From positions 27,521 through 91,520 of the forward strand of contig JAJEAG010000024.1 of NCBI GenBank assembly GCA_022824265.1: a stretch of 64,000 nt of DNA, in the 5' to 3' direction. The notes below the pieces were generated by a model. That model had not been told where the DNA came from and searched no databases. It saw nothing but the letters and a program-made list of their open reading frames with translations. The position numbers and the translations under genes were made by a program. This stretch comes from Candidatus Poribacteria bacterium. GTDB lineage: Bacteria > Poribacteria > WGA-4E > WGA-3G. Positions 1-64,000 of the stretch are shown here, piece by piece. How positions within the stretch are numbered: the first letter of the stretch is position 1; each line of letters begins with the position of its first letter.

Positions 1-1
1 A

Positions 2-262
2 ATTACGTTTGGAATTGAAAAGGCTAATCCGACATCACTTGAAGGTGGAACTCCAGAGGAAAACGCAGAAATTACAACAAACATCCTTAAGGGTGAGGCG
101 GGACCGAAACGTGATATTGTCCTGTTGAATGCTGCAGCTGCTATTGTTGTTGGAGGAAAAGCAGAGGATATCGAATCTGGTTTGAAACTTGCTGCTGACT
201 CTATTGATTCTGGAAGTGCTTTAGAGAAATTGGAAGCATTGAAAAAGGTATCAAATGAATAG
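2..262 (+). CDS. trpD: Anthranilate phosphoribosyltransferase (TrpD), C-terminal fragment. The gene begins upstream of the window.
   Basis: Frame-2 translation ...GGTPEENAEITTNILKGEAGPKRDIVLLNAAAAIVVGGKAEDIESGLKLAADSIDSGSALEKLEALKKVSNE* has the typical TrpD C-terminus. It lies immediately upstream of trpC. Confidence 0.75.
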   Translation: MTFGIEKANPTSLEGGTPEENAEITTNILKGEAGPKRDIVLLNAAAAIVVGGKAEDIESGLKLAADSIDSGSALEKLEALKKVSNE

Positions 263-303
263 TCAGAATCTTAAGACACTATTCATACGAATGATATTGA
301 CTT

Positions 304-1104
304 TTGCTACAAAACAATAAAGGAATGCCGTTGATATTAGACAAGATAATTTCTCATAAACTGAAGGAACTCCAGTTAGAACAGAAACAAGTTCCGCTTA
401 CAATACTGAAATCAAAGTTAGATAAGATACCACCAACAAAGGATTTTAGAAGCGCAATTTCACAATCAAATGGTATTAACCTGATTGCTGAGGTAAAGAA
501 AAAATCTCCGAGTAAAGGTATAATCAGAGAAGATTTTGATCCAATAGATATTGCAGAAATATATTCTGAAAATGGCGCAGCTGCAATTTCCGTGTTGACT
601 GATGTCCAATTTTTTGATGGCAGGCTTGATTACCTATCATCAATCCAGAAAGTTGTAGATATTCCATTACTACGAAAAGATTTCACTATTGATGAATACC
701 ACATATTTCAAGCGAGAGTTGCGGGTGCAGATGCGATACTACTTATAGTTGCTGCATTGACACCATCTCAGCTGCATGAGTTTATGAAGATTGCCACATC
801 ACTTTCATTAGCGTCTCTGGTGGAAGTACATACAAAAGCTGAATTAGAGATTGCATTGGATGTTGGTGCGGAAATAATCGGTATAAATAACCGAGACTTA
901 AAAACATTCAATACCGATATTGCAACAACCTTCCAACTCCTTGATTCTATACCCTCAGACAAAGTAGTTGTAAGTGAAAGTGGTATTTATACGCGTGCTG
1001 ATGTAGCGGCTTTAGAAGATGCTGGGGTTAATGCAATTCTGGTTGGTGAATCGTTGATGCGTAGCAGAAATATAGGTGAGAAAGTACAGGAATTAATTGG
1101 TTAG
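304..1104 (+). CDS. trpC: Indole-3-glycerol phosphate synthase
   Basis: 266 aa. Motifs IAEVKKKSPSKGII, ISVLTD.QFF.G, LRKDF..DEY and NNRDL fit the TrpC family. The true start may be the internal Met at 325. Confidence 0.85.
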   Translation: MLQNNKGMPLILDKIISHKLKELQLEQKQVPLTILKSKLDKIPPTKDFRSAISQSNGINLIAEVKKKSPSKGIIREDFDPIDIAEIYSENGAAAISVLTDVQFFDGRLDYLSSIQKVVDIPLLRKDFTIDEYHIFQARVAGADAILLIVAALTPSQLHEFMKIATSLSLASLVEVHTKAELEIALDVGAEIIGINNRDLKTFNTDIATTFQLLDSIPSDKVVVSESGIYTRADVAALEDAGVNAILVGESLMRSRNIGEKVQELIG

Positions 1105-1127
1105 TCAATGTGGTGTTTGTCTATCCT

Positions 1128-1568
1128 TTAAATGGAAACTACATCTATTCCGTGTCGTTTTAGTAGTGCCGTTGTTACGCCATCTCCTGATATAAGTGTT
1201 CCCGAAAAAGAACCATCATAAACTTCACCACACCCACATGATGGACTCCTTGCTTTGAAAATAACAGATGTAGCACCTTGAGACAGTGCCAATTCAAGGG
1301 CATGTTGTGCTCCTTTCAATATCTCCTGTGTCTTATCCTGACCATCAGCAGTCATGACTCTTGCCTTACCATCCAATACATCATTACCATCACCGCCAAC
1401 AATTTCTACTGCTGGACGAGGTGTTGGAAGTCCACCCGATTCTTCTGGACATACAGGTATAAGGTCACCTGATTGTTGGTGTTTATTTAACTTTTCGCTG
1501 CGACTGTTCCCACCATCGTAACGACAATTTACACCAAGAAGACAAGCACTGACAAGAATCTTTGTCAT
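1128..1568 (-). CDS. DUF523 (YbbK-like) family protein
   Basis: ILVSACLLGxNCRYDGG is the N-terminal signature of DUF523. The start at 1568 forms an ATGA overlap with the birA stop, and an upstream GGAAG is present. Confidence 0.6.
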   Translation of the reverse strand: MTKILVSACLLGVNCRYDGGNSRSEKLNKHQQSGDLIPVCPEESGGLPTPRPAVEIVGGDGNDVLDGKARVMTADGQDKTQEILKGAQHALELALSQGATSVIFKARSPSCGCGEVYDGSFSGTLISGDGVTTALLKRHGIDVVSI

Positions 1569-2224
1569 TTTTCTTCCCATACCTTTACTTGATCCTGAAT
1601 AAGTGTTACGTTCCCAGTCTTCAGGGTGAGATAGTGTTCCTCAAGACGTTCCAAAATGGAATGCAGGACTGTTAGACGACAGATTTCAATGTTTTGCGAA
1701 CCTGAGACAGCAATCTGTAGAGATGTAGCGGAATTAAGCAATTCAACTGGAAATTCTGCCATTGATATATTTACGTTGACTCCAAATCCTAACACAAAGA
1801 AAGGATGACGGTGCTGATCGTATTCAATTTCGGTTAGCACGCCAGCGACCTTCTTTTGCTCAATTCGCACATCATTTGGATGTTTTATTTTGGCAGATAG
1901 TCCGGTGACCGAATGAATCCCTTGAACAATTGCAAGTGCCCCGATTAAATTCGGTAAATGCACTTGCTCCTTCTTTAGACGGTATCTGAATATTACAGAG
2001 GCAAGTATACATTTACCTGATGGGGCTTTCCATGTTCTACCATACCTGCCTCGACCAGCGGTTTGATAATCAGTGATGACAAGTGTTCCTTCTTCTGCTC
2101 CATCGTTTTTCGCAAGTTCAATTGCAGCATCGTTTGTTGATTTAACCTCGGTGAGATATACTATATCGGGTTTCCCAACGATTCTATTCTTAAGTTTCCC
2201 ACGGAAGGCTTCAAAATCCATCAC
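1565..2224 (-). CDS. birA: Biotin-[acetyl-CoA-carboxylase] ligase, class I with no HTH domain
   Basis: GRGRYGRTW biotin-protein-ligase motif, about 219 aa. Confidence 0.75.
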   Translation of the reverse strand: MMDFEAFRGKLKNRIVGKPDIVYLTEVKSTNDAAIELAKNDGAEEGTLVITDYQTAGRGRYGRTWKAPSGKCILASVIFRYRLKKEQVHLPNLIGALAIVQGIHSVTGLSAKIKHPNDVRIEQKKVAGVLTEIEYDQHRHPFFVLGFGVNVNISMAEFPVELLNSATSLQIAVSGSQNIEICRLTVLHSILERLEEHYLTLKTGNVTLIQDQVKVWEEK

Positions 2225-2230
2225 TATATT

Positions 2231-5104
2231 TTATGATCCACCAAGTTTTCTGAGATGACTCTGTGCTTGCACTTTCCACTGTTCGGGTGGATTTAATTCA
2301 AGAAAACGTTTCCACTGTTTTTTTGCAAGTTCAATACGTTCAGTGTATTCATACATTAATGCCAGGTTAAAGTTTGCTGTTAAGTTACGTGGTTCCAATT
2401 GAATCACTCGTTCAAATTGATCTGCGGCTGCTCCGAGTTTATCCATACTATATAAAACATTCGCATAGACAATTATTGTATTCACATGCTTGTCGTTAAG
2501 ATCAAGTGCAATTTCCAACATGGTCTTTGCTTTGTTATATTGCAACTCAGAATTGTAATAAAGATCACCCAGACGTTGGTACGCTTCTGTGGCTTTATCA
2601 TCAATTGTAAGTTCTTTTTCATAGAATTGGATTGCCTCTTTCCATTCCTGATTGCGTTCTGCAAGTTTACCAAGTTGAATGTGAACACCTTTATATTTTG
2701 GTTTCAATCGGATTATTTTATTAAAGGTATTTTTAGCTTGTTCAAACTTCTCTGTATATATTTGAAGAACTCCAATGTGAAAATGTGCTTCCACATTTTT
2801 TGGATCTAATTCAACGACTTGCTGAAAATCTCCCAATATCTGCGAACTTCGATACAACTTACCTTTAATATGCTTATATCTATTTGTAATCATACCCCGA
2901 TAAAAATATGCGTCAACAAATCCCGGATTGAGTTCAATTGTCTTAGTATACTCAGTGACAGCCTTATCAGCAGGTGTATTGTAGTTTTCAAGAGTTGCTG
3001 CATGAGTATCTAACAATCGGGCGTATTGATAGTGCCACTCAAAATGAATTGGATCATGTTCGTTAGCTAAAGCGTAATGATGTAATGCATGTTTGATGTT
3101 CTCATCATACTTTTCTTTGGGTTCAGCCTTACTACGTTTGTTAAAAACAACTGCCAGTGTATGGTGGACATTTGGATGATTCGGTTCCAGTACCAATGCC
3201 GGTTGATAAAAACGTATCATGTTATCTTCGTCTTCACGCACTTGGTAGATGGCACCCAGTTGGAAGAATGGTTTGGCATTTTCAGGATCTAACTCAGTCG
3301 TCTTTTCATATTGCACAATTGCGTTGTCAATATCACCTCTTTTTTCATATAACAATCCTGCTTGATATTGAGCATCAACGTTGTCAGGTTCAAGACGAAC
3401 GGTTTCCAAAAATGCTGATAACGCTTCATCGTGTTGTTCCAATGCCATATAGGACTTAGCAGACAAATAATGTGCTTTGGCATCTGCGGGATTAAGTGCA
3501 ATAATCTTCTTCAATGCTTCCAGCGAGTCTTGATGTGAACCTATTTCGTTGAAGATATGCACCATTCTATATAGCACATCTGAACGATCTGGGTTTAATT
3601 GCAATGTTTTTTCATAAAATATAAGGGCATTATCTTTATCATCTATCCATTCATAAGATTGACCTAACAGATCGGTTACTACAATCTCATCAGGATATAG
3701 AATGTGGTGGATGTTTAATGGTTCTATTGCATCTTTATAGTTCCCACCCTCAAATTCTGTTTTGCCCTGTTCTATAAAACGGGTTGCAAGTGTCGGGTTC
3801 ACCTCAAGTGCGCGACGATAATGGGTAGCTGCTGTTTCTAATTCCCCTTTCCGTCGATACAAGTCACCTAAATGAATATCAGAATCTTGGAAGTTGCCAT
3901 TTAGGAGCTGCATGTTGAGTAGACTCGAATCTGCATTCACAATCTCAAGTGTTTTCTTATAGTGTTCAATGGCTTTATCTATATTACTGGTATCTAACTC
4001 CAGTTTACCCATATAGAAGTAGGATCTTGGGTCGTTTGGTAGAACTACCATCGCCTTTTCCAACAGAGCGCGGGCATCATCTACACCCATAATTCCTACA
4101 AAGTATGATTCCAAAGGTTGATAGATGCTGTCTTTGAATGTAGGATCATTGTCAATAGCCCTTTGATAATGAATTATCGCAGTTTTAACATCACCTTGTT
4201 TATAGAGAACATCCGCTATTGCAAAATGTGCGGAAGCATGCGTGGGTTCAATCTCAAGTGTACGATGATACAACTGGATAGCACCATCTATATTGCCAGT
4301 TTCAGCGAATATAACTGCCAAATCATATACATCGGTTGCTGTGTAAGGTTGATATTCTGCAGCTTTTTTGTATTCCTGAAGTGCTTCATCAAAAAAGTTT
4401 TCATAGGCAAGCACTTGTCCAAGTTTTATATATGCTGGTGCGAATTTACGGTTGTTTTGTATTGCACGTTCAAATGTTTCACGTGCCTTATTCAAGTTCC
4501 CTTGGTCAAAATAAACCAAACCTACGCCATAAACTGGATATTCCCACTTAGGATTCAAGGTTTGGGCAGAATCAAATGATTGTAATGCCTCTGTGTGGTT
4601 ACCCTGTTTGAGATGAATTTCTCCGATGTAGTAGTGTGCAGGATAGTATTTCGGATTGAGTGTGAGACTTGTCCTAAATTTGGTGAGTGCTTGATCGTAT
4701 TTTTCCTGTTTCTGAAAGATTGCACCGAGACTGAAATGTGCCCAAAACATTGATGGATCAAGTTCAAGTGCAATTTCATAGTTAGTAATTGCTTTTGTTT
4801 CTGCATCTGGATTGTCTTTTACATTAGTAAGAGCATAAGTGTATCCCAAGCCGTATATCAATGCAGCATTGTCGGGGTGTTTTTCTTTTACTCTTTCATA
4901 CAGTTGCGTCAGTTCAGATAGGTATCCCTTTTTTCTCCAATCAACAATGAGTTCTCGATGTTTTTGTGGGGCATTCTTTTTTGTATTTAAAACCTTAGAA
5001 AAATCTTTTTGCATATCCTTTTCCCATTTCTCTTGTGCTAAGGTAGAAAAAGTAATTGCAACTATAGAGAGAGAAATAATAAGTGCGGTTGTAAGTTTTT
5101 TCAT
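2231..5104 (-). CDS. Large secreted tetratricopeptide (TPR) repeat protein
   Basis: 957 aa. N-terminal signal peptide MKKLTTALIISLSIVAITFSTLAQE, then dozens of 34-aa TPR-like repeats (recurring AxxxYxxAL, LxPxxxxA). Confidence 0.8.
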   Translation of the reverse strand: MKKLTTALIISLSIVAITFSTLAQEKWEKDMQKDFSKVLNTKKNAPQKHRELIVDWRKKGYLSELTQLYERVKEKHPDNAALIYGLGYTYALTNVKDNPDAETKAITNYEIALELDPSMFWAHFSLGAIFQKQEKYDQALTKFRTSLTLNPKYYPAHYYIGEIHLKQGNHTEALQSFDSAQTLNPKWEYPVYGVGLVYFDQGNLNKARETFERAIQNNRKFAPAYIKLGQVLAYENFFDEALQEYKKAAEYQPYTATDVYDLAVIFAETGNIDGAIQLYHRTLEIEPTHASAHFAIADVLYKQGDVKTAIIHYQRAIDNDPTFKDSIYQPLESYFVGIMGVDDARALLEKAMVVLPNDPRSYFYMGKLELDTSNIDKAIEHYKKTLEIVNADSSLLNMQLLNGNFQDSDIHLGDLYRRKGELETAATHYRRALEVNPTLATRFIEQGKTEFEGGNYKDAIEPLNIHHILYPDEIVVTDLLGQSYEWIDDKDNALIFYEKTLQLNPDRSDVLYRMVHIFNEIGSHQDSLEALKKIIALNPADAKAHYLSAKSYMALEQHDEALSAFLETVRLEPDNVDAQYQAGLLYEKRGDIDNAIVQYEKTTELDPENAKPFFQLGAIYQVREDEDNMIRFYQPALVLEPNHPNVHHTLAVVFNKRSKAEPKEKYDENIKHALHHYALANEHDPIHFEWHYQYARLLDTHAATLENYNTPADKAVTEYTKTIELNPGFVDAYFYRGMITNRYKHIKGKLYRSSQILGDFQQVVELDPKNVEAHFHIGVLQIYTEKFEQAKNTFNKIIRLKPKYKGVHIQLGKLAERNQEWKEAIQFYEKELTIDDKATEAYQRLGDLYYNSELQYNKAKTMLEIALDLNDKHVNTIIVYANVLYSMDKLGAAADQFERVIQLEPRNLTANFNLALMYEYTERIELAKKQWKRFLELNPPEQWKVQAQSHLRKLGGS

Positions 5105-5153
5105 TTCTTGTCTCCTTCCTATCTGTTCATTTACAAGTTCAGTTTTGATTACA

Positions 5154-6083
5154 TTACTTATGGATTGCTTTTATTTTTTTGTCAGTCGGCATCGACGGGG
5201 TTGCACCGAGTACTGTGCACGCTGCTGCACCTGCAGCTGTAGCGTACTTTACCGATTCAGTTATATTGTTTCCATTTGCAAGTGCAGTTGCCAATGCACC
5301 ACTGAATGCATCTCCAGCCCCTGTTGTATCTATTACATCAACAGGAATCGCAGGAATATGTTCGGTTTCCGTTGGTGTACATAGTAGGACACCTTGTTCC
5401 CCAAGTGTCAGCACTACAGACGAAAGTCCATCTTGGTTTATTTGCTTCTGCAATGTCTTTGCAGCTGCAGTTCTCTGTTCAGATGTGGTAAACTCTTGTC
5501 CAGATAAAACTGTAGCCTCCGATGCATTAGGTGTCAATATATCAATTTTCTTTAATAAATCAACTGGCAACTGGCGTGCCGGTGCTGGATCAAGCAGGAC
5601 AATTGTCCCGTTTTCCCTTGCAATCTCAGCAGCACGTTGCGATGCATCAATCGGTGTTTCTAATTGTAGCAGCAACACATCTGCGTTTGCAATGCTATCT
5701 CCTGCAGCGTCTGTATCTGTTGGTGTGATACACATATTGGCGCGTGGTACAACGATGATGCTATTGTCTCCATCCGGCTCAACAACTATCGTTGCGATAC
5801 CTGTACCGTTGTCAGCATCGGTCTTGACAAATCGTGTGTCAATTTGTTCTGATTCCATTGCAGTTTGGAGCATCTCACCGAATGCATCCTCACCAATTCT
5901 ACCGATGAACGTGACTTCTGCTCCTAAACGCGCTGCAGCTGTTGCCTGATTGAATCCTTTACCACCAGTGAAGATGTCAAATGCTTCTCCGATGAGGGTT
6001 TCACCTTTGTTTGGCATCCGTTCTGCGCGAATTACAAGGTCAACATTTGCACTGCCAACTACAGTGACTTTAGGGTGGTGCAT
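5154..6083 (-). CDS. rbsK: Ribokinase or PfkB-family sugar kinase
   Basis: VVGSANVDL start, GGKGANQA-like motif and C-terminal DTTGAGDAF PfkB signature. GC content is visibly higher (~50%) than the flanks. Confidence 0.8.
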   Translation of the reverse strand: MHHPKVTVVGSANVDLVIRAERMPNKGETLIGEAFDIFTGGKGFNQATAAARLGAEVTFIGRIGEDAFGEMLQTAMESEQIDTRFVKTDADNGTGIATIVVEPDGDNSIIVVPRANMCITPTDTDAAGDSIANADVLLLQLETPIDASQRAAEIARENGTIVLLDPAPARQLPVDLLKKIDILTPNASEATVLSGQEFTTSEQRTAAAKTLQKQINQDGLSSVVLTLGEQGVLLCTPTETEHIPAIPVDVIDTTGAGDAFSGALATALANGNNITESVKYATAAGAAACTVLGATPSMPTDKKIKAIHK

Positions 6084-6163
6084 CTGTGCATACTATCCTT
6101 TGTAATGGCAATTGTTGATTAATCTGACGAGGGGTTGGAAATTGCACTCACATAAGATGCTTT

Positions 6164-6550
6164 TTATTTTTCCGATTCGTCTAATTCTTGCATGAATGTT
6201 TCAACACTGGTAGTCTGGACTGCTTTACGATGCAGTTCTGTCAAACGATCAAGGTCCAGAATAGATTCAAGGGCATCCGACACAGGTTGTACATTGCTCA
6301 GCGGAAAACGCTCAGTGAGTACAGATAGAATATTGCTAATGGAATTTTCACGTGCACCTCGTTCATAGAATCGCTGTTCCAAGTGTTCTATAAAAGGAGA
6401 TTCTCGCATCATTTCCTCCGATATAAGTTTTTGTAAAAATGTAAGGTCATGGGCTAAACTACCTAACGTTGACATCGCAAACAAAAGTGTTCCACGCGTC
6501 TGTGTATCAACTGGTGCGGCAACCGTCTTCTCAACACATCTTTCTAACAA
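6164..6550 (-). CDS. DUF4351-like C-terminal fragment of an Rpn/YhgA-type PD-(D/E)XK nuclease-transposase-like protein, probably a remnant
   Basis: ILSVLTERFPLSNVQPVSDALESILDLDRLTELHRKAV resembles DUF4351 C-terminal regions. It uses a TTG start. An out-of-frame 44-codon ORF (6544..6678) overlaps its start, which suggests a frameshifted gene. Confidence 0.35.
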   Translation of the reverse strand: MLERCVEKTVAAPVDTQTRGTLLFAMSTLGSLAHDLTFLQKLISEEMMRESPFIEHLEQRFYERGARENSISNILSVLTERFPLSNVQPVSDALESILDLDRLTELHRKAVQTTSVETFMQELDESEK

Positions 6551-6801
6551 TATATGTGTTTATACCTATCGGAGTCAAGAGTCTCTAAAACTTCAACATC
6601 GGGTGTGTCAAAGGATAGCATGGCGAAGTCATCGGCGAACCGATCCATCAGATGCTTCACGATTTCATCATATTGTGCCATGCTAATTGTTATACCTTTT
6701 CCTACAGGTTTGTTTTATTGATTATACTTGAGGGGATGGGTGGATTGTCAAGGAGAGTTTTTGATGTGATGTTTTGGAAACTGTGGTAAAATAAGGATGT
6801 A

Positions 6802-8010
6802 TTAAGCATTGGTATTAACTCTTTCAACTGCATGCTCAAAAGTATTCTTATAGACTGTACTTTTCATTCTACTTCGAATGAAGGTCTCAAGTGATCTTAT
6901 GCCCTTTTTCATTTCTTCGCGAACTCGACTTGCTTCAAAGTTGAATGTATACAGATTATGGCATGCTCGACGATGAATGTGGTTATTTCCATCACGATCT
7001 TCAAGATAGTCTATGTACAAAAGGGCATCGTTCTCGTTGCTAATTGAAAAAACTTCCCCACCTTCAACATCCCAATCTTTTACTATAAAACCCTCATTGT
7101 TAATCAACTGAAGTAAATGCTGTGCAAAATCACGACGATTTTGCTGATATTTGACGGGGTTTTTCTCCTTTTCTCTTTTGGAGAATCGTGTCCAGTGAAA
7201 ACCAGGTAATTGAACGTTTTTGAATGCTGCACTAAGCATCCAACTCTGTGAATCAACCGTATCAGCTCCACTGTAAAAAGCAAATAGCATTAACAACGCA
7301 GATCCCATTGAAAAACAGTGTATATGTGAATTAGGAAGAAGTTCTCGAACCTTATGAATAATGTCAATGGCTGTCCGTTTATTCCCGTTAAGTGCAAGTG
7401 GAGCTAAACTCCCAATACCAATAATAGAAGGAGTATATCCATATATTTTGACTATATTATCCAGTCGGCGTTTGAGAGTGCTTGGATTGTGACCGTGAAT
7501 AACTGGCATTAGTTGAAATCCATTGGGAATATCTCCATTTAGTGAATCTAATCCTTCGAACATTTTACGAGTGTTTTTTAGTGTATTTTGCCAACGCTTG
7601 CTTCTTTCTCTCCCATCAGATTCTGGTAGGAAAGGATGATCAAGCACAACTGATATATTAACCTTAAACTCAATTCCAACTTTAAGTACGTCAACAGCAT
7701 CTATGCTAATTTTGTTCTGTTTCTGGAAATTAAAAGCACCAGAATCAAGCATCAGAGGTCCATTAAACTCTATATATTCATGGAGTTTTCCGGGTCTTTC
7801 ACGGATTTCCGGAGTAAATAGACGTGTTCGTTGGTTTGCTAATATATCAAATGCATTAACGAGAAGTGCTTGGGTACCAGTGATTTTCCACGGATGGAAA
7901 GCCAAACCTGCCCGCGGAAAATCACCTATGCGATAACTGGCAAAAAGATTGGGTGTTTCAAATGAGAAATTTTGAAGAATGGAAGGAATTGCTATATCTT
8001 GATCCATCAA
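6802..8010 (-). CDS. tRNA-guanine transglycosylase (TGT)-fold protein, DpdA-like. Last gene of the six-gene operon.
   Basis: PLMLDSGAFNF aligns with TGT DSGGFQ. VVLDHPF aligns with aFDEC. IGIGSLAPL / LPNSHIHCFSMGS / GADTVDS follow the TGT (beta/alpha)8 core order. No CxCxxC...H zinc site. Start overlaps the upstream ATPase by 4 nt. Confidence 0.5.
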   Translation of the reverse strand: MMDQDIAIPSILQNFSFETPNLFASYRIGDFPRAGLAFHPWKITGTQALLVNAFDILANQRTRLFTPEIRERPGKLHEYIEFNGPLMLDSGAFNFQKQNKISIDAVDVLKVGIEFKVNISVVLDHPFLPESDGRERSKRWQNTLKNTRKMFEGLDSLNGDIPNGFQLMPVIHGHNPSTLKRRLDNIVKIYGYTPSIIGIGSLAPLALNGNKRTAIDIIHKVRELLPNSHIHCFSMGSALLMLFAFYSGADTVDSQSWMLSAAFKNVQLPGFHWTRFSKREKEKNPVKYQQNRRDFAQHLLQLINNEGFIVKDWDVEGGEVFSISNENDALLYIDYLEDRDGNNHIHRRACHNLYTFNFEASRVREEMKKGIRSLETFIRSRMKSTVYKNTFEHAVERVNTNA

Positions 8011-9176
8011 TTTCCATCTTCCACTATCAGTTTCATTCGTTCACGCATTCTTTCTAAAAAAATTCCTGGTAAAACCTTAAATTCAACCTTTTCCATATCT
8101 TCTTTTAGTGAATTATATTCTATCTCAATATCATTCCTATCAAGTGGTTTTAAGTCAATTGTATTAGATCGATTTGGTATGTCTAACTTACGAACAATTT
8201 CAAAGTTGTCACGTCCATTTTCTAAGTAGTCGGACACATACTCAATTGCAAGTTCAATGTTGTCTATTGGTTGAAGTTCTAATGGTTTACCTAAACGTCT
8301 TTGAATAGCGGGATATTGTCCAAGATCACTAGGGTCAGGAACTGTGGCAACTACAAAAAAAACTAATTCATTTAATGTATCAAAACAATGTCGTAAATCC
8401 TGTGCATACTGTGATTGACGTGATCGAGTTAATCCTTCAAATATTTCCTCAAATTCATCAAACAGAAGTATTATACCATCACATAGGTTTGTTCTTTTTA
8501 AGACTACAAGTAATCCGTATAGGAAACGTATAGCAAGTGACGAACTCGTAATATCAATAGGTTGCTTTCCCAAATGAGTTAATAGTTTTTTGTCTGCTGC
8601 AAGGAGTTTATGTCCTTTTAGCCAACGAATAAACGCATCTTTTTTTCGTTCTTGAAAGGTAGTAAACAATTCAGTTTGGATAATTGCTTTGATTATTTCC
8701 AATAATTCACTTGCAGTATTTTCCTCTTCTGAAAGTTTATCTATTTGAGTTTTGTCTGATTTTAAAGTTGTAATAAGATTATTCATAAAAGATTCTGTCA
8801 GTTTATCAACAATCTTTGCATGTATATTTAGATACGCTTCACCTGGATCTGAGATATAAATTGGATAAAGATTACCAATTTGCTTACTACGTCTTGCTTC
8901 GTCGGTCAATTTTTCAAAGTAACGTAAGATATTTGTCTTACCAGCATTGTGTTTACCGTTTATGCACAACCTTTTTGCGTCTGATGTAAAATTATTTATT
9001 ATATAAAAAAAGGTTTGTTTAATTTCTTCTTGGTCACTACAAACTTCAAAACGCGTTTCGCCAGGTCCAGGAAATGGATTTTTAAGTAGATTATATTTTT
9101 CATATGGACTGGAGATTTGTGGTTTGTTACCAATTTTAATCAGGTCTTTTTTCCATGTCATTGTTATTTCTCCCAA
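8007..9176 (-). CDS. P-loop AAA+ ATPase (AAA_16 / Cdc6-like type)
   Basis: Walker A INGKHNAGKTNILRYF and Walker B IILLFDEFEE. The N-terminal NPFPGPGETRF resembles the Cdc6/AAA_16 lead-in. Translationally coupled to the flanking genes. Confidence 0.6.
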   Translation of the reverse strand: MGEITMTWKKDLIKIGNKPQISSPYEKYNLLKNPFPGPGETRFEVCSDQEEIKQTFFYIINNFTSDAKRLCINGKHNAGKTNILRYFEKLTDEARRSKQIGNLYPIYISDPGEAYLNIHAKIVDKLTESFMNNLITTLKSDKTQIDKLSEEENTASELLEIIKAIIQTELFTTFQERKKDAFIRWLKGHKLLAADKKLLTHLGKQPIDITSSSLAIRFLYGLLVVLKRTNLCDGIILLFDEFEEIFEGLTRSRQSQYAQDLRHCFDTLNELVFFVVATVPDPSDLGQYPAIQRRLGKPLELQPIDNIELAIEYVSDYLENGRDNFEIVRKLDIPNRSNTIDLKPLDRNDIEIEYNSLKEDMEKVEFKVLPGIFLERMRERMKLIVEDGN

Positions 9177-10105
9177 CGAATTAGTTTGATCAATTTACCA
9201 TTCACATGCAATCCATCCTCCAGATAACGATAGTCAAGCCATAATGATCCTTTTCGCATAATATTCCTAACTTTTTTGGTTTCCTCAATATTCAGTAATT
9301 TTGCAATTAGACGTTCGCTAAGTATTTCATTCCTTGGTCGAATTGAAATGATTTGGTAATTCCCTGAAATTTCACTGCGGATCGTTGCAGGAGCAAGTGT
9401 TATTTTTCCGGGAAAATTTTTTACAAATAGGTTCATTTTCATCTCAAAAGCCTGAAAAGAAATCCGCAATTTCCGACATACGAGATGTGCTAACTGTCCA
9501 AGGTTTGCATACCCAGACGTTTTTTCACACTGGTTGTAACTTTCCCAACAAGCTGTTCTGAAAAGTTTTAACGACGGTTGTTTTTCATCCCATTCTCCTC
9601 CCCAATAGATGACTCCTTCAAAAGGAGAACGGTATGCATGTCCTACTGATACCGACCATGCCTGAAATGTATCAAAAGCGACGAAGGTAATGTTATAATT
9701 TTGTTTTATCTTAAGTCCCAAATCTCTTCGAGATGCTTTATCATTGCGTTGCGGAATTTTGATTTCGCCTTCATTTTTTAGGCATTCAAGGAAATCTGCG
9801 TAAGGGGGATAATTTCTCAATCCTTGATTCATCGGCAGCAAATGATTTCCAGAATTCCAAGCACCAATAAAATTATCATAATTTTCAGTCAGGCACAATA
9901 CATTATGATCTTGTTTACACTGAGTTAACCATTTGGATTCACTAAAGATACGTAGAATATCTTTCACCCTACGATCAAGACGTTTTATTTTACCTTGACT
10001 ATCTACAATTTCATATAGTATATCCAGTGAGAGTTTATTATCATCACGGTGTGTCTCAATGGAATCAGCAATGGAAAGTAATTTATTCATGGTAATTGGG
10101 TCCAC
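9164..10105 (-). CDS. Hypothetical protein, 313 aa, operon member
   Basis: Long ORF in an operon with overlapping start and stop codons. No recognisable motif. Confidence 0.5.
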   Translation of the reverse strand: MDPITMNKLLSIADSIETHRDDNKLSLDILYEIVDSQGKIKRLDRRVKDILRIFSESKWLTQCKQDHNVLCLTENYDNFIGAWNSGNHLLPMNQGLRNYPPYADFLECLKNEGEIKIPQRNDKASRRDLGLKIKQNYNITFVAFDTFQAWSVSVGHAYRSPFEGVIYWGGEWDEKQPSLKLFRTACWESYNQCEKTSGYANLGQLAHLVCRKLRISFQAFEMKMNLFVKNFPGKITLAPATIRSEISGNYQIISIRPRNEILSERLIAKLLNIEETKKVRNIMRKGSLWLDYRYLEDGLHVNGKLIKLIRWEK

Positions 10106-10108
10106 TTA

Positions 10109-11185
10109 TCATTCCTCCTGGATTTCCATGACATCACGAGCAAAGAATCCACCGCGTGCCTGTGAGTAATAAACAAGTTTGTATGTGCGAGATAATTTTT
10201 CGTTCACTAAACGAATAGTACTGAACACCTGCGCCAAATCCCAAAGTAAATAATGTACAGGGGTTAGTAACCACCTTTTATTGTAGGAATCGTATCGTAC
10301 CGAACTCATCTCCTTACGCATAGAGGGAACACTGATGTGGAGACTGTCTTGGTTTTCTAAGGTTGCCAGAGAAGCCATATCTTTATCTCCTGTGAGCAAG
10401 TAGACTCCTTTTTGTATTCCTCGACTCTGCTTGAAATCTTTCAAACTTTCAATAATCAGGCGGTCATTCTTTGAATCAATTTTGATCTGATCTAAATGTT
10501 GAGGAATACTCCTTAGGATTTCTACAGGTCTCCATAGACGAATGTGACTCAATTCCCTACTAATACATGAAACTTGTGGACGCTTTTCCAAAACACGGTA
10601 TTTAGCGATGTTTGGGTTAGTGCCTCTTCCGCTTTTTTTCCAGATTTCATTCATCTCATATACTTGTTGTTGTATTTCAGTCATCACGAAAACCGGAACA
10701 ACCGTCCATATTGGCACAGTACGTAGTGTCATATGCAAAAAAGAAGAAATTGCTCTCCGTAAGGCACCGGTGTCCACGACGAATGTTAAATATCCATGTT
10801 TTGAAAGTTGTCTCATTACCTCAAGGAATTCTAATTCAATAGTTTGTTCTTCCATTAAGCAAAACTTTGGACATAGAAGTCCTGTTCGTAGCATACTGTC
10901 CGCGAGTTGATCCCAAATAAGTTTTCTTGCTTGATCTGCTATATTTTCTTTGGAGGATAATTCAGAAAAACGAGATTTAATATCTTGATTAGCTACAGGT
11001 GCAAAAGTAAAAGGTAGAATTGGATATTCTCGTGCTGTTTTATCGGATTCATCAATTGTAATATAAGCCAACTTAATATAATTACAATTTTCAAGATGAG
11101 TCCCGTCTGTATAAGATACCTCCCATTTTCCCCAAAAAGGATATTCGGCTATAAACTCATCAAGTTTTAGTAGTCGTTTACCCAT
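10109..11185 (-). CDS. Hypothetical protein with a putative PIN-like nuclease domain
   Basis: Spacing of acidic residues matches a PIN core: LTFVVDTGALRR, VPVFVMTEIQQ, NDRLIIESL, VYLLTGDKDM. The N-terminal ~130 aa is unknown. Confidence 0.4.
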   Translation of the reverse strand: MGKRLLKLDEFIAEYPFWGKWEVSYTDGTHLENCNYIKLAYITIDESDKTAREYPILPFTFAPVANQDIKSRFSELSSKENIADQARKLIWDQLADSMLRTGLLCPKFCLMEEQTIELEFLEVMRQLSKHGYLTFVVDTGALRRAISSFLHMTLRTVPIWTVVPVFVMTEIQQQVYEMNEIWKKSGRGTNPNIAKYRVLEKRPQVSCISRELSHIRLWRPVEILRSIPQHLDQIKIDSKNDRLIIESLKDFKQSRGIQKGVYLLTGDKDMASLATLENQDSLHISVPSMRKEMSSVRYDSYNKRWLLTPVHYLLWDLAQVFSTIRLVNEKLSRTYKLVYYSQARGGFFARDVMEIQEE

Positions 11186-11591
11186 CAGAAATTCTCACTT
11201 TGTAGTCAGTACGCTGGTGGTGGTTCTGCAAGATTTCCTGTACAACAGCGGTTAAAATTGTGCTTGATTTCAACGCTGGCCTGGAAATTTTGTCTTCAAA
11301 TTCCTCACTAGATACTTCCATATCTGTTTGTATATCTTTAAATACAGAAAATACCTGCTTTTTTAACGGATCGGGTAAATAGAAATCTACTTCTTCAGGA
11401 TTTGAAAATGTAGGCATTTTAGTTTCAGGGTCTTTTGAATCCAAATTCACGACCTTATCTAAGAGAGAATCCAAATGAATTATTATTTCATTTTCATTTC
11501 TCCATTGTTGAAAGTCAAGAATAGAAAGATCTGGTACAGAATAAATCTCAACTACTTCTTGTGTTGAGGGATTAATAATTTCTAATTTCAT
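11178..11591 (-). CDS. Hypothetical protein, 137 aa, operon member
   Basis: ORF overlaps the downstream gene start by 8 nt. No motif recognised. Confidence 0.45.
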   Translation of the reverse strand: MKLEIINPSTQEVVEIYSVPDLSILDFQQWRNENEIIIHLDSLLDKVVNLDSKDPETKMPTFSNPEEVDFYLPDPLKKQVFSVFKDIQTDMEVSSEEFEDKISRPALKSSTILTAVVQEILQNHHQRTDYKVRISDG

Positions 11592-11622
11592 CTATGTTCC
11601 ATTTTGCAAAAGTGTGTGAATC

Positions 11623-12066
11623 CTATTCCCATAACCATTTTTTTAACTGAGTCTGTCTTTTGCCTATCACTCCGTGTGTAAAAACGGACCTTGTAGGCAT
11701 TGGAATCTTATGTTTCAAATCCTCAAATGCCTTCTGGTAGGTCCTTCCAAGTACAAAGCAAATTGAAGCATGATTTTTTCGAAGAATGTCTGAAAAAGTT
11801 GTTTTGATTTGAGGCTGCAACTCAACTACCCGTGAGAAGTTCATCTTTTGATCATAGAATTCAGTTTGAAAATCTGCTGGAATAAGTCCATAATATGCAG
11901 ATAAGATGTAAACATCCAACCATTCTGCCTTGAGCGGACATTCACGAAGAAAACGTCGTAAAACAAAAAATAGTGGACCGTTATATCTTTCAATTGCCGG
12001 CAACTGTTCTTGTGAAGTGTTTTTGCGTTGTGAACAAGATAAAATCAGCAAACGTTGACTGTTCAT
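11623..12066 (-). CDS. Small hypothetical protein with a YaaA/DUF328-like N-terminal motif, first gene of the operon
   Basis: LLILSCSQRKN...PAIERYNGPLFFVL is reminiscent of the YaaA N-terminus (MLILISPAKTL...RY). It is much shorter (147 aa), so similarity is tentative. Confidence 0.4.
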   Translation of the reverse strand: MNSQRLLILSCSQRKNTSQEQLPAIERYNGPLFFVLRRFLRECPLKAEWLDVYILSAYYGLIPADFQTEFYDQKMNFSRVVELQPQIKTTFSDILRKNHASICFVLGRTYQKAFEDLKHKIPMPTRSVFTHGVIGKRQTQLKKWLWE

Positions 12067-12339
12067 AATATCTCTATTGCAAATGCAGAATCATGTTAGA
12101 TATATATACCGTAAGTACCGTAAGTGTATATATTGTAAACTACACACATTATTTTTTCAAGTAGAAAATATGTCTATAAGGTAAAATGATAGAAATAAGG
12201 ATGGGATTCACTTAACTGATCACAATTCACGGTATTCTCCTTTAAACACTTTTCTGACATGCCAACCGATAATTTCTTCCTCTGGATAATAGGATCGTCT
12301 TTGCGGTAAAGTAATTCTTATACCATAAAAATCCATAAG

Positions 12340-13006
12340 TCATTCCTGAAATCCTGTTGTCCCGTGTGCATCATCGGAAGCCAAAATTATTCTCTTTTTA
12401 GATAATGTGAATGTACCACGGTCAAACAGTTTTTGATGTGAACTGTGAGTCAGCCTATTACCATCTGCTATGACATACATTTAGAACGATAATGTATCTC
12501 ATATTATCTTAAGAATGTAATTCAATTCCTACTGCATGTATAACTTCTTTATATTTCGATTCATGAAACGTTCTTTCCAACATCATTTGAGTGACCTCAA
12601 TATGTAAAGTAGGATCACTGAGGAATTGTTCTATAATCGCTTCATGAAAACCACCAGATACATTGTTATCATGAAGTTCTCTTGGTTTTACATTACCCGA
12701 TACATCCTCTTCAATACTGTCAGCATTTGTCACAAACCATACACAGTATTTCTTTAAACGCCAAAATGGATCATGAGTTCCTTTATTTGTTTTTCTGGGA
12801 CCAAACTTTTTTAACAATTTACCAAACGATTCCTCAATTTCTGCGTATGTATGTATTCGTTGTTCATTATTTATTAATTTCCCGATTGCATACAAAACCA
12901 ATAATGGCCTATGAGGTGAAATTACCCCATTACGTTTAAATGGTTTAATTCTATCAAACAATTCAATTATTGTATCTCTGTCCATTTGCATCAGTAACCT
13001 CCCCAA
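12340..13006 (-). pseudogene. Disrupted restriction-type HNH endonuclease
   Basis: ORF 12509..13006 encodes only the N-terminal domain (SPHRPLLVLYAIGKLIN) typical of McrA-like HNH restriction enzymes. Downstream, out of frame (12480..12340), is ...NRLTHSSHQKLFDRGTFTL, matching the HNH C-terminal H..FDRG motif. The intervening catalytic His segment is missing. Confidence 0.5.
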
Positions 13007-13008
13007 AA

Positions 13009-13431
13009 TTACTTATGACATATCAAACAAGGATCTTCATCATCCTCATCATCGTGTACATCGGTAAGGATTTCTATGAGTCGCCGATTTGGTTTTTCCT
13101 TTTTCTTAGAAGTCTTTGCCTTTTCAGTATTTTCCTTAATTTGTTTAATCCGTTTAGGATCTGCAAGTTCCTCCAAACTTTCACCCTGACTCCACGTGAA
13201 CCGTTCGCCTGTCTCACCTTTAGCAAGTTCAAAAAGGTCTGGATGTTGCTCCAAGAGTCCCACCCATTCAGATTTGCGTTGGAAAAAGCAGAAGTAGCAG
13301 CCGGAACGTGTGCGCCACTTGTAATAGTCGGGCAAACCGAGTCCACTTTCCTCAAGGATTTGGAAAACGTCATCTGCTGAACTATCTTTACCACCAGATA
13401 GACCGAGAAGATGTCGTATTTTTTCTGCCAA
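13009..13431 (-). CDS. Truncated PP-loop ATP pyrophosphatase (PAPS-reductase/DndC/QueC-like), probable remnant
   Basis: SGGKDS PP-loop at residues 12-17, followed within 25 aa by a Cys cluster (WRTRSGCYFCFF) that normally lies ~150 aa further on. Acidic C-terminal tail ends in CLICHK. 140 aa total. Confidence 0.45.
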   Translation of the reverse strand: MAEKIRHLLGLSGGKDSSADDVFQILEESGLGLPDYYKWRTRSGCYFCFFQRKSEWVGLLEQHPDLFELAKGETGERFTWSQGESLEELADPKRIKQIKENTEKAKTSKKKEKPNRRLIEILTDVHDDEDDEDPCLICHK

Positions 13432-13448
13432 TCCTGTCCCTCTGAGAT

Positions 13449-13709
13449 TTAATGTAAAACTGCGTTGTTTTCTTTTGTGACGCGAATTAGAAGTCGTAAA
13501 GCTTCGTTTACAGATGCAGCATCTGGAAACACTTCAGCAACGTCGGGTTCTAATTGGATAACAAGTTTACCACCAAAGGATTTACGTCCGGGACCTACCT
13601 TCCGCAATCGTAACTTTTTCAAGTCATATTCGGGCAAAAGATCGTCTTGCATCTTTGCTTTATCCTTCTTCATAATCTTTCCTTTCCTGCGGAGTTGCTT
13701 TTCTTGCAC
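13449..13709 (-). CDS. brnA: BrnA-family antitoxin (ribbon-helix-helix)
   Basis: DDLLPEYDL...KVGPGRK...VIQLEPDVAEVFPDAASVNEALRLLI matches the BrnA antitoxin pattern. It overlaps the brnT stop. The true start is probably an internal Met (13673 or 13652). Confidence 0.65.
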   Translation of the reverse strand: MQEKQLRRKGKIMKKDKAKMQDDLLPEYDLKKLRLRKVGPGRKSFGGKLVIQLEPDVAEVFPDAASVNEALRLLIRVTKENNAVLH

Positions 13710-13932
13710 TAATCAAACGAGTCTTATTACCTCTTTCAGAATATGCTACCATTAATACTCGATTTTGTGCTGATAGTCCGATGATAAGATACCTTTCCTC
13801 CTCAATAGAGTGATTTGGATCATCAAACACAACAAAAAGAGGATCTTCAAATACCGTTTTTGCTTCATTAAATGACACACCATGTTTTGATTGGTTCGCA
13901 GCATCTTTATTTGTATTCCATTCAAAATCCAT
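13660..13932 (-). CDS. brnT: BrnT-family toxin (DUF497 ribonuclease)
   Basis: MDFEWNTNKDAANQSKHGVSFNEAKTVFEDP is the canonical BrnT N-terminus. Confidence 0.75.
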   Translation of the reverse strand: MDFEWNTNKDAANQSKHGVSFNEAKTVFEDPLFVVFDDPNHSIEEERYLIIGLSAQNRVLMVAYSERGNKTRLISARKATPQERKDYEEG

Positions 13933-14215
13933 TCAAACTGTCCTAATAGCATAAACCAAGCCACCTAAGATTTTCCATACAATTTATTATAGCATATACA
14001 CCAGAAAATAGCAATGTAAGTATTATGCACGGTGTAAAGTTTTTTGCTTTGTCTGAACCAGAATTATCAGACAATAATTGTTTATAATTGCTATTTCACT
14101 AACCACCCATCCTGTTTTCTGTCCGATTAAGTATAGCCTGAGAATAGACATTTAGTTGAGAAGTAACCAATCCTGAAAATCCTATAATCCTGTAAATCCT
14201 GGTTCAGACAATAAA

Positions 14216-14736
14216 TATGGGCGCGGAAACCCATCCACGTAATCCGTGTACTCCTCTCCCACACATATTAACCACAATTCCACAAAAACACATAAAACAT
14301 ATTGGATATATATTGTTTCCAAACCCAAAAACTCCACAATCCCAATCAATCACAAGATATAATAATACGCAAACCAAAAGCAGCAGACAAACTCCATAAA
14401 GGAACAAAACCAGCACCGAACACCAAAAAAAACAACTAAACGGTATGGTTTTAGTTGTTTTTTTTAAATTGCAAGACAAAACAAAACTGCTACAAACCCG
14501 CATTACTACGCCATCGAAGGCACTATACAAAAAATTACAAAAAAACAACTAAAAAACAACTAAAATTATATTTCAATCTGAATATATTGATAAATTGCAC
14601 CAAAAATTTCAAAAACCAAATATCATTTCCACCACATGAATTACATTTGACAACTTTCACAAAACCATGCTATCATAATCGCAATAATTTCCGAGACCGA
14701 ACACATTACATCAGACACGCACAAGGAGCAAGAAAA
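14216..14736 (+). repeat. CA-rich, G-depleted ~0.5-kb non-coding element (copy A). It contains an internal bidirectional hairpin at 14431-14466.
   Basis: Almost no G on the + strand over ~500 nt. AACAACTAAA-cggtatggt-TTTAGTTGTT hairpin flanked by A- and T-runs. Colinear matches to the inverted copy at 55380-55800. Confidence 0.5.
14647..14676 (+). promoter_or_regulatory. Sigma70-like promoter (TTGACA-18-TATCAT) upstream of the small ORF and SBP gene
   Basis: TTGACA at 14647-14652 and TATCAT at 14671-14676. It lies ~60 nt upstream of the RBS+ATG at 14737. Confidence 0.35.
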
Positions 14737-14877
14737 TGAATCAAAGGAAACCACGAACTTTCTTCAAACAGAAGAACATAAAATTGATGATAGCGTGGTA
14801 TATACTATTACTCGGAGGAATCGTGATTTTAATATGGAAGTTGCCTGCACTTGTTTCATTGATATAACCACAATAAT
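14737..14877 (+). CDS. Small hydrophobic membrane peptide (46 aa), absent from the ORF track
   Basis: AAGGAGCAAGAAA RBS then ATG. MNQRKPRTFFKQKNIKLMIAWYILLLGGIVILIWKLPALVSLI* has one transmembrane helix. A counterpart ORF sits in the inverted homologous region at 55167..55352. Confidence 0.4.
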
Positions 14878-14914
14878 TCGCTTACTCAGGAAAGATTAGA
14901 GGAGTATTCAGCAA

Positions 14915-16291
14915 ATGTCCTACTTTTATTCGCTTACATCTACAATAAGAACAACACTAATCCCATCGTTAGGTATACTACTTTGTTTATTACTATTTTG
15001 GCAATGTCAACCATCCGATAAACAGCAAGATCAACTCATCATCATCTCACCACATCCGGAGAGTATTCAGTCAGAATTCGGTGATGGCTTTGAAAAATGG
15101 TACGAAGAACAAACGGGTAAAACAGTCGAAACGGACTGGCGTGATGCTGGTGGAACATCTCGTAACTATAGATTTATTGTGTCTGAGTTTGATAGGATAC
15201 CTGATGGCATAGGTGTTGACATAGTATTTGGTGGTGGGACAGATAATTATCTCCGTTTTGCAGATATGGGGTTGTTGACATCATACAAACTTCCTGATAC
15301 CCAATTAGAAAAGATACCACAGACCTATCATGGCATACCTGTTTACGATGCAGAACACCGATGGTATGGTGCGGTTATGTCAAGTTTTGGAATCATGTAT
15401 AATGAACAACTGCGTGAGTTGCATAAATTACCGAAAGTCACAAGATGGGATGAATTGGGAGATACAGCACTAATCAGTAATATAGGTGCTGCAGATCCAA
15501 GAGAAAGTGGCAGTGCTCACATGGTATATGAGATTATCCTTCAGACACACGGATGGGATAAAGGATTTGCACTTCTCACAAAATTGGGTGCTAATGTCAA
15601 AAAGTTCTCAGCAGGTGCAAATGAAATTCCAAGAGCCGTTGTAAATGGTGATGTAATATATGGATTAGCAATTGATTTTTATGCCTACAGCCAAATTTCA
15701 GTAATAGGAGCAGATAAAATAAAATATGTTCTACCCAAAGATGGGGCAGTGGTCAATCCTGATTCGATCGCTATCCTCAAAGGTGCACCGAATATGGAAG
15801 TAGCGAAAAAATTCATTGAATACGTTCTGTCCGAACAAGCACAAAAACTCTGGATGCTACCGGATACTGACCGTGAAGGACCAAAGTGGACTGGTGGCAT
15901 AAACCGCTCCAGCGTTATTCCTGCCCTTTACGAACAATTGAAAGATCGTTATTTTGTAACCAATCCATTTAGTTCACAGTTAACCCCATTTCCCTATGAT
16001 AGCAATAAAGGGGGTGCGCGTTGGGACATTGTAAATGATCTATTTGGTGTCCTCATTATTGATTCACACACTGACCTAATTGATGCATGGAATGAAATCG
16101 GAAAATGCACAGATGAAAATAAACGTTCAGCAGCAATAGCAGCACTTGTAGAGATGCCGTTAACTGAAGACGAAACCATGAAAATTGCTGAGTCAAATTG
16201 GAATGATCAAGCATTCAGAAACGAAAAGATCAAAGAATGGGGACAATTCGCCAAACAGAAATACAAGAAAGCAAAAGATCTGACAAAATAA
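14915..16291 (+). CDS. Extracellular solute-binding lipoprotein, family 1 (Fe3+ / 2-aminoethylphosphonate / polyamine type)
   Basis: Lipobox-like LLFWQCQ, then IISPHPESIQSEF..W, typical of AfuA/PhnS/PotD-type periplasmic binding proteins. No permease or ATPase gene is adjacent. Confidence 0.55.
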   Translation: MSYFYSLTSTIRTTLIPSLGILLCLLLFWQCQPSDKQQDQLIIISPHPESIQSEFGDGFEKWYEEQTGKTVETDWRDAGGTSRNYRFIVSEFDRIPDGIGVDIVFGGGTDNYLRFADMGLLTSYKLPDTQLEKIPQTYHGIPVYDAEHRWYGAVMSSFGIMYNEQLRELHKLPKVTRWDELGDTALISNIGAADPRESGSAHMVYEIILQTHGWDKGFALLTKLGANVKKFSAGANEIPRAVVNGDVIYGLAIDFYAYSQISVIGADKIKYVLPKDGAVVNPDSIAILKGAPNMEVAKKFIEYVLSEQAQKLWMLPDTDREGPKWTGGINRSSVIPALYEQLKDRYFVTNPFSSQLTPFPYDSNKGGARWDIVNDLFGVLIIDSHTDLIDAWNEIGKCTDENKRSAAIAALVEMPLTEDETMKIAESNWNDQAFRNEKIKEWGQFAKQKYKKAKDLTK

Positions 16292-16360
16292 ACCTGATAG
16301 ATCCATAATCCTGTGAGTTACCTTCATTAAGGTATAAAGGCACTATACAGAAATCAAATC

Positions 16361-17200
16361 ATGATAGTTGAAGAACCCAAAGAAAAATATGACCAATTGA
16401 TAACTGATGGTTATTGTGTAATAGAGAATGTGCTAAAGGAAGATATGCTTTCCAGTTTGCGGAAAGTTACTGACGAACTACTGGATGCACAAACTGACGA
16501 ACAAAAAGATGCCTACCGTTCATCTGGAAGTATGATTAGCGTCTACACACATTCTTTGTTCTCAGAATTAGTTGTCTACCCGCGTGCATTACAGTCTCTT
16601 GACGCTTTAGGATTCCTGCGTCCAAAATGGTCGTCAGGATATGTGATAAGTAAACCTCCACAGAGTCCACCCTTATTTTGGCATCAGGACTGGTGGGGTT
16701 GGGATGACCCATGCAGCTATACGGCATTGCCTCAACAACTTTTTCTAATGTATTATTTGGTAGACACTATTCCGTATAACGGGTGTCTTCGGGTTATCAA
16801 AGGGTCACATCTTAATAGACATCCACTCCATGATTCATTACCCAGTGCACATGCAGCCGAACTACAAAAAGTCGAAAATGAGGAACATCCAGCATTTCAA
16901 CAGTATCCCGATGAGATAGATATCCCAGTGAAGTCAGGTGATTTAGTAATCGGTGATTCACGACTACTCCACGCATCACACGGTAATCAATCAGATGAAC
17001 GGCGGACAGTAATTACCCTTTGGTATCACCCATATTTTGCTCTTTTACCAGAAACTATGCAAGCACATATCGGTAGACTTAGACAGAGTGATACTTGGTC
17101 TGATGCGGATTGGAAACGAATTGAAGAACTCACACCGATTTATGAAGGTAAAGTTGAACCAATGAATTGGAATCGAACACCAGGTCCTGAACTGAAATAG
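16361..17200 (+). CDS. Phytanoyl-CoA dioxygenase (PhyH) family Fe(II)/2-oxoglutarate oxygenase
   Basis: WHQDWW (H-x-D), VIKGSHL and LLHASHGN motifs. Confidence 0.65.
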   Translation: MIVEEPKEKYDQLITDGYCVIENVLKEDMLSSLRKVTDELLDAQTDEQKDAYRSSGSMISVYTHSLFSELVVYPRALQSLDALGFLRPKWSSGYVISKPPQSPPLFWHQDWWGWDDPCSYTALPQQLFLMYYLVDTIPYNGCLRVIKGSHLNRHPLHDSLPSAHAAELQKVENEEHPAFQQYPDEIDIPVKSGDLVIGDSRLLHASHGNQSDERRTVITLWYHPYFALLPETMQAHIGRLRQSDTWSDADWKRIEELTPIYEGKVEPMNWNRTPGPELK

Positions 17201-17295
17201 TAAAGAATCTCTACAGTTGATTATTAGTCTAAGTTGACTATAAAACTATTTTATTTCTAAATAGACATACAAATCTAATGGATAGGAGTCATGTA

Positions 17296-18054
17296 ATGCA
17301 ACATCGTCCTATTTTTCATGATTTTACTTTCGGTGATAAAGAACGGAAACAATTGGATTTAGATGGTCATTATGTGCTGCCCGGACTATTAACGTCGGAT
17401 GCTCAGGAACGATTGACCAAATCATTAGCAAAAGTCCAATCGCTTATTCCTGGTTGCAAAGAGGGACATGAACCCAACCGATTTTCTGCAGAATATGATT
17501 CCTATCTTGAAAGTCTCATTGCCCACCCACAAATGCTTAAACTCGCTCGTGAAGCACTTGGTGAAGATATTCGGTATGATCACTGTGTGAGTCTTAACCG
17601 TCATGGAGGTAATGGAGGCATTGGATGGCATAGCCATGGATACTCAGACGATGATCCGCGCTACGGTTTCCTCCGTATCTTCTTCTATGTCAATGGATTT
17701 GAGGTAGATGATGGTGGATTAAAGGCAGTTCCCGGTAGTCATCTTTACCGAGATGGAAGAATTCACGGTGGAACAGATGATATCCTGAGGGATGGATGGT
17801 TGGCGGGTAAAACCCATCCTGAGACTGGTGAACAGTTACAGATTCAGACCTTGTCGGTGCCAGAAGGAACCGTAATATTAATGTGGACTCATGCAGCACA
17901 TGCTGTATCTCCAAGAAAACCAGACAGCGAAACACGATGGACCGTCGTTTACGCCTATCGTAATCCTGGTAAACCATCTGGCGCACGTTGGATTTCACCC
18001 GAATTTGAACAAAAACCGATTCCCGGTGCAGAAGGTTTAATGTCACTTTATTGA
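17296..18054 (+). CDS. PhyH-family dioxygenase, tandem paralog 1
   Basis: GWHSHGY, VPGSHLYRD and HAAHAV motifs. AGGAG RBS 7 nt before the ATG at 17296. Confidence 0.65.
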   Translation: MQHRPIFHDFTFGDKERKQLDLDGHYVLPGLLTSDAQERLTKSLAKVQSLIPGCKEGHEPNRFSAEYDSYLESLIAHPQMLKLAREALGEDIRYDHCVSLNRHGGNGGIGWHSHGYSDDDPRYGFLRIFFYVNGFEVDDGGLKAVPGSHLYRDGRIHGGTDDILRDGWLAGKTHPETGEQLQIQTLSVPEGTVILMWTHAAHAVSPRKPDSETRWTVVYAYRNPGKPSGARWISPEFEQKPIPGAEGLMSLY

Positions 18055-18136
18055 GGTAATACCTACACGTAACTATTATGAGAATAATTACAAAATAACC
18101 TATGTGCCACTATAAAAAGAATAACATAGGAGATTT

Positions 18137-18895
18137 ATGGCACAGAACACAATCTTTCATAATTACACGTTCGGTGATCAAGAACGAAAACAATTAGATC
18201 ATGATGGTCATTATGTTCTACCAGAACTATTGACGAATGATGCTCGCGAACGATTGACTGAATCCTTAGCACGTATTGAATCACTTATTCCTGGTGGTAA
18301 AAAAGGCTATGAACCCAATCGTTTTGCAGCGGAGTACGACAGTTACCTTGAAAGTCTGATACCACATCCGCAAATGCTAAAACTTGCACGTGAAGTTCTT
18401 GGTGATGATATAAGATATGACCATTGTGTTAGTCTTAATCGTCCAGGTGGCAATGGAGGTATAGGATGGCATAGTCATAGTTATTCTGAAGATGATTCAC
18501 GATACGGTCTTGTCCGAATTTTCTTCTACGTCAACGGTTTTGATAAAGATGATGGCGGATTGAAGGCAGTACCTGGCAGTCACCTTTACCGAGACCCTAA
18601 AATACACGGAGCAACCGATAAGGCATTACGTGAAGGATGGTTAGCAGGTAAAACCCATCTTGATACAGGTGATCCATTAGAAATTCAGGAATTATCAGTA
18701 CCACCAGGAACAGTCGTTTTGATGTGGACACATGCAGCACATGCTGTAACACCGAGAAAACCAGATAGTGACACCAGATGGACTATAGTGTATGCATATT
18801 ATAAACCCGGTAAAGACCCTGGTGCCCGTTGGATTACACCTGAGTTTGAAAACAAACACATCCCAGGGGCAGAAGGATTGATGTCTCCTTATTAA
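18137..18895 (+). CDS. PhyH-family dioxygenase, tandem paralog 2, ~80% identical to the previous gene
   Basis: Near-colinear sequence with 17296..18054 (…FGDQERKQLDHDGHYVLPELL…GWHSHSY…VPGSHLYRD…). Confidence 0.65.
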   Translation: MAQNTIFHNYTFGDQERKQLDHDGHYVLPELLTNDARERLTESLARIESLIPGGKKGYEPNRFAAEYDSYLESLIPHPQMLKLAREVLGDDIRYDHCVSLNRPGGNGGIGWHSHSYSEDDSRYGLVRIFFYVNGFDKDDGGLKAVPGSHLYRDPKIHGATDKALREGWLAGKTHLDTGDPLEIQELSVPPGTVVLMWTHAAHAVTPRKPDSDTRWTIVYAYYKPGKDPGARWITPEFENKHIPGAEGLMSPY

Positions 18896-18929
18896 CAACA
18901 ATAGAAACGCACTGAATTTACATATTGAC

Positions 18930-20348
18930 ATGCAACAAAAGAAACCCAACATTCTATTACTCATCAACGATGAACACCGTCCAGATGTACTACCTATAGA
19001 AGGCAACACAGCCATCCGCACACCGACTCTCTCTCGGTTCATGGATGAAGGCACATACTTCCGCAATGCCTACACATCATCACCTGTCTGTGTTCCTGCA
19101 CGGCAAAGTTTCCTCTCAGGTCTCTATCCACGCAACTGTGGTTGCTTAAACTTTGGCGACCCTATGCCAACAGAAGTCCGAACCATTCCCGGACATCTTG
19201 GAAACTACGGATATTACACCTGTTGTGCTGGAAAAATGCACTTTGTCGGCACAGATGTAATGCACGGATGGCAAGAACGGATTGGACGCGATATTATTGG
19301 AAACAACGGCTACCCATATCCTCCAGTAAAAAATGAACATGCCGCACAATTTGAACGAGAACCGGGAACAGGTATGAAAAGTGACAAAACCAGGCAAGAA
19401 ATACGAGATGCTCAACCCGGAATTGGTCATTGGATGCTTCATGATCAATACAATGTAGACGGTGCTCTTCTATTCCTTGAAGAGTACTTTGTCAATGCAA
19501 CTTATGACCGTCCCAGAGCAAATCCGCTCTGTATGGCAGTAAGCCTAATCGCACCACACTATCCTTATCAGTGTCCACTTGATCTATTCAATTATTACAT
19601 GCAACGCGTGGAACCTATTGTTGAAGAACCCAATGAAAACTTTGACTACGATAACTTTTTTCGAGTAAAGGTAAATAAAGACGTTACCTACCGACAAGCA
19701 CATCGTGCTACCGCAGCATATTACGGTATGATTGAGTGGATGGATGCACAGTTTGGGAGAGTTATTGAGAAATTGGAACATCTGAATCTACTTGACGATT
19801 TCATCATTGTCTTTTTCTCTGACCACGGTGAGATGCTTGGTTCAAAAGGACTATGGGAGAAACAGCACTATTTTGAACCTTCTGTCCGTGTCCCTCTTTC
19901 AATCTGGTATCCCAAAAAGTTTGGTATTGAACCGAAAATAATTGAACAAAATGTATCCTTAGTTGACCTTTTTCCTACACTCTGTGAGTTAGCAGAAATT
20001 CCTGCCCCAGAAGAACTTGATGGAAATTCGCTTGTTCCCTTGATTGAAGGAAATACCACTGACTGGAATAATACCGTATATAGTGAACTGTGGCGCGCAA
20101 TTAATGGTCCTTCTGTAATGGTTAAAGAAGATGACATGAAGTATTTTCGCTTTGACAACAATAAGGGATGGCAAGACCAACTGTTTAATCTATCAAATGA
20201 TCCTGATGAGTGTAACAATCTGATAGACAATCCAAATTATACAGAAACACTTGAAAGACTCCGTACGAAAGTAGAAGCATTACCCGATCCGCGTCGAAAG
20301 GATAAAAATAACAGATTTATTGATCCGTACCGTACTATCTCAGATTAG
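18930..20348 (+). CDS. Sulfatase (formylglycine-dependent arylsulfatase family)
   Basis: N-terminal ILLLINDEHR and C-x-P-x-R FGly motif SSPVCVPARQSF. Length 472 aa. Confidence 0.75.
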   Translation: MQQKKPNILLLINDEHRPDVLPIEGNTAIRTPTLSRFMDEGTYFRNAYTSSPVCVPARQSFLSGLYPRNCGCLNFGDPMPTEVRTIPGHLGNYGYYTCCAGKMHFVGTDVMHGWQERIGRDIIGNNGYPYPPVKNEHAAQFEREPGTGMKSDKTRQEIRDAQPGIGHWMLHDQYNVDGALLFLEEYFVNATYDRPRANPLCMAVSLIAPHYPYQCPLDLFNYYMQRVEPIVEEPNENFDYDNFFRVKVNKDVTYRQAHRATAAYYGMIEWMDAQFGRVIEKLEHLNLLDDFIIVFFSDHGEMLGSKGLWEKQHYFEPSVRVPLSIWYPKKFGIEPKIIEQNVSLVDLFPTLCELAEIPAPEELDGNSLVPLIEGNTTDWNNTVYSELWRAINGPSVMVKEDDMKYFRFDNNKGWQDQLFNLSNDPDECNNLIDNPNYTETLERLRTKVEALPDPRRKDKNNRFIDPYRTISD

Positions 20349-20356
20349 AATTCGAT

Positions 20357-21802
20357 TTATTCGACTATAGATTCTTCGTTAAATAAATCCTTGAGGTCTA
20401 TAAGTAGAATATCATCTTCAGCTGCTCTATATTTTAAGGATTCTGTAAAGCCACTTGCAGAAAACAGAATATATCTCGGATCCTGCTGCCATTGAGTTGG
20501 TACTCTTTTTGACCTTTCAATCAGACGTGCCAATACATTTTCTCCAACTGGTTGATTCCACCATTTACATTCTCCAAATGTATGACTACCATCTAAGTTC
20601 TCTGTCATTATGTCAATTTCAATATCTGATTCCCAATGTCTACCCACAAGTATTGGAGGACTCATTAACTTTTCCTTCCCGAACAGACTAACATACTGTA
20701 TACATACATCTTCAAAGATTTCTCCCATATACTGTGATAAGTTCGGCTCAATCATTTGTTTATATACCAAATCTGAATTCTCTGATTCTATTAGACTCCT
20801 ATTCGGTAATACAAAGCGAAACCAGAATTTTATATAGTTTTCTGCTATTTTGTATATACCTTTTTTGCTTTTTAGTGGTGCTCGTTCCGTCACTGGAGTT
20901 TCTCGTTCTACCAATCCTAATTCCCTGAGAACACTTAGGTATTTATTTACACTTGTTGTACTAAGTCCAACTCTTTGTGATATTTCATTTAATCGCGTCA
21001 TACCACCAGCAACTGCTTGTAATATACTGGCATAAGTTCTGGGTTCTCTTAGTTCGGTTCGTAACAGAAAATTTACTTCATCAAATAAATATCCCTGAGG
21101 TGTGAGTAACTCATTTATGATACTTCGTTCAATATTTTTATGATATGTTTCTTTCAAATTTTGGGAAAAGTCTATTGTAAAACGATTCAGATAGGATGGT
21201 ATTCCACCAAGCATTCCATATACAAGCAATTTCTCTTTGTTTGTATAGTCAGGAAAGAACTTAGCACTATCTCTATAGGATAATGCTGTTAACTTTTTTT
21301 GGCTTGTCCTTCTCCCAAATAATGGTGATTTTTCAGCCAGCACTTCACCTTCCATAAAACTAACATGCGATCCACATAATATAAGGAAGATTCTACTGTT
21401 TTTCCCATGTAAGTCCCAAAACCGTTGTATAAGAGATGGTAGTGCAGGGTTGTCTTCACAGAGATATTGAAATTCATCAAGAACTACAACTAACCGCTCT
21501 TCTTGAGCCTTTTGTGCAAAATAGATTAATGCAGATTCCCAATCTCTAAATGTCATATTCTTTAGTAAAGGATCATCAATGACATGCTGTGCAACTTCCA
21601 TTACCTGATTTAGGTGATCACTTTCTTTCAACTGACTTGCCAGAAAGTAGATACTCCGTTTGTCCTTACAAAACTGCAACAGTAACTCAGTTTTTCCTAT
21701 TCTCCGTCTTCCATATAACACAAACAATTCTGGACTCTGTGTTTGATACATTTTTTCTAAATGATTTAATTCTTGTTCTCTGTTAATGAACACAGATTTC
21801 AC
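20357..21802 (-). CDS. AAA-family ATPase with a C-terminal DUF234 domain (Arch_ATPase type)
   Basis: Walker A YGRRRIGKTELL and Walker B VVVLDEFQYL. Length ~480 aa, typical of the ATPase+DUF234 family. Confidence 0.6.
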   Translation of the reverse strand: MKSVFINREQELNHLEKMYQTQSPELFVLYGRRRIGKTELLLQFCKDKRSIYFLASQLKESDHLNQVMEVAQHVIDDPLLKNMTFRDWESALIYFAQKAQEERLVVVLDEFQYLCEDNPALPSLIQRFWDLHGKNSRIFLILCGSHVSFMEGEVLAEKSPLFGRRTSQKKLTALSYRDSAKFFPDYTNKEKLLVYGMLGGIPSYLNRFTIDFSQNLKETYHKNIERSIINELLTPQGYLFDEVNFLLRTELREPRTYASILQAVAGGMTRLNEISQRVGLSTTSVNKYLSVLRELGLVERETPVTERAPLKSKKGIYKIAENYIKFWFRFVLPNRSLIESENSDLVYKQMIEPNLSQYMGEIFEDVCIQYVSLFGKEKLMSPPILVGRHWESDIEIDIMTENLDGSHTFGECKWWNQPVGENVLARLIERSKRVPTQWQQDPRYILFSASGFTESLKYRAAEDDILLIDLKDLFNEESIVE

Positions 21803-21845
21803 CTTATACTTTAGATTATTATACTTTAGATTATTATACTTTAAA
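21796..21845. repeat. Short tandem repeat (15-bp unit TACTTTAGATTATTA, ~3 copies)
   Basis: tatactttagattattatactttagattattatactttaaagtataa, directly upstream of the ATPase gene start. Confidence 0.6.
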
Positions 21846-22300
21846 GTATAATATTGGTCAATGGTAATTTCTGAAATTTACAGAGGCATTCAATTGTTGC
21901 GTTGTAATCTGTGTAACCCGTGATTCTGATAACACAGCATGCTTCTTCGTAGCACAAACTTTCCAGTTTATACCATTCAATACCAACGTTATGATATGTT
22001 ATCATCCTGTGAAACGGACTACAATACACCGAACTCCCAATCCTGAAATCCTGAAAATCCTAGTTCAGACAACAAGCAATTCAGACATACAAGAATCACT
22101 AAATTGACGTTTATGGTGCAGTTCCTAACCGCACCAGACGCTACAACATAGACAATTCGTAGGTAAATCTAACCCGAAATTTAGTATTTGATTGCACATA
22201 ATTTAATTTTATGATAAATTACTTGTAACCAGAAATCTATCGTTCAAGAATGTTTGGGAAACTGAATAATACATATCCTGTAAGGAGGAGATGTTCAACC

Positions 22301-25300
22301 ATGTTTTGGACATGTAACGAAACAAAGATATTTACATCAAGAAAATTCTGTAGAGGAATATTCCTTCTTCTATCTATAATTCTGTGTCTTACAATCACAA
22401 TACAGGACTCTGATGCTGATAAACTCCAGTTTGACAAGGATATCAGACCAATATTGTCTGATAAATGCTACGCTTGTCATGGACCGGATCCTGCAACGCG
22501 ACAAGCGGATCTACGTCTTGATACAAAAGAGGGGGCATTCTCTGATCCAAGTGGGTATCCAATTATTGTACCAGGAAAACCTGAGGAAAGCGAATTAGTA
22601 CTACGCATTACACATGAAGATATTGATAGACGCATGCCTCCTCAAGTTTCTAATAGACAACCGACACAAGAACAGATAAATACCTTAATCCAGTGGATCA
22701 CGGAAGGGGCTGAATGGGAAGAACATTGGGCATATTTTCCACCAAAAAAAGTTAATCCACCAGATGTGAAAACAATGGAATGGGTAAAAAATCCCATTGA
22801 TCAGTTTATTCTTGGTAAATTAGAAGCTGAAGGACTTGAACCCTCTTCAGAGGCAGATAGACGCACACTCATAAGACGGCTACATTTCGACTTGACTGGG
22901 TTATTACCAACACCTGGAGAGGTGGATCAATTTATTCGAGACCAACGACCAGAAGCCTACGAGCAACTTGTTAACCGTTTAATGTCTACGCCTCAATTTG
23001 GTGAACGATTGGCAATCTATTGGTTAGATTTAGTGCGTTATGCTGATACAAGTGGGTATCATTCTGATGAAAATGTCACTATTTGGCCCTACAGAGACTA
23101 CGTGATTAAAGCATTTAATGACAACATGCCTTATGACCAATTTACCATAGAAAACCTTGCAGGAGACTTACTTACAAATGCCTCACAAGAACAGAAGGTG
23201 GCATCAGGATATAATAGACTAAATCAAACTACAGCTGAAGGTGGAGCACAAGCAAAGGAATACCTTGCAATCTATGCGGCAGATAGAGTCCGGACAACTG
23301 CATCTGTGTGGTTGGGTGCTACACTTGGATGTGCACAATGTCATGACCATAAATTTGATCCTTATACTGCAAAGGATTTTTATAGTTTCGCTGCGTTCTT
23401 TGCTGATATTGAAGGACCAGGTGTTTATAGAGGTGGCAGCAAATGGGATCCAGTTGTAATGTTGCCAACTCAAGAACAACAAACAGAATTACAAGAAATT
23501 GATATTGAATTAGATAGATTACAAAAAGTGTTAAAATTGCCTTCTACTGGATTAGAAGTTGAACAAAAAAAGTGGGAGGAAGAGATTCAACGACTTCTCA
23601 CATCAACGGATGCAGCAGATTATGCATGGATAGACGATGCCCAATCAAATGGTGGTAAAACCGAAGGCACATGGAAATTTGTTGGGAAAAATGAAGCTCC
23701 AGTTTTCAGCAAAGAACGTTCACGAATACAGACAGCTGCACCTGAACAACTTGTCCAACATTCATTTCATAGCGCAAATCGTAAAGTTACACTAACTGAT
23801 GGTGACAAACTTTACGCGTACGTTTGGTTAGACCCAGATAATCCGCCACAGACAATCATGCTACAATGGAATGATGGAAGCTGGGAACATAGAGCATTCT
23901 GGGGTGAAGATAAAATCAAGTATGGTGAGATTGGAAATGATACACCTGCCCACAAACCGATGGGTGATTTACCCGAACTCGGATCATGGGTGCGACTTGA
24001 AGTTGACCCTACAGATGTTGGATTGAAAACTGGAAGTGTACTAAACGGTATGGCTTTCACACAGTTTAGTGGTAAAGCATATTGGGATGCAGCTGGTATA
24101 GCAACCACACTGGGTAATGTAACAAAGAATTCACACGATACAAACGTAATTAAAGCAATTCAAGTCGATCCTTATATCAGAACGACAAACCATCGAAAAC
24201 AGATTGCAGATTACTATAGAAGTATTGCTCCAGCACTTGATGGCATCCGTAACCAGATTGCTAACTTAGAAAAACGAAAAAATGAAATTAGATCAAAGAC
24301 CACCTATTCTCTAACTACCGTATCTGTTCCACCTCGTACAACACGTATACTACCGAGAGGAAATTGGCTTGACGACTCTGGTGATATTGTAGATCCAATG
24401 ATACCCGAATTCTTAGGTAATCTAAATATAAACAATCGTCGTCCATCACGTCTTGATCTTGCAAAATGGGTGGTCTCAAAGGACAATCCGTTGACTGCTC
24501 GTACATTTGTAAATAGACTTTGGGCTCTCTACTTCGGTACTGGTATCTCGCGTGTTCTTGATGACCTTGGAGCACAAGGTGAACCACCTGAACATGCAGA
24601 GTTGCTTGATTGGTTAGCTGTGGAATTTATGGAAAGTGGCTGGAATGTTAAACATCTGGTGAAGTTTATTGTCTCATCAAACGCTTACCGACAATCTTCT
24701 AAACCCAATGAAGTATTACAAGAAAAAGATCCCTATAACCGACTAATTGCGCGTCAATCAAGGTGGAGACTTGATGCGGAAATAGTCCGTGACAATGCAC
24801 TTTTACTGAGTGGATTACTTGTTAAGAAAATCGGAGGACCAAGTGTGAGACCATATCAGCCAATAGGATATTATTCAAATCTAAACTTCCCAAAACGGAA
24901 ATATGTGCATGACACAGGCGAAAGTCAATACCGTAGAGGGTTATATACTCACTGGCAGCGCACCTTCCTGCATCCAAGCATGATGGCATTTGATGCACCA
25001 AGTAGACAGGAATGTACTGCTGAAAGGTCTACCTCAAATACTCCCATGCAAGCACTGACGTTACTCAATGATCCGACTTATGTTGAAGCTGCAAGAGAGT
25101 TTGCTGCACGGATAATCCGTGAAGGTGGTGAAACTCCAACTGATCGTATCAATTGGGCATACCGAAAAGCCTTATCACGTGTGCCTGAACAGAAAGAACT
25201 CAATATTGTGACCAGTTTGATAGATAAACACATACAGGAATACACCAACAATCCAGATGCTGCGAAATCATTAGTAGCAATGAGTGAGACACCATCAATG

Positions 25301-25387
25301 AAGGGACTTGAACCCATTGAACTCGCTTCTTGGACATCTGTTGCACGAGTGCTATTGAACCTACATGAAACTATTACTCGGTATTAA
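22301..25387 (+). CDS. PSD1 (Planctomycete cytochrome c) + DUF1549 + DUF1553 domain protein
   Basis: DKCYACHGPD (PSCyt CxxCH-like) at the N-terminus. The long DUF1549/DUF1553-like body includes LGCAQCHDHKFDP. The start at 22301 is preferred because AGGAGG lies 9 nt upstream. Confidence 0.7.
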   Translation: MFWTCNETKIFTSRKFCRGIFLLLSIILCLTITIQDSDADKLQFDKDIRPILSDKCYACHGPDPATRQADLRLDTKEGAFSDPSGYPIIVPGKPEESELVLRITHEDIDRRMPPQVSNRQPTQEQINTLIQWITEGAEWEEHWAYFPPKKVNPPDVKTMEWVKNPIDQFILGKLEAEGLEPSSEADRRTLIRRLHFDLTGLLPTPGEVDQFIRDQRPEAYEQLVNRLMSTPQFGERLAIYWLDLVRYADTSGYHSDENVTIWPYRDYVIKAFNDNMPYDQFTIENLAGDLLTNASQEQKVASGYNRLNQTTAEGGAQAKEYLAIYAADRVRTTASVWLGATLGCAQCHDHKFDPYTAKDFYSFAAFFADIEGPGVYRGGSKWDPVVMLPTQEQQTELQEIDIELDRLQKVLKLPSTGLEVEQKKWEEEIQRLLTSTDAADYAWIDDAQSNGGKTEGTWKFVGKNEAPVFSKERSRIQTAAPEQLVQHSFHSANRKVTLTDGDKLYAYVWLDPDNPPQTIMLQWNDGSWEHRAFWGEDKIKYGEIGNDTPAHKPMGDLPELGSWVRLEVDPTDVGLKTGSVLNGMAFTQFSGKAYWDAAGIATTLGNVTKNSHDTNVIKAIQVDPYIRTTNHRKQIADYYRSIAPALDGIRNQIANLEKRKNEIRSKTTYSLTTVSVPPRTTRILPRGNWLDDSGDIVDPMIPEFLGNLNINNRRPSRLDLAKWVVSKDNPLTARTFVNRLWALYFGTGISRVLDDLGAQGEPPEHAELLDWLAVEFMESGWNVKHLVKFIVSSNAYRQSSKPNEVLQEKDPYNRLIARQSRWRLDAEIVRDNALLLSGLLVKKIGGPSVRPYQPIGYYSNLNFPKRKYVHDTGESQYRRGLYTHWQRTFLHPSMMAFDAPSRQECTAERSTSNTPMQALTLLNDPTYVEAAREFAARIIREGGETPTDRINWAYRKALSRVPEQKELNIVTSLIDKHIQEYTNNPDAAKSLVAMSETPSMKGLEPIELASWTSVARVLLNLHETITRY

Positions 25388-25559
25388 CTGAAATGGATTA
25401 TTTTCTATAAGTACTTGTGATGAAGAATGGAATTGATTAGGAACAAATTACATGAAGGATGTTTAATGTTACCACAGGTTTCAATTCTTGTTATAGTAAA
25501 ATCCAAAAATATATTCACACTCCTTGGTAGGTGCGGTTTCTAACCGCATTATTTACACA

Positions 25560-25813
25560 GGTTCAGTTAGGAAACCGAACCATAAGCATCAATTTAAGGA
25601 AATTCAGACGATGCAAAGTAGTAGGCACACGCCGTGTGCCGTATACAATAAGGGTATTCAACGCAGATTTGATATGGTATATATACTAAAAGATGTATGT
25701 TAGACGGCACACCAAATCAACGGTATGAATGCCATTAGGCATTCCCCGGAGTGTGCCTACTACCTTTAAATCAACACTAAATAATGCCTATGGTTCAGTT
25801 AGGAAACCGAACC
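25560..25813. repeat. Composite intergenic repeat: two 22-bp direct repeats flank a 146-bp element bounded by 13-bp perfect inverted repeats (MITE-like)
   Basis: GGTTCAGTTAGGAAACCGAACC at 25560-25581 and 25792-25813. GTAGTAGGCACAC at 25618-25630 and its reverse complement at 25751-25763. Internal palindrome GGCACACGCCGTGTGCC. Confidence 0.55.
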
Positions 25814-25857
25814 TACTGAGTGTATAAGTAATTACGAATTTTACTATAATAATTTAG

Positions 25858-26265
25858 GTGACGCACGTTATGAAGTCTAAAATAATAAAAATCTTATTAG
25901 CCTTACTTGTGGTTCTATGCATTCTATTTGGAATTGCAAATGGTATTTCCTATCAATTTACAGATGAGAGCAACGATATTAATGGCAAAACAACCAATTT
26001 TAAAAAAGGTTTTTTCAGATTAGTGCTTGTTTTCTCAATCGTTGTTAGTACTATAGGAGGAATTTTCTTCGCACATCTTGCAAAGAAAGATGAACTTGCT
26101 GATGAAAATGATGGAGATCCGCCTCCAAGACATTACACTAAACCTAAGTTGGCATTCTTTAATTTTTCTACTGTTATCTTTGGATTTGTTTGGTTAGTGT
26201 ACTTTATAATTCAATGGCCAGTTTATTATGTAATTGTATTTGTTGTAAATGGTTTTACAAGTTAA
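25858..26265 (+). CDS. Small integral membrane protein
   Basis: 135 aa with three hydrophobic helices and no recognised motif. Confidence 0.4.
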   Translation: MTHVMKSKIIKILLALLVVLCILFGIANGISYQFTDESNDINGKTTNFKKGFFRLVLVFSIVVSTIGGIFFAHLAKKDELADENDGDPPPRHYTKPKLAFFNFSTVIFGFVWLVYFIIQWPVYYVIVFVVNGFTS

Positions 26266-26417
26266 TTCAATTGATTATGGAATGAACTAAATTTGTATGA
26301 TAAAACAATCTTCAAATAGATTTTTATATCGTTACCAAGCACAGTAAATTGATGAATATTATTGGACAAACTCGCATAAACACTTCACCTGATTCTCAAA
26401 CACGAGAGGTATGAGAT

Positions 26418-27857
26418 ATGGCTATAGATATTAATGAAGAAACAAAACTCAACCTTACAAGGCGTACATTTCTGGGAAAATCAGTACGTGGTATTGGGTC
26501 GCTTGCCCTTGCTTCTCTGCTATCACCCTCACTGCTTAAAGCTGCGCCAAAGCTTGAGAAATGGCAAGGTATAATAACAGAACCACATATAGCACCGAAG
26601 GCAAAACGTGTTATACACCTTTGTATGGCAGGCGGACCATCACATTTAGAGACCTTAGATTATAAACCTAAACTTGCGGAAATGCACGGTAAACCGATGC
26701 CGCAATCATATACAAAAGGACAACCAATCGCTCAACTTCAGGGACAAGCAAATTCACTCAAGTGTCTTGGTCCTACTCATGAATTTAAAAAGTTTGGTGA
26801 ATCAGGTCAAGAGATGAGTTCTGCATTTCCACATATTGGTAGCCTTGCTGATGACATCTGCATAGTTAGATCACTCCGTACTGAACAGATAAATCATGAT
26901 CCTGCTCATACATTTATGAACACTGGAACTGCTATCTCAGGCAGACCCAGTATGGGTTCATGGTTGCTTTACGGACTTGGTAGTGAAAACGATAACCTGC
27001 CGGGATATGTCGTTTTAATCTCGTCTGGTGGTGGACAGGACCAACCGATTGCAAACCGACAATGGCATAGTGGTTTCCTACCGGGACAATTTCAAGGTGT
27101 TCAGTTCAATTCAAGTGGGGATCCCGTTCATTATGTCTCAAGTCCAGATGGAGTCAGTCAAGAACAGCAAAAAGACGTTGTTGGTGCAGTACAGTCATTA
27201 AACAGTATACTTGATGAAACCGTTGATGACCCCACTATATCCACACGAATCAATCAATACGAGATGGCATTCCGCATGCAGACCAGTGTCCCAGAATTGA
27301 CTGATATATCCAAAGAACCTCAGGATATTTTGGATATGTATGGTGCCAAGCCGGGAGATGGTTCGTATGCATCTAACTGCTTACTTGCACGAAGATTAGC
27401 GGAACGTGGTGTACGGTTTATTCAACTATACCATCGCGGATGGGATCATCATGGTGGAATCCAGAATGCTATCAAAACAACTGCTGGCTACGTGGACAAA
27501 GCAACAGCAGCACTCGTGAATGATCTAAAACAGCGGGGTATGTTAGATGATACCTTGGTTATCTGGGGTGGAGAATTTGGTCGGACTCCAATGGCACAAG
27601 GTAGTGGACGTGATCACCACATAAAAGGATTCTCAATGTGGATGGCTGGTGGTGGAGTCAAAGGTGGAATAAGTTATGGCAACACCGATGAATTGGGTTA
27701 CAATGCCGTTGAAAACATTGTCCATGTTCATGACTTCCATGCAACAATGCTCCATCTGTTCGGTATTGACCATGAAAAACTGATATATCGTTTCCAAGGT
27801 CGTGATTTCCGTCTGACAGATGTACACGGACATGTTGTGAAGGACATATTGGCTTAG
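26418..27857 (+). CDS. DUF1501 family protein (sulfatase-like fold) with Tat-type signal
   Basis: RRTFLGKSVRGIGSLALA twin-arginine-like signal. GGPSHLET and HHG motifs typical of DUF1501. Classic partner of a DUF1553 gene. Confidence 0.65.
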   Translation: MAIDINEETKLNLTRRTFLGKSVRGIGSLALASLLSPSLLKAAPKLEKWQGIITEPHIAPKAKRVIHLCMAGGPSHLETLDYKPKLAEMHGKPMPQSYTKGQPIAQLQGQANSLKCLGPTHEFKKFGESGQEMSSAFPHIGSLADDICIVRSLRTEQINHDPAHTFMNTGTAISGRPSMGSWLLYGLGSENDNLPGYVVLISSGGGQDQPIANRQWHSGFLPGQFQGVQFNSSGDPVHYVSSPDGVSQEQQKDVVGAVQSLNSILDETVDDPTISTRINQYEMAFRMQTSVPELTDISKEPQDILDMYGAKPGDGSYASNCLLARRLAERGVRFIQLYHRGWDHHGGIQNAIKTTAGYVDKATAALVNDLKQRGMLDDTLVIWGGEFGRTPMAQGSGRDHHIKGFSMWMAGGGVKGGISYGNTDELGYNAVENIVHVHDFHATMLHLFGIDHEKLIYRFQGRDFRLTDVHGHVVKDILA

Positions 27858-27922
27858 GGTTTCATACACATTCTATATTGCTATTTACAGAAGAAACTAA
27901 CTCAGTCTGAATACTATTTATA

Positions 27923-28909
27923 ATGAATGTAGATTACCTAAAATCAGTTAATGTAATGAAAGTCATGACAGTTGGAATCTTGTCAGTTTTTTTGGGACTT
28001 GTATCATCACAAATTGTTAGTGACAACACAATGGAAAGTATGGAAGTAACACCAAAAATTGAAATTGCAGAAATACCGAGTAGTTTTTCTATTTTCAAAC
28101 AAGTGGGTTGTGACAAATATGTCAACGTTTTTGGCGTAAACATCTTCGCAACCCAAAATACTCCTGAAGATAAACTCTCTCATGCAACAAGTATTTTGGC
28201 ACAATACCTTGATAACGACGAAGACGGTATTCCTGACAACATTAAGGTTCTCAGTCACTTGGTAAGCCGAAGAGTCTTCATCATTATGCCCGGTACAGAA
28301 GCGGAGATGGAGCAATTAGAAATGGAAATCGTACAAGAGGAAGGTTTTCACTTTGGTCAAGGATTATACGGGGAAGAAACCAAGCCAGATTTTCTCGTTG
28401 ATGGCAAAATCAACGCACCCGATGAATGGTACTACGACGGTGCATTAGAGGAAATTCTGCATCCCATTACAGATCATGGTTATGCCAATGCTTATCCCGA
28501 TGTGTTCGGAACGAGACGCGGATCCATCTTAGCAAACTGCATGGATGCTGCCCGCGGTGGGTATTTTGAGAAAGTGCCAAAAGACGGTCCTAAAAGCGGA
28601 TATCCTGAAGAAGCTTGGTATCACTATACGGATGAAACCTGCGAATACGGTTGTATGATTTCGGAATATATCTATTGGGCATTGACATCAATATTAGGGA
28701 CACAGGATTTTCCTGGAAGACGCGGGGCACTCAAAGTCGAATGGGAATTGAATACTCGTGATCTTGTTAAAACAAGGGATATTTCAGTATACGAACTTCT
28801 GACAGATCCTCAATACAAATTCCCGACCAAAGCACCAGATGGAAATTACAAACCATCGGCATTTCCCGTTACAGTTGTCCCAATCATTCCTATCAAAGAT
28901 AAAGAATAA
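27923..28909 (+). CDS. Secreted hypothetical protein
   Basis: Hydrophobic N-terminus (MKVMTVGILSVFLGLVSS). No recognised domain. The start is possibly the internal Met at 27956. Confidence 0.4.
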   Translation: MNVDYLKSVNVMKVMTVGILSVFLGLVSSQIVSDNTMESMEVTPKIEIAEIPSSFSIFKQVGCDKYVNVFGVNIFATQNTPEDKLSHATSILAQYLDNDEDGIPDNIKVLSHLVSRRVFIIMPGTEAEMEQLEMEIVQEEGFHFGQGLYGEETKPDFLVDGKINAPDEWYYDGALEEILHPITDHGYANAYPDVFGTRRGSILANCMDAARGGYFEKVPKDGPKSGYPEEAWYHYTDETCEYGCMISEYIYWALTSILGTQDFPGRRGALKVEWELNTRDLVKTRDISVYELLTDPQYKFPTKAPDGNYKPSAFPVTVVPIIPIKDKE

Positions 28910-28990
28910 TTGCATGAACAATGTCTTTGATACAATAGATCGCAGCAATCCATCAGGAGTTGTAGATGTAGACAGGCATACGATGACGCA

Positions 28991-29980
28991 TTATTGTAAT
29001 CCCGCTGCTCTTAGTACTGTTTCCTGAACTGTGAACTCGTGGTCAAGTGAACGATCAGGGGTTTTCTCACTTCGAATATCAGCAATAAACGCTTGAAGGC
29101 TTTCAACATAACGCGGTTTCGATTCCACAGGCACTGTCTGCCAACCTTTAGTGAATCCATCCCGATCCTCGTCAAGACATAATCTCAATGCTGGCGGCTC
29201 AAGCGGTTCAAGAATCGCACTGCCGCGTGTCCCGTAAACTTCCAATCGTCTTGATTTTCCTGAATCAATTTCCAACGCTGTTGACTCAAGAATTGCCAAT
29301 GCTTTAGGATATTCAAACACTGCAGCAGTATTGTTTCGATACCACGGTACATCACGGCTGTCGTGTCTCAAGAATGGCGTCACCCGTGTTGGTCTTCCTA
29401 ACAATGCAACAATGATGTCGGTAAGGTGGCATGCCAGGATGAACATAATTCCACCAGAATGCTCACCCATAGAATCCCAACGTTTCCAATGACCCTCGTT
29501 TGAAAGTCCTGAGGAGATACGACCTCGAACTGAGAAAATCTCCCCAAGTTTACCAGAATTCACCCAGTCAAGGATAAACTGAAAACCTGCATTATAACGG
29601 AACATATAACCGAGTTGAACGAGTAGATTCTTTTCTCTTGCAATGTCTAATACCTCTTTAAACTCATCCAAGTTATCACCAGCAGGTTTGTCAAACCAAA
29701 CATGTTTACCGTGTTCAATAATCTCTCGCGCAAAGGTTAGATTCTGTGAGACACGTCCCTGCGCCGCAATACCAACGATTGTTTCATCTTCAAGCATTTC
29801 TTCTTTGGATGTAAACCAATGAACACCTTCATAGATTGAACTTTGACCGAGTGTCTCTCGGACTTCTGTAGATGGTTCAAACACGCCAGCAAATTCAACT
29901 TCATCACTTTCCTTCAGCACACGGGCTTTCCCACCTGCGTGGTCGTGAGATATGCCGTATTGTGCAAGTTTCAACTTCAT
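28991..29980 (-). CDS. Gfo/Idh/MocA-family NAD(P)-dependent oxidoreductase
   Basis: N-terminal Rossmann region (KLAQYGISHDHAG...FAGVFE) and a typical family length of 329 aa. Confidence 0.6.
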   Translation of the reverse strand: MKLKLAQYGISHDHAGGKARVLKESDEVEFAGVFEPSTEVRETLGQSSIYEGVHWFTSKEEMLEDETIVGIAAQGRVSQNLTFAREIIEHGKHVWFDKPAGDNLDEFKEVLDIAREKNLLVQLGYMFRYNAGFQFILDWVNSGKLGEIFSVRGRISSGLSNEGHWKRWDSMGEHSGGIMFILACHLTDIIVALLGRPTRVTPFLRHDSRDVPWYRNNTAAVFEYPKALAILESTALEIDSGKSRRLEVYGTRGSAILEPLEPPALRLCLDEDRDGFTKGWQTVPVESKPRYVESLQAFIADIRSEKTPDRSLDHEFTVQETVLRAAGLQ

Positions 29981-30159
29981 AACTTATTCTCCATAGGTTG
30001 TATATCATCGGAATCTGCGATTGCATTATGTTAGATAAGGTTACACATGATTTTATCATATAATCTAAATTCGCTGTAGAATTAAGTGTGATTATTAGAG
30101 ACTTATGCTATACTCTTAAAGTGTTGATTTCCCAATATTATCTTTTGCCTTGCTTCTGA

Positions 30160-30450
30160 GTGATTCCATTGAAAACCAAATTGATGCAACTCCAATTCTA
30201 CACGAAATCAGATTGTCCACTTTGTGATGATGCAAAGGCAGTGCTGGATAAACTTAGTACGAAGCTGCCTTATATTGATATAGTGGTAATTGACATCACG
30301 AAAAATCTCCAATTATTCACTAAATATAAGTTGCAAATTCCTGTTCTTGAGTTGGATGGAAAGCAGTTTATTGCACAACAAATTGATGTCCAAAAATTAG
30401 TATGGCACATAAGATGGAATCGATTTTGGAAACATTTTGCTAAAAACTGA
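30160..30450 (+). CDS. Glutaredoxin-like (DUF836 / Grx2-family) protein
   Basis: LQFYTKSDCPLCDD CxxC thioredoxin-fold motif. The start is probably the Met at 30187. Confidence 0.55.
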   Translation: MIPLKTKLMQLQFYTKSDCPLCDDAKAVLDKLSTKLPYIDIVVIDITKNLQLFTKYKLQIPVLELDGKQFIAQQIDVQKLVWHIRWNRFWKHFAKN

Positions 30451-30459
30451 AAAAGTATA

Positions 30460-30909
30460 ATGACTGTTCCTAAACATATTGTTGCTGTATCAGGATTAGT
30501 CCGTCATCACGACGGTAAAGTCTTGCTTATACGAGGTCCGCGCCGCGGTTGGGAGTTCCCCGGTGGACAAGTTGAGGAAGGTGAAAACTTAATTAAAGCG
30601 TTGAAACGTGAAATTAAAGAAGAATCAGGTGTAAATGCATCTATTGGGTCATTGGTTGGTGTCTATTCAAACATTAAATCTCCAACTAAATTAGCGTTCG
30701 GTTTTTTAGCAGATTACGTCAGTGGTGAATTAACTACGAGCGAAGAAAGCATTGAAACTAAATGGATTGCGCAGCACTTAGCACTTCAACAAGTTACAAA
30801 CCCGATTATTTATGACCGATTGAAAGATATGCTTGAATTCTCTGGACGTGTTATTTATCGCGTTTACACTTCAGAACCGTATAAAGTTTGTGAACAAAGT
30901 TTTTTATGA
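30460..30909 (+). CDS. NUDIX hydrolase
   Basis: Nudix box GGQVEEGENLIKALKREIKEESGV. Confidence 0.75.
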   Translation: MTVPKHIVAVSGLVRHHDGKVLLIRGPRRGWEFPGGQVEEGENLIKALKREIKEESGVNASIGSLVGVYSNIKSPTKLAFGFLADYVSGELTTSEESIETKWIAQHLALQQVTNPIIYDRLKDMLEFSGRVIYRVYTSEPYKVCEQSFL

Positions 30910-30987
30910 AATGAAATATAGAATTAATATAGAATTACTGAAACTGTCTATTGTTAGACAATCCTAAACTATACATGAGGAGAGAAT

Positions 30988-32019
30988 ATGATAAGAAAAC
31001 AGATTTTGAGTTTATTATTGATGTTTATAGTTGGGGTTATGTTTTTCTGTGGATGTGATAACGTTCAGCAAGTCTTACGACCTGATAACGCACCCCTTAG
31101 AGTAACAATGATTTATCCAAGCGATTGTGTGGGTTCGGCAGCCTACTGTACTGGATTTCATATTGGGTTAAGAAATGCCGAATCGGAACTTGGTATTATT
31201 CTGACAGAAGTAAACGGCATGGAAAACGATCCTATTGCAACTGAAATGTTAATGAGAGACGCTGCACAAAATTCAGATCTTGTTGTAACAGCTGGATACC
31301 AAATGGGAGATATTCTCAATGATATTACTCCAGAGTACCCTGATGTCAAATTTGCTATTTTTGATGTTGTTCTTGACCAACCAAATGTTGCAGCTGTAAA
31401 CTATAAATCAAATGAAGGATCATTTCTTGTTGGTGCAATTGCAGCATTAAAATCAGAGAGTGGTAAAATTGGATATATTGGTGGGGCTGACGTTCCATTA
31501 CTACACGAATTTGAAGCAGGTTATATAGCTGGAATACAAACAATAAAACCAGATGCGGATGTAGTAGTTGACTATATCAGTGAAGATGCAAGCGGATTCA
31601 ATCTACCGGAGAAAGCGAAAGAATTAGCATTAGCGCAATATGCAAGTGGTGTTGATGTGATTTATACTGCTGCAGGTGGATCGGGTCAAGGAGTTCTTGA
31701 AGCAGCTCAAGAAGCACAGAAATTTATTATTTGGGTTGACTCAAACGGAAACCATCTCGCTCCTGGAATTGTCCTGACCAGTATGGCGAAAGATCTTCCA
31801 GCATCGGTACAGCGAATAATTCAGGAAACTGTAGAAGACAATTTTATGTCTGGAATTCGCTATCTTGGGTTAGAAGACGGTGGGGTTTACTATGCTGTTG
31901 ACGAACACAACCAATCATTACTCTCTGACGAGATAATTTCAAAAGTCGAATCGATCAAAGTTGATATTATTACCGGTAAAATCATAGTTCCCAATACAAT
32001 ATCCTTACCCCGTCAATAG
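30988..32019 (+). CDS. BMP-family (PnrA/TmpC/Med-like) ABC transporter substrate-binding lipoprotein
   Basis: Lipobox FFCGCDN. YIGGADVPLLHEFEAGYIAG and YTAAGGSGQGVLEAA are typical of BMP nucleoside-binding proteins. Confidence 0.65.
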   Translation: MIRKQILSLLLMFIVGVMFFCGCDNVQQVLRPDNAPLRVTMIYPSDCVGSAAYCTGFHIGLRNAESELGIILTEVNGMENDPIATEMLMRDAAQNSDLVVTAGYQMGDILNDITPEYPDVKFAIFDVVLDQPNVAAVNYKSNEGSFLVGAIAALKSESGKIGYIGGADVPLLHEFEAGYIAGIQTIKPDADVVVDYISEDASGFNLPEKAKELALAQYASGVDVIYTAAGGSGQGVLEAAQEAQKFIIWVDSNGNHLAPGIVLTSMAKDLPASVQRIIQETVEDNFMSGIRYLGLEDGGVYYAVDEHNQSLLSDEIISKVESIKVDIITGKIIVPNTISLPRQ

Positions 32020-32131
32020 GTGTAAGTACTATATCTACAGTAATTTTGCTATATGTCCATCATCAATGCTGATTAAATTGACAATCAATCATTAATAGAA
32101 CCTTACATATCAATCATTTTAATATAACAGG

Positions 32132-32527
32132 GTGAATTCTATGCTCAATCAATATCCATATCCAGAGTTTGAAGGAAGACGTAGTATAGTTACCGGTATT
32201 TTGGTAACACTTCTCACTTGTGGGATATATGGTCTTTACTGGCAATTCAAACAGATGGCAACACTCAATGCGTGGCTCGGAAGAAACGAATATTCATTTT
32301 GGTTATGGTTCTTTCTGTGTATTCTAACTTGCGGTATATTCGGTATATATTATGAATACAAAATGGCATGTGGAATCAATGAAGTCCAAACAAACAAAGG
32401 GATGTATGTAGATCAAAACTTGCCTATACTTTGTGTTGTGTTAGCATTATTTGGTGTTGGCATTGCTTCTCTCGCAATACAGCAGTACCAGATTAATAAA
32501 CTATACGGTGATTCTTCAGATGGTTAA
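32132..32527 (+). CDS. DUF4234-like membrane protein
   Basis: Two repeats of TCGIYGLYW / TCGIFGIYY on hydrophobic helices. Paralog at 32954. Confidence 0.5.
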   Translation: MNSMLNQYPYPEFEGRRSIVTGILVTLLTCGIYGLYWQFKQMATLNAWLGRNEYSFWLWFFLCILTCGIFGIYYEYKMACGINEVQTNKGMYVDQNLPILCVVLALFGVGIASLAIQQYQINKLYGDSSDG

Positions 32528-32903
32528 TCATATTTTTCTTGCACGACTTTTTCTTATCTGTTTAGCAATTATTGCGATCTACACACTTCTTGTAGATACA
32601 TCACCCGAAGAGGTCAAGCTACTTCCATGTCTGTTTCATACTGTGACTGATGTTCAGTGTCCGGGTTGTGGTATGACGCGTGCCTGCCTTTCCTTATCAC
32701 ACGGACAATTCACAGATGCATTCCGTTATCACCCTTTTTCTTTCATATTAGTTGGTTTAGCAATTTTCATTGCTATCTTCCCTTCTAAGTTTACAAATGT
32801 ATGGTCTGGTCTATCATCAAAAACTCAAAGTATAATTGGTATCTTTGGTGTAGCACTTTGTTTATCTATTTGGATAATGAAGTTAACATCAATCATTGAA
32901 TGA
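32520..32903 (+). CDS. DUF2752 membrane protein
   Basis: CPGCGMTRA motif. The start at 32520 gives an ATGGTTAA overlap with the upstream stop. Confidence 0.55.
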   Translation: MVNHIFLARLFLICLAIIAIYTLLVDTSPEEVKLLPCLFHTVTDVQCPGCGMTRACLSLSHGQFTDAFRYHPFSFILVGLAIFIAIFPSKFTNVWSGLSSKTQSIIGIFGVALCLSIWIMKLTSIIE

Positions 32904-32953
32904 TATATCAGTAAAGGTCTACACATAATATTTCCAGCACTGAGAATGTTATA

Positions 32954-33373
32954 ATGCAAACACAAGATCCATATCAATATGAATCTATTACCCAAAATAT
33001 CGTTGCAAGTCTTATATTAACATTGATTACATTTGGAATATTTGCATTTTATTGGCAATATAAACAAATGAAAATATTGAATGCGTGGATTGGTAGAGAC
33101 GAATATTTCTTTTGGAGATGGTTTTTTCTGTGCATTATTACTTGTGGTATTTATGAGGTATATGAAGAATATAAAATGTCACAGAGCATAAATTGGGTTG
33201 AAAATAAATATAATATGGTCGTACACCGAAATTTACCTATTGCTGCAGTATTACTCACACTCGTTGGGTTAGGTATCATTACAACTGCAATACAGCAACA
33301 CTATATAAATAAATTTTACGATTACTATCTTAACTTATTATCAAATAACAATTCTAATTCAACTTTAGTATAG
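32954..33373 (+). CDS. DUF4234-like membrane protein (paralog)
   Basis: FAFYWQYKQMKILNAWIGRDEYFFWRWFFLCIITCGIYEVY is colinear with the 32132 gene. Confidence 0.5.
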   Translation: MQTQDPYQYESITQNIVASLILTLITFGIFAFYWQYKQMKILNAWIGRDEYFFWRWFFLCIITCGIYEVYEEYKMSQSINWVENKYNMVVHRNLPIAAVLLTLVGLGIITTAIQQHYINKFYDYYLNLLSNNNSNSTLV

Positions 33374-34304
33374 TTCCTTTCGCTCCAACAATCCAACCTA
33401 TTTTTTTATAGAGATGAATATCTTGCAAGTTATTGGATGTTGGAGACGCATAGTGCTTCCACGTAGCACCACCATCTGTTGTGTGAAGTATTAAACCTTC
33501 CTCGCCAACAGCCCATCCTTCCTTTTCATCGGAAAACGCTATATCACGTAAAGTCTGCTTCAATATATCAGTTTGTCGTTCCCATGTCTTACCACCATCA
33601 TCTGTATTTAATATAAGACCATTTGTACCAACAATCCATCCGTTCATGTGATCTGCAAAATGGACAGCAAACAACGGTTGTTCAACTTCGGATTCTTGAC
33701 TTTCCCAATATTTCCCACCATCATGTGTATGGAGAATCTCACCCTCTTCACCGACAATCCACCCATGTTCAGGATCAACAAAAAAGACACCCCATAGATG
33801 TTTTTCTGAAGAAGTCTGGATCTTTTTCCATTTTCCACCACCATCTTTTGTGTGTAGAACTGTACCAAAACCCCCAACTGCCCAGCCTTCTGTTTTGGTT
33901 ACAAAATATATATCTAAAATACCTGGTGATTTATCTGCAACAGTACGTTCATGATGTTGAACTACCCACGAATTTCCTCCACTTCCAGTATATTGTATTT
34001 TTCCGATACTAATAATCCAACCATTTTTAGGTGTTGTGAAATCAATGTGTGCTATTGTGTCTTTTAATATAGTTTGTGTATCCGATCCTTTCCAAGTACT
34101 ACCACCATCTTTGGAGGTTAAAACAACTCCATTACTCCCTGCTGTCCAACCATGCTTTCCATCTACAAAATTGACTCCATATAGATGTTGGTCAATTCCG
34201 CTATTTATCTTTATCCACTCAGATTGAAGCTTATCCTGCGAACATCCGATTAAAATAATAGTTCCAAACAAAAGAATAGAGATTCCTATTTGTTTATTAT
34301 ACAT
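33354..34304 (-). CDS. Ycf48-like / BNR (sialidase-type) repeat lipoprotein
   Basis: Lipoprotein signal LLFGTIILIGCSQ. Repeated S.DGG.TW BNR motifs (DGGSTWK, DGGGKWK, DGGKYWE, DGGKTWE, DGGATWK). Confidence 0.65.
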   Translation of the reverse strand: MYNKQIGISILLFGTIILIGCSQDKLQSEWIKINSGIDQHLYGVNFVDGKHGWTAGSNGVVLTSKDGGSTWKGSDTQTILKDTIAHIDFTTPKNGWIISIGKIQYTGSGGNSWVVQHHERTVADKSPGILDIYFVTKTEGWAVGGFGTVLHTKDGGGKWKKIQTSSEKHLWGVFFVDPEHGWIVGEEGEILHTHDGGKYWESQESEVEQPLFAVHFADHMNGWIVGTNGLILNTDDGGKTWERQTDILKQTLRDIAFSDEKEGWAVGEEGLILHTTDGGATWKHYASPTSNNLQDIHLYKKIGWIVGAKGTILKLN

Positions 34305-34447
34305 GTTACCGCTCCGTTTAATTCATTGTATTTTGTATAGATTCATGATAAATTACTTTATACGAAATCCTTTAGTATGTCAATTGGATTATAGTTAAGA
34401 TGGTCTCTTTTTACGCAAACAGTAGAGTCTAATTTTTAAAATAAAAT

Positions 34448-35356
34448 ATGGATTATATAATTGGGATTGATGGAGGTGGAACAAATACAATTGGAATATT
34501 AGCAACAAGTTCAGGAAAATGTATTGCTAAATTCCAAGCAGGACCATCAAACTACCACGTTGTTGGAACAAAACAAACCCATGGTGTCCTAAAAGATGTC
34601 ATTACAAATCTATCAAAGCACATTAAAAACATGCCAAATAGTTCAATTCATTTCTGCATTGGCATGGCAGGATTAGGACGCGATGAAGACAAAAAAGTAA
34701 TTGGACAGGTATGTGACGATATTGGTATAGAAAAAAAACGAATTCTTACGCACGATGCACATATCGCATTAGTTGGAGGAACTGGAAAACAGGAAGGTGT
34801 TATAGTAATATCAGGTACCGGCTCAATCGTTTACGGAATAGACAGACATGGAAAGGAAGCACGCGCAGGAGGATGGGGGTATCTTCTGGGTGATGAAGGC
34901 AGCGGATACGATATTGCCATTAAAGGATTACAAGCAGTCGTCCGCGCAGCAGATAAACGTGATAAACCTACTCAATTGACAGATATGATATTGAACAAAC
35001 TTAAGTTAAATCAACCGAGTGATTTGGTTCGTTGGATTTATGCTGCCGAAAGAGATGAAATAGCACAATTGTCACAGATAGTATTTGAAACTACAAAAAC
35101 AGGAGATTTAAGAGCAGAAAAAATAATAAATGATGCATCCAGTGAACTTGCCTGTGCAGTCGAGACAGTGGTTTCACAATTGGAATTTACGCATCCGTTT
35201 GGAATTGTCTTGAGTGGTGGCAATCTCACACATCAAAATATCTTGGCAGACAAACTGGGTAGATGGATTGAAAAATCTATAATTGGTGGTTCTGTAATAT
35301 TTCCAAAATACGATCCAGCATACGGAGCAGTATTGTTGGCAATTGCAAATATTTAG
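34448..35356 (+). CDS. BadF/BadG/BcrA/BcrD-type ATPase family sugar kinase (GlcNAc/MurNAc kinase-like)
   Basis: IGIDGGGTNT phosphate-1 motif and GTGS phosphate-2. Adjacent to murQ. Confidence 0.6.
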   Translation: MDYIIGIDGGGTNTIGILATSSGKCIAKFQAGPSNYHVVGTKQTHGVLKDVITNLSKHIKNMPNSSIHFCIGMAGLGRDEDKKVIGQVCDDIGIEKKRILTHDAHIALVGGTGKQEGVIVISGTGSIVYGIDRHGKEARAGGWGYLLGDEGSGYDIAIKGLQAVVRAADKRDKPTQLTDMILNKLKLNQPSDLVRWIYAAERDEIAQLSQIVFETTKTGDLRAEKIINDASSELACAVETVVSQLEFTHPFGIVLSGGNLTHQNILADKLGRWIEKSIIGGSVIFPKYDPAYGAVLLAIANI

Positions 35357-35402
35357 ACTCCTGAATAGATAAATATACAGGAAACAATTATAATTACATA
35401 TT

Positions 35403-36296
35403 GTGATAACCGAACAACGTAACCCAAACTCTACTGATATAGACCTTAAGTCAATATCAGAAATTGTAGAGATATTTCATGAGGAAGACAGATGTGTTGT
35501 AGAGGCAGTTGCAGAGGTATCAGATGCTATCACTCAGGGAATTGAGATAATCGTAGATGCATTTTGTAATGGTGGGAGATTATTCTATATTGGTGCAGGA
35601 ACAAGTGGGAGACTCGGTGTTTTAGACGCATCTGAATGTCCACCAACATTTAGCACTGAACCTGAAATGGTACAGGGTATTATCGCAGGTGGTGATATTG
35701 CATTACGAAAATCTGTTGAGGGAGAGGAAGACAGACCGGAACGCGGAAAACAAGCAATTCGTGATAAACAACTTACACAGAATGATGTTCTTGTCGGAAT
35801 TGCAAGCAGTGGAAGAACACCTTATGTATTAGGGGCTATGCATGAAGCACATATAATTGGAGCAAAAGTTATCTTTCTCTCATGTGTTTCACCTAATGAA
35901 GAATTGAAAGTATATGTTGATCATTTTATTACTCCAATTGTCGGTCCCGAAATAATCACTGGTTCAACCCGTTTGAAAGCAGGAACTGCAACAAAATTAG
36001 TTCTAAACATGCTCACAACCATTTCTATGATAAAGTTAGGAAAAGTCTACAACAATCTTATGGTAGATGTGAACGCTTCAAACTCTAAATTAATTGATAG
36101 AAGCATACGTATAATACAAACAGTTACTGGAGTTGACAAGTCAACTGCAAACGAAGCATTGAATCGTTCAGGTGGAAGTGCTAAGATAGCAATCGTCATG
36201 ATAAATAAAGAAATTAACCAAAGCAATGCTATAACTCTGTTAGAAAAACATAACGGGTTTCTACGTCCTATTTTATCTGACGAAACAACAAGATGA
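35403..36296 (+). CDS. murQ: N-acetylmuramic acid 6-phosphate etherase
   Basis: SIS domain GAGTSGRLGVLDASECPPTF and GIASSGRTPYV. Confidence 0.75.
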   Translation: MITEQRNPNSTDIDLKSISEIVEIFHEEDRCVVEAVAEVSDAITQGIEIIVDAFCNGGRLFYIGAGTSGRLGVLDASECPPTFSTEPEMVQGIIAGGDIALRKSVEGEEDRPERGKQAIRDKQLTQNDVLVGIASSGRTPYVLGAMHEAHIIGAKVIFLSCVSPNEELKVYVDHFITPIVGPEIITGSTRLKAGTATKLVLNMLTTISMIKLGKVYNNLMVDVNASNSKLIDRSIRIIQTVTGVDKSTANEALNRSGGSAKIAIVMINKEINQSNAITLLEKHNGFLRPILSDETTR

Positions 36297-36345
36297 TATG
36301 ATATTAGGTAAAACATTCCATTAGCATAGAAAAAGGAGTAATCCT

Positions 36346-37305
36346 ATGGCAATGAACGTTACAAAAGTTGGTCTGGCAAAAACAGGAAGACGACGTTCAA
36401 ACGTCTTTGAAGCACTTGACAATATACGAGATGACATCACACCGAAAGTTAGAGATCAAGTGTTATTGAAACCAAATTTTCTCTCAAGTACGAATCAACT
36501 TGCGTCTTCACATGTAGATGTAATGCGAGGGGCATTGGACTTTCTATTAAGTACGCCACAACCTCCAAAAGAAGTCATTATCGCAGAAGGTGCTAACGAA
36601 TCATTTTCTGGCGAGGCTTTTCAAATTTTCGGATATGAAGCACTGCAAGCGGAATATGATGTCCCAATTAAACTTATTGATTTACATCAAGAAACAGACT
36701 GGGTGGAAACGACCGCATATCTCGCTGGTCGTGAAACAGATACTGTCAGAATGCCTAAAACTGTACTTGATTGTCCGTGCACTATTTCTGTAGCAATTGC
36801 AAAAACCCATGATGCAGGTGTTGTTACACTGGCAATGAAAAATATGATTATGGGTACACTACATAAGTCCGACCGTATCAAAATGCATGGATATCAAAGT
36901 CATGCAGACCGAGAGTTACCTCGTGAAGCACAGACTCTAAACATTAATTTACTTAGATTATCGCGTTTTCTAAAACCTGATATTGCAATTGTAGATGGCA
37001 CTGTTGGACTACAAGGAAATGGACCGGGGGGCACAAATTCTGTTCCGCTTGGAATTGCTGTTGCAAGTGGTGATGTTTTTGCAGCAGATGCTGTCACTTC
37101 AAAAGCTATGGGATTTGAACCTTTGGAAATTGGACTATTTAAATATGCAAATGAATTGGGTTACGGTACAGCGGATCTAAATGAAATTGAGATTATAGGT
37201 CCAGATGTTGATACTGTTGCCATTCCATTTAAACCACACGAAACTGCAGATCTTCAATTTCAATGGCACGAAGATGAAGCATCTGAATATCTTGCAGCTG
37301 ACTAA
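36346..37305 (+). CDS. DUF362 domain protein
   Basis: VLLKPNF motif. Length 319 aa. Confidence 0.45.
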   Translation: MAMNVTKVGLAKTGRRRSNVFEALDNIRDDITPKVRDQVLLKPNFLSSTNQLASSHVDVMRGALDFLLSTPQPPKEVIIAEGANESFSGEAFQIFGYEALQAEYDVPIKLIDLHQETDWVETTAYLAGRETDTVRMPKTVLDCPCTISVAIAKTHDAGVVTLAMKNMIMGTLHKSDRIKMHGYQSHADRELPREAQTLNINLLRLSRFLKPDIAIVDGTVGLQGNGPGGTNSVPLGIAVASGDVFAADAVTSKAMGFEPLEIGLFKYANELGYGTADLNEIEIIGPDVDTVAIPFKPHETADLQFQWHEDEASEYLAAD

Positions 37306-37319
37306 ATAAAAGGAGTTTT

Positions 37320-38186
37320 ATGAAACGTTTTTCACAAGTATTTATACTATTTTTCATTGCTACTACTCCTGCCTTGGCATGGTGGGGTGGTGGTCATGAC
37401 ATCCTAACACAAGCATCAATTAAAGCAGTTCCTGATGAATTACCTAAGTTTTTTCGCACTTCAAGTGCAAAAGAAATGATTGCACATATCGCTTACGATC
37501 CAGATGTTTCAAAGAATCGTGATATGCCAAACGCACGGGCAGCAGAATACGGTGAACACTATTTTGATCTTGAACTTATCAAAGACAATCCTGTTCCTTC
37601 GGATCGTAACGCATTCATAAAATTATGTGCTGAGTTGGAACTTGAACCAATGAAGGTTGGCTTCCTACCTTATGCTGTTGCAGAATGGACTGAACGTCTT
37701 GCAATTGCCTTTGCAGAATATCGTAAATGGCCTGACAAACCAATCATCCAATATAAGTGTTATGTATATGCTGGTTTCCTTGCACACTATGCACAAGATA
37801 TGTGTCAACCATTACACTTAACGGTACATTTCGATGGAATCGTACAGCAAGATGGCACAAAATTACATAATGGTATACATGAAAAGGTGGATTCATCTAT
37901 TGAAATGATAAAATTGAATCCGATTGAACTTGCGAAGGATCAACAAGTTAAACCTGTTGAGGAATTAATACCAGCGATTGTACAACAGATAAAAAATGGA
38001 CATAGTTTGGTTGATCGTGTATACAATTTAGTTAATGAGTATCAAAAGTTGAACCAACCTTCACAAGATTTGATGGATTTTACAAATGAACGTTCTCGTG
38101 AAGCAGTGCGGTGGACAGCTTCCTTATACTTAACTGCATGGAAAATGTCTGAGAATATAAGGTTGCCTGGTTGGCTTGAAAGATAG
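37320..38186 (+). CDS. S1/P1-family secreted nuclease
   Basis: Signal peptide, then WWGGGHD (W-G-x-x-G-H start of the mature S1/P1 nuclease) and QDMCQPLH (DxHQPLH zinc motif). Confidence 0.5.
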   Translation: MKRFSQVFILFFIATTPALAWWGGGHDILTQASIKAVPDELPKFFRTSSAKEMIAHIAYDPDVSKNRDMPNARAAEYGEHYFDLELIKDNPVPSDRNAFIKLCAELELEPMKVGFLPYAVAEWTERLAIAFAEYRKWPDKPIIQYKCYVYAGFLAHYAQDMCQPLHLTVHFDGIVQQDGTKLHNGIHEKVDSSIEMIKLNPIELAKDQQVKPVEELIPAIVQQIKNGHSLVDRVYNLVNEYQKLNQPSQDLMDFTNERSREAVRWTASLYLTAWKMSENIRLPGWLER

Positions 38187-38325
38187 TATGACTATGGTTA
38201 CATTAGTGATTTTTATATCTGTTATTCAGTAGGATGTATGTGTGGTCATTTCATGATGATACAAGACACCATAAACATAAAATATTGGATTGACATGAAA
38301 AATATTTTGTGGTATTATATTTTAT

Positions 38326-38589
38326 ATGTCAGAAAAGAATCAATTACCCGAAATAATACCAGATGCTGTCTTTGATTTAGGAGAACTCGGATGTGGTGAC
38401 CTTATCATAGCACTTTTAAAATCCATGAGAACGCTTGAATCTGGGCAGATAGCAGAAATTCATGCAGTTGACCCAGGTGCACCTGTGGATATTGCTGCAT
38501 GGTGTAACATGAAAGGCAATGTACTTCTCGCAGATTGTTGTGGTGAAGACAATGCCTATTTTTATATTCAAAAAGGAGAAATGTCTTAA
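38326..38589 (+). CDS. TusA-like sulfurtransferase family protein
   Basis: DLGELGCGDLII corresponds to the TusA DxxGxxCP region. Length 87 aa. Adjacent to a DsrE-like gene. Confidence 0.5.
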   Translation: MSEKNQLPEIIPDAVFDLGELGCGDLIIALLKSMRTLESGQIAEIHAVDPGAPVDIAAWCNMKGNVLLADCCGEDNAYFYIQKGEMS

Positions 38590-38948
38590 TGGCAAAGTTG
38601 ATGATTAGCATTACGCACGCAAAAGATAATACCGATAAAGCCACGGTGGGATTTGTTGTTGCGAATGCTTCTGTTGCGTCAGGTGTTGAAACTGTTATAT
38701 TTCTTAGTACTGAAGGTGTACACCTTTCACAAAACGGTTATGCAAATGATATACATGAGGATGGGTTTGCTCCACTTAAGCAACTTATAGATGATTTTGT
38801 TGAGATCGGAGGAACAATCTGGGTATGTTCACCATGTTTCAAAAAGCGAAATCTTGATGCAGATAATTTGGTAGATGAGGCACTGATTGTTGGGGGTGCA
38901 AAAGCAGTTGAGTTTTTAACTACAGGTGCATCCTGCATTACCTATTGA
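38589..38948 (+). CDS. DsrE/DsrF (YchN)-like protein
   Basis: KATVGFVVANAS...TIWVCSPC is the DsrE-like fold signature. ATGG overlaps the upstream stop. Confidence 0.55.
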   Translation: MAKLMISITHAKDNTDKATVGFVVANASVASGVETVIFLSTEGVHLSQNGYANDIHEDGFAPLKQLIDDFVEIGGTIWVCSPCFKKRNLDADNLVDEALIVGGAKAVEFLTTGASCITY

Positions 38949-39265
38949 AATCAGACACAGGAATTTCTGCGTTCAGTAGCAGTATTTTCCTTTTGGAATC
39001 AGTTGAATTCCTCACTGAAAAAGATTCTCACTCTGGATACACAAAGGTATTACCAAAAATTCATGATATAAATCAGATATTTTACAGATTGTTTCCACGA
39101 GTGGGATTCTTACTAAAACACAAAACTAACACCTCAAAATCCACTAAAGTACCCACCAAAAAATACAATTTTCACATAAAATAACTTACAATTAAATATT
39201 GTCAATATCACTAATCTCTGCTCTGGAAAACATACACATTAAAGAAATTCGGTATAGGAATAACA

Positions 39266-40006
39266 ATGCGAGAAGAAGATTTACAAGCTCCAAACTCACT
39301 TCATACACCACATATATGTGAAGGTGGAAACCTTGATTGTGGTTCAGGTTTACTTCTGCTTATTCGAAAATCAATGGAAGAAGTTCCAGATGGAGAAGTC
39401 CTTGAGATACGGAGTACAGAAATAAGTGTTAAAGAAGATTTGCCTGCGTGGTGTCGTATGACAGAAAACCCATATCTCGGATGGCGACCAACAGATGAAC
39501 ATAATAAATACTTTGTTCGACGAGGAGAAGCAGAACAGGATGCTGATGCTGCCTACGAGCAAGCACGTGATTACCGATGGCAGACGCGAATCCATTGGGA
39601 TGGTGGCTTACAAGCAAAGGTATTTTGTAGAAATCATTCATGGATGGTAGGTCAACCCGCAAGTTTTGATGTACGTGATGCTGCTCCCAGTGCTGTAGAA
39701 TATGTACTCGGGGCATTAGGCGCGTGTTTAGCAATGGGATTTCAGATACGTGCATCCCAGCAGAAAATAGTGATTGATGAATTAGAAATCTCTCTAAGTG
39801 GAAAAATAGATAATATTTTTGTCTTTCTCGGCACAGAACAGGATGGTCATAGTGGTTTTAATGAGATAAGCGGTACTATCTATGTTGCATCAGATGCAGA
39901 TGACGAAGTATTGGAACAACTTTGGGATGAAACCCTTGCTGCTTCGCCTGTAACTAATACGATGATCCGTGATGTTGATATTGATGTTGACTTGCGTGTT
40001 ATTTAA
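39266..40006 (+). CDS. TusA-like / OsmC-like fusion protein
   Basis: N-terminal LDCGSGLLLLIRKSM (TusA-like). C-terminal EYVLGALGACLAMGF plus ...ASPVTNTMIRD (OsmC/Ohr fold). Confidence 0.5.
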   Translation: MREEDLQAPNSLHTPHICEGGNLDCGSGLLLLIRKSMEEVPDGEVLEIRSTEISVKEDLPAWCRMTENPYLGWRPTDEHNKYFVRRGEAEQDADAAYEQARDYRWQTRIHWDGGLQAKVFCRNHSWMVGQPASFDVRDAAPSAVEYVLGALGACLAMGFQIRASQQKIVIDELEISLSGKIDNIFVFLGTEQDGHSGFNEISGTIYVASDADDEVLEQLWDETLAASPVTNTMIRDVDIDVDLRVI

Positions 40007-40038
40007 AATGCCAAAAAACAAAATAAGGAGAATTGACG

Positions 40039-40290
40039 GTGAAACATCCAAAATGGACTGAAGCCGATTCCGACAAAGCACAACAGATCTGGTCAGAATA
40101 TCAAAAGCAACATAATCTCACAGACCGTATAGGGCAGACAGTTGGAATCGATCCGAAAAGTAGCTGCATTTGGTTCGGAGATTCAATTCAAGCGATAGTC
40201 CAACAAAGAGATAGTGAAGGCTTGGATTCTCCACTTTTCTTTCAGCGAATTGGTGAAAAAACCTATTTCCGTAAAGGAGGACGCAAGTGA
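40039..40290 (+). CDS. Small protein partner of the retropepsin-like protease
   Basis: AAGGAG RBS then GTG. ATGA overlap with the downstream gene. Confidence 0.4.
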   Translation: MKHPKWTEADSDKAQQIWSEYQKQHNLTDRIGQTVGIDPKSSCIWFGDSIQAIVQQRDSEGLDSPLFFQRIGEKTYFRKGGRK

Positions 40291-40643
40291 TTCACGGCAT
40301 AGTCACAGAGGACGGTGTGCCGACTATCACACTACAAATTGATAAACAAGATTGGCAGGCTACTATAGATACAGGCTTCAACGGATATTTGGAATTACCT
40401 GAAGTGCTACAGAATTCTTTGAATACTCGTTATGTTGGAAAGGTTACATCTGCCCTTGCTGGAGGACAGATGATTGAAGAAGACGTATATTTGATCAATT
40501 TTCCTTTTGATCGTAGCATCATTCAATCAGAAGTTACCTTTGTTGCGGATGCTCAAATTCTTATTGGGACACGGCTATTGCAGGGATATCGTTTACTGAT
40601 CAATTTCGTAAGAAAAACTGTTGAATTGGAAAAAATTGGTTAA
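40287..40643 (+). CDS. Retropepsin-like (clan AA) aspartic protease
   Basis: ATIDTGFNGYLELP is the D-T/S-G active-site motif of single-domain bacterial retropepsin-like proteins. Confidence 0.6.
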   Translation: MIHGIVTEDGVPTITLQIDKQDWQATIDTGFNGYLELPEVLQNSLNTRYVGKVTSALAGGQMIEEDVYLINFPFDRSIIQSEVTFVADAQILIGTRLLQGYRLLINFVRKTVELEKIG

Positions 40644-40722
40644 GTGTAGTTTATTTCTAGTCAGTTTACGGTACATCATCTGTTAAATCAGATTGAGAAT
40701 GGATAATTGTAAAAACTATGGT

Positions 40723-40791
40723 AGGAAACACTTGCTGTCTCTTCTGTGACCAATACGATGAATCATGATGTTGACCTAAGAGTGATATAAT
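40723..40791 (+). pseudogene. Remnant of the 3' end of an OsmC-like paralog (22 codons)
   Basis: ETLAVSSVTNTMNHDVDLRVI* versus the C-terminus of 39266..40006, ETLAASPVTNTMIRDVDIDVDLRVI*. Confidence 0.5.
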
Positions 40792-41220
40792 TTCAGGATT
40801 GTATATGGAGGAACAATCTTACATTATCTTAAGTTCCCTTGAAAACTACAAATGCATGTAGGATGTTAACATGACCACTCTACAAACTAATATTGACATA
40901 AGCGTCAACCTCAACATCACTCCTGACGAACTATTCTCTTTCTACGAACGAAACAACATCTGCGAAGTTGGGTTTGGTAAGGAAGTGGCAGCACGTATTT
41001 TGGAATGTCACACCTCATCGTTGCTGCTAATGATGAGTCAGTACTGGTTACACTTGCTCGTGACACGTTTGACGGTCTTTCTACTCACATCACGGAGTTT
41101 TCCATTTTCATTGGTTTCACAGAAAATGAAGGACATTTGGTCTATTACATTGACAGACGACTATATATAGATGAGTCCTAAATAGGATTGAGAATATCAT
41201 AAAGTAAGGAGAACAGAACA

Positions 41221-42387
41221 ATGAACAATTTACCCCAATTCCCAGTCACTGTTGTTGGCAGCATGCCACGATCAAGAGAGGTATCACGGGCATTACGGAA
41301 CAGACAGAAAGGACGTATCTCGGATACCGAATTCAATCAAATTGCAGATAAGGCAGTAATTGAAAGTCTAAAGATGCAAGAAGAAAACGGTGTAGATATT
41401 GTCAGTGACGGTGAACAACGACGCGACAACTTTTATTCTTTCATCACCGAATGCATCGACGGAATTCGTTTGATGACGTTGGCTGAAATGCTTGATTATG
41501 TTGAGGATAAAGCAGCTTTTGAACAATTACTCAATGCCCTTGATGTTCCAGCCTTTGCATTGAAAAACCCGGTTGTAGATGGAAAACTAAGTCGCACAAA
41601 ACCACTTGTGTTACAAGATTACTTATTTCTAAAGAATCATACCACAAATCCAATCAAAGTTACTCTTCCCGGTCCCTATCTATTGACACGATCAATGTGG
41701 GTAAAAAAACTATCTTATGAATACTATCCAGATAAGGAATCTTTAGGTAACGATGTAGTTTCAATTCTCCGTCAAGAATTGGATGAATTGAAAGCTGCAG
41801 GATGTGATTTTGTTCAATTTGATGAACCTGTACTGACAGAAGTAGCTTTTACTGGACCACACGAAACCCATACATTTATGTGTGCAGCACTATCCGAAAA
41901 GAGCAGTCCAGAAGAGGAACTTAATTTCGCTGTGGAACTCATGAATCGCGTCGTTGAAGGTATAGATGATAAAATGAAAACTGCATTACATGTATGTCGA
42001 GGTAACTGGAGTCAACAAGAAGATGTCCTACTTCGCGGTTCTTATGATTTACTGATACCATATTTTAGTCAGATGAACGTACATCAGTTTGTGTTAGAAT
42101 ACGCGACAGAACGAGCAGGTAGTATTGACGTACTTGGTGAACTTCCTTCGGACAAAGAGATAGGACTTGGTGTTGTTGATCCACGCACTACTGAGGTGGA
42201 ATCTGTTGATTTCGTACTATCTAAGGTTAGAACACTATTAAAACATCGAAATCCAGAACAAATTTATCTGAACCCAGATTGCGGATTTGGAACATTCGCT
42301 GACCGTCCTGTCAATACAACTGAAATTGCAGCTCAAAAACTTCAGGTTATTCATAAAGCTGCTGAGATTTTACGATCAGAATCATAG
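41221..42387 (+). CDS. Cobalamin-independent methionine synthase (MetE) C-terminal-domain family methyltransferase
   Basis: VVGSMPRS (IGSFPR-like), LHVCRGN and NPDCGFG zinc-ligand motifs. Confidence 0.6.
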   Translation: MNNLPQFPVTVVGSMPRSREVSRALRNRQKGRISDTEFNQIADKAVIESLKMQEENGVDIVSDGEQRRDNFYSFITECIDGIRLMTLAEMLDYVEDKAAFEQLLNALDVPAFALKNPVVDGKLSRTKPLVLQDYLFLKNHTTNPIKVTLPGPYLLTRSMWVKKLSYEYYPDKESLGNDVVSILRQELDELKAAGCDFVQFDEPVLTEVAFTGPHETHTFMCAALSEKSSPEEELNFAVELMNRVVEGIDDKMKTALHVCRGNWSQQEDVLLRGSYDLLIPYFSQMNVHQFVLEYATERAGSIDVLGELPSDKEIGLGVVDPRTTEVESVDFVLSKVRTLLKHRNPEQIYLNPDCGFGTFADRPVNTTEIAAQKLQVIHKAAEILRSES

Positions 42388-42543
42388 TTATTCCGTTAGA
42401 TTTTATATCTTTTTCTACTGTTGTTTCTCTATACAGTTGTATGTGATATTGTGATATTGTCCTTGCTTGTATTTACTTTGTGTATATGATATAATTCCGT
42501 CAAATTAGAGTACAATCTGATATAACAAACATAAAGTGAAGGA

Positions 42544-43641
42544 GTGAAGAACTTGATTCATCTATATGGAGAAGAATATGATAGGATGCAACTACTTCGC
42601 CACTTGGGAGACATATCGCAAGTAGCGGAAGCCAAGGTTTACCAACTGAATGATGGAAATGAAAAAGGAACTGATGCAATTGGTTTCCGAACAGGTTCAG
42701 GATTGAATTTTACAGTACTTCCAAACCGTGGATTGGATATCTCTTATGCAGATTTTAAGGGAATTCCATTATGCTGGCGTTCTAGTACAGGAGATGTCTC
42801 AGCAAATCATTATGAACCGCAAGGACTTGGGTGGCTACGCGGTTTTTATGGAGGTTTGCTTACAACTTGTGGGATGACACAAGCAGGTGCACCGAATACT
42901 GATGAAGAGGTAGACCTTGGTCTCCACGGAAGAGTTTCGAATATACCTGCAAAAAATGTATGGGTTGATAGTCGCTGGGAAGGAAATCGTTATATACTAT
43001 GGGCACAAGGTAAAGTATATGAAACTTCCGCCTTGGGAGAAAATCTGTGCCGCACGCGACGCATTTGGACGGAATTAGGATCCAATAAACTACATATTGA
43101 AGACATCGTTGAAAATCTTGGCTATCAAGATTGTCCACATATGTATCTATTTCACATAAATGTTGGATTTCCAATTCTTGCAGACAGGAGTGAACTAATT
43201 GCACCTTCTTCTCAAGTAACACCACGTGACGAACATGCCAAAGAAAATCTTACAAATTATAATATAGGTGAACCATCCACAGTTGATTTCAAAGAGCAAG
43301 TTTATTATCACGAAATGAAACCTGATGTTGACAACCACATCCGTGTAGCTTTAGTAAATCGAGGATTCAATAAAGGGCAAGGGATTGGAATTGCAGTCAG
43401 ATACCATAAAACACAATTCCCGCATTTTGTTCAATGGAAATTGTGTGGACAAGGTTCGTATGTTATGGGTTTAGAACCTGCAAACTGTCGTGTAGATGGA
43501 AGAGCATCTGAGCGTGAAAGGGGCACATTACAACATATTGAACCCGGTGGACGACGACATTATGAAGTCGAAATCAGTGTTTTAACTTCCAATGATGAGA
43601 TCAACACACTTGAAACGAAAATCAAAGAAAATCAGAAATAA
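42544..43641 (+). CDS. Hypothetical protein, possibly DUF4432 / aldose-1-epimerase-like
   Basis: Weak resemblance only. Long conserved-looking ORF. Confidence 0.3.
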   Translation: MKNLIHLYGEEYDRMQLLRHLGDISQVAEAKVYQLNDGNEKGTDAIGFRTGSGLNFTVLPNRGLDISYADFKGIPLCWRSSTGDVSANHYEPQGLGWLRGFYGGLLTTCGMTQAGAPNTDEEVDLGLHGRVSNIPAKNVWVDSRWEGNRYILWAQGKVYETSALGENLCRTRRIWTELGSNKLHIEDIVENLGYQDCPHMYLFHINVGFPILADRSELIAPSSQVTPRDEHAKENLTNYNIGEPSTVDFKEQVYYHEMKPDVDNHIRVALVNRGFNKGQGIGIAVRYHKTQFPHFVQWKLCGQGSYVMGLEPANCRVDGRASERERGTLQHIEPGGRRHYEVEISVLTSNDEINTLETKIKENQK

Positions 43642-43692
43642 TTATCCATTCTACGGAATGTTTAGCAAATCACTTTTTCAAGGAGAAAGTTA

Positions 43693-45600
43693 ATGAGTAA
43701 ACATTGGACTCATCCACTAAAGATTGTCACTATTTTGACAATTATTCTATTTGCATCTCTTTTTGTTTTTCAAACCATATATGCAGATCAACATGAAAGT
43801 ACGCCTGCGGATACAGACATTAAGAAATCTGATGTTGCACCGCTCAACATACCAAATGATAGCGTTCTGAACTTACTTCCTAATTCTACATTGGCAGTTA
43901 TCTATTGTCCGAGTTTATTGGATTTGGATGATAGGATAAATTTACTGATGAGTAACCTTGTTCCACAAGGTGGAATGGGAGAAGAATATCTTGCCCAAAT
44001 ATTAGCAGGTGCTTTTGAAGTAGGATTTGAAAGTTTAGCCGAATTAGAAGACATTGGTTTGGATTTAAATGCTGATTTTGCAGTATTTTTAACAAGTATA
44101 GATCCACCGAGTCTTTCCGCTGCAGTCCATCTTACGGATCCAGAAGCGATCAAACAAGTAATTGATGCAGAAGCGGAAGGCAGTGAACCTACAATATATA
44201 ACGGTATAACATACTGGAATTCTGCTGAAGGAAGTGGAAGTTTTGCTATAATTGAGGATACGCTCATTTTCTCACAACAACCTGAAGTATGCGAAAATGT
44301 AATAGATATAAAAGCTGGATCTCATCAATCTATTGTAGGCAACCAAGATTTTCATGCATATCTTTCCAACATAATTGAAGGAATAGATCAAATTTCAGCA
44401 TTTATTAACCTTGAAGCTGTTATAGATCCCTTTAGTGATACAATAAAAGAGGAATTACAGTCAACTATTGACAGTATTCAAAGTGATCCTTCATCAATGA
44501 CAGCAGTTCCATTTGTAGAAGGTATGTTTAGTAAAGTAGTGGAATTTTTAGATGAGTTAAAGTCATTTAGTCTATCTATCAAAATAGATGGAACAGATGT
44601 GCAACTTAGGCAATTCCTGAAGTTTACAGATGATGGAAAGATACACGAAGCATTGGAAAAAATGATGCCAGACGATTTGGTACTTCTCAATGATTTACCA
44701 AATAATTCATTTTTAAGTGGAGGCATGAAAGCAAATCAGCAGTTGATGTTTGAATGGAGTATATACTGGTTAAATGCTTTCACATCAGATGAATCTGGTG
44801 TAAGTGTAGAAATTAATGAAAAGGACACAGAAACTATATTCCAAGGAATGAAGGATTTTTACGATTCTCTGGGTGATGAGCTGAGTCTTTCTGTTACTTT
44901 TAATGAAACCTTTGTTCCTGATTATCTTATCATCTATGAATTAAAAGATGAACAGAAAGTGAAGAAATACATGGAAGAACAGTTTTTGGATCAAATGCAA
45001 AATTCTCTTAAGATATTGCGAGATTCAATGGGAGACGTACCCCAGTTTCGTATGTATGATGGCGCACAGGTTGGCAACCCAATTATGCATAACGATGTTG
45101 AGATAAAGACATTTCTCTTACCAAATTTCGGTGCTGCATTTGCTGATACCCCTCCTGATTTAGCAATGTTTCTTCCAGATGAATGGAGTATCTCTTATAC
45201 TATTTCAGATGGATTACTCTACTTAGGATTTGGCGGTGCACAACAGATTCAAGCAACACTTGACAGTAAAGCAAAGATTACTGAGAGTATTGCAGAGAAC
45301 GTAAGTTATCAAAATTTGATTACGAAGTTGGGTACAGACAATAACCTTCTAATCGGCATTTCTCCTTTGACAATTGCCAAAAGTATAATGAATATAGTGT
45401 CCAAGGCTGAACCGGAAGCTGCTGCAGAAATGCAAATGATGGTGAATTTACTCGCGGGCATCCCCGAAAATTATAGTATCGGCATTTCAGGTAAAGTACA
45501 GGATGGTGGCATTGACGGAAAACTACTCATTACTCTTGGTGACTTTAAACAGTTAATCGCAACTTTTGCTATGTTAGCTGGTATGGGACCGATGCAATAG
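43693..45600 (+). CDS. Secreted hypothetical protein (635 aa)
   Basis: N-terminal signal or anchor ILTIILFASLFVFQTIYA. No recognised motif. Confidence 0.4.
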   Translation: MSKHWTHPLKIVTILTIILFASLFVFQTIYADQHESTPADTDIKKSDVAPLNIPNDSVLNLLPNSTLAVIYCPSLLDLDDRINLLMSNLVPQGGMGEEYLAQILAGAFEVGFESLAELEDIGLDLNADFAVFLTSIDPPSLSAAVHLTDPEAIKQVIDAEAEGSEPTIYNGITYWNSAEGSGSFAIIEDTLIFSQQPEVCENVIDIKAGSHQSIVGNQDFHAYLSNIIEGIDQISAFINLEAVIDPFSDTIKEELQSTIDSIQSDPSSMTAVPFVEGMFSKVVEFLDELKSFSLSIKIDGTDVQLRQFLKFTDDGKIHEALEKMMPDDLVLLNDLPNNSFLSGGMKANQQLMFEWSIYWLNAFTSDESGVSVEINEKDTETIFQGMKDFYDSLGDELSLSVTFNETFVPDYLIIYELKDEQKVKKYMEEQFLDQMQNSLKILRDSMGDVPQFRMYDGAQVGNPIMHNDVEIKTFLLPNFGAAFADTPPDLAMFLPDEWSISYTISDGLLYLGFGGAQQIQATLDSKAKITESIAENVSYQNLITKLGTDNNLLIGISPLTIAKSIMNIVSKAEPEAAAEMQMMVNLLAGIPENYSIGISGKVQDGGIDGKLLITLGDFKQLIATFAMLAGMGPMQ

Positions 45601-45612
45601 TTAGTTTCTTAC

Positions 45613-45642
45613 ACGCCCACATTGACATGTGGGCGTTTTTTT
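45613..45642 (+). terminator. Rho-independent terminator
   Basis: ACGCCCACAT-tgac-ATGTGGGCGT 10-bp stem, followed by TTTTTT. Confidence 0.75.
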
Positions 45643-45791
45643 ATTTAATTATGTTTTATTTATTAATCACCTATGGTAACATACTTGAAATATTATGCAA
45701 TAGTACTCGGTTAGGAGGGACCCGAATACTTTTGCCTTCATTTCTGTTTATACCCTTCTATATGGCTATTAACTACCTAAGGAGAGGTTTG

Positions 45792-47096
45792 ATGTACAAT
45801 CATACAAGATACTTTCAACATTTTAATTTCAATGGTTGGAGATATCAATATTTATTAGGTTGTGTTATCGCGCTATTGTTAATATTTACTCCATTAGCGA
45901 TCTCTGATACAACCGAAGAAGCAAATGAGGCTGAAGAAGTAAAGAAAAGTCCTATCAAGATTGGTGGGGCATTGCGTGTTAACTATGTCTACGGTTCTTA
46001 TGGGAATGAAGAAAATCCACATCCACGTGGTGAAGATATCGGTGATGCAGACCTTGAGATTTTTCGTTTGAATGCTGATCTTGATTATCAAAACATCATG
46101 GGTAGGATTGAATACCGATGGTATGATTCCTATAGTATGATACACACCGCATGGTTAGGATATAATTTAGAGGATTTAGGAACGGTTAAAATTGGTATTG
46201 TTCGTGCGCCATTTGGACCAACAGCTTATGGAGTTTCCACAAGTTGGTTTTTTGATCAGCATTTTTATGTTGGACTTGCTGACGATCCAGATGTTGGCAT
46301 AACATGGAATGGAACATTTGATAAATTGTCCCTTGATTTAGGTTTTTTCCTTATGAGTGAACCCCAAACCTTTGGTGGCAGTCTTAACAGTTCACGATAT
46401 GGCTATGATGTTGTCACTTGGGAAGAACATGCTGATGCAGAAGGAAACGTTGAATGGGGTGCTGAAGAAAACGGATATGATGAGCAGCTTCAATTTAACC
46501 TTCGCACAATTTATTCGCTTGCTGATGTCGCAGATGTGGGTGTATCACTTCAATACGGGATGCTGAAAGCGACAAATGTTGGTGACGATGAAAGCGGTAG
46601 TCATTACGCCCTTTCTGCACACATGAAGAACACCGTCGCAGACTTCACTCTTTATTCTCAATTTTCCTACTATGCACATAATATCGCAGAGGAAACACCA
46701 TGGGGTACAGGAGACTTGATTCCAATGGGGGCTTATGACTTTGCTTGGCCCATTGCCTCAGAAGGGTTAATACCTGCGTTATCACTACGGTATGGTGGTA
46801 TAAATACTGAAAGTATTTCATGGATTGACAGTGTTACACCTTATGTAGAGTGGAGCACTATCCTCAAAACGGTTGAAGATTACAATGCAAGTACCCTTGT
46901 GACAGTTGGTGCAAGCTGGACAATATTGAGTTCTTTGTATCTATATAGTGATGTTGGTATTACTGATGGCAACTTCTTTGTAGGAAACACTGATGATAAC
47001 TACAATAATATCCTTACAGGAGTGAATCACGTTGGTGCTAACGGTAATAACATCTGGCATTGGCGGGTTAATTTCAACTTCGGTTATTATTTCTAA
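45792..47096 (+). CDS. Putative outer-membrane beta-barrel protein
   Basis: AAGGAG RBS 9 nt before the ATG at 45792. Alternating hydrophobic pattern. C-terminus NFNFGYYF ends in an aromatic residue. Confidence 0.4.
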   Translation: MYNHTRYFQHFNFNGWRYQYLLGCVIALLLIFTPLAISDTTEEANEAEEVKKSPIKIGGALRVNYVYGSYGNEENPHPRGEDIGDADLEIFRLNADLDYQNIMGRIEYRWYDSYSMIHTAWLGYNLEDLGTVKIGIVRAPFGPTAYGVSTSWFFDQHFYVGLADDPDVGITWNGTFDKLSLDLGFFLMSEPQTFGGSLNSSRYGYDVVTWEEHADAEGNVEWGAEENGYDEQLQFNLRTIYSLADVADVGVSLQYGMLKATNVGDDESGSHYALSAHMKNTVADFTLYSQFSYYAHNIAEETPWGTGDLIPMGAYDFAWPIASEGLIPALSLRYGGINTESISWIDSVTPYVEWSTILKTVEDYNASTLVTVGASWTILSSLYLYSDVGITDGNFFVGNTDDNYNNILTGVNHVGANGNNIWHWRVNFNFGYYF

Positions 47097-47165
47097 TGGA
47101 TTACATCACACAATGTATGTAGACTTTGTTAGTACACACTTTCTCTAAAAAAGGAGAATCTTGAA

Positions 47166-48812
47166 ATGAACGAAGAAGGAAAACAACCCGCACAGATGCC
47201 ACATCAAATAGATGAAGGCAAGTATAAGAAACTATTCGGTTTAGATATTTACTTGACTCCTGTATTCGTAATTTCCAGTATTACAATTATTGTTTTTATT
47301 GCTGGTTCACTCATCTTTCGTGAGCAAGCGACAACACTTTTTGGTAATCTTAGAGTCTGGCTTACTACAAACCTCGATTGGTTGTTCATGGGGACTGCCA
47401 ACCTCGTCTTTCTCTTTTGTCTGTTTGTGGCACTCTCCCCACTGGGTAAGATTCGGTTAGGTGGATCTGATGCAAAACCTGAGTATTCATACTTAACCTG
47501 GCTCGCAATGCTTTTTGCTGCAGGCGTTGGTATTGGTCTTCTCTTCTTTGGTGTGTCGGAACCGGTTACCTATTTTCAGGGAGGTAGCTATTCACCGTTG
47601 GGAATAGAAACGGTTTACGACGCAACAACAGACTACAATGCTGAAAACGTGCCTGATATCGGAGATCCCGCAGTTAAAGCAGCGGCTTCATTGGGTATAG
47701 CAGCAACAGTCTTTCACTGGGGACTACAAGGATGGGCAATCTATGGAGTCGTAGGACTCGCCCTTGCATTTTATGCATACAACCGTGGATTACCTCTCCT
47801 CATCCGCTCTGCATTTTATCCCATATTCGGTGATAGGATATGGGGTTGGACTGGACATATCATTGATACATTTGCCATATTTGCTGGTATCTTTGGACTC
47901 GCAACATCCCTCGGTTTAGGAGTGCAACAGGTAACCTCTGGTCTTGACTATCTGTTTGGGATACCAGCGAACAGTGTCACGATGGTCCTTTTGATTGTAT
48001 TTATTACGTCTATTGCCCTTGTTTCCGTGATGACAGGGATTAATGTCGGTATCAAACGTCTCAGCCAATTCAACATAATACTCGCGTTTATACTGCTGTT
48101 AACTATTTTTATTCTCGGTCCAACAGGCTACATTTTTCGAAGTATGTTCGCTGGACTTGGAGCCTATGTCATGAAAATAGTGCCGCTTAGCAACTGGGTC
48201 GGACGTGAGGACACTGCATTCCTACACGATTGGACAACATTCTACTGGGCATGGTGGATTGCTTGGGCACCCTTCATTGGTACATTCATAGCTCGCATTT
48301 CAAAAGGACGCACAGTACGCGAGTTCGTCGTCTTTGTCTTGTTGCTACCGACGTTGCTATGTACGATCTGGTTTGGTGCCTTTGGTGGCACTGCTCTTCA
48401 CCAGTTTCTCACCACAGGTTTCACGGGTGTAACAGAAGAAGTTGAGACCTATAATTACCCACTTGCTCTGTTCAAAATGTTTGAAGGACTCCCGTGGGCA
48501 ACGCTGCTTTCTTGTGTCGCAATGACGTTGACTATTGTCTTTTTCGTTACCTCGTCAGATTCCGGTTCTTTGATTATTGACATCATCGCAGCTGGTGGTA
48601 AGGTTGATGCACCAATACCACAACGTGTGTTCTGGTGCACTGCAGAAGGCTTAGTTGCTATCGCATTGCTACTTGGTGGCGGATTGAAGGCTTTACAAGC
48701 CGCTTCACTTGTAACAGGTTTCCCTTTCGCAATTGTGTTGTTAGGGATGGGTGTATGTGTTTATATTGGTCTCCGCGATGAAAATCGCAAATTGCAATCT
48801 GAAAACGAGTAA
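47166..48812 (+). CDS. BCCT-family (betaine/carnitine/choline) transporter
   Basis: WTTFYWAWWIAWAPFIGTFIARIS BCCT signature. Twelve predicted TM segments. Confidence 0.8.
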   Translation: MNEEGKQPAQMPHQIDEGKYKKLFGLDIYLTPVFVISSITIIVFIAGSLIFREQATTLFGNLRVWLTTNLDWLFMGTANLVFLFCLFVALSPLGKIRLGGSDAKPEYSYLTWLAMLFAAGVGIGLLFFGVSEPVTYFQGGSYSPLGIETVYDATTDYNAENVPDIGDPAVKAAASLGIAATVFHWGLQGWAIYGVVGLALAFYAYNRGLPLLIRSAFYPIFGDRIWGWTGHIIDTFAIFAGIFGLATSLGLGVQQVTSGLDYLFGIPANSVTMVLLIVFITSIALVSVMTGINVGIKRLSQFNIILAFILLLTIFILGPTGYIFRSMFAGLGAYVMKIVPLSNWVGREDTAFLHDWTTFYWAWWIAWAPFIGTFIARISKGRTVREFVVFVLLLPTLLCTIWFGAFGGTALHQFLTTGFTGVTEEVETYNYPLALFKMFEGLPWATLLSCVAMTLTIVFFVTSSDSGSLIIDIIAAGGKVDAPIPQRVFWCTAEGLVAIALLLGGGLKALQAASLVTGFPFAIVLLGMGVCVYIGLRDENRKLQSENE

Positions 48813-49087
48813 TAATCTCTATTGATCACTTTAACATTTATGTGATGGATGAATATTCGTCCATCACATAAATTCTATCATTTATAGTGAAACATCAAGA
48901 TAAGTTACACTTTTTTAGAAGCGATCTCCGAATCGCTCCTAAACACACTGATTTTCGTGTATCGGAGTTCCCTCCTATAACCATTAGTATATAAATAATT
49001 CTAAAATTAACCATAAATGACTTTGTAGGTGTAAAATATGTAAACAGAAAGCAAGAAGTTACGAACTCAATTTACATATTGACTTGA

Positions 49088-52000
49088 CTAATCGGGTTTC
49101 CACCAAGGTGCGAGTCTGGGAGGAGAACCAGAACCAAATTCTTCGCCTCGACAGAATTCGTCAAGTTTTCTGCCGAAAACTTTTATATTTCTTCTTAAGT
49201 CTGAAGGATTTCCCCATCGTGACCAAAATCTATCTACGAGCGCAAGGAATTTAGGATCGTATTCTTGTATTTCATTATAAAGTCCTTCCTCTTTTCCAAT
49301 TTGGTAATGCCACCAATTTGCAGTGGGTGTCAGAGCAGGTTTCAATTGCTCAAAAACTGCAGATATTCTAAATAAATCTTGATTTTGTAAAGCCTCTCTG
49401 TAGGCTTCTCTGCAACTATGTTCTTGTTGCGCCACTTCGTACGCCCATGCTGCATGTCTACGAACCCACATGCTTGGATCAATTGATTTCAAATCCTCAA
49501 GTAGTTCAATGGCTTTGCCTGTTCCAAACCACGGCAAAATCGAGACCCCCAAGTTGCGTTCTTTTGCGTAATGGCTTTCCAAGTATTCCTTTTCGACTAA
49601 ATCCAATAACTCTTTCTCACCCCGTCCTGTTATAGCAGCAATTGTCATTAACATTATTTCTTCATCGTTTTGACATTCCTCTAAGAGATTATGTCTAAGT
49701 TGTACATGTTGTGGTGTATTACATTGTTCCACTTTCCAGATTTGAGCGTGAAAGGTTTCAATTCCATATTGGTTATAATTAAAAGTTCTTACATTTCCAG
49801 TTCTCCATTGTTGAAATATTTTAATTGCTTTTTCTGGTTGAAAGCGTAGTAACAAACAAAGGATAACATCCGTAAAATCGCTTAAGTCCCTTCTATACCA
49901 TGGAGATTTAGAAAGTTCTGTTAGATATTGATCTGATAGATATAAGAATTCATTTTGATTCTGTTCTGCCCAAGTTTGGATCACATCTCGGTTTATCCCA
50001 TACCGTGTATCTTCAACAACATTAGGATCATTTTCAATCCTTCTGAGTATTGATAACATACAATTCATAAGGTCAATGCCCCACCGCGAAAGATCATCCT
50101 GGCGGTCTGGTCCACAAAGGAAAGAACCTATAAATTCTGGGGGTATGAGCGATCTTAGTGACTCATAGGAAGGCACATCATTCCCCTCATAAGTAGGGAT
50201 TATCCATTTTCTTCCGTTCTGTGAAAAAAGATGATTCTGTATATTTTCATCCTTTTGTGTTTCGTTTAAAAATAGTTTTGGAAGAGAATATGCTAATCGC
50301 AGCATTGGATATGTTCCCGTTGAATCGGGTTTTCTCATCTTAAGATCTTCTAATGCATACTTTACTGTTCTATCCTCATGTTTAGATGCATAAGCAAATA
50401 ATGCACACCAATATTCCTCCTCCAAGAACTCTTCCGATTCCTCATCGGAAATAATCTGATTTTCCTGAGATAAAGTTCGGAATTCTTCCAACTTCTTCTG
50501 TGCTAATTCAATAATTGAGACTGGTAACAGTTTTTTAAACAAACAAGGCAATGACTCATAGCAAATTGAAGACCTGAGTGGTTCCTGAGACGCTAGGAAC
50601 TCAAACCAATCTATGAGAATTTCCTCAGATGCACAAAATAGGAGAGATTCTGTTAATAAATGAGTTAACCAAGCAACATCCGAATAATAATCTTCACCTT
50701 GAACAAGTCGTTTCTTCATTTTAAGAATTGCTTCTGTGATTTTTTGGCAATCTTCCTGTCTAAAAATAAGACCCTGAATTGACAATAGTTTGAACTGCGC
50801 CCATTTTTGAGGTAGAGTATTGATTTTAAGATTACAAGCAAGTTGAGCGTAACCCTCAGCATCATATTTTGCTATCCATGGCATTAAGTTTTGTATACAA
50901 TAGTCCTCAAGTGAAGCATCTACCCCTTGTCCGAGTTTGACATTTTTGGATATGTAGTGTAATATCTTCTTAATACTATTTAAATCTGCATTATGCAAAT
51001 CAGGTAAATCTGTCCGAGCCGCTAAATAATCAAGACCATGGTAATTGCCATTCACATTTTCTGCAGGTGACCTGTCTTTTAGTAACATCTCTTGGTCCCG
51101 GATCCGATCAATAAAAGGCTTGAAAGTGCTGTTCCATTTTTCGGCAAATTCTTTCCTTTCTTTGTTCTCCTCAGAAGGTGGACGCTGCAGTTGTTTATGT
51201 AAATTCGCTTGTTTAAGCTCACTTGCTAAACCATACACGCCTTTAATCAAATGTTCATCGGATGGATCTTGTTCTACTAATGAACGTAAGTCTTCTAATA
51301 TTGATTCAGTATATTCCCACCGTATTAGTCTACCTATATTTTTATTAAACTCAGGTTTTTGCTCATGAATTGCATAGCAGCGGGCAAGTGTAGGTAAAAA
51401 TTGACATTCTGGTCTTTGAGACAGGATAGAAAGTGCTGCTATTGCTAATCGAGTTTGTGTATAGTACATTGTTGGAAATGGAAGACTCTTAGGATTAATA
51501 TTGTCATCGCCATTTATTACTTCATCAGCATATGTAGGCAGAAGCCATTTTGTAAGACGCGATGCTAAATCATTAAGTTCACCTTTTTTGGTTCGCCAGA
51601 CTCTTGCCAATGGCTCAATGAGTGTATCCTCCTCATTTGGTGAAAGTTGATTTTTAAATTCCAATTCAACAACTTGACAATAAGCATCTGTGTAGTTTTC
51701 AACGCAAACAGACAAATGTTTTTTAGTAATTTGTGCATTGTGGCTATTAAACCAAGTAAACATTAAGGCTGCTTGTTTCTTAGAAATGTCAGAATCAGGA
51801 GATATTGCCATGATTTGGAGAGCATCAAACAATGCTCTTGTTCTCAGATCTTCTGAAGGAATTGGTTCAAGTGCCCTCTTTAAGCATTCAACCAAGTCAT
51901 TAATTTCTGCAGACTCCTCACTGTCAATTTGATTAGAGAGATATAATGCCCATCCAAGAACAATATGTTCGGAGCTTAAATTAGCGTGGACTAATCCTGC

Positions 52001-53515
52001 GTCAAGTACAATCCTTTGTTCCTCCAAGTCATGACGGATTTCATTGTAGTTCGGGAAGAACTTTAGAAGCACCTGAACAGATATTTGAGGAACATTATCA
52101 TCCGTCCATTTAACTTGTTTAGCAAGTTCTGAAAGTATTTCTTGGGCATCTTTAGCTTTATGCCATCCGAGTTTCTGTTTAAGCTGGGGATTTGTTTGAT
52201 CAATTTTATCAAGGAGATCAACCCACAAAACCAATTCTTTGGTTACAGTCTCAAATGAACCAAATCTATCACGTAACCGAATACATGTTTGAAAGTAACG
52301 TGGGTTTTTTGCAATATCCTTTAGTGAATCTGGCAAGTCATGAAGTTGCATTCCTTCTTTGGATAATGCCTTTTGCAATTCAGGATCGTTATAAGGGGTT
52401 ACTGAAATTTTATGGCACTGGTCCCACAAATCTTTCTCAAAGTCTGGGTAATCGCTTAAAGGCCGAGTGGTAAATAGAAAACCAATTCTATCTTTCCATT
52501 CGCTATTATGCCGAAAATAATCATTAAGGATGTGCTGTGCTGTTTCAATGGCATCTCTTTCATTTACACCGTCAAGTACAATAAGCGTTTTACGCCAGAT
52601 TTTTGCGGGTTTGTTTTGAAGCTTGGTTATCTTAGCTTGTTCAGAAGATGGATAGATTAAACTAAAACAGTTGTAAAGCAAGTCAAAAATAGACTTACTA
52701 CCTTTCCAGTCTTTACTATCTATCCAAAAGGTGGCAATATTTTCATTTTCCCCAATTGAGTTCATCCACTTAGCGGCAAACCATGTTTTACCAGTGCCTT
52801 CCTCACCTTCAAGGTAGCAAACTGATGTATCTTGCATTTGCCACCAATCTGTGATTTGTGATTGTAAGGATCCTCTATCTATCGCTTGAGTTAAGTCAAT
52901 CGGATTGAAGCCTTCATTCCGGTTAAAACGTTCAGTGAGATATTTTTCAACTTTCCGTTGAACGTGTATTTGGGTTTGGATTCCGTCTTCTAATTTGAAT
53001 TTGAGCTCTTCTAATTTTTTCTTTGTTTCTGCGTCATTCTTCATTTCTTCAATCCAAACTAAATAATCTTGGTCTGTGTCTGATAGATCAAAAAAGTGAC
53101 ATATTTTTTCCCAAAAGGTTATACACAATGCTCCGATATCTGATAAATCATCAGAAAGTTCAAGTAAAACTATATCCAAACCTGTTTCCAAACTAATTGC
53201 ATCTATTCTGTCGCGTATTTGCGCTGTATCACGAGAAACTGCCAAAACATATACTTGAAGATGTGATAATGTACGTATTACATTACGAATATCTCCTTCA
53301 ACTTGATTAGCATTAGGAGTATTATCACTCGTATACCTTTTTGCTTGCATTGATACTTCACCAGAGATGCTTCTTGCATCTCCACTTGGTTGTTCACCAG
53401 CTCTTGCAACGACAAAAGGTATTTTTAGAAACGATTTTAGTAATACCGCAACAAGTTCTTCAAACTCATTAGGCTTTATTTTGTGGATAAGTTCTTTTAG
53501 TTTTAGCCAACTCAT
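49088..53515 (-). CDS. Avs-like STAND NTPase with N-terminal Mrr-type (PD-(D/E)xK) nuclease domain and C-terminal helical (HEAT/TPR-like) repeats
   Basis: N-terminus FEELVAVLL...GDARSISGEVSMQAKRY...DIVLLEL matches the Mrr_cat pattern. Walker A YLEGEEGTGKTWFAAKW and Walker B TLIVLDGVNE (NACHT-like hhhhDGhDE). Length 1475 aa with a long alpha-helical C-terminus. Confidence 0.6.
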   Translation of the reverse strand: MSWLKLKELIHKIKPNEFEELVAVLLKSFLKIPFVVARAGEQPSGDARSISGEVSMQAKRYTSDNTPNANQVEGDIRNVIRTLSHLQVYVLAVSRDTAQIRDRIDAISLETGLDIVLLELSDDLSDIGALCITFWEKICHFFDLSDTDQDYLVWIEEMKNDAETKKKLEELKFKLEDGIQTQIHVQRKVEKYLTERFNRNEGFNPIDLTQAIDRGSLQSQITDWWQMQDTSVCYLEGEEGTGKTWFAAKWMNSIGENENIATFWIDSKDWKGSKSIFDLLYNCFSLIYPSSEQAKITKLQNKPAKIWRKTLIVLDGVNERDAIETAQHILNDYFRHNSEWKDRIGFLFTTRPLSDYPDFEKDLWDQCHKISVTPYNDPELQKALSKEGMQLHDLPDSLKDIAKNPRYFQTCIRLRDRFGSFETVTKELVLWVDLLDKIDQTNPQLKQKLGWHKAKDAQEILSELAKQVKWTDDNVPQISVQVLLKFFPNYNEIRHDLEEQRIVLDAGLVHANLSSEHIVLGWALYLSNQIDSEESAEINDLVECLKRALEPIPSEDLRTRALFDALQIMAISPDSDISKKQAALMFTWFNSHNAQITKKHLSVCVENYTDAYCQVVELEFKNQLSPNEEDTLIEPLARVWRTKKGELNDLASRLTKWLLPTYADEVINGDDNINPKSLPFPTMYYTQTRLAIAALSILSQRPECQFLPTLARCYAIHEQKPEFNKNIGRLIRWEYTESILEDLRSLVEQDPSDEHLIKGVYGLASELKQANLHKQLQRPPSEENKERKEFAEKWNSTFKPFIDRIRDQEMLLKDRSPAENVNGNYHGLDYLAARTDLPDLHNADLNSIKKILHYISKNVKLGQGVDASLEDYCIQNLMPWIAKYDAEGYAQLACNLKINTLPQKWAQFKLLSIQGLIFRQEDCQKITEAILKMKKRLVQGEDYYSDVAWLTHLLTESLLFCASEEILIDWFEFLASQEPLRSSICYESLPCLFKKLLPVSIIELAQKKLEEFRTLSQENQIISDEESEEFLEEEYWCALFAYASKHEDRTVKYALEDLKMRKPDSTGTYPMLRLAYSLPKLFLNETQKDENIQNHLFSQNGRKWIIPTYEGNDVPSYESLRSLIPPEFIGSFLCGPDRQDDLSRWGIDLMNCMLSILRRIENDPNVVEDTRYGINRDVIQTWAEQNQNEFLYLSDQYLTELSKSPWYRRDLSDFTDVILCLLLRFQPEKAIKIFQQWRTGNVRTFNYNQYGIETFHAQIWKVEQCNTPQHVQLRHNLLEECQNDEEIMLMTIAAITGRGEKELLDLVEKEYLESHYAKERNLGVSILPWFGTGKAIELLEDLKSIDPSMWVRRHAAWAYEVAQQEHSCREAYREALQNQDLFRISAVFEQLKPALTPTANWWHYQIGKEEGLYNEIQEYDPKFLALVDRFWSRWGNPSDLRRNIKVFGRKLDEFCRGEEFGSGSPPRLAPWWKPD

Positions 53516-53562
53516 TTTCTCTTTCCAATATTTCTACAAGATTTTGGTTTTGCTTCCAAATA

Positions 53563-55017
53563 TCAAAATTCCTGACTCCCTATAATATATGCATTTAAGT
53601 GATTCAATGCACTGCCATCATCCATTACTGACTTTGTGCGTTTGAGTGCTTCGTGTGGGTCAGGAGAAATCCCTAATAGATAATCTACCATAGCAGCGTT
53701 AAGCAGAATCCTATCGTAGATATGTCCTTTCTCTCCAGATAATGCAGCTATTCCTGCTTCTGTATACGCCTCAGCATTAACACTATCTGGTCGCGGATTT
53801 ACCTTATATTCAAATCCATAGGTTTTTGGATCAATGTCCAATGCAAAATCTTCGCGATTTCCATCAATGTGTCGGAATCCTTGTGAATAGTTGACTGCCA
53901 TTCTTTCAGGTGTAGATGGTTTCCCGAGACGAAGTGCGTAATGGCTTGTGCCTTCTTCACCTTTTATCGCAATTGCAGCGTGAAAACCTCGTTCATAAGC
54001 CATTTGAAGTAATGGTTTTTCATATCCAATGTGGTAGTAACCTATAACCATGTAATTCCTCTTACGAGCTGAGAAGAATTGTAGGGCTTTTTCCGTAGCA
54101 GCCCATGGCGGACGTTTCATGATATGCACACGTAATTCACGAATGTCATAAGCTCCAGGTGAATACTCACGTTGACTGGCATATCCAAACCCAACCGCTT
54201 TATCTGTAATTAATTGTGCTGTCTGTTCAAGTGTTAGATCAGTTTTTGCACCAAGTGCTTTCAATAACGTTTCTTCGGTGATACCATTCTTAGGTGGCAT
54301 TTCATCCACACTATGAAGCAGAGAAGGTTCTCCCAGTGCTGCTCTTACTGCTGCAACAAATAGAGTTGGACGGAAATAACGGGTTGCGCCGTCGTAAGGT
54401 TGTCCAAAATGGGTAAGGTTATCCACATCAATGGCTTTGATCTGTTCTGGATCAAAATAGGAATCAAGATATCCTCGAACTTCGTCGTAAGTTTCCCTGT
54501 TCATACGTTGTCCAATAAGCGCGGCAGCCTTTAGTGCCGGTTTAACTTTGTCAGAAAGGATGACTTCACACATCTGTCTTGTTTCTTCGTAACTTAAGTG
54601 CTTTGCTTGTAATATCTTTTCTAATGCGGAAACAACGATTGCCTCGGTTGGGTTATTGGGAATATAAACAATTTCTGGGTTGATAAGATATTGAATCTCT
54701 TTCGGCAAACGAGATAATAAAGACGGTAGGTATTTCTGAAATGCAGTTTTTTCTGCGGGGGACCACTGTGTTTCTTCAGGAAAATATTTTCTTAGGGTCA
54801 TTGCAACGAAAAATGCACCCAATTGTGCTTCTGAAACCTTCTCGTCGTGTCCCAATTGTCCATTCAACGAGTCTAAAACAGTTTCAAGGATGGCATCTGG
54901 CTGTGGTCCATCTGAAGGCTTTTTCCCTAAAGGACGTGTTTGATGAGGTCCGGTGCAGACACGTGCCTGCGCTTCAAGCATATCTTGATTGGGACCGGGA
55001 TATTGAGGAGTGTACAT
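53563..55017 (-). CDS. Divergent glycosyltransferase-family-3 (TrpD / nucleoside phosphorylase II)-fold protein
   Basis: AIAIKGEEGTSHYA resembles the TrpD VVHG.DGLDE motif. C-terminal GSALNHLNAY resembles the TrpD GSALEKLEAL seen at the window start. The N-terminal ~150 aa are extra. Confidence 0.35.
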   Translation of the reverse strand: MYTPQYPGPNQDMLEAQARVCTGPHQTRPLGKKPSDGPQPDAILETVLDSLNGQLGHDEKVSEAQLGAFFVAMTLRKYFPEETQWSPAEKTAFQKYLPSLLSRLPKEIQYLINPEIVYIPNNPTEAIVVSALEKILQAKHLSYEETRQMCEVILSDKVKPALKAAALIGQRMNRETYDEVRGYLDSYFDPEQIKAIDVDNLTHFGQPYDGATRYFRPTLFVAAVRAALGEPSLLHSVDEMPPKNGITEETLLKALGAKTDLTLEQTAQLITDKAVGFGYASQREYSPGAYDIRELRVHIMKRPPWAATEKALQFFSARKRNYMVIGYYHIGYEKPLLQMAYERGFHAAIAIKGEEGTSHYALRLGKPSTPERMAVNYSQGFRHIDGNREDFALDIDPKTYGFEYKVNPRPDSVNAEAYTEAGIAALSGEKGHIYDRILLNAAMVDYLLGISPDPHEALKRTKSVMDDGSALNHLNAYIIGSQEF

Positions 55018-55379
55018 ATTTTTTCTTCCTTGTTCACATCTGATTAGATTAATATATCATATTCATTCAATATAATCAATTCTTCATTATATGAAGTTAG
55101 CGTCATTTAATTGTCGATTTTTCTGTCTGAATCTCGGATGCACAGAGGACGTAGAAGATTTTGATCCTACAGTCCATCCCCCCTTGCAGGGTCGGGTTTC
55201 TCCATCCAAATAAAGAATAAAACAGATATAACGGGCGGGGAAACCCCGCCCCTACATAGGAATTCTATTATCAATGCTTGCGCGACTTGTTTGCATGTCA
55301 TGATTTTTGTGAATGATTTGACGGTGAATTGTTTGTGTTTTACTTGTAAATGCATCGGTTTTGCTCCTTCTAAAAACGC

Positions 55380-55800
55380 ACTAAAAACGGGTGTTTTTTG
55401 CACATTGGTGCGTTTTGATATTTGGAGTTATACCAGTCTGAGACTGGGTTTATAGGGGTTTTTGAAAATTCTGAATTTTTCATTTTTGGTGCGTTTTTTA
55501 TTTGCTTGGTTATGGTCGTTTTTTGGTGGATGTTTTTTGGGGGACGGGTGCCGGTTTTTGTTGAGAATGTGGGGTGTAAGCGGTTTTTGTGTTTCATAGT
55601 GTTTGTATTATAACAGGTGTTAAGCGTGAATGGAAGGGTTTGTGGACCTGTGAACAATATGTTTCATGTATGTTTGGAGTAGTTTTCAGTTTTCAGTGGT
55701 CAGTTTTCAGTTTTTTGTTGTCTGAATCGCGGAAGGCACTGAAGACGCTGAACGGAGTTTGGTGGGGTGGAGACTTTTTCAAGGAATTGTCGTATCTCAG
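55380..55800 (-). repeat. Inverted, diverged copy (B) of the CA-rich element, GT-rich on the + strand
   Basis: Its reverse complement shares ACAT(G/A)AAACATATTG, GCACCAAAAAT...TTCAAAAACC and CCAAATATCA in the same order as copy A. A homologous AAGGAGCAA RBS follows, with a small hydrophobic ORF at 55167..55352. Confidence 0.5.
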
Positions 55801-55988
55801 ACGTAGAGAACGATCAATCCTTGATTCAAGCAGAAAGTAATCAAGGGAAGAAACCTCTACTATAAGATTACAACGCGATGATTGAATGTCTATGCATATA
55901 TCTCGGAGTGTTAATATTTCCTACATGGGATACAATAACAGTGTAGTGTTCTGCCATATTTCTGATGGTGCTAAATAAAATGTATCAC

Positions 55989-56017
55989 ACTAATTTTCTT
56001 GACTTTTCCGCTAAATT
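55989..56017 (+). promoter_or_regulatory. Sigma70-type promoter for tRNA-Pro
   Basis: TTGACT, a 17-nt spacer, then extended -10 TGaTACTAT. About 32 nt upstream of the tRNA 5' end. Confidence 0.5.
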
Positions 56018-56049
56018 GTGATACTATAATTGGGTAATTTGTATTAAAA

Positions 56050-56123
56050 CGGGGCGTGGCGCAGCCCGGAAGCGCGCTTGAATGGGGTTCAAGAGGTCGC
56101 TGGTTCAAATCCAGTCGCCCCGA
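56050..56123 (+). tRNA. tRNA-Pro (anticodon GGG)
   Basis: Folded by hand. Acceptor CGGGGCG/CGCCCCG, D-stem GCGC/GCGC, anticodon stem CUUGA/UCAAG with loop AUGGGGU, T-stem GCUGG/CCAGU, T-loop UUCAAAU, discriminator A. No encoded CCA. Confidence 0.8.
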
Positions 56124-56208
56124 TGTTTTATTATGAATCGTGTATATTTGTGTACGCATATTGTTAAAAATTAATGTTATTTTATTGTGATAAAAGGTAG
56201 TTGTAGTA

Positions 56209-57531
56209 GTGGATAAGTCGTGTATCAATGTAGGCATTTTAGGTTGGGGAACAGTAGGCACAGGTGTATCCAAAATATTGGTTAACCAAAACAGTCTAAT
56301 TTCCAAAAATAGTTATGTCCAATTAAGCCTGAGAAAAATAGTAAAACGCACACTACCCGCTACGCGCGTTGGTATAGAACTTCCAACTGACTGTCTCACA
56401 GATGATCCCAGTGATGTTGTAGATAATCCTGAGATTGATATTGTCGTTGAACTTATCGGAGGCGTATCAGAGGCATATTCGTTGATCTCACGTGCAATCC
56501 AAAATGGAAAGCATGTGGTGACTGCGAACAAGGCTTTATTAGCAGAACATGGCAGCGAACTATTCCAACTTGCACAAAAGCATAAAGTAAGCCTGAATTT
56601 TGAAGCCAGCACTGCAGGTGGAATTCCTATTATCAAAACATTACAGGAAAGTTTCACTGCAAATCAAATTCAGTCAATTTACGGTATAGTAAATGGCACA
56701 TGCAACTACATGTTGACCGAAATGCATGAACGCGGTGTTGATTTTGCAGATATACTGTCGGATGCACAAGAAAAAGGTTATGCTGAGGCTGATCCTACAC
56801 TGGACATTGAAGGTATTGATGCAGCTCAGAAACTAACACTACTTATAGCACTTGCCTATGGGGTTAATATTCCTGTTAACCAATTCCATGTTGAAGGTAT
56901 CACTGATATTTCACAAAAGGAAATACAATATGCTCGTGAACTCGGTTATGTTATCAAACTGCTTGCAATTGCAAAGTTAACCGATGATAACCGTGTAGAA
57001 GCAAGGGTACATCCAACACTGCTACCGGAACGAAGTTTATTGGCAAATGTTGGTGGGGCGTATAATGCAGTATGTGTAGTTGGTTCTGCTGTAGGTCCTA
57101 CACTCTTTTATGGGCAAGGAGCAGGTGAAATGCCTACCGCAAGTGCAGTTGTCGCAGATATAATTGATGCTGCAAAATCTATTCAACGCGGTGTTAGTTC
57201 TCCGATTTCACATGCTTGGTTAGAGAGCTCACAAACTGCTAATTCTGTTTGTTCAATTGATGACATAGAAACGCGATATTATTTGCGGTTTGTTGTAATT
57301 GATAGACCAGGTGTATTAGCAAGTATCGGTAGCATTTTAGGTGGTTGTAATATCAGTATATCCTCTGTCATACAGAAAGAACCTCACTGCACTGAAACTG
57401 TCTCGCTTATGATGTTAACTCACAAAGCGAAAGAAAAAGATATGAAATCTGCTCTTGAACAGATATATACACTTGAAGTTGTCAAAGGTGATGCGAAACT
57501 TATAAGAATTGAAGAAGAGGCAGCATTTTAA
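56209..57531 (+). CDS. hom: Homoserine dehydrogenase
   Basis: [13 protein letters not shown]-binding motif. TANKAL, central catalytic region and C-terminal ACT domain. Confidence 0.8.
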
Positions 57532-57548
57532 ATCAGATTGTCAAAACA

Positions 57549-58166
57549 ATGAAAGATACGTTGATCTTTGACGTAAGAAATATCAAGGACTGGGACTTCA
57601 ATGAATATGAAGTTGAAATCCCTCCATCGCGAATTCAACTTGAAATAGATGATGTAGAATTCATAGATCAAGTTTGTGGTTCCGTTCATTTACTACGTCA
57701 TGGAGATAACGATGTATATGTCAAAGCCGATGTATCTACGGAAATTGAAATGCAATGTGGTAAATGTCTTGAGATGTTTACAAACAACATTGCAGCAACT
57801 TTTGAGGTGCAATTCACACCAGATAGTAACCCTGAAGAGGAACACTCTGAGGAAATTGATGAAGGTGAACGCTATTACGATGGAGAAACTTTTGACATAT
57901 CAGAAGACACACGACGTGCCTTAGTAATTCAGATACCAGTTTGGCCTCTCTGTTCACAAATGTGTGAAGGATTATGTCAGAATTGTGGTACAAATCTGAA
58001 TGATGAAATATGTTCATGTGAAGGGACAGAAGATGCTGAAGGTAATGTTTCAGATGTCTCTTCACCTTTTGCAGATTTGTCACAAATGATAGAAACAGCA
58101 AAGTTGGAAAATCAGAATAAATCAAGTAACAGCAAGGAGAGATTTTCAAAAAATGGCTCATCCTAA
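57549..58166 (+). CDS. yceD: YceD/DUF177 family protein (large-subunit rRNA accumulation)
   Basis: CGKCLE...CQNCGTNLND.ICSCE four-Cys motif. Immediately upstream of rpmF. Confidence 0.7.
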   Translation: MKDTLIFDVRNIKDWDFNEYEVEIPPSRIQLEIDDVEFIDQVCGSVHLLRHGDNDVYVKADVSTEIEMQCGKCLEMFTNNIAATFEVQFTPDSNPEEEHSEEIDEGERYYDGETFDISEDTRRALVIQIPVWPLCSQMCEGLCQNCGTNLNDEICSCEGTEDAEGNVSDVSSPFADLSQMIETAKLENQNKSSNSKERFSKNGSS

Positions 58167-58341
58167 ACGTAAAACATCAAAATCTAAAAAAAGAATGCGA
58201 CGTAGCCATCATGCACTTCAAGGTCAAGTCGTCACAGATTGCTCATATTGTGGAGAAATGATGGTTTCACACCGTGTCTGTCCACATTGTGGACATTATA
58301 AAGGAAGATCTGTTCTAAGGTCCACCGAAGAACAGACGTAG
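58153..58341 (+). CDS. rpmF: 50S ribosomal protein L32
   Basis: MAHPKRKTSKSKKRMRRSHHAL. Confidence 0.9.
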   Translation: MAHPKRKTSKSKKRMRRSHHALQGQVVTDCSYCGEMMVSHRVCPHCGHYKGRSVLRSTEEQT

Positions 58342-58437
58342 GTGAGACATCAATTATTATTTTCTCACCGAATTGCACAGTTACACATTTCAAAACAATG
58401 ATGATCGTGTAATGTCAGCAATAAAGGATTCTTAAGT

Positions 58438-59427
58438 ATGGATCGAAATGCAGCAATTACAGGCACGGGTTCTTATCTACCTGAAAATATATTGACTAAT
58501 TATGATCTTGAAAAAATGGTGGATACCAGCGATGAATGGATTCGCCAACGCACCGGCATTGTTGAGAGGAGAATCGCAGAAGATGATGTCGCAACTTCTG
58601 ACCTTAGTGTCCAAGCTGCGCGTTTAGCAATAAAAAGAGCTCAAATTGACCCACTTGATATTGAAATGATTCTCGTGGCAACGGTAACACCCGACACATT
58701 TTTTCCCTCAACTGCATGTTATGTTCAAAAAGGATTAGGCGCAAAAAACGCTTCGGCAATGGATATATCAGCTGCATGTGCCGGGTTCTTATACGGACTT
58801 GATTTAGCAAACGGTTTGATTTGTTCAGGTCAATATAATACTATACTTGTCGTGGGTGGAGAGGTTTTTAACAATATCGTTGATTGGAATGATAGAAACA
58901 CATGTGTTTTGTTCGGTGATGGTGCAGGCGCAGCCGTTGTTCAAGCAACTGAAGAACAGAATGGAATTCTGGCATCATATATCGGTTCAGATGGGGATTA
59001 TGCTGATATCAATCTTCTTGGAATCCCAGCAGGTGGATCAAGAATGCCAGTGACCTCAGATGCAATCGACCAAAATCTAAATAAGATTCAGATGAATGGA
59101 CGTGAAGTTTTTAAATTAGGTGTCCGTCTAATGCCAGAAGCAGCAGAACGCACACTAAAAAAGGCAGACGTTAGCGTTGATGACATTGATTTGTTAATAC
59201 CACACCAAGCAAACTTACGGATTATTGAAGCAGTAGGTCATAGACTCGGTGTGCCGCGAGAAAAGGTATATGTCAACGTTGACAAATATGGTAATACCTC
59301 TGCAGCAACTGTTATTATCGCATTAGACGAAGCTATACAAGAAGGAAGGGCAAAACCTGGTGATCTTATACTCCTTGTCACCTTTGGTGCAGGATTGACA
59401 TGGGGTAGTACCCTTATCCGTTTGTAG
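58438..59427 (+). CDS. fabH: 3-oxoacyl-ACP synthase III
   Basis: ITGTGSYLPE and active-site region AACAGF. Sits in the fab cluster. Confidence 0.85.
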   Translation: MDRNAAITGTGSYLPENILTNYDLEKMVDTSDEWIRQRTGIVERRIAEDDVATSDLSVQAARLAIKRAQIDPLDIEMILVATVTPDTFFPSTACYVQKGLGAKNASAMDISAACAGFLYGLDLANGLICSGQYNTILVVGGEVFNNIVDWNDRNTCVLFGDGAGAAVVQATEEQNGILASYIGSDGDYADINLLGIPAGGSRMPVTSDAIDQNLNKIQMNGREVFKLGVRLMPEAAERTLKKADVSVDDIDLLIPHQANLRIIEAVGHRLGVPREKVYVNVDKYGNTSAATVIIALDEAIQEGRAKPGDLILLVTFGAGLTWGSTLIRL

Positions 59428-59485
59428 TAGTTGTCATACATCTAAGTATTTACTACGTTTTATTTTAGTTCCCAGAATATATAAA

Positions 59486-60427
59486 ATGACACAATTTGCC
59501 TTTATCTTTCCAGGACAAGGATCACAAAAAATTGGAATGGGGGCAGAATTAGTTGAGACCTTTCCAAAAGTTCGTGAAGTTTTTGATGAAGCAGATTCAT
59601 TTTTAGGTAGAGCATTAAGTAAACTCTGTTTTGAAGGTCCTGAATCAGAATTAAAACAAACTGAAAACACACAATTTGCTATTTTAATATGTAGTATTGC
59701 CACACTACAAATATTAACACAACATATAACGGACAAACCAAAGTTTGTTGCCGGACATAGTTTAGGTGAATATTCTGCCCTCGTTGCTGCGGGAACACTT
59801 GCATTTACAGATGCATTGGAACTTGTCAGATACCGTGCAACTTATATGGCAGAAGCAGGTGAAAACAATAATGGAACAATGGCAGCAATACTCGGTATGG
59901 ATGAAGAAGACCTTAAACAAATATGTGACAAAGTTGATGGTGTAGTACAGATTGCTAACTACAACTGCCCAGGTCAATTGGTAATCTCTGGTGAAGTAGA
60001 TGCAGTCAAACAGGTTGTTTCACTTGCATCAGAAGAAATTGGGGCAAGAAGATGTCGTATGTTACCAGTAAGTGGTGCATTTCACTCACCGTTGATGGAA
60101 TCAGCAGCTGAAAAGTTTCAAAAAGTACTTGATAATATAACGTTTCATTCTCCCCAATCTAATGTCGTGATGAATGTAACAGGTGAAGTCGAAACGGAAA
60201 CAGAAACCATCAAGAAAATGCTTTATCAACAGATAACTGCACCCGTTCAATGGGAAAAAACATTGAATACCATTAACAACTCTGGTGTTACACAATTTAT
60301 TGAAATAGGTCCGGGAAAGGTTTTGTCAGGATTGGTGAAACGCACATTACCTGATAGCAGTGTTATGAACGTTGAAGACTCTGATACACTTTCACAAGTT
60401 ATTGATGAATTAGGAAATGTAAAATAA
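59486..60427 (+). CDS. fabD: Malonyl-CoA:ACP transacylase
   Basis: FIFPGQGSQ and GHSLGEYSAL. Confidence 0.85.
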   Translation: MTQFAFIFPGQGSQKIGMGAELVETFPKVREVFDEADSFLGRALSKLCFEGPESELKQTENTQFAILICSIATLQILTQHITDKPKFVAGHSLGEYSALVAAGTLAFTDALELVRYRATYMAEAGENNNGTMAAILGMDEEDLKQICDKVDGVVQIANYNCPGQLVISGEVDAVKQVVSLASEEIGARRCRMLPVSGAFHSPLMESAAEKFQKVLDNITFHSPQSNVVMNVTGEVETETETIKKMLYQQITAPVQWEKTLNTINNSGVTQFIEIGPGKVLSGLVKRTLPDSSVMNVEDSDTLSQVIDELGNVK

Positions 60428-61204
60428 ATGGATCAACCGACAAAGCAAAATGTATTTAACGAAAACCTGTTAAGAGGTAAAACTGCGATTGTCACCGGTG
60501 CCTCACGCGGGATCGGTGCAGCAATTGCTCAAAGATTATGTGAAGTTGGTGCCAATGTTGTTATCTGTTCACGTTCTACCGAAAGTGTTAGCATCACCGC
60601 CAATGAGTTGGAAAACAAAGGGTATACAATCCACGCTATAGCAGCAGACATATCCAAAAAGGAAGATGTAGAAACACTTGTTGAACAAGCAATTGAACAG
60701 TATTCACAAATTGATATTCTTGTGAACAATGCTGGAATCACACGTGATATGTTCCTGATACGACTCAAAGATGAAGATTGGGATGCAGTATTACAAACAA
60801 ACCTTACAGGAACGATGTATTGTACACGAGCTGTTCTTCGTCCGATGATACGTCAGAAAAGTGGACGAATCATTAACATCTCATCAGTTATCGGCTTGAT
60901 GGGGAATCCAGGACAAGCAAGTTATGCAGCAGCGAAAGCTGGAATCATTGGCTTGACAAAAACAACTGCCAAAGAAGTTGGTACACGCGGCATCACAGTT
61001 AACGCTATTGCCCCCGGTTTTATCACAACAGACATGACAGCGAAAATACCGGAAGATTTGCAGTCAAAGATACTTGAATTAATTCCATTACAATTTTTTG
61101 GCTCACCAGATGATGTTGCTGATGCTGTCTGTTTCTTAGCTTCAGATGCAGCACGTTATATCACCGGGCAGACTTTACAAGTTGACGGTGGGATGGTGAT
61201 GTAA
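60428..61204 (+). CDS. fabG: 3-oxoacyl-ACP reductase
   Basis: TGASRGIG, NNAG and YAAAKAG short-chain dehydrogenase (SDR) motifs. Confidence 0.85.
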   Translation: MDQPTKQNVFNENLLRGKTAIVTGASRGIGAAIAQRLCEVGANVVICSRSTESVSITANELENKGYTIHAIAADISKKEDVETLVEQAIEQYSQIDILVNNAGITRDMFLIRLKDEDWDAVLQTNLTGTMYCTRAVLRPMIRQKSGRIINISSVIGLMGNPGQASYAAAKAGIIGLTKTTAKEVGTRGITVNAIAPGFITTDMTAKIPEDLQSKILELIPLQFFGSPDDVADAVCFLASDAARYITGQTLQVDGGMVM

Positions 61205-61384
61205 ATAAAATGTCAGATATCCTGCTATATGCAGAAATATGTTTTAATTATATTGGTTTGCAGTATGGACGGGTCAATTATAAACTTGTCCTTTAGTTGA
61301 ATAATTATTTTAATTCTGGGTGGGATAAACCATAGTTTATTTTAATTGTTATATCCCTCTCATTATAGGAGTTTAAATTCTACA

Positions 61385-61618
61385 ATGGCAACAAATGAAA
61401 AACGTCTTATTGAAATTATAGCAAGTCAGCTCGGAATTGCAGCAGATAACGTAACACCAGATGCTTCTTTCATGGAAGATTTGGGTGCTGATTCGCTTGA
61501 TACCGTTGAATTGGTCATGGCACTTGAAGAGGAATTTGACCTTGAAATCCCTGACAGCGATGCTGAAAAGATACAAACTGTTCAAGATGCCCTTGATTAC
61601 CTTGATGAACATGTATAG
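61385..61618 (+). CDS. acpP: Acyl carrier protein
   Basis: [20 protein letters not shown] with the phosphopantetheine-attachment Ser. The 77-aa form from the ATG at 61385 fits best. Confidence 0.85.
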
Positions 61619-61695
61619 ATATAAAGACTAACACAGAAATGAGGGCAAATTCCGTTTCATGCCCTCCTAACACACTGAAGAAAAGGATCGATTTT

Positions 61696-62934
61696 GTGGA
61701 GCGTGTAGTAATTACAGGAATTGGAGTTGTCAATCCAATCGGCAACACGAAAGAAGAATATTGGGATGCGCTTGCAATCGGTAAAAATGGAATCGGATCA
61801 TTACGTTCATTTGATGCAAGCGAGTATCGTACTCAGATAGCCGCTGAAGTAAAAGATTTTCAAGCGGAGAAATATCTGGATACGAAATCTGCATCTCGTT
61901 TTCCAGAATTCATAAAATACGCATTAGCGGCTTCAATAATGGCTCACGAGGATTCTGGACTGGATCTATCCAAAATTGACCATTACCGCGCAGGTGTACA
62001 AATAGGATCTGGTGTCGGTGGAATTGGAGTGCTTGAGGAAAATGCGAGAATATTAATTGAAAGAGGACCGAAACGCGTTAGTCCGTTTCTGGTGCCATTC
62101 ATGATAATAAACATGGCATCTGGTCAGGTATCAATACACTTTAATCTAAAAGGTCCTAATTCTGCTTCTGTTACTGCTTGTGCATCATCTAATCATTCCA
62201 TAGGCGATTCTTTTCGTCTTATAAAACATGGATATGCAGATGTTATGTTTACCGGTGGTGCCGAATCTGCAATAACACCTTTAGCTTTTGCAGGATTTTG
62301 TTCTATGCGTGCTATGTCCGAACGGAATCATGAACCTGAGCGCGCCTCTCGTCCCTTTAACAAAGACCGTGACGGTTTTGTTATGGGGGAAGGCGCAGGT
62401 GTCCTTATTCTCGAATCTCTATCTCATGCGACAGAACGAGGTGCATACATTTATGCTGAGATTGTTGGATTTGGAATGACTTCGGATGCAAACGATATGG
62501 TCAGTCCTCCAGAAAATGGTGAAGGAGCAGCTAAAGCGATGGAGTTTGCTCTAACCGATGCGAATCTTCCTACTGAGGCTGTTGAATATATAAATGTGCA
62601 TGGTACTTCTACTCCCAGAGGCGATGTCGCAGAAATTAACGCTATCAAATCTTTGTTCGGAAAACGCGCCTACGATATACCAATCAGCTCTACAAAATCT
62701 ATGATTGGACATTTACTCGGTGCAGCGGGGGCAGTTGAACTAATTGCATGTATAGGTGGAATGGAAAAAGGCTTTATTCCGCCAACTATTAACTATGAAG
62801 TTCCGGATGAGGAATGTGATTTGGATTGTGTACCAAACGAAAGCAGAGATGCAAAGTTTGAAATAGCACTGTCTAATGCTTTTGGTTTCGGCGGACATAA
62901 CACCTGTTTAGTTTTACAAAAATATACTGGATAG
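61696..62934 (+). CDS. fabF: 3-oxoacyl-ACP synthase II
   Basis: [10 protein letters not shown] start after AAGGA RBS, using GTG at 61696. Motifs ACASS and HGTSTP..D plus GHLLGAAG. Confidence 0.85.
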
Positions 62935-62984
62935 GTGGAAGTTAATCCCAGTTTCTTTAACCATTTTATAAATACAAAAATCTT

Positions 62985-63503
62985 GTGCATTTAGCATACA
63001 TCGGCTTTGGCAGCAACATTGGTGACAGGCTTTCTTATATACAGAATGCAATCCATCACATAGCGCAAACCAAACGGATAACTATACATAAGATTTCTTC
63101 TCTTTATAAAACTTCCCCTGTTGGATACGATGCACAAGATGATTTTCTAAATGGTGTCATTGCAATCCAAACAGACCTTCCTCCCCTTAACTTGCTACGT
63201 ATCTTAAAACAGATTGAAACATCGGTAGGTAGACAACACCGTTCTCGCTGGGGTCCGAGAGAAATTGACCTGGACATCTTAATCTATGCAGATGCCTGCG
63301 TAAATACCTCTGAAATTATAATACCACACCCAGGAATGCATCTTCGTAGATTTGTACTGGTACCCTTGGCTGAACTCGCTCCAGATATGTTGCATCCTAT
63401 TCTTAAAGAAACAATTCAATATCTTCTCAACAACCTTGAAACAGACCAATCTATTGAAAAGTGTGAAGATATTGAATTATCATTCAATCATAATAGATTA
63501 TAG
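62985..63503 (+). CDS. folK: 6-hydroxymethyl-7,8-dihydropterin pyrophosphokinase (HPPK)
   Basis: IGFGSNIGD and [11 protein letters not shown]. Confidence 0.8.
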
Positions 63504-63758
63504 TTTGTTATAGCACGCACTTTAGTTTGTGTCCTGAAGGATTACAACCATAATAACTGTAAATGAGACAATAATTTATAGAAATGGTATTAGATGCGAA
63601 TCTTACATGGTAATAGAGGCACACCGTGTCCCTTCATCTGATATAGTTAACGGTATAATTGTTCTTGATTTGTAAGTCTTAAATAGGTATAATTGAAACA
63701 GTTTACTCAGCATTTCATGTTTCTGAATACAGGACAGAACACATAAGGAGATAATGAT

Positions 63759-64000
63759 ATGAAAAGTTTATTAGTTTTTACGACGATAGCACTTGTCATA
63801 GTATCTGGGTTTGCATTAGCTACAGAAAACCCAAATGTACAAGGTGAGTACATAGAAGTCCGTTCAGCAAGTGTTTATGTAGGAGCATGCCATTTCGGTT
63901 CGGAATATGTTGAAGGTGGTAAAGAGGCAACCCTGATTTGGAACATCCATCATGGGAGTTGGAATAATGTAAAGTTAGATGGTTTAACCGTTGTTGCTGT
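63759..64000 (+). CDS. Secreted hypothetical protein, 5' partial. Continues beyond the window.
   Basis: AAGGAG RBS. MKSLLVFTTIALVIVSGFALA signal peptide. Confidence 0.4.
   Translation, partial: MKSLLVFTTIALVIVSGFALATENPNVQGEYIEVRSASVYVGACHFGSEYVEGGKEATLIWNIHHGSWNNVKLDGLTVVA

Follow-up and report, generated by a model that had tools for sequence, protein, structure and literature searches.

Which nucleic acid does a tRNA-guanine transglycosylase (TGT)-fold enzyme act on, and to what end, when its gene closes an operon that also encodes a PIN-domain protein and an AAA+ ATPase? The operon that raises this question lies in a 64,000-nucleotide stretch of Candidatus Poribacteria DNA (contig JAJEAG010000024.1), here called the window, and a sequence-only reading had proposed it as an undescribed DNA-modification or defence operon around a DpdA-like TGT. 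Our analysis supports that proposal. No PADLOC or NCBIfam system fits the gene set, profile searches of Pfam, PADLOC and NCBIfam could not fit the six proteins into any described system, and the operon is not described in the literature searched. We estimate at about 0.6 the probability that it is a Dpd-like 7-deazaguanine modification-restriction system without DpdB, carrying a PIN, winged-helix and AAA+ module instead. Its features are as follows.

Gene 1, 11623..12066, minus strand: 147 aa, DUF6884, DpdC-like YaaA-fold protein
Gene 2, 11178..11591, minus strand: 137 aa, pI 4.5, small acidic protein
Gene 3, 10109..11185, minus strand: 358 aa, PIN-domain nuclease with extra beta-rich domains N- and C-terminal, candidate effector
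Gene 4, 9164..10105, minus strand: 313 aa, tandem winged-helix protein, predicted DNA-binding or scaffold subunit
Gene 5, 8007..9176, minus strand: 389 aa, AAA+ ATPase of the ORC/Cdc6-BrxD-TniB type
Gene 6, 6802..8010, minus strand: 402 aa, divergent TGT-superfamily enzyme, predicted base exchange
Possible operon promoter, 12067..12180, minus strand: non-coding upstream stretch with two overlapping sigma-70-like sites

The six minus-strand ORFs span 6802-12066 in the order DUF6884, small acidic, PIN, tandem winged-helix, BrxD-like AAA+ and TGT, with coordinates and junction sizes exactly as first read: a 31-nt gap, an 8-nt overlap, a 3-nt gap, a 13-nt overlap and a 4-nt overlap from the ORF coordinates, the last shrinking to 1 nt with the ATG start of the TGT entry P0001 (401 aa). 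All six equal in length their homologues at other loci and are thus intact. The two sigma-70-like sites (12176-12148 and 12160-12132, minus strand) have 10/12 matches each; shuffled controls yield at least as many such sites, and the promoter evidence is weak. That the arrangement goes far beyond chance is seen at related loci, 56 of which were counted as having at least 4.5 kb of DNA upstream. The full six-gene order recurs in 36 of them, in at least four phyla, and TGT and DUF6884 occur together in 51; hosts include Poribacteria, Latescibacterota, Chloroflexi, Acidobacteria and Saccharibacteria, among others. The operon is thus a single conserved unit, mobile across phyla. Direct observation covers which genes it holds, how they are conserved and linked, their folds and their catalytic residues.

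The TGT fold of gene 6 is confirmed by Pfam (PF01702, 54.4 bits, cut-off 26.3), yet the protein reaches no curated NCBIfam cut-off for Tgt, ArcTGT or DpdA: it scores 68.6 against 350 for ArcTGT, 28.1 against 200 for DpdA, 14.2 against 307 for Tgt and 41.1 against 47.6 for the general model. With the PADLOC DpdA model it scores 22.7 bits, where a true DpdA scores 430. Its catalytic residues nevertheless align with those of ArcTGT and of genuine DpdA (hhalign 96.7% for DpdA), and the protein retains the three aspartates that tRNA TGTs and DpdA use in catalysis. D89, F93, D124-H125 and D253 are invariant across 25 sequences (alignment A1), and D124, H125 and D253 remain so, with D89 nearly invariant, in 13 more diverse ones (A5); D89, F93, D124 and D253 correspond to residues that DpdA has been shown to require (PMC10164549). 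Among solved structures, ArcTGT is the nearest in sequence (PDB 1iq8, 45.6 bits); the TIM-barrel cores align across residues 71-260, and the active site is conserved. The two differ in several respects: the window TGT lacks the C1/C2/PUA tRNA-binding domains of ArcTGT (402 aa versus 582 aa; Pfam finds neither PUA nor a C-terminal tRNA-binding domain) and the CxCxxC zinc site, of whose ligands only the histidine (H351) aligns; His172 replaces Gln169; and the gene context is defence-like rather than housekeeping. Judged by its residues, gene 6 is a catalytically intact TGT-superfamily enzyme that is neither an ordinary Tgt nor an ArcTGT.

One alternative is that the TGT modifies RNA or tRNA, the operon being a housekeeping or stress unit for RNA modification and processing, with PIN as an RNase and no part in DNA defence. 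The best named matches are indeed tRNA enzymes (the ArcTGT model and 1iq8 above), PIN domains are RNases more often than DNases, and YhhQ and QueC, which accompany some related loci, also serve tRNA queuosine synthesis. We nonetheless regard this explanation as very unlikely, given scores far under all tRNA-TGT cut-offs and the loss of the tRNA-binding domains and zinc site. The family is also rare (about 566 clusters among 1.84 billion representatives; 412 database homologues), patchily distributed across phyla and set in variable flanks rich in defence genes. It is strictly partnered by a DNA-type AAA+, a winged-helix array, HerA or a helicase-PLD protein resembling DruE/DpdJ, and one related locus (L006) has decayed, leaving the TGT and ATPase fragments and nothing else of the cassette. 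Nor is the TGT an ordinary enzyme among unrelated genes, since its neighbours are syntenic.

The DNA reading draws on gene 1. Its YaaA-like character, noted at first sight, can be sharpened to DUF6884 (Pfam 37.1 bits, cut-off 30, plus a weak YaaA match; PADLOC PDC-M57A, 37.8 bits). The CxxxK (C11, K15) and LSAxxG (S56, A57, G60) motifs given in Pfam's description of DUF6884 are invariant in 17 sequences. DpdC is itself a DUF328/YaaA-type protein, reported to match DUF6884. A genuine cyanobacterial DpdA (PADLOC, 430 bits), which has QueD and a DndB-type gene as neighbours, is a DUF6884-TGT fusion, and the gene 1 family aligns with its DUF6884 half (hhalign 96.7%), with both motifs common to the two. 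The window protein matches no DpdC model in PADLOC or NCBIfam; a distant member does so weakly (17 bits). According to Pfam, DUF6884 has been modelled as flipping a base out of the duplex, and one member binds DNA lesions. The predicted target of the gene 1 product is the 7-deazaguanine base once it has been inserted into DNA.

Supply genes connect the pair to 7-deazaguanines. A transporter of the YhhQ/Vut_1 type (177-184 bits) adjoins TGT-DUF6884 in 15/56 loci, and QueC does so in three; in dpd islands, YhhQ has been named as the transporter of preQ0. The YhhQ copies are 64-82% identical across phyla, which indicates that the transporter travels with the pair. In line with the earlier reading, no queuosine genes turned up nearby: tblastn of the window for QueC and YhhQ gave no homologue, and Pfam detected no queuosine-pathway domain in 20 ORFs at 16-62 kb, all at least 200 aa long and hence larger than QueD. 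No riboswitch was found. Since neither the window nor the other Poribacteria loci contain a preQ0 gene, a transporter or a DpdB homologue, the substrate link rests on other phyla.

These linkages also bear on the idea that TGT-DUF6884 acts on invader DNA, as an effector or anti-modification pair that removes 7-deazaguanine or excises or exchanges phage guanines, while the middle module finds and cuts the processed DNA. Many phages are reported to carry 7-deazaguanines to escape restriction (PMC6884629, PMC10516641), TGT chemistry is a reversible base exchange, and the base flipping and lesion binding ascribed to DUF6884 would suit such a role. Every alternative partner module has an NTPase, and a nuclease domain was identified in modules I and III, the HerA partner having no family match. 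However, the recurrent linkage to YhhQ, which imports a precursor, and to QueC, which makes one, implies that deazaguanine has to be supplied, and this fits writing rather than erasing; the pair evolves slowly, as expected of a self-marking enzyme and not of an invader sensor; and DpdA/DpdC, the nearest analogue to have been characterised, acts on the cell's own DNA. We therefore hold an action on invader DNA to be improbable.

In the Dpd-like reading, a restriction half would lie among genes 2-5, some of which may serve modification instead. These four genes are 27-34% identical where TGT and DUF6884 hold 64-84%, a difference in pace that fits a conserved modification pair with a fast-evolving partner module. 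The PIN protein has 221 database homologues and the 313-aa protein 175; PIN homologues sampled independently lay in a full cassette with TGT in 3/3 cases. Of the two proteins initially called unknown, the 313-aa protein can now be placed as a tandem winged-helix protein, predicted to bind DNA, while the 137-aa protein alone has no match in Pfam, PADLOC or NCBIfam that would place it. The latter is kept at the same position in subtype A loci. Subtype B loci have there a protein of about 118 aa that is equally acidic (pI 4.3) and shows weak collinear similarity to it (hhalign E 0.0056, probability 6.5%); gene 2 may serve the middle module as an adaptor or regulator.

The P-loop, Cdc6-type ATPase recognised earlier proves to be BrxD-like (Pfam BrxC_BrxD 24.9 bits, cut-off 22.2; TniB 22.2 bits; BrxD 29.2 bits in PADLOC and 28.2 in NCBIfam, where the cut-off is 350). 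Walker A (G74, G79-K80-T81), Walker B (D240-E241), R262 and R294 are invariant in 21 sequences, and R293 is nearly so. It is, as suspected, not of the DpdB type, being an ORC/Cdc6-BrxD-type AAA+ and not DndB-type. At other loci the four middle genes are replaced by alternative modules, either HerA (PADLOC 316 bits; 16/56 loci) with a protein of about 615 aa without a family match, or a DruE/DpdJ-like DEAD-DUF1998-PLD giant (446 and 128 bits).

The surroundings are those of a defence island. Of the BrnTA pair reported beside the operon, BrnT is confirmed (98 bits), and related loci neighbour methyltransferases, toxin-antitoxin genes, transposases and Ssp phosphorothioate genes. In the window the SspD-type PP-loop, SBD-HNH and Rpn-like genes, earlier described as decayed, each have an internal deletion and are recognisable as remains of an adjacent Ssp-type phosphorothioate system that is intact in relatives. 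Such neighbours might suggest that the cassette is not autonomous and serves as an accessory or restriction arm of Ssp phosphorothioation in Poribacteria or, elsewhere, of a DUF1156 or N6/N4 methyltransferase. SspD and/or SBD-HNH or DndB genes do lie directly upstream in the same orientation at about a dozen loci; one locus (L087) reads SspB-SspC-SspD-GIY-YIG-DndB and then the cassette, and at two others (L085, L086) a DUF499/DUF1156-methylase set ends 19-26 nt before DUF6884. Most loci, however, have no Ssp gene (SspD in 6/56), the neighbouring system varies by lineage while the cassette is constant, and in L046 and L042 YhhQ alone stands upstream. In the window itself the six genes are intact beside three neighbours with internal deletions, which fits selection on the cassette. 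We hold an accessory role, too, to be improbable.

Among known systems, Dpd (DpdA/DpdB/DpdC with DpdD-K; Salmonella Montevideo) offers the closest parallels: a TGT-superfamily enzyme whose three catalytic aspartates are the same, a DpdC-like partner with the YaaA fold (DUF6884/DUF328 type), an obligatory ATPase in the cluster, occasional preQ0 supply genes with YhhQ, an island-like, horizontally mobile distribution and, in one variant of the window's family, a DpdJ/DruE-like helicase-PLD protein. In contrast to Dpd, the operon has no DndB/ParB-type DpdB and an ORC/Cdc6-BrxD-like ATPase; PIN, tandem winged-helix and small acidic proteins stand in place of DpdD-K; gene 1, at 147 aa, has half the length of DpdC (about 310 aa); and the TGT has lost the zinc motif that DpdA keeps. 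It also falls outside the DpdA family (28 bits against 200) and is nearer by sequence to ArcTGT, a tRNA enzyme, which would count against a DpdA reading. Predicted BRC (BREX-related capture) systems with TGT and GNAT likewise join a TGT, proposed to mark DNA, to ORC/Cdc6-type AAA+ and HerA machinery without DpdB (PMC12839542), and HerA is a partner in the window's family as well, at the 16/56 loci mentioned above. Unlike the window's family, which nearly always has DUF6884, they have no DpdC homologue, and of their defining PglZ, DUF6079, STAND NTPase, DUF4007, HerA and GNAT none was detected in the window operon with Pfam, PADLOC or NCBIfam. Phage DpdA1-4 are also TGT-family DNA transglycosylases without DpdB, reported as stand-alone enzymes that write 7-deazaguanines into phage DNA (PMC10516641, PMC6884629); the window TGT family is a cellular one, tied to modules with a nuclease and an ATPase, and no relative was found in 50,697 phage records or IMG/VR.

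In the reading favoured here, the TGT would replace guanine in host DNA by a base from the queuosine pathway, most probably preQ0, using the double-displacement chemistry of TGTs and DpdA, in which D89 would act as general acid/base and D253 as nucleophile. The inserted base would then be flipped out by the DUF6884 protein and, by analogy with DpdC, converted from nitrile to amide, possibly via the invariant Cys11. Less certain than this modification half, the four middle genes would form one co-evolving module in which DNA binding falls to the AAA+ ATPase together with the tandem winged-helix protein, either for ATP-driven access, as DpdB for DpdA, or to sense unmodified DNA; the PIN nuclease may be the effector against invading unmodified DNA, and the small acidic protein an adaptor or inhibitor. 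In the Dpd system a 7-deazaguanine marks bacterial DNA, telling the cell's own DNA from that of phages, and the operon described here is most likely an undescribed relative of that system.

The six consecutive minus-strand ORFs recognised by the sequence-only reading are present as described, joined by a 31-nt gap, an 8-nt overlap, a 3-nt gap, a 13-nt overlap and a 4-nt overlap. All six are considered intact because each equals the length of its homologues in other genomes.

Genes of the cassette in transcription order (window coordinates)
11623-12066, minus strand: gene 1, 147 aa, DUF6884 protein (YaaA fold); Pfam 37.1 bits against a cut-off of 30, with a weak YaaA match
11178-11591, minus strand: gene 2, 137 aa, small acidic protein, pI 4.5; no family match
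10109-11185, minus strand: gene 3, 358 aa, PIN protein
9164-10105, minus strand: gene 4, 313 aa, tandem winged-helix protein
8007-9176, minus strand: gene 5, 389 aa, ORC/Cdc6-BrxD-type AAA+ ATPase; Pfam BrxC_BrxD 24.9 bits, cut-off 22.2
6802-8010, minus strand: gene 6, 402 aa, divergent TGT enzyme; Pfam TGT 54.4 bits

The G+C content of the operon (0.32-0.38) is equal to or slightly under that of the remainder of the window. Two sigma-70-like sites stand 66-110 nt upstream of gene 1; such sites are as frequent in shuffled sequence, and promoter and terminator scans gave nothing above the shuffled controls. An Rfam riboswitch search of the window and of five loci bearing the YhhQ transporter returned one tRNA and no riboswitch.

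Our analysis supports and sharpens the proposal that this is an undescribed DNA-modification or defence operon. With a probability of about 0.6, we favour a modification-restriction model resembling Dpd, the 7-deazaguanine DNA-modification system, in which the function is inferred throughout from gene content, synteny, folds, conserved catalytic residues and gene linkages, all directly established. Profile searches with Pfam, PADLOC and NCBIfam do not place the six proteins in a described system, and no description of this gene set was found in the literature searched, which omits most subscription journals.

Gene 6 has the TGT fold that had been assigned to it, the Pfam match stopping at residue 265 of the 402. 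It remains under every curated NCBIfam cut-off, with 68.6 bits against 350 for ArcTGT, 41.1 against 47.6 for tgt_general, 14.2 against 306.75 for Tgt and 28.1 against 200 for DpdA (NF041059), the last of which rules it out as a DpdA family member; its more distant matches likewise fall under the cut-offs of all named TGT families. The PADLOC DpdA model gives gene 6 22.7 bits compared to 430 bits for genuine DpdA, and a profile search with gene 6 did not recover the solved DpdA structure at E<=0.01. Residues D89, F93, D124-H125 and D253 are invariant in an alignment of 25 TGT sequences; among 13 more diverse sequences D124, H125 and D253 are invariant and D89 nearly so. These residues align with the acid/base, stacking, substrate-binding and nucleophile residues of ArcTGT and DpdA, the catalytic roles of the general acid/base, substrate and nucleophile aspartates being taken from PMC10164549. 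The TGT fold and the three catalytic aspartates (D89, D124, D253) are thus common to the operon and Dpd, whereas none of its genes belongs to DpdA, DpdB or DpdD-K. PADLOC, run on the six operon proteins and on three flanking ORFs, gave no DpdD-K match, and membership in Dpd proper is ruled out by these comparisons.

Unlike tRNA-modifying TGTs, gene 6 lacks the CxCxxC zinc site, which is absent from all 25 aligned sequences with H351 alone aligning (with the His ligand), and it also lacks the C-terminal tRNA-binding and PUA domains of ArcTGT. Curated scores, missing domains and gene context rule out an ordinary tRNA Tgt or ArcTGT. That the operon modifies RNA or tRNA in some other manner is argued against by the sub-threshold TGT scores and the missing tRNA-binding and zinc elements, as well as by a patchy, mobile distribution and partners of DNA type, and we regard this reading as very improbable.

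Three independent lines agree on 7-deazaguanine: likeness to DpdC, a DpdA fusion and precursor supply. DpdC, a DUF328/YaaA-type protein, converts dPreQ0 to dADG in DNA (PMC5699537, PMC12839542). It has been reported to match Pfam DUF6884, the family of gene 1. The gene 1 motifs CxxxK (C11, K15) and LSAxxG (S56, A57, G60) are invariant in 17 diverse sequences and are the two motifs given by the Pfam curators for DUF6884, a family modelled as a duplex base-flipper (PMC11701544). The DpdC models of PADLOC and NCBIfam did not match the window protein; against solved structures the DUF6884 profile reached a best E of 0.12, and YaaA was not recovered by sequence. Gene 1 also scores 37.8 bits with PADLOC PDC-M57A. 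PDC-M57 is an uncharacterised candidate system; PADLOC matched none of its other components among the remaining five operon proteins, and no mention of it was found in the literature searched. Further DUF6884 matches on Aulosira, Natrinema and Citrobacter plasmids have uninformative gene contexts. DUF6884 proteins from Chloroflexi, Acidobacteria and Saccharibacteria carry a conserved C-terminal extension of ~100 aa (L023 5631-6407, L026 4255-5073, L027 4044-4793, L028 5542-6306) with the motif YRxWYV...SPKWxVSxxTGxPVSxFxSxEARRVL; the versions in Poribacteria, including the window, are without it. The extension is possibly DNA-binding.

The second line comes from a cyanobacterial plasmid, where a genuine DpdA (PADLOC 430 bits) is a DUF6884-TGT fusion flanked by QueD and a DndB-type gene. 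Using hhalign, the DUF6884 and TGT families of the window each match the respective half of this fusion with 96.7% probability, and they have in common with it the motifs CxxxK, LSAxxG, DxGxF, DH and the nucleophile Asp. On the Allocoleopsis plasmid NC_019762.1 (L084 753-2849), the annotated dpdA of 698 aa holds DpdC-like and DpdA parts in one chain. A dpdA of 714 aa, near the size of that fusion, lies on a Nostoc plasmid (L083 7870-10014), where another TGT-like gene, shorter at 315 aa, stands between two DEAD helicases.

The third line is precursor supply. A Vut_1/YhhQ transporter (177-184 bits) adjoins the TGT and DUF6884 pair in 15 of 56 loci, across all three types of partner module described below. 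YhhQ has been named as a preQ0 transporter present in dpd islands. The YhhQ copies are 64-82% identical across phyla; therefore transporter and pair move together. The Saccharibacteria locus L027 has an adjacent QueC (211 bits), and two further loci contain a QueC homologue. Neither YhhQ nor QueC is near the cassette in the window or the Poribacteria loci; the Salmonella Dpd system likewise has neither nearby and uses the queuosine pathway of the cell. We are fairly confident that the operon writes a 7-deazaguanine base into nucleic acid, and DNA is reasonably likely to be the target of the exchange.

Clustered at 90% identity, the homologues of the TGT protein form 412 groups. Among 1.84 billion library representatives, 566 clusters match it at E<=1e-3 and 63 at E<=1e-30, and 29 and 46 loci were recovered by scanning reference genomes and metagenomes. 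Hosts are Candidatus Poribacteria (the majority), Latescibacterota, Chloroflexi/Anaerolineae, Acidobacteria, Saccharibacteria, Oligoflexia and one Thermoanaerobacteraceae MAG; no relative of gene 6 was found in IMG/VR or phage records. Conversely, three PIN homologues chosen on long contigs all lie within complete cassettes (3/3).

Gene content of the 56 loci that extend 4.5 kb or more upstream of the TGT gene
DUF6884: 51/56
Module I, the type in the window (small protein, PIN, winged-helix, AAA+): 36/56
Module II (unannotated ~615-aa protein and HerA; PADLOC HerA 316 bits): 16/56
Module III (DEAD-DUF1998-PLD giant, PADLOC DruE 446 and DpdJ 128 bits, and ~430-aa protein): 2/56, with 4 more on shorter contigs
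Modules I and II in one locus: 2/56
YhhQ/Vut_1 transporter: 15/56
QueC: 3/56

Module II is exemplified by L027 5981-9660 and recurs in L047, L049, L054, L055, L059, L063-L073 and L081. Its ~615-aa protein, which precedes HerA, is conserved and has no Pfam or PADLOC match; the two may be an uncharacterised HerA-based effector pair. In L027 a nucleoside 2-deoxyribosyltransferase-family gene (9663-11533) lies between HerA and the YhhQ/QueC pair and may point to handling of the modified base as a nucleoside. Module III (L029 3263-9968; also L031, L043, L060, L074 and L075) has a giant of ~1800 aa with DEAD, DUF1998 (MrfA zinc-binding) and PLD domains, strongly DruE-like and also DpdJ-like, and an unannotated ~430-aa partner. 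It would join a Druantia-type helicase to the predicted deazaguanine writer, and it is the only variant, located elsewhere than the window, in which a DpdJ/DruE-like protein occurs.

Module I comprises two subtypes, between which the middle four proteins are 27-34% identical and TGT and DUF6884 64-84%. Homology between the small acidic proteins of subtypes A and B was not established (hhalign probability 6.5%). A design of writer plus reader/effector fits because the pair is conserved while the module is fast-evolving and swappable. Were the pair instead an effector or a de-modification enzyme acting on phage DNA, its linkage to an importer and QueC and its slow evolution would be harder to explain, and we consider that role unlikely.

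Within the middle module of the window, gene 3 has a PIN fold with conserved acidic residues and belongs with the PIN nucleases. The predicted model of gene 4 (pLDDT 80.3) matches winged-helix arrays or domains only, namely MukF, the DpnI winged-helix domain, the FokI recognition domain and JetA. Gene 5 is, as anticipated, an AAA ATPase of non-DpdB type, BrxD/ORC-like, and none of the six proteins matches DndB or DpdB. Its Walker A, Walker B, R262 and R294 are invariant and R293 nearly so in 21 sequences; sequence search against solved structures was uninformative (best E 0.19). As a BrxD equivalog or BREX member it is ruled out (28.2 bits, where the NCBIfam BrxD model requires 350), and neither the six operon proteins nor the three scanned flanking ORFs matched a BREX family in Pfam, PADLOC or NCBIfam. 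The operon is not one of the recently predicted BREX-related capture (BRC) systems either.

In the Dpd-like model, the TGT would replace G in the cell's own DNA with preQ0 or a base related to it, using the double displacement of DpdA and TGT enzymes. The DUF6884 protein would process the inserted base in place, by analogy from nitrile to amide, its invariant Cys being a plausible nucleophile. The AAA+ ATPase and winged-helix array would bind DNA, either opening it for the TGT (the role of DpdB) or detecting unmarked DNA; the PIN nuclease would be the effector and the small acidic protein an adaptor or inhibitor. Our confidence in the roles assigned within the middle module is evenly balanced.

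The cassette is flanked by the decayed HNH, PP-loop and Rpn genes already suspected from the sequence, all three internally deleted relative to L005, a locus whose TGT is 81% identical. L005 has the same chromosomal flanks as the window (PfkB kinase, TPR protein) and, around the cassette, intact SspD-like, SBD-HNH and 293-aa Rpn-like genes. Window positions 12223-13431 are the remains of an Ssp-type phosphorothioate system with SspD-like PP-loop and SBD-HNH genes. An in-frame internal deletion in SspD keeps residues 1-23 and ~150-278 and removes ~24-149, and SBD-HNH is without residues 160-224, the segment linking its SBD and C-terminal parts that should hold the HNH core. The SBD part is 42% identical to that of L005 and the C-terminal part 77%, which suggests that the sulfur-binding domain was swapped. 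At 6170-6681 lies a remnant (residues 1-39 and 163-292) of the 293-aa Rpn-like gene, intact in L001 and L005; an hIEVQ-type motif in the intact gene, which has no recorded Pfam match, is consistent with an Rpn/YhgA-like PD-(D/E)xK protein. In L006 all that is left of the cassette is the TGT and fragments of the ATPase.

Ssp phosphorothioate or methyltransferase genes often lie directly upstream of the cassette, as would be expected if it were an accessory arm of a neighbouring modification system. However, the neighbouring system varies between loci and is usually absent, and in the window the neighbour is decayed and the cassette intact, so that we think such dependence unlikely too.

Other neighbours recur. 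A DndB-family gene (412-506 aa) adjoins the cassette in some loci of Poribacteria and Latescibacterota (L003, L012 at 4159-5679, L025, L021, L087); its similarity to a cyanobacterial DpdB-type gene is marginal (E 0.06, DGQHR region only), and it could be part of the adjacent Ssp system or a DpdB-like partner. A small GIY-YIG protein (124-146 aa) recurs upstream (L085 6711-7085, L086 6700-7074, L014 5546-5920, L003 3846-4283). In L085 and L086 its gene comes after a DUF499-HEPN / DUF433 / DUF1156-methylase set and stops 19-26 nt short of DUF6884; the L003 copy has SspD on one side and a DndB gene on the other. In the window, a BrnT toxin (Pfam 98 bits) overlaps a probable BrnA antitoxin ORF, itself without Pfam match, at 13449-13932. 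The remainder is ordinary Poribacteria-type chromosome, including three tandem PhyH-family dioxygenase paralogues (16361-18895 and 20357-21802) and a nearby ATPase_2 / DUF234 gene with a winged-helix domain, all unrelated to the finding; loci of relatives also carry PhyH paralogues.

The system is distinct from Dpd, tRNA TGTs, BREX and BRC but is proposed to work like Dpd. Deazaguanine-based modification-restriction is a known type; new here would be the TGT writer clade and its partner modules. There is, we estimate, an even chance that the operon is the founding member of a so far undescribed family of modular defence systems that mark DNA with 7-deazaguanine, spread mostly among uncultured phyla, with the following properties jointly. 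A writer pair of a non-DpdA TGT and a DUF6884 mini-DpdC, often with its own YhhQ importer, would plug into at least three unrelated effector modules (PIN/winged-helix/ORC-like AAA+; HerA and partner; DruE-like helicase-PLD). In place of DpdB, an ORC/Cdc6-like ATPase and winged-helix array would choose the site and open the DNA, and the mark could be a deazaguanine derivative other than dPreQ0 or dADG.

To our knowledge, Dpd is the sole cellular system that writes 7-deazaguanines into DNA. If our model is true, the cassette would be a second, independently assembled writer, built from another TGT clade, a minimal enzyme resembling DpdC and, instead of DpdB, an ORC-like ATPase, and would separate the essential parts of the chemistry from the interchangeable ones. 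It is directly relevant to how TGT-fold enzymes come to act on DNA and to the route of DpdA to duplex DNA. This compact six-gene system, widespread and experimentally tractable, is a candidate for reconstitution, and sequence-specific base-exchange enzymes would be of interest for DNA labelling. Candidate readers of the deazaguanine mark are the PIN/winged-helix/AAA+ set, the protein that accompanies HerA and the 430-aa protein that accompanies the DruE-like one. One writer pair with three effector modules would exemplify mix-and-match defence evolution, and the modification would reach Poribacteria, Latescibacterota, Chloroflexi, Acidobacteria and Saccharibacteria.

Follow-up and report, generated by a model that had tools for sequence, protein, structure and literature searches.

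The window considered here is the whole stretch of Candidatus Poribacteria DNA that was analysed, 64,000 nucleotides in length. It carries a six-gene operon which encodes, in this order, a DUF6884 protein (F), a small protein (A), a PIN-like protein (B), a winged-helix protein (C), an AAA+ ATPase (D) and a TGT-like protein (E). Gene E is the last gene of the conserved operon. The genes are the following:

11623..12066, minus strand: gene F, DUF6884 protein with a YaaA/DpdC-related fold (Pfam DUF6884, 4.1e-9)
11178..11591, minus strand: gene A, acidic protein of 137 aa, part of the main operon type
10109..11185, minus strand: gene B, 358 aa, central PIN-like nuclease domain (Pfam PIN_4)
9164..10105, minus strand: gene C, 313 aa, predicted tandem winged-helix domains (AlphaFold2 and Foldseek)
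8007..9176, minus strand: gene D, ORC/Cdc6-type AAA+ ATPase resembling BrxD, whose stop overlaps the start of gene E
6802..8010, minus strand: gene E, zinc-less TGT-like transglycosylase, an intact reading frame of 402 codons from TTG 8010

Gene F has two motifs, CxxxK (C11..K15) and LSAxxG (L55-S-A..G60), which are both at least 90% conserved in 26 homologues. It matches the PADLOC model PDC-M57A (5e-10), so its family has already been flagged as a defence candidate. Gene F itself matches no PADLOC DpdC model at E≤0.1; some of its homologues match DpdC weakly (1e-5 to 7e-4). Gene A, which matches nothing in Pfam, PADLOC or NCBIfam, is positionally conserved in about 18 loci. The match of gene B to Pfam PIN_4 (5e-4, 20.7 bits) lies under the cutoff of 21.9 bits, and its residues D138-T139, E170, D241 and D267 are invariant in 18/18 orthologues.

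Gene C has 175 relatives, all unannotated, and no sequence match in Pfam, PADLOC, NCBIfam or the PDB. Its AlphaFold2 model (pLDDT 74.8) is good for residues 1–230, and the best Foldseek matches, which only reach E≥0.012, are tandem winged-helix proteins and the FokI recognition domain; gene C is a candidate DNA-recognition subunit. Gene D matches Pfam BrxC_BrxD (1.2e-5) and PADLOC BrxD (1.3e-7), and its score against the NCBIfam BrxD model (1e-6, 28 bits) is far under the cutoff of 350. A Walker A motif (G74..G79-K80-T81), a Walker B motif (D240-E241) and the arginines 262, 293 and 294 are at least 90% conserved in this ATPase. Sequence and profile searches of the PDB with B, C and D returned nothing useful, including no sequence match for B. 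Promoter and terminator scans gave no signal above chance, and the Rfam scan detected a tRNA only.

The true start of gene E is likely ATG 8007, which overlaps the stop of gene D as TGATG and gives a protein of 401 aa. The gene is under purifying selection (dN/dS of 0.10–0.16 against orthologues). An earlier note, made by eye from the DNA, had called its product a TGT-fold protein, and this call holds: gene E can be placed with confidence in the TGT superfamily. It matches Pfam PF01702 (TGT) with E=1.4e-14 and 54.4 bits (cutoff 26.3), the match being restricted to residues 17–265, i.e., model positions 15–266 of 357. The AlphaFold2 model (pLDDT 95.2, pTM 0.94) finds the archaeosine TGT of P. 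horikoshii (1iq8, E=1.4e-14) as its top Foldseek match, followed by Z. mobilis TGT and QTRT1, with a probability of 1.00 to ArcTGT, bTGT and QTRT1. The family counts 412 relatives, the best 120 of which are all at least 64% identical, and gene E falls within a group of short, ArcTGT-like bacterial proteins.

Gene E scores 14.2 bits against the bacterial Tgt equivalog TIGR00430 (tRNA G34, cutoff 306.75), 68.6 bits against the archaeal TgtA equivalog TIGR00432 (tRNA G15, cutoff 350) and 28.1 bits against the DpdA equivalog NF041059 (cutoff 200). On the PADLOC DpdA model it reaches 22.7 bits (9e-6), compared to 430 bits for a true DpdA. An hhalign comparison with DpdA gives a probability of 96.6%, with the barrel as the only aligned part. 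Alignment and structure matches cover the catalytic domain only, and none of the tRNA-binding domains PUA, C1 and C2 was found in gene E. The absence of these domains from a protein of 401 aa, together with scores far under the Tgt and TgtA cutoffs, means that the architecture of gene E is not that of a tRNA enzyme.

The catalytic residues of gene E can be located by comparison with characterised enzymes:

7744..7746, minus strand: codon of D89 in the DSG motif, which corresponds to D95 of ArcTGT, D102 of Z. mobilis TGT and D95 of DpdA; general acid/base
7639..7641, minus strand: codon of D124 in LDHP, which corresponds to D130 of both ArcTGT and DpdA; the Asp that reads the edge of the base
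7252..7254, minus strand: codon of D253 in GADTVDS, which corresponds to D249 of ArcTGT, D280 of Z. mobilis TGT and D256 of DpdA; nucleophile

All three residues also align to a true DpdA. D89 is invariant in the alignments of the gene E family and of the superfamily, D124 is present in 99/99 superfamily representatives, and D253 is found in 21/21 family members and 97/99 representatives. Indeed, the conservation of D89, S90, D124, H231, F233 and D253 extends from the gene E family to the 99 superfamily representatives. H231 occupies the position of ArcTGT H227 and is separated from D253 by 22 residues, a spacing also seen in the H226/D248 pair of Cap10. The two phenylalanines that sandwich the base, F93 and F233 (ArcTGT F99 and F229), are conserved.

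The nucleophile of TGTs (Z. mobilis D280, ArcTGT D249, DpdA D256) lies in a motif of the GIDMFDC type (PMC5699537, PMC10164549). The earlier note had paired DSGAFN, VVLDHPF and GADTVDS with TGT motifs, which the alignments bear out, but it had looked for the second catalytic Asp in LMGVGxPDD and concluded that this residue was substituted. This was a misassignment: the FSMGS segment of gene E is the counterpart of ArcTGT LFGAG, a base-stacking segment and not the site of a catalytic Asp, and the nucleophile is kept as D253. The suggestion of a different chemistry finds no support either: the full catalytic set of TGTs (D89, D124, D253, H231, F93/F233) is present. The note had named the conservation of both Asp residues and of the zinc site as the outcome that would contradict it; the Asp residues are conserved and the zinc site is absent. 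As one element of the joint reading proposed below, gene E is probably catalytically competent, judging from these residues.

In a base pocket that is otherwise conserved, H172 of gene E stands at the position of ArcTGT Gln169. It thus replaces the base-reading Gln of tRNA TGTs, and the inserted base could differ. The idea that His172 is a feature specific to DpdA was rejected: in a true cyanobacterial DpdA, the residue aligned with it is Gln.

The earlier note also reported that the zinc motif is missing, and motif counts and alignment confirm that CxCxxC is absent from the whole gene E protein. Two segments are concerned:

6976..7221, minus strand: residues 264–345, an insertion between strand 8 and helix 8, which carries CxCPxC in relatives
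6955..6969, minus strand: R348-A-C-H351-N352, where H351 aligns with the His that binds zinc (ArcTGT H307)

Gene E has E306-G-F-I-V-K-D-W313 (7072-7095) and some 30 additional residues in place of CxCPxC. This insertion, which is confidently modelled (AlphaFold2 pLDDT 94–98), lies beyond the end of the Pfam and hhalign matches. H351 is kept although the three Cys are lost; its equivalence to the ArcTGT ligand comes from a weak second aligned stretch and from the alignment of the relatives. The RAxHN column is conserved in all relatives (H in 97/99 representatives, N in 97/99, R in 94/99), and a true DpdA reads RGFHN where gene E reads RACHN. A replacement zinc site made of H346, C350 and H351 was considered and rejected, as C350 and H346 are not conserved beyond the closest family.

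CxCxxC is missing from gene E and its relatives down to 38% identity, and CxCPxC is present in about 85 of about 90 more distant relatives. Since these keep the motif, the zinc site was, by sequence comparison, lost secondarily within a single clade. In TGTs this site has a structural role, and the DpdA of phage 9g has already been described as having lost part of its ligands (PMC5699537). The zinc sub-domain has been described as involved in the dimerisation of tRNA TGTs (PMC5699537). The same joint reading holds, with the same slightly favourable odds, that the clade, having lost the three Cys, rebuilt the sub-domain so that it does without metal.

Gene F is the constant partner of gene E. 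A gene F homologue is found at most 10 kb from a gene E homologue in 27/32 genome loci, and the linkage extends to distant loci which lack genes A–D. The bona fide DpdA of Allocoleopsis is fused to a domain that shares the CxxxK and LSAxxG motifs of gene F. Zinc-containing relatives of gene E also adjoin DUF6884 genes, and one of them has a weak ArcS-like DUF5591 gene nearby. On the strength of such sequence relationships, the joint reading takes gene F to be, more probably than otherwise, a distant relative of DpdC.

The genes that surround the pair are exchanged. E and F occur with PIN, AAA+ and winged-helix proteins, with a NurA-like protein and HerA, or with a DruE-like helicase-PLD protein. 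In one of the latter loci (L005), DruE adjoins E and F (PADLOC DruE1, 2.4e-130), and another (L033) encodes a similar protein of 1804 aa with helicase, MZB and PLD domains according to Pfam. In four loci, E and F are 55–71% identical to those of the window, while B, C and D fall to 27–34%. ATPase D thus diverges together with B and C and not with E and F, which suggests that it may not help the transglycosylase and weakens its candidacy as a DpdB analogue. No DpdB-like ParB/DndB ATPase was found in the operon or related loci, where the sole ATPase is the BrxD-like AAA+ protein.

The operon has a patchy distribution over unrelated phyla at 64–81% identity, which suggests horizontal transfer, and one genome has two copies. 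The neighbours in relatives include methyltransferases, a ResIII helicase, a transposase, an SspD-like gene and a phosphorothioate-dependent HNH gene; in the window itself, a BrnT toxin and decayed Ssp-type genes lie beside the operon. Relatives of gene E were found neither in 50,697 phage records nor in IMG/VR. Plasmid matches are only TGT-like or DpdA genes 23–31% identical to it, and viral TGT-like models match it less well (TMq≤0.57). QueD has been reported in 78% of dpd islands; a search for QueD alone found no homologue, neither within the window nor in the flanks of any of the loci. No description of the operon was found in the literature searched, the coverage of which is incomplete, so its novelty is unproven; this defence-island operon is apparently undescribed.

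The explanation that best accounts for these observations, with a probability of roughly 0.55, is that gene E is a catalytically competent TGT which, together with F, marks DNA with a 7-deazaguanine base within a modular defence system. It is the gene context that points to DNA rather than tRNA as the most likely substrate, E being almost always near a probable DpdC relative and inside a defence-island operon. E would replace guanine in DNA by a 7-deazaguanine base, the simplest candidate being preQ0 from the queuosine pathway of the host, through the usual double displacement in which D253 would form the covalent intermediate with the sugar and D89 would serve as the acid/base. F would subsequently act on this base within the DNA, much as DpdC converts dPreQ0-DNA to dADG-DNA (PMC10164549); DpdC has been assigned to DUF328 or to DUF6884 (PMC12839542; bioRxiv 10.1101/2025.02.24.639861). 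E and F would constitute the self-marking module of a restriction-modification-like system, the other module of which would consist, in the window, of proteins B (PIN-like nuclease), C (tandem winged-helix) and D (AAA+ ATPase).

The proposal that E acts on DNA as DpdA does was already made in the earlier note. The DNA part of it gains indirect support from the lack of PUA, C1 and C2, the nearby DUF6884 gene, the nuclease/ATPase modules and the defence islands, but by sequence gene E is not a DpdA.

Alternatively, E could be an effector or sensor that excises bases from invading DNA, either guanine analogues or ordinary guanines, and leaves covalent or abasic lesions which the PIN, NurA or PLD nuclease processes, while F recognises the modified base. 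The first steps of TGT chemistry are indeed the excision of the base and the formation of a covalent intermediate (PMC5699537), defence glycosylases against 7-deazaguanine-modified phage DNA exist (bioRxiv 10.1101/2025.10.29.685425), the DUF6884 member YfjM binds damaged DNA (PMC11701544), and no QueD gene adjoins the system. This scenario is unlikely all the same, for E and F stay constant while the nuclease/ATPase modules are swapped and diverge, a pattern that better fits a modification module, and the general base D89, without which the second half-reaction (base insertion) could not proceed, is invariant.

Many PIN domains are RNases, and E might act on the tRNA of the host or of a phage with the PIN-like protein as an RNase, as part of a system for abortive infection or translation control. 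In sequence as in structure, gene E is indeed best matched by tRNA enzymes (ArcTGT, bTGT, QTRT1), and its structural proximity to them (TMq 0.64–0.68, compared to 0.55 for DpdA) speaks against the DNA-marking reading. However, gene E has no PUA or C1/C2 and scores far below the Tgt and TgtA cutoffs, its zinc sub-domain is rebuilt, the fold of its constant partner F is that of a DNA-binding family, and the alternative partners are DNA machines (HerA/NurA, DruE-like helicase-PLD). An RNA target is therefore given only a small chance.

Even less probable is a housekeeping role in DNA repair, outside defence, in which E and F would handle damaged guanines. YfjM and YaaA have been associated with lesions in DNA and with oxidative stress (PMC11701544), but such a role sits poorly with the patchy, apparently horizontal distribution, the two copies in one genome, the methyltransferase, restriction, toxin and transposase genes nearby, and the combination of the E and F pair with DruE-like and HerA/NurA modules. 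Finally, E could handle a protein-linked 7-deazaguanine conjugated to a partner such as protein A, as does Cap10, a defence TGT-family enzyme remodelled to bind a deazaguanylated protein (bioRxiv 10.1101/2025.04.06.647259) that shares the 22-residue His/Asp spacing, but this is very improbable: neither the operon nor its relatives have a QueC-like (Cap9) or CD-NTase gene, protein A lacks a CdnD-like Gly-rich N-terminus, and A is absent from many loci that keep E and F.

A bolder version of the DNA-marking reading can be put forward more tentatively, at somewhat less than even odds. A zinc-independent TGT and a small DUF6884 enzyme may form a portable cassette for marking DNA with 7-deazaguanine, which would provide the modification half for three or more as yet undescribed defence architectures (PIN, AAA+ and winged-helix; HerA and NurA-like; DruE-like), spread over Poribacteria, Latescibacterota, Chloroflexota, Acidobacteriota and other phyla. 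The base is possibly not preQ0 or ADG, in view of the His that replaces Gln in the pocket and of the lack of QueD nearby. In such a case, self-marking with 7-deazaguanine would reach well beyond Dpd.

To our knowledge, the marking of bacterial DNA with 7-deazaguanine has so far been tied to Dpd alone (DpdA, DpdB, DpdC). If the DNA-marking reading is true, a second and only distantly related TGT lineage also does so, with another set of helpers, no zinc site and a minimal DpdC-like partner. The marking cassette would plug into several nuclease/ATPase modules, one of them Druantia-like, and would bring to light new candidate defence systems in phyla that have been little studied and are represented chiefly by metagenome-assembled genomes. 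It would also offer a compact pair of genes for testing how a TGT is retargeted from tRNA to DNA, and a natural experiment on the dispensability of the structural zinc of TGTs.

Among known enzymes, the best sequence match of gene E is the ArcTGT (TgtA) of P. horikoshii (1IQ8; phmmer 7e-11, family profile 1e-11). The two share the TIM-barrel fold, D95/D130/D249, F99/F229, H227 and the equivalents of the zinc-site His (ArcTGT numbering). Unlike ArcTGT (582 aa), gene E consists of the catalytic domain only, lacks CxCxxC, has His172 for Gln169, and is found in a bacterial host within a defence island.

Several defence systems bear a partial resemblance to the operon. Gene F matches the model of component A of the PADLOC candidate PDC-M57, while gene E and its relatives match no PDC-M57 model. 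With BREX, the likeness is limited to the weak BrxD-like match of gene D, as the operon has no PglZ, BrxC or PglX; as for Druantia, the window contains no DruE helicase. The TGT of BREX-related capture (BRC) systems, proposed to mark DNA, stands beside HerA/FtsK and ORC/Cdc6-type ATPases (PMC12839542), and relatives of gene E also occur with HerA. In gene content, the operon differs from BRC by the lack of PglZ, DUF6079, STAND NTPase, DUF4007 and GNAT genes, and no homologue of DpdC was reported for BRC (PMC12839542), whereas DUF6884 is the constant partner of gene E. Cap10 of type IV CBASS is another TGT-family protein in a defence setting, in which, as in gene E, a His donor precedes the nucleophile Asp by 22 residues, but it needs Cap9 (QueC-like) and a CD-NTase, neither of which is among the neighbours of gene E.

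The parallel with Dpd is incomplete as well. Foldseek places DpdA at rank 46 only (TMq 0.55), the operon has no DpdB, its other partner genes differ, and QueD is not alongside. The CXCX2CX22H zinc site has been reported to be conserved across the DpdA family (PMC10164549), and the Allocoleopsis DpdA has CDCPIC..x22..H, whereas this motif is missing in gene E. Phage 9g of E. coli provides a precedent, its DpdA1 being a DNA-acting TGT-family enzyme that lacks two of the four zinc ligands (PMC5699537). Like DpdA from S. Montevideo (7UI4), gene E is a stand-alone TGT-like protein with no PUA domain and the same three Asp, and the island neighbours of DpdA, which are DpdC and genes for a helicase, nucleases and ATPases (PMC10164549), have counterparts near gene E and its relatives, with F as a putative DpdC relative.

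Gene E, which encodes the TGT-like protein, is the last of six minus-strand genes (F-A-B-C-D-E), which are tightly packed and partly overlap.

Genes of the operon (window coordinates, strand, description)
F: 11623-12066 (-), DUF6884 protein
A: 11178-11591 (-), small acidic protein without matches
B: 10109-11185 (-), PIN-like protein with a borderline Pfam match; D138/T139, E170, D241 and D267 are invariant
C: 9164-10105 (-), protein of no family; AF2 suggests tandem winged-helix domains, with weak fold matches
D: 8007-9176 (-), BrxD-like ORC/Cdc6-type AAA+ ATPase; Walker A, Walker B and Arg residues are conserved
E: 6802-8007 (-), TGT-like protein

The E ORF (6802..8010, -) is intact, with 402 codons counted from a TTG. 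The ATG at 8007, one codon 3' of the TTG, overlaps the stop of the upstream gene (TGATG) and agrees with the 401 aa of the database copy; it is therefore the likely start. The dN/dS of E (0.10-0.16 against four orthologues) shows that the protein evolves under purifying selection. Searching 1.84 billion cluster representatives retrieved only 380 relatives at E<=0.001.

E belongs to the tRNA-guanine transglycosylase superfamily. It scores 54.4 bits on the Pfam TGT model (gathering score 26.3), but the match spans only residues 17-265, that is, model positions 15-266 of 357, so that the C-terminal quarter of the model is unmatched. The AlphaFold2 model of E, built with 92 relatives as input, has a pLDDT of 95.2 and a pTM of 0.94. 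Among known structures, it most resembles the catalytic domain of the archaeosine TGT from P. horikoshii (ArcTGT, E=1.4e-14); Z. mobilis TGT and mouse QTRT1 come next (TMq 0.64-0.68). DpdA, which acts on DNA, ranks 46 (TMq 0.55), and models of viral TGT-like proteins match more poorly.

In TGTs, the acid/base is the Asp of the DSG motif (D102 in Z. mobilis, D95 in both ArcTGT and DpdA) and the nucleophile lies in the GIDMFDC-type motif (D280, D249 and D256, respectively) (PMC5699537, PMC10164549). The HMMER alignment of E with ArcTGT pairs D89 with D95, D124 with D130 and D253 with D249, and the same three pairs are obtained from BLASTP and hhalign of E against a bona fide cyanobacterial DpdA. 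These Asp are invariant in 21/21 family members, and conserved in 98 (D89), 99 (D124) and 97 (D253) of 99 representatives of the wider group. S90 is likewise conserved, as are F93/F233, at the positions of the base sandwich F99/F229 of ArcTGT, and H231, at that of ArcTGT H227. The earlier note had correctly aligned DSGAFN, VVLDHPF and GADTVDS to the TGT motifs, but it took the wrong motif (LMGVGxPDD, replaced by FSMGS) as the site of the second catalytic Asp: the FSMGS of E is the counterpart of LFGAG in ArcTGT, and the nucleophile is kept as D253. Since the catalytic set is conserved, the evidence does not suggest the different chemistry that the note had envisaged. A real difference in the pocket is H172, which is a Gln in the tRNA enzymes and in cyanobacterial DpdA and a His in 95 of 99 relatives of E; it might alter the base preference.

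The canonical zinc motif is indeed missing, as the note had remarked: CxCxxC occurs nowhere in E. Among about 100 near-full-length relatives, it is absent down to ~38% identity (P0057, P0121-P0126), and CxCPxC is present in almost all the more distant ones (up to ~38% identity). Judging from these sequences, the loss is a trait of the clade of E. In the alignment, E-G-F-x-V-K-D-W and an insert of ~30 residues take the place of CxCPxC. The downstream R-A-x-H-N, whose His (H351 in E) occupies the position of the fourth zinc ligand of TGTs, is conserved in all relatives; its equivalent in DpdA is RGFHN. C350 and H346 were considered as a replacement metal site, which is not retained because both are conserved only in the closest family. 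The AlphaFold2 model is confident through the former zinc region. The zinc of TGTs is structural, and the zinc sub-domain of the tRNA enzymes is involved in dimerisation (PMC5699537); in DpdA the metal pins the strand-8/helix-8 insertion onto the barrel. The DpdA of phage 9g already lacks two of the four ligands (PMC5699537). The loss in E is therefore notable, but it does not imply a new chemistry.

The partner of E in the operon, F, points to DNA rather than tRNA as the substrate, an option that the earlier note had raised by analogy with DpdA. DUF6884 proteins share a DNA-binding fold of the YaaA type and the motifs CxxxK and LSAxxG; one of them reportedly binds DNA lesions and was modelled flipping a base into a putative active site (PMC11701544). 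DpdC, which converts dPreQ0 in DNA into dADG independently of DpdA and DpdB (PMC10164549), has been assigned to the related families DUF328 or DUF6884 (PMC12839542; bioRxiv 10.1101/2025.02.24.639861). Both motifs are found in F (C11..K15, L55-S-A..G60) and reach at least 90% conservation across 26 homologues. Some homologues weakly match the PADLOC DpdC models (1e-5 to 7e-4), but F itself matches the candidate model PDC-M57A alone. In Allocoleopsis PCC 7113, the annotated DpdA is a natural fusion of 698 aa (430 bits on the DpdA model), whose N-terminal domain carries CTGEK and LSAGYG, matches the DpdC and PDC-M57A models, and aligns with F (BLASTP, 1e-5). A TGT fold with a DUF6884-type domain is thus a recurring combination, which nature has also fused, within a system proven to write 7-deazaguanines into DNA. 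The full DpdA domain of this fusion (L044:753-2849, plasmid pMIC7113.07) has CDCPIC...H, and a QueD gene lies just upstream. On a plasmid of Nostoc sp. NIES-3756, a 315-aa TGT-like gene (L043:12104-13051) is flanked on both sides by DEAD/DEAH helicase genes, and a 714-aa DpdA is encoded a few kb away.

Metagenomic contigs show the same gene order, and so do 32 genome loci, mostly from Candidatus Poribacteria, Latescibacterota, Chloroflexota and Acidobacteriota; one Saccharibacteria MAG and one Firmicutes MAG also carry it. In 27 of the 32 genome loci, including all the distant ones that lack A-D, an F-type gene occurs no farther than 10 kb from E. In those distant loci, E and F accompany a NurA-like protein and HerA (L031, L034, L039), or lie beside an 1800-aa DEAD/Helicase_C/MZB/PLD protein (L005, L033), whose L005 copy (1683-7229) matches Druantia DruE (PADLOC DruE1, 2.4e-130). 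These two loci suggest a Druantia-like system equipped with a TGT-based module; each giant (L005:1683-7229, L033:3263-8677) is accompanied by an unannotated protein of ~428 aa. The zinc-containing relatives follow this pattern too: P0138 adjoins NurA/HerA, and P0160 adjoins a DUF6884 gene and a weak ArcS-like DUF5591 gene (archaeosine synthase C1 domain, L042:9534-10112).

In a second operon subtype (four loci), F and E are 55-71% identical to those of the window, whereas identity falls to 27-34% for B, C and D, and A was not detected in these loci. Both subtypes occur in one Poribacteria genome, OZ246979.1 (L010, L013); the loci concerned also include L014, L015 and L023. This difference in divergence indicates that E and F form a conserved unit, which is joined by nuclease, ATPase and recognition modules that vary and diverge fast.

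The neighbourhoods of the E loci are typical of defence islands, with N6/N4 methyltransferases, a ResIII helicase, a transposase and, near one relative, genes for a PAPS reductase resembling SspD and for an SBD-HNH endonuclease that senses phosphorothioates. Synteny links the window to a Poribacteria chromosome (L001), the E proteins being 81% identical. The SspD-like and SBD-HNH genes are intact in L001 (4043-5769); in the window (12223-13431, -), the former is reduced to its C-terminal half and the latter is in pieces. Of a 293-aa gene located after the TGT-like gene in L001, the window keeps a remnant (6170-6681, -) that lacks residues ~40-162 and whose surviving ORF weakly matches DUF3427. 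A BrnT-family ribonuclease toxin gene (13660-13932, -; Pfam 2.8e-28) lies at the island edge. Farther away are an ATPase_2 + DUF234 + HTH protein (20357-21802, -), of a type frequent in mobile and defence contexts, and a 1475-aa protein that weakly matches NACHT NTPases, beside a 484-aa protein whose sole domain is a Glycos_trans_3N helical bundle (49088-55017, -); these two may form a further defence pair. A tRNA-Pro(GGG) gene (56050-56123, +) is the sole RNA gene found in the window.

The fold, residues and gene context of E being established, we infer its function from them. Most likely, E would use the standard TGT mechanism to replace guanine in DNA with a 7-deazaguanine, and F would act on the base so inserted. 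In a system that resembles restriction-modification, this pair would be the half that marks self, and C, D and B would form the other half in the window. We give this whole reading a probability of about 55%. Several points weaken it. E scores 28 bits on the DpdA model, below its cutoff of 200, and hhalign of E with DpdA covers the barrel alone. The operon has no DpdB, and no QueD gene was found near any locus (window and locus flanks). D co-diverges with B and C and thus may not assist E. E could instead be an effector or glycosylase that attacks invading DNA, which we consider unlikely. Action on tRNA, the substrate of several of the closest structural matches, is a little less probable still; PIN domains, such as that predicted in B, are often RNases. 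A repair role appears quite improbable, and a Cap10-like role with a protein-linked base the least plausible, even if the 22-residue spacing of H231 and D253 is that of the Cap10 pair H226/D248. Each of the four agrees less well than DNA marking with how the modules combine or with which partners occur, or lacks companions that it would require.

E is predicted to work like DpdA, yet it falls outside the DpdA family, and outside Tgt, TgtA and Cap10 too; the zinc site, one of the features that define the superfamily, is missing. No relatives of E were found in phage records or IMG/VR, and no description of the operon in the literature searched; in PADLOC v2 and NCBIfam, only parts of it are recognised, and those weakly. 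The nearest known system is BRC, in which a TGT homologue occurs with HerA/FtsK and BREX-like genes (PMC12839542). According to its authors, BRC has no DpdC homologue (PMC12839542), whereas DUF6884 is the constant partner of E here. These comparisons would place the E/F system in the field of 7-deazaguanine DNA modification and restriction.

Follow-up and report, generated by a model that had tools for sequence, protein, structure and literature searches.

The window, by which we mean the whole 64,000-nt stretch of DNA analysed here, comes from a low-GC genome of Candidatus Poribacteria, an uncultured phylum of sponge symbionts, and contains two intergenic regions, A and B, that are poor in G on one strand. 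Region A lies in its left part ahead of an operon on the + strand, which opens with the gene of a small membrane protein of 43 aa (14736-14867, +) and continues with genes for an SBP, three PhyH proteins and a sulfatase. Region B is found on the right, on the - strand, between the promoter of tRNA-Pro and that of a TrpD-like gene. The 43-aa ORF, which the initial annotation had read as 46 aa at 14737-14877, is a real conserved host gene with orthologues in at least 24 Poribacteria loci (profile E-value 1.6e-24). It has its own sigma-70 promoter, TTGACA-18-TGcTATCAT (14647-14676, +), situated outside and downstream of the element described below; scoring 11/12, this is the best promoter-like site of the region, it is kept in eight other species (L003, L004, L006, L007, L009, L012, L013 and L018), and the 5' UTR predicted from it for the SBP operon is ~50 nt long. 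The TrpD-like gene likewise possesses a host promoter, TTGATT-17-TATATT (55051-55079, -), ~20 nt beyond the right end of the element, which is kept in L086, an 85% identical orthologue without the element. The defence-type islands at whose edges the two regions had been placed received weak support on the left only (BrnT and weak BrxD- or DpdA-like matches), while the NACHT/TrpD-like pair on the right has no PADLOC match.

The base composition of the two regions is mirrored, as had been noticed at the outset. On the CA-rich strand region A (14216-14736) contains A.445, C.242, G.098 and T.215, and region B, taken as the reverse complement of 55380-55800, contains A.411, C.299, G.100 and T.190, against a G content of.197 (19.7%) over the whole 64-kb window. 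G stays at ~8-10% in 14240-14690 (+) and 55290-55710 (read on -), and in 400-nt windows the two regions are the lowest-G and lowest-C places of the stretch. The depletion is 2- to 4-fold, but the description "almost free of G" overstates it, as 2-8 G per 60 nt remain, and these are not confined to a CpG context. All four bases are affected in both regions, A and C being raised and G and T lowered, and the skew is present on both sides of the putative promoter of the element. The other intergenic regions of the window have no comparable skew and a third CA-rich patch (39106-39315) is of opposite polarity, for which reasons we reject replication-strand skew as the cause. Transcription-associated deamination driven by the element's own promoter is expected to skew the composition the other way and was likewise discarded.

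Region B (55898-55101, -) is a fairly intact, near-complete member of the repeat family. It begins with a degenerate left TIR (ATAGACATTCAATCATCG, 55881-55898, -), by eye complementary at 12/18 positions to 55117-55101, followed by the upstream copy of a dispersed '...ccgcgaTTCAGACAA' module (55713-55733, -), which forms a direct repeat (86%) with 55118-55138. The conserved core of the family occupies 55284-55703 (-; nhmmer E = 3.7e-121). Within it lie a putative promoter module (55607-55659, -), composed of one TATTG unit (55659-55655), a 42-nt spacer and the extended -10 box TGtTATAAT (55615-55607), with the sequence GTTATAATAC invariant in six copies; a G-poor CA-rich segment predicted to be single-stranded (55499-55600, -); and a structured 3' domain (55372-55498, -). 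In the latter, arm1 (55498-55483) pairs with arm3 (55387-55372), arm2 (55416-55405) is a second copy of arm1, and there is an inner CCAGT/ACTGG hairpin; arm3 includes a U run, and a Shine-Dalgarno sequence (SD) follows directly. An open frame across the G-poor core, 'ORF75' (55370-55597, -), is called as a gene in several public assemblies. The SD (55369-55362) and a decayed ORF2 (55355-55167) together fill 55167-55369 (-). Inside ORF2 there is a REP-like palindrome, GGGCGGGGTTTCCCCGCCC (55233-55251), which has dispersed copies and is perfect in the window and degenerate in L101. The right end (55101-55138, -), alignable with those of L099 and L101, consists of a second TTCAGACAG module and a degenerate right TIR (CGACAATTAAATGACGC).

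Region A (about 14140-14630, +), ahead of the SBP operon, is a copy that is old and decayed. Most of its sequence similarity has been lost, but it still has the G-poor composition, the promoter module and a helix built to the same design. Its left flank holds an inverted pair of the dispersed '...aatcctggTTCAGACAA' module (14049-14211, arms 14049-14070 and 14190-14211), enclosing a degenerate left-TIR-like sequence, AATAGACATTTAGTTGAG (~14143-14160), that was recognised by eye only. This module occurs 40 times in 790 kb of Poribacteria loci against ~6 expected; its region in copy A is 86-94% identical over 37-48 nt to the L030, L026 and L009 copies and can be aligned by eye with that of L099. 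The promoter module (14287-14389, +) comprises two 11-bp TATTG units (14300-14315), a 42-nt spacer and TATAAT (14358-14363), an arrangement found also in the orthologous loci L004 and L018. Further downstream, an A-run/stem/T-run helix, AAAAAAAACAACTAAA / TTTAGTTGTTTTTTTT (14421-14475, +), has arms of 16 nt that are 100% complementary, with further direct copies of the 5' arm at 14539-14553 and 14550-14564 and a folding z of -3.3. The remnant blocks GCACCAAAAAT / TTCAAAAACC / (CC)AAATATCA (14597-14625, +) are contiguous here and stand 15 and 31 nt apart in the family alignment of intact copies. In several species fragments of the element have survived ahead of this SBP operon. Of 80 SBP-orthologue loci nearly all come from Poribacteria MAGs, for which reason a cyanobacterial origin, at first suggested by the repeats, was rejected.

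The relationship between the two regions is real, although their pairwise alignment shows it weakly and the homology had to be established indirectly. In a direct Smith-Waterman comparison A and B scored 29, shuffled sequences giving 26.7 +/- 3.1, and gap-tolerant scoring gave z = 1.8-2.5, so that local alignment alone is not a significant proof. The alignment proposed in the initial annotation as a check had a divided outcome: the strict local score does not rise above shuffles, but a collinear k-mer chain reached 106, a value attained by 0/500 shuffles (50 +/- 14) and by none of the controls (reversed B 71; other natural CA-rich sequences 32-84), and ordered blocks common to both regions are indeed present. 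The pattern TATTG-N41-44-TAYAAT has only 2 matches in the window, one per region and both on the CA-rich strand, which gives A and B a common module of 11-bp TATTG units, 42-nt spacer and TATAAT. A bridging copy, L093 from a relative, matches region B with 75% identity over 166 nt (E = 5e-25) and region A with 88% over 51 nt (E = 2e-11), and the family nhmmer profile detects L018, L006 and L093 as well as region A itself (14287-14389, E = 1.5e-4). It is on the bridge, the profile matches, the shared spacing and the k-mer chain that the homology is founded, and given these the suggestion that two low-complexity CA-rich sequences merely resemble each other by chance, for which the unremarkable strict local alignment would speak, retains a negligible probability.

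That both regions belong to a dispersed family of non-coding repeats is, judged from sequence, highly likely. The search for further copies yielded six relatives of region B (L097-L102) with 82-91% nucleotide identity, recovered via ORF75 homologues and then fetched as loci, and their alignment (264 columns, almost without indels) has 85% mean column identity. Three of the copies belong to one MAG (GCA_022825665.1), where they lie on three contigs, each beside unrelated genes; the genes preceded by copies outside the window include those for GlnD, RecJ, CofC, DUF6807 and DUF8173. The module is repeated and is no random intergenic DNA, and among the options considered initially the "footprint of related integrative elements" came closest to this result. 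The element is about 0.8-1.0 kb long (0.8-1.04 kb) with a conserved core of about 420 nt, and better-preserved copies are bounded by TIRs, CAGAG(C/A)CATTCAAT (TIR sequence CAGAGCCATTCAATTG), whose arms measure 18 nt in L101 (89% complementary), 30 nt in L099 (77%) and 15 nt in L098 (80%). All known insertion sites (8/8) are divergent intergenic regions, and in the copies examined the right end falls ~10-20 nt upstream of a host -35 box. The number of tandem TATTG units (ATATTGGATAT, 11 bp) varies from 1 to 4 between copies. GTAG-headed palindromes flank and interrupt the element and are absent from the G-poor core. In public short-read and Tara contigs three breaks fall inside the element, as is expected of a multi-copy repeat, and plasmid and phage collections and viral contigs gave no match.

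The multiple dispersed copies, three in the one MAG and two in the window, contain no internal transposase gene. The flanks of L101, L099, L098 and copy B have no target-site duplications, searches starting from ORF2 found neither an autonomous partner nor a transposase for the element, and the TIRs of the window copies are degenerate, with only the left end recognisable in A; for these reasons it is from dispersal only that we infer mobility. The element is probably MITE-like, carrying a promoter, a G-poor RNA and a terminator-like helix, and would constitute a non-coding, probably mobile unit. Its core may be read in the order of 1-4 TATTG units, a 42-nt spacer, the extended -10 box, ~100 nt of G-poor CA-rich sequence, a 127-nt helix-closed domain with A-run/U-run flanks, a strong SD and the stump of a decayed ORF.

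The lack of G had been taken as an argument against a structured riboswitch, and a lack of structure is predicted for one part of the element only. The 5' ~100 nt of the core are predicted to be unstructured (RNAalifold places no pairs in alignment columns 1-117), but in the 3' 127 nt arm1 and arm3 close a domain by means of a 16-bp, A/U-flanked covarying helix, which RNAalifold predicted independently. In this helix 99.3% of the cells are paired, CG, AU and UA pair types occur at two positions and 0/500 shuffles had as high a covariation score, on the basis of 7 sequences that vary at just these two stem positions. Pairing of arm2 with arm3 was counted in the family copies alongside arm1:arm3; arm1 and arm2, two direct repeats, change in step, for which concerted evolution or the binding of a protein, and not alternative RNA pairing, could be responsible. 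In old copies the helix design is kept with other arm sequences, namely CAACTAAA in copy A, GTTACCA in L018 and CGTACTATA in L006, and a covariance model of the family 3' domain has marginal matches exactly at these three helices (21.4 bits, E about 0.06 for copy A). The covarying helix includes a run of 5-8 U; whereas an intrinsic terminator has a G+C-rich stem and an unpaired U-run, the stem here is A/U-rich with the U-run paired to the A-run, and a terminator consensus scan of both regions did not call the helix. Both regions contain uninterrupted series of 78-nt windows in which C/G reaches 3 or more. Neither a spaced-C pattern (11-13 nt) nor AAnAAnAA motifs, ARN repeats or YC dinucleotides exceed the expectation from composition, and such Hfq/Crc-type or spaced-C signals were discarded. 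In Rfam 15 only tRNA-Pro reached the gathering score in the window, with no relevant family at E <= 1 in either region.

Small proteins may be considered as products of the G-poor core, namely ORF2 and a basic protein of 75 aa whose mRNA would be nearly leaderless. In favour of this, ORF75 has nine database homologues, and in six of these 71-80% of the amino acids are identical along the full length. Its ATG lies 9 nt past the -10 box in copy B and L093 and 6 nt past it in L018; the frame runs on for at least 79 codons in L093 (p = 0.03) and for 58 codons in L018 (p = 0.02), two copies that the ORF search did not recover, and a strong SD precedes ORF2. The nucleotide differences, however, are spread evenly over the codon positions in ORF75 (e.g. 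10/10/10, 13/13/10 and 7/7/6) and in ORF2, and non-synonymous changes far exceed synonymous ones. The full-length copies came from an ORF search, with its bias to intact frames, the peptides of copy B, L093 and L018 resemble one another no more than shuffled sequences do, and the best-kept 'residues' fall on nucleic-acid hairpins. ORF2 (about 62 aa in the window) ends at a different point in every copy, and no element ORF has a Pfam match. Because the differences fall equally on the three codon positions, ORF75 and ORF2 are judged from the sequence not to be coding, and we regard the protein reading as very improbable. A conserved basic protein was rejected for ORF75 on the same codon-position evidence. 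A transposase stump was likewise rejected for ORF2, since the searches found no full-length relative (no protein begins like it) and its match to P0130 is spurious. ORF2 is not a paralogue of the 43-aa host ORF, whose profile does not detect the B ORF. The RBS initially described as homologous ahead of the two short hydrophobic ORFs, AAGGAGCA, is no more than the Shine-Dalgarno consensus used locally and is found 6 times in the window.

On the function originally proposed, the G-poor DNA would regulate the SBP and TrpD-like operons in cis, as a leader or as an operator module. It would act as an unstructured translation enhancer or as the site of a shared regulator that co-regulates both loci. 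Several observations agree with this view: the CA-rich strand points at the adjacent gene in all cases, the TATTG units resemble direct-repeat operators with one-helical-turn spacing and occur, within the SBP-orthologue loci, only upstream of the SBP operon, and domestication could explain why element fragments persist there in many species. However, the host promoters lie downstream of the element, which leaves the SBP operon with its short 5' UTR; L086 has the TrpD-like and NACHT genes and no element; and the same element with its TATTG units stands before unrelated genes at other loci. In divergent intergenic DNA either orientation points at a gene, and the variable number of units is like that produced by tandem-repeat slippage. 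A leader specific to these loci is largely refuted, and the proposal as a whole appears improbable. With their period of 11 bp and their constant distance of 42 nt from the -10 box the units recall an OmpR/PhoB-type operator, also built of 11-bp direct repeats. They travel, however, with the element to unrelated genes, and the idea of an SBP-specific response-regulator operator was dropped on that ground.

Another possibility, which we can entertain only tentatively, is that the element is selfish DNA without RNA function and moves as single-stranded DNA like REP/RAYT or IS200/IS605-type elements. Under this joint reading the covarying helix would be a DNA hairpin used in transposition and the G depletion a mutational scar: C and A of the GT-rich strand would be deaminated repeatedly while it is exposed, which yields G-to-A and T-to-C changes on the other strand. 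A skew that involves all four bases as complementary-strand deamination predicts, and that extends to both sides of the putative promoter, is in line with this; so are the embedding of the element among classical REP-type repeats (a GTAG head, then a palindrome), the lack of target-site duplications expected for ssDNA transposons, and a symmetrical helix that would form equally well in DNA. Against it, TIRs are not an IS200/IS605-type feature, and old copies that are presumably immobile are still G-poor though their sequence is no longer alignable. Moreover, TATAAT and its 42-nt spacing to TATTG are the best-kept features even in the decayed copies A, L018 and L004, which points to selection on the promoter. 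The explanation that we favour, and consider fairly probable as a complete statement including its mechanism, is that the regions are copies of a probably mobile element with its own promoter, a G-poor RNA and a terminator. The promoter would give rise to a G-poor RNA of about 100-230 nt, the single-stranded 5' part of which may be kept free of G, and transcription would end at the helix and U-run. The product could be an element-borne small RNA, or the whole a self-limiting transcription unit that spares host genes from the element promoter; with a C/G of ~3 the RNA might also be an ideal Rho loading site. In its fullest form this reading would make the element a gene for a small RNA, mobile and present in multiple copies, or else an attenuator cassette that loads Rho. 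The ~100-nt 5' part of its RNA would be held nearly G-free by selection to stay single-stranded, and the element would spread among the genomes of sponge symbionts, settling immediately ahead of host promoters. One copy would then predate the split of the low-GC Poribacteria species and have been maintained ever since at the SBP/PhyH/sulfatase operon, retaining promoter, helix design and composition while its primary sequence turned over. Such an extended version is possible but doubtful.

Among known systems the closest are bacterial MITEs and intergenic repeats equipped with promoters and RNA hairpins, such as Correia/NEMIS (Neisseria), ERIC/IRU, and the modular BOX and RUP (Streptococcus pneumoniae). 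Like these, the Poribacteria element is non-coding, multi-copy and intergenic, with TIRs in some copies and modules that recur in different combinations; it has an outward-facing promoter-like site and a hairpin, and its position next to host promoters could alter their expression. It bears no sequence relationship to them, is 0.8-1.0 kb long compared to roughly 0.1-0.3 kb, and differs in having no observed target-site duplication and no known partner transposase. In its core the two strands differ strongly in composition, G making up about 9% of some 300 nt, and to our knowledge such an asymmetry has not been described for those families. A MITE is usually under 600 bp, a size that the element exceeds. 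The general class of bacterial MITEs and intergenic repeats has been reviewed (PMC3184786). With REP/REPIN sequences (RAYT) the element shares the flanking and interrupting units of GTAG head and palindrome, e.g. GTAGGGGCGGGGTTTCCCCGCCC and GTAGCACAAACTTTCCAGTTTGTGC, and movement as ssDNA would fit its hairpins and the lack of target-site duplications, but its G-poor core has no GTAG-headed palindrome, and the element has TIRs and is far longer than a REP or REPIN, whose imperfect palindromes measure 20-40 nt and often form inverted pairs. CrcZ and CrcY of Pseudomonas are A/C-rich protein-sponge sRNAs of about 400 nt with AAnAAnAA motifs. The putative RNA resembles them in size, A-richness, single-stranded character and a terminator at its end, but not in the motifs, which are not enriched, and it has no Rfam match and comes from a multi-copy, dispersed element. 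The RNA bound by Rho is unstructured, rich in C, poor in G and no shorter than 70-80 nt (PMC6407284), and like rut sites and Rho-dependent attenuators the element would supply a predicted unstructured, C-rich, G-poor RNA far over this length with a C/G of about 2.5-3; rut sites, however, are defined by function and not by homology, and the characteristic C spacing is not enriched in the element.

No description of such repeats in Poribacteria was found in the literature, and the element family, previously undescribed, would be the first intergenic repeat or mobile-element family described for Candidatus Poribacteria. It explains recurrent assembly breaks in genomes of this phylum and flags the 75-aa 'hypothetical proteins' of public annotations as non-coding. 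The point of interest is the retention of composition without sequence, old copies having remained G-poor after alignable similarity was lost. If this is due to selection for an unstructured RNA, or for a platform that loads Rho or another protein, it would be an unusual case of a regulatory RNA being spread by a mobile element; should a mutational scar lie behind it, single-strand DNA transposition would here have left one of its rare visible footprints. In neither case would accepted views be overturned, and the element is a new family of the familiar bacterial "junk-or-regulator" kind.

The G depletion reported for 14216-14736 and the mirror composition of 55380-55800 are both borne out by base counts: the former has A.445, C.242, G.098 and T.215 (window average G.197), and the latter, read as its reverse complement, A.411, C.299, G.100 and T.190. 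In 400-nt windows, region A (upstream of the solute-binding protein, or SBP, operon) and region B (between the promoters of tRNA-Pro and the TrpD-like gene) mark the window's minima for G and C, with depleted tracts at ~14240-14690 and ~55290-55710 at 60-nt resolution. They are also its two longest intergenic regions, both divergent, and every other intergenic region of the window lacks a comparable skew.

Direct comparison of A with B was unimpressive. Of the local-alignment check on A and the reverse complement of B that the initial annotation had proposed, the strict Smith-Waterman version gave a score no higher than dinucleotide shuffles and gap-tolerant scoring gave z = 1.8-2.5. The collinear exact k-mer chain (106) was reached by 0 of 500 shuffles (50 ± 14); the controls for the chain were 71 for reversed B and 32-84 for other natural CA-rich Poribacteria sequences. 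The supposed twin relationship is upheld by other evidence, and A and B are most probably homologous. On the CA-rich strand each has TATTG separated from TATAAT by a 42-nt spacer, a combination that a pattern search found nowhere else in the window. Among the SBP-orthologue loci it turned up in L004 and L018, in the orthologous position upstream of SBP, plus one unrelated chance match. An element copy in L093, a Tara scaffold from a close relative (hom 93% identical), bridges the two: it is 75% identical to B over 166 nt (E = 5e-25) and 88% identical to A over 51 nt (E = 2e-11). The family profile likewise matches both regions. Since the blocks picked out in the initial annotation, GCACCAAAAAT, TTCAAAAACC and CCAAATATCA, are contiguous in A but 15 and 31 nt apart in intact copies, A is a decayed copy with internal deletions.

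The family was searched for with ORF75, a 75-codon frame of B whose start lies 9 nt past TATAAT, as protein query. Six of the nine database entries recovered were 71-80% identical over the full length, and the contigs of the homologues gave six further copies (loci L097 to L102); the MAG GCA_022825665.1 holds three copies on three different contigs. The adjoining genes are mutually unrelated (GlnD, DUF6807 with a radical-SAM gene, CofC, DUF8173, RecJ and others), the context is divergent and intergenic at 8/8 known sites, and in the copies examined the right end lies ~10-20 nt upstream of the host -35 box. The L101 copy also adjoins a divergent tRNA gene. The core alignment, 264 columns long, is nearly indel-free, and its mean column identity is 85%. 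A search profile made from the six full copies matched the window at 55703-55284 (E = 4e-121) and 14287-14389 (E = 1.5e-4), as well as L093 (E = 3e-23), L018 (E = 1e-7) and L006 (E = 2e-5). It gave no match to a third, shorter CA-rich G-poor patch (39106-39315, +; G.08, A.45, C.22), situated immediately upstream of a TusA-OsmC fusion gene and beside a DsrE-like gene. Terminal inverted repeats (TIRs) bound the element in L101 (596-1637), L099 (2745-3551) and L098 (2631-3652) and are degenerate in the window copies. Element fragments persist upstream of the SBP operon in L003, L004, L006, L012, L013, L017 and L018, which points to an ancient insertion or else a hot spot. Nothing similar was found in plasmid, phage and viral collections. 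Public assemblies are broken inside the element three times (Logan SRR16351689 at window 14288 and 55388, the Tara scaffold at L093 position 1), compatible with the repeat being multi-copy or with variation between strains.

The window belongs to a low-GC clade (38% GC), and of the 80 loci recovered with the SBP protein as query, nearly all carry Candidatus Poribacteria MAG titles. Downstream of A lie the solute-binding protein, three PhyH-family dioxygenases and a sulfatase, and in front of this operon, at 14736-14867 and the equivalent position in L003-L082, is a 43-46 aa single-pass membrane ORF. Its conservation in at least 24 species (consensus MKQKRPxRSFFKKKxxKxMIVWYLILLxGILxLxWKM) indicates a real small membrane protein; for the window's sequence, the assembly collection has no gene on record with this product. 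Of the two small hydrophobic ORFs singled out earlier, this one thus stands as a host gene, while ORF2, behind the element in B (55355-55167, -), is non-coding and unrelated to it. A promoter conserved in orthologous loci, TTGACA-18-TGcTATCAT (14647-14676), precedes the 43-aa ORF, so that the operon has a 5' UTR of only ~50 nt, with the G-poor tract situated upstream of the promoter. The TrpD-like gene, too, has a promoter of its own (55079-55051), and L086, with an 85% identical orthologue, keeps this promoter and the TrpD-like/NACHT pair with nothing like region B. The proposal of a leader or translation enhancer for the neighbouring genes finds no support, given these host promoters downstream of the element, the unrelated genes beside it elsewhere and its absence from L086. 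The closest relatives on the hom/tRNA-Pro side have an AP-endonuclease gene in place of the TrpD/NACHT block: L093, L094 and L096 have an AP-endonuclease-2 gene upstream of tRNA-Pro and hom, where the window (49088-56123) has the element, the TrpD-like gene and a 1475-aa NACHT protein. On the other side of A (13449-14014, -) are a BrnT toxin gene (13660-13932) and its probable BrnA partner (13449-13709), with a conserved promoter TTGCTA-17-TATAAT (14014-13986) containing AATAGCAATGCAAG, common to L004, L012 and L018.

The open frames of the element are not coding. Differences in ORF75 (55370-55597, -) between copies are shared evenly among codon positions 1, 2 and 3 (for instance 10/10/10, 13/13/10 and 7/7/6), with non-synonymous changes far exceeding synonymous ones; those in ORF2 are likewise even, its end point differs in each copy and no full-length relative was found. 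A relationship of ORF2 to the host 43-aa ORF was ruled out. A frame from an ATG 6-9 nt after TATAAT is open for at least 79 codons in L093 (237-1, -), 58 in L018 (3197-3373, +) and 75 in the window (55597-55370, -); the similarity of the peptides does not exceed that of shuffles, and the substitution pattern is not codon-like. That the frame is uninterrupted in L093 (p = 0.03) and L018 (p = 0.02), copies not found via ORFs, is odd; translation as such may matter, for example in shielding a rut-like RNA.

The most conserved short features are the -10 (TGtTATAAT in 5/6 full copies, AGtTATAAT in L101, TATAAT in old copies) and its spacing from the TATTG units, from which we infer a functional promoter. 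The 11-bp unit ATATTGGATAT (window 14300-14315; L012 3681-3718; L018 3118-3144; L004 3400-3415; the element copies) occurs in 1 to 4 tandem copies at a steady 42-43 nt from the -10. Each copy has a 16-nt arm (AAAAACGNACNAAAAA) whose complement lies 95-97 nt further downstream. In an alignment of seven copies, 99.3% of the cells of this helix are paired, with CG, AU and UA pairs at two positions; its covariation score was reached by 0/500 shuffles, and slid controls collapse. The 5' arm also exists as a second direct copy, which varies in concert with it and can likewise pair with that 3' arm. RNAalifold independently predicted the long-range helix with two inner hairpins and no pairing in the first 117 columns. 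Old copies keep the helix design with different arm sequences, and a covariance model of the 3' domain gave marginal matches (E = 0.03-0.07) exactly at W 14421-14475, L018, L006 and L093. No Rfam family matches the element.

Further dispersed repeats occur as well. The module (ctt)atcctg(a/t)aaatcctggTTCAGACAA, with the variant ending ccgcgtaatccgcgaTTCAGACAA, occurs 40 times in 790 kb of Poribacteria DNA (~6 expected), in the window at 14057(-), 14203(+), 22064(+), 55131(-) and 55726(-) and in many loci, often paired, in tandem or inverted, and often immediately upstream of promoters. At 21870-22100 a short composite repeat joins a TIR-like ACAGAGGCATTCAATTGTTGCG, a GTAG-headed hairpin (GTAGCACAAACTTTCCAGTTTAT) and a TTCAGACAA module; its left part also lies 5' of the G-poor core in L097, L098 and L099. 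Classical REP-type repeats (GTAG head, then a G+C-rich palindrome, e.g. GTAGGGGCGGGGTTTCCCCGCCC) are scattered through these genomes (window 55233-55251; L006 ~2820-2930; L100 ~1990-2330; L098 ~3385-3410), which suggests a RAYT-type system. The main rival to an RNA-level role is a scar of single-strand-DNA transposition, the helix being a DNA hairpin: GTAG-headed REP repeats surround the element, and no target-site duplication is visible at its flanks.

As an RNA, the element would be transcribed from its own promoter into a G-poor product, ~230 nt long for B and ~100 nt for A, that would terminate at the helix and a U-run. Because G pairs with both C and U, its removal would be the simplest way to keep such an RNA single-stranded. 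Motif tests of the element regions for Hfq/Crc-type sponges were negative. With C/G ~3 over >200 nt, the putative transcript also matches how a Rho loading site is defined (PMC6407284).

The element represents a new family within a familiar class, a MITE-like bacterial intergenic repeat with promoter and hairpin; we found no literature on such repeats in Poribacteria, and the strand-asymmetric, G-depleted core is unusual. Old copies remain G-poor after their alignable sequence has been lost, which points either to selection acting on composition or to a lasting strand-specific bias in mutation.

Follow-up and report, generated by a model that had tools for sequence, protein, structure and literature searches.

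The locus

The stretch of DNA considered here (the window, 64,000 nucleotides of a Candidatus Poribacteria contig) carries a complete gene for a large STAND protein, with an ATG start codon in the translation, set among the following features:

49088..53515, minus strand: complete gene for a 1475-aa protein with Mrr, STAND and solenoid parts (ORF list and translation; stop codon at 49088-49090)
48791..53583, no strand: single-gene indel of 4.8 kb (blastn against the related locus L036 and the gene map of L036)
48836..48873, plus strand: terminator-like hairpin with 19-bp arms after the BCCT gene, within the convergent intergenic region (consensus match only)
53563-55017, same strand as the STAND gene and 47 nt upstream of it: TrpD-like gene, 484 aa
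56050-56123: tRNA-Pro(GGG)

Since more than 120 full-length homologues (55-72% identity) align with the protein from residue 1 or 2 through its C-terminus, both the reading frame and its start codon are real and not due to chance.

In a related Poribacteria chromosome (L036) the STAND gene is absent and the TrpD-like and BCCT genes lie 60 nt apart. The flanks are collinear by blastn, window positions 55062-53584 corresponding to L036 positions 7955-9434 and window positions 48790-47692 to L036 positions 9495-10593. Because only 60 nt separate the same two flanking genes there, the STAND gene is a clean single-gene indel of 4.8 kb, and no repeats were found at its ends. It is the STAND gene alone that is the presence/absence insert, between two core genes.

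An earlier note on this DNA had taken the tRNA gene, the BCCT flank and a supposedly atypical TrpD-fold neighbor as signs of a horizontally acquired defence islet. This interpretation from context does not hold: the GC content is flat across the window, and tRNA-Pro, the TrpD-like gene and the BCCT gene all form part of the core synteny, which extends to the genes beyond BCCT. The TrpD-like gene (662 matches at E <= 1e-20) is a core Poribacteria gene, 67-91% identical between genomes, and L035 and L036 have it but lack the STAND gene. As for the tRNA, described in the same note as next to the gene, it is indeed nearby, at 2.5 kb from the STAND gene start, but it is not adjacent, because the TrpD-like gene and non-coding DNA of about 1 kb lie in the interval; moreover, the end of the indel on that side, 53583, is a long way from it. 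No other defence gene and no integrase was found near the STAND gene in the window, where its neighbors are housekeeping genes. The empty-site comparison places a putative immune gene of 4.8 kb between core genes with none of the hallmarks of an island, and such a single-gene insert is a caution for island-based defence discovery.

Considering the common strand and the gap of just 47 nt, the TrpD-like protein could be imagined as the second component of a two-gene system, either as a partner enzyme or as a guarded target. The gene does lie upstream of STAND in the window as well as in 5/21 genome loci, and the pairing holds in L007, L019 and L025, where the downstream BCCT gene is undetected. 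However, most STAND loci have no TrpD-like gene, this core gene persists in the two loci that lack STAND, and in the five loci with both it evolves far more slowly (80-85% identity, versus 55-68% for STAND). We therefore regard such a two-gene system as highly improbable.

The nuclease and NTPase modules

The protein can be divided as follows, the domain order proposed earlier (Mrr-type nuclease, NACHT/STAND P-loop, long helical sensor) being confirmed both by motifs in the translation (QAKRY at aa 57-61, GEEGTGKT at aa 237-244, LIVLDGVNE at aa 311-319) and by AF2 models:

53096..53515, minus strand: Mrr-type PD-(D/E)xK nuclease effector domain, aa 1-140 (AF2 topology and invariant residues)
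53459-53461, 53378-53380 and 53339-53347, minus strand: candidate catalytic residues E19, D46 and Q57-A-K59, respectively
52871..53095, minus strand: helical linker between nuclease and NTPase, aa 141-215 (AF2 helices at 149-197)
52346..52870, minus strand: P-loop nucleotide-binding domain, aa 216-390 (Pfam NACHT and invariant residues)
52784-52807 and 52559-52585, minus strand: Walker A (GEEGTGKT) and Walker B (LIVLDGVNE), respectively
51836..52345, minus strand: helical and winged-helix part of the STAND module, aa 391-560 (AF2 secondary structure; domain boundaries inferred)
49091..51835, minus strand: all-alpha HEAT/ARM-like solenoid, putative ligand sensor, aa 561-1475 (AF2, pLDDT 83.5, all helices)

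With respect to the nuclease, the AF2 model has the topology alpha-beta-beta-beta-alpha-beta, and F18, E19, G40, Q42, D46 and K59 are invariant among 65 diverse relatives, which share 16-51% identity with the window protein; position 57 is Q in 39 of them and E in the other 26. The E...D...(E/Q)xK pattern of the Mrr_cat PD-(D/E)xK core is thus present as E19, D46 and (Q/E)57-x-K59. The window protein itself has no match to Pfam Mrr_cat at E <= 10, but 5 of 19 close homologues match it weakly (best E 0.0032) and 3 of 10 distant family members pass its cut-off (26.5, 26.2 and 23.3 bits versus 21), one of the three passing Mrr_cat_2 as well. The Mrr assignment is therefore one of transitive homology. 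The triad is thus intact and invariant, and we predict it to be catalytic. The linker that follows is the least conserved N-terminal segment (mean pairwise identity 0.545 in the Poribacteria family).

The NACHT-like STAND NTPase spans aa ~216-560. Pfam NACHT is passed marginally (27.0 bits versus a cut-off of 26.7), NPHP3_N also matches, and many homologues have precomputed NACHT, NPHP3_N or NB-ARC matches. Residues G242, K243, D315, G316, N318 and R351 are invariant in the same 65 relatives, R351 being a candidate sensor-1 arginine. For the bacterial NACHT (bNACHT) clade, Kibby et al. give D[GAS]hDE as the signature of Walker B; here the motif reads D315-G-V-N318-E319, in which Asn takes the place of the first acidic residue of the pair, and since N318 is invariant in 65/65 relatives, we consider DGhNE to be a fixed variant. 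A Pfam scan of the protein detected no HTH or other regulatory output domain; together with the invariant nuclease residues, this leaves little to recommend a regulator of the HTH kind.

The C-terminal sensor

The structure prediction of the C-terminal region yielded an all-helical HEAT/ARM-like solenoid. The earlier note was right that this part consists of helical repeats but overestimated its length: the sensor proper has about 915 residues (561-1475), and it exceeds 1000 only if one adds the helices and the winged helix of the NTPase module. Within the phylum the sensor is 57-71% identical; its final 270 residues are the most conserved stretch of the family (0.709), and it closes with a conserved tail, PRLAPWWKPD. 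With Foldseek the model matches SF3B1, CAND1 and importins best. It showed no resemblance to any solved Avs sensor, and Avs4 was not among its top 50 matches. Since these matches point only to generic HEAT solenoids, they do not allow a particular ligand to be proposed; nevertheless, the conservation of the sensor across the phylum leads us to predict that the ligand is a conserved phage protein. The shared HEAT-like sensor may also mark out a separate Avs family, whose ligand would be one not yet among the phage proteins listed as sensed.

Relatives, their effectors and their neighborhoods

The STAND family is widespread in Poribacteria, and its sequences in public databases form 641 clusters at 50% identity. 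All 26 of the close loci in a species-level genome collection are from Poribacteria, whose homologues share 48-72% identity over their full length, sensor included. Such full-length conservation is unusually high for an immune receptor and counts against an immune reading. Where neighboring genes are 80-92% identical, the STAND gene diverges faster (54-68%). Hardly any members of the family are found in viral contigs or phage genomes.

In four relatives (P0246, P0250, P0280 and P0294) the Mrr domain is replaced by TIR_2, with E-values down to 1.6e-13. The NTPase and C-terminal sensor of P0246, P0250 and P0280 clearly align with those of the window protein, the P0246 alignment covering window aa 217-1461; the sensor of P0294 aligns weakly. 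Among relatives the effector has thus been exchanged, from Mrr to TIR, on the same chassis of NTPase and sensor. The TIR-STAND relatives are uncharacterised metagenomic proteins.

The neighborhoods of the relatives are enriched in defence genes, which is not the case in the window itself. A Type ISP restriction-modification (R-M) gene lies upstream of STAND in 11/21 Poribacteria loci, the gene of the RNase toxin BrnT is directly upstream in 10/21, and the trio of Type ISP, BrnT and STAND genes is found in two different flanks. A cassette of Phd-like and HNH genes is upstream in L041 and L026. Among distant relatives, there are a copy between two integrases, a relaxase and SSB, a copy with IS66 on either side and a copy adjoining SAVED, a helicase and XamI R-M. 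Some copies are disrupted by IS elements or reduced to C-terminal remnants, and one genome has two STAND paralogues; taken with the empty site, these indicate that the gene is dispensable.

In 61/122 Poribacteria homologues the protein has an N-terminal extension of about 75 residues with an almost invariant core akin to the N-terminal half of CopG/BrnA antitoxins, and in all three loci with called genes the brnT stop overlaps the STAND start. One could speculate that a toxin-antitoxin interface has been taken over as an adaptor in this family, the antitoxin-derived peptide restraining or recruiting BrnT and oligomerisation releasing or activating it, for a combined DNase and RNase output; the window copy would then be a stripped-down form that has lost this module. 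Such a scheme is, in our opinion, rather unlikely, but these BrnT-linked sister copies suggest how a toxin-antitoxin pair might be coupled to a STAND switch.

Proposed function

The gene product is likely, in our view, to be an antiviral STAND protein of the Avs/bacterial-NACHT kind, NLR-like and consisting of a single chain. For this we have counted its anatomy, the invariant residues, the likeness to EcAvs4, the effector swap, the linkage of relatives to defence and mobile genes, the presence/absence pattern with IS disruption, and a divergence faster than that of neighboring genes; against it we have counted the unusual full-length conservation, the lack of a PADLOC or other sequence-level Avs match, the generic sensor, the housekeeping setting and the near-absence from phage.

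Alternatively, the gene could encode a lineage-specific STAND ATPase without an immune role (e.g., in stress or DNA-damage signalling or genome maintenance), vertically inherited and kept for a cellular function. The restriction of the close loci to Poribacteria, the full-length conservation, the conserved chromosomal neighborhoods and the flat GC content would all be in keeping with this, and according to Lee et al. defence and non-defence STAND clades are interspersed. Such an ATPase would not, however, be expected to be fused to an Mrr effector that is catalytically intact by its residues, with TIR as the alternative, nor to lack any regulatory output domain. The empty site in a related chromosome, the disrupted and decayed copies and the linkage to R-M systems, toxins and mobile elements also speak against a cellular function, and we judge it improbable.

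Poribacteria are sponge symbionts, and many ankyrin and TPR proteins are encoded near their STAND loci. As the NACHT domains of NLRC4 and NLRP9, two animal NLRs, are the top PDB sequence matches of the family profile, the combination of a eukaryote-like NACHT with HEAT repeats might even be viewed as a symbiosis factor acting on host cells. But the nuclease domain begins at residue 1, the domain scan detected no export domain, relatives occur in free-living Azospirillum and Manganitrophus plasmids, and the logic of Mrr and TIR effectors is that of intracellular immunity; we find this idea scarcely credible.

For an antiviral STAND protein, a mechanism can be outlined by analogy with the solved Avs3, Avs4 and Avs7. 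At rest, a nucleotide-bound NTPase would hold the protein monomeric, with the Mrr nuclease off. The target of the C-terminal solenoid would be some conserved protein of a phage or another mobile element that invades the cell, and its binding would lift the autoinhibition. The NTPase modules would then oligomerise in an ATP-dependent manner and bring the Mrr domains together as active dimers, which would degrade DNA indiscriminately and so abort the infection. Ligand binding, oligomerisation, the cutting of DNA and anti-phage protection are thus properties that we infer from these analogues. If this is true, a large family of NLR-like immune sensors, missed by the PADLOC Avs1-5 models, would be added to those known. 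We know of no cultured representative of Candidatus Poribacteria and of no characterised phage-host system for them, and a conserved ligand would provide a handle on the viruses of these sponge symbionts.

Comparison with known systems

The suggestion of an antiviral STAND-like protein was supported by the structural comparison. In a Foldseek search with the model of aa 1-600, chains of 8DGF (EcAvs4, with its Mrr nuclease effector, bound to the phage PhiV-1 portal) rank first and second, with E 1.2e-10 over 617 columns, far ahead of the other PDB chains (next match 5e-6). Low TM-scores (here 0.30) are to be expected for a model with several domains. EcAvs4 and the window protein are alike in having an Mrr-type nuclease, a STAND NTPase and a large sensor, in this order, in one chain of about 1500 residues, but they are only 16% identical when aligned by structure. 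The family sequence profile did not retrieve 8DGF from the PDB, nor did any solved Avs match at the sequence level, and Foldseek revealed no resemblance to the portal-binding sensor of EcAvs4. PADLOC Avs models likewise gave no match to the window protein at E <= 1, which speaks against membership in Avs1-5, and none to 12 relatives at E <= 0.01 except weak Avs2 P-loop matches; no PADLOC defence model matched these 13 proteins beyond such weak P-loop matches. In view of the low identity, the missing PADLOC and profile matches and the dissimilar sensor, a portal ligand should not be assumed. Activation through oligomerisation of the nuclease domains is documented for EcAvs4, and the nucleases of Avs3, Avs4 and Avs7 are switched on by tetramerisation (10.64898/2026.08.25.746987).

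A second comparison is with bNACHT25 (E. coli ECOR11, WP_001702659.1, 752 aa), an anti-phage protein by experiment, which consists of an Mrr-like REase, a NACHT/nSTAND4 module and NCH1. It shares the N-terminal Mrr-like effector and the NACHT-type NTPase, and its D48, the mutation of which abolishes toxicity (10.1101/2022.07.19.500537), is nearly at the position of D46. It is half as long, however, with a short helical C-terminal domain versus the 915-aa solenoid, and its Walker B reads DSVDE versus DGVNE; an hhalign comparison of the family profile with its first 399 residues gave 24% probability, in the P-loop domain only.

In the expanded Avs set (Lee et al. 2026 preprint), 198 defence-associated STAND clades comprise over 90 sensor families; the word Poribacteria is absent from the supplementary files of that work that are in text form. 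These families are similar in general plan and include Mrr among their effectors. The window protein has, in a single chain, the N-terminal effector, central STAND NTPase and C-terminal sensor of at least 400 residues by which Avs are broadly defined. We take it to be probably an antiviral STAND protein in this broad sense, of the Avs/bacterial NLR kind and distinct from Avs1-5.

The STAND gene and its family

The gene at the centre of this analysis is annotated as follows:

49088-53515, minus strand: STAND gene, ATG start, 1475 aa

Both this reading frame and its start are genuine, since a word-indexed search through 5.8 billion proteins found more than 120 clusters that align with the protein over its whole length at 55-72% identity. 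The three motifs cited in the earlier note, QAKRY (aa 57-61), GEEGTGKT (aa 237-244) and LIVLDGVNE (aa 311-319), are all found in the translation. When 1.84 billion representatives were scanned exhaustively by HMMER with aa 1-600, 641 clusters reached E <= 1e-3 and 372 reached E <= 1e-10; the majority are 1500-1600 aa long and aligned from their first residues. NCBIfam returned AAA+ matches only, all sub-threshold. The protein is a member of a sizeable, unnamed family with a common HEAT-like sensor.

Domain architecture

In an AlphaFold2 model of aa 1-600 (built from 74 sequences, mean pLDDT 80.7), the N-terminal domain (aa 15-119) has the alpha-beta-beta-beta-alpha-beta-alpha-beta order of the PD-(D/E)xK nuclease topology. 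F18, E19, G40, Q42, D46 and K59 are invariant in an alignment of 65 relatives, each just 16-51% identical to the window protein, and the candidate Mrr catalytic residues (E19, D46, K59) are thus all retained. Position 57 is Q in 39 of these sequences and E in 26, which makes the motif E...D...(Q/E)xK, in which the Mrr variant and the canonical ExK take turns. Pfam Mrr_cat does not match the window protein, but of ten distant family members three exceed its cut-off of 21 bits (26.5, 26.2 and 23.3 bits), and one of the three also exceeds that of Mrr_cat_2 (25 bits against 22); the basis of the Mrr assignment is consequently the fold, the invariant residues and transitive homology. A PDB search with the profile of this domain gave only spurious haemagglutinin matches.

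The NTPase that follows has invariant Walker A (G242, K243) and Walker B (D315, G316, N318, E319) residues and an invariant R351, while Pfam NACHT is barely at its cut-off in the window protein (27.0 bits against 26.7). The NACHT Walker B signature is D[GAS]hDE, as quoted by Kibby et al.; the family has DGhNE, a fixed variant of it. With phmmer the whole protein found no match in the PDB, and the best PDB sequences for the whole-family profile were NLRC4 and NLRP9, weakly matched at the P-loop only. The remainder, aa 561-1475, is all-helical in a second predicted model (pLDDT 83.5), whose best matches in a Foldseek search of the PDB are HEAT solenoids such as SF3B1, CAND1 and the importins (E ~1e-4). 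The predicted models and the invariant motifs therefore uphold the proposed order of Mrr-type nuclease, STAND P-loop and helical sensor.

Effector exchange and proposed mechanism

In some relatives the alignment starts only at about aa 200, and four of the seven such proteins examined have TIR_2 in place of Mrr (E down to 1.6e-13). For three of these four, P0246, P0250 and P0280, there is a clear alignment of both NTPase and C-terminal sensor to the window protein, which in P0246 covers window aa 217-1461. Swapping toxic effectors while the chassis of switch and sensor stays constant is a hallmark of immune STANDs.

The best-supported reading, and in our judgement a probable one, is that the protein is an abortive-infection sensor of the Avs/bacterial-NLR type. 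On this view a foreign protein would be bound by the solenoid and the NTPase would form oligomers with ATP; proximity would then activate the Mrr domains, which would cut DNA. Anatomy, residue conservation, effector swapping and genomic context are observed in the family itself; ligand, stoichiometry and DNA cleavage would carry over by analogy with Avs3, Avs4, Avs7 and bNACHT25 (an E. coli Mrr-like and NACHT anti-phage protein).

Chromosomal setting and the empty site

The earlier note took the following neighbours, together with convergent transcription of the flanking BCCT gene, as signs of a horizontally acquired islet:

53563-55017, minus strand: TrpD-like gene, a 484-aa TrpD-fold protein with a ~125-aa N-terminal extension
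56050-56123, plus strand: tRNA-Pro(GGG), the sole tRNA in the window

The window is an ordinary Poribacteria-type chromosome, with MetE-like, DUF4432, DUF3352, BCCT, homoserine dehydrogenase and YceD genes, as well as genes for planctomycete-type cytochrome proteins, TPR proteins and a sulfatase. It contains no integrase and no other defence gene, and GC is flat across the STAND gene (0.36-0.40). An empty site is seen in L036, a locus on a 5.2-Mb Poribacteria chromosome, where just 20 nt separate the TrpD-like gene from the convergent BCCT gene, with no STAND gene between them; BCCT is followed by the same genes as in the window as far as the MetE-like gene. At the DNA level, window 55062-53584 is collinear with L036 7955-9434 and window 48790-47692 with L036 9495-10593, so that window 48791-53583 (4.8 kb) corresponds to 60 nt in L036. 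Only the STAND gene varies; neither the tRNA nor the TrpD-like gene nor BCCT is part of the indel, and the islet as proposed cannot be maintained for any of the three. Sequences flanking the indel share only short, chance-level matches as repeats or att sites.

The reported proximity to tRNA-Pro is partly correct: the tRNA is present (and is all that Rfam finds over 46-58 kb), but it lies 2.5 kb upstream of the STAND gene, beyond the TrpD-like gene. Because the indel boundary is that distant, we rejected the tRNA as the integration site.

A functional pair of the STAND and TrpD-like genes, suggested by their adjacency, is judged very unlikely. By its sequence matches (662 at E <= 1e-20, with 67-91% identity among the best 120), the TrpD-like gene belongs to the Poribacteria core; it is found without a STAND gene in L036, and precedes the STAND gene in only 5 of 21 loci. 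It is highly conserved and unrelated to the STAND gene. L002, a Poribacteria locus whose STAND homologue is 62% identical, has the TrpD-like gene, the STAND gene, convergent BCCT and two more genes as in the window; across syntenic loci, identity is 80-92% for the neighbours but only 54-68% for the STAND protein.

Several other features of these regions were recorded. The TrpD-like protein matches Glycos_trans_3N strongly and the catalytic domain weakly (E 0.0015); its best NCBIfam match, PRK07394 (hypothetical protein), is below cut-off. Just upstream of the TrpD-like gene, L002 carries a Hen1-Pnkp RNA-repair gene pair (3865-7899), where the window has tRNA-Pro and homoserine dehydrogenase instead. 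The others are:

55018-56049: ~1 kb between TrpD-like gene and tRNA-Pro, no ORF >= 100 aa, no Rfam match
55233-55251, minus strand: strong GC-rich hairpin in that interval
6802-12066, minus strand: run of six ORFs, which could be a 7-deazaguanine/queuosine-related cluster
6802-8010, minus strand: 402-aa protein of that run, weak TGT (queuine tRNA-ribosyltransferase) match, E 1.4e-14
20357-21802, minus strand: 481-aa ATPase_2, DUF234 and IclR-type HTH protein, an Orc/Cdc6-like ATPase

Genomic context of the relatives

All 26 close loci are from Candidatus Poribacteria (in GTDB data with one genome per species). Such a distribution might suit a non-immune, lineage-specific STAND protein, an unlikely alternative in our estimation. 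A host-interaction factor is the alternative that we hold to be the least probable of all. Specific results contradict both, as they do the pairing with the TrpD-like gene. Distant relatives occur in three sorts of mobile or defence surroundings: one has two integrases, a relaxase and SSB around it; another, on an Azospirillum plasmid, has IS66 copies on either side; and a third, on a Manganitrophus plasmid, is next to SAVED, a DEAD helicase and XamI restriction-modification. Phage genomes gave no match to the family and viral contigs a single weak locus, which indicates that it is not typically virus-borne.

Context was counted in 21 full-length or near-full-length loci, a small set for which plain counts are given. 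A Type ISP restriction-modification gene of ~1030 aa (ISP_coupler, N6_Mtase, Type_ISP_C) is upstream of the STAND gene in 11 of the 21, and a 95-aa BrnT toxin gene is directly upstream in 10. Type ISP genes preceding a STAND gene include:

L033 5988-9101: Type ISP gene
L034 6457-9540: Type ISP gene
L042 3291-6383: Type ISP gene

The trio of Type ISP, BrnT and STAND genes lies between Ldh_2 and OTCase in one setting and between DctP and B12-binding genes in another genome, so that the Type ISP gene accompanies BrnT and STAND in no fewer than two distinct chromosomal flanks. The latter genome has a second STAND paralogue, preceded by Phd-like and HNH genes. Judged from translated sequence, two orthologues are interrupted by insertion sequences with DDE-type transposases, one of 425 aa and the other of 315 aa (L025 10997-12274; L023 10561-11508), and all that is left in L030 and L031 is a frameshifted C-terminal remnant.

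A ~75-aa N-terminal extension, absent from the window, is present in 61 of 122 Poribacteria homologues:

L032 9730-10240: extension-bearing locus (equivalents in L033, L042 and L008-L024)

All 61 motif-bearing homologues share a nearly identical 38-aa core of the extension (DPMPPPDATPEEIGEFWDTHSLADYWDETHEVEFQVNL), in contrast to the 55-72% identity to the window protein among the 120 homologues listed. The sole Pfam match of the extension is CopG_antitoxin (positions 8-42 of 79, E 0.0037, below cut-off), and there is a 17-nt overlap between the brnT stop and the STAND start in all three loci with called genes (L032, L033, L042). The arrangement resembles a brnT gene with, after it, the N-terminal half of a BrnA-type antitoxin, apparently fused to the Mrr-STAND protein.

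Relation to Avs proteins and bNACHT25

In a Foldseek search of the PDB with the aa 1-600 model, the two chains of 8DGF (Avs4 with the PhiV-1 portal; EcAvs4-Mrr-portal in a later preprint, 10.64898/2026.08.25.746987) rank first (E 1.2e-10 and 2.4e-10, over 617-631 columns). The next match, in a group that includes CED-4, NLRP7, EfAvs5 and ORC, is 4-5 orders of magnitude weaker, and the effector and switch half is on this ground Avs4-like in structure. Membership in Avs1-5, whose models the earlier note named as a check, is a different matter. PADLOC v2 gave no Avs match for the window protein at E <= 1, none but weak Avs2 P-loop matches for 12 relatives spanning the family, and no meaningful match for the TrpD-like neighbour; 8DGF is out of reach of sequence profiles in the PDB search; and the sensor model retrieved no Avs chain among its top 50 Foldseek matches. 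Since PADLOC, profiles and sensor model all fail in this way, we assign the protein neither to Avs4 nor to any other of Avs1-5. Close kinship with bNACHT25 was likewise rejected (24% probability for the family profile against it).

According to the Lee et al. 2026 preprint, there are 198 defence-associated STAND clades and at least 90 Avs families that differ in structure; its supplement gives no placement of this family in those clades. With so many Avs families already reported, the design of the protein is a known one. It would share its working design with EcAvs4 and bNACHT25 by analogy, although both sequence tests failed; its sensor differs from that of EcAvs4 and is much larger than that of bNACHT25.
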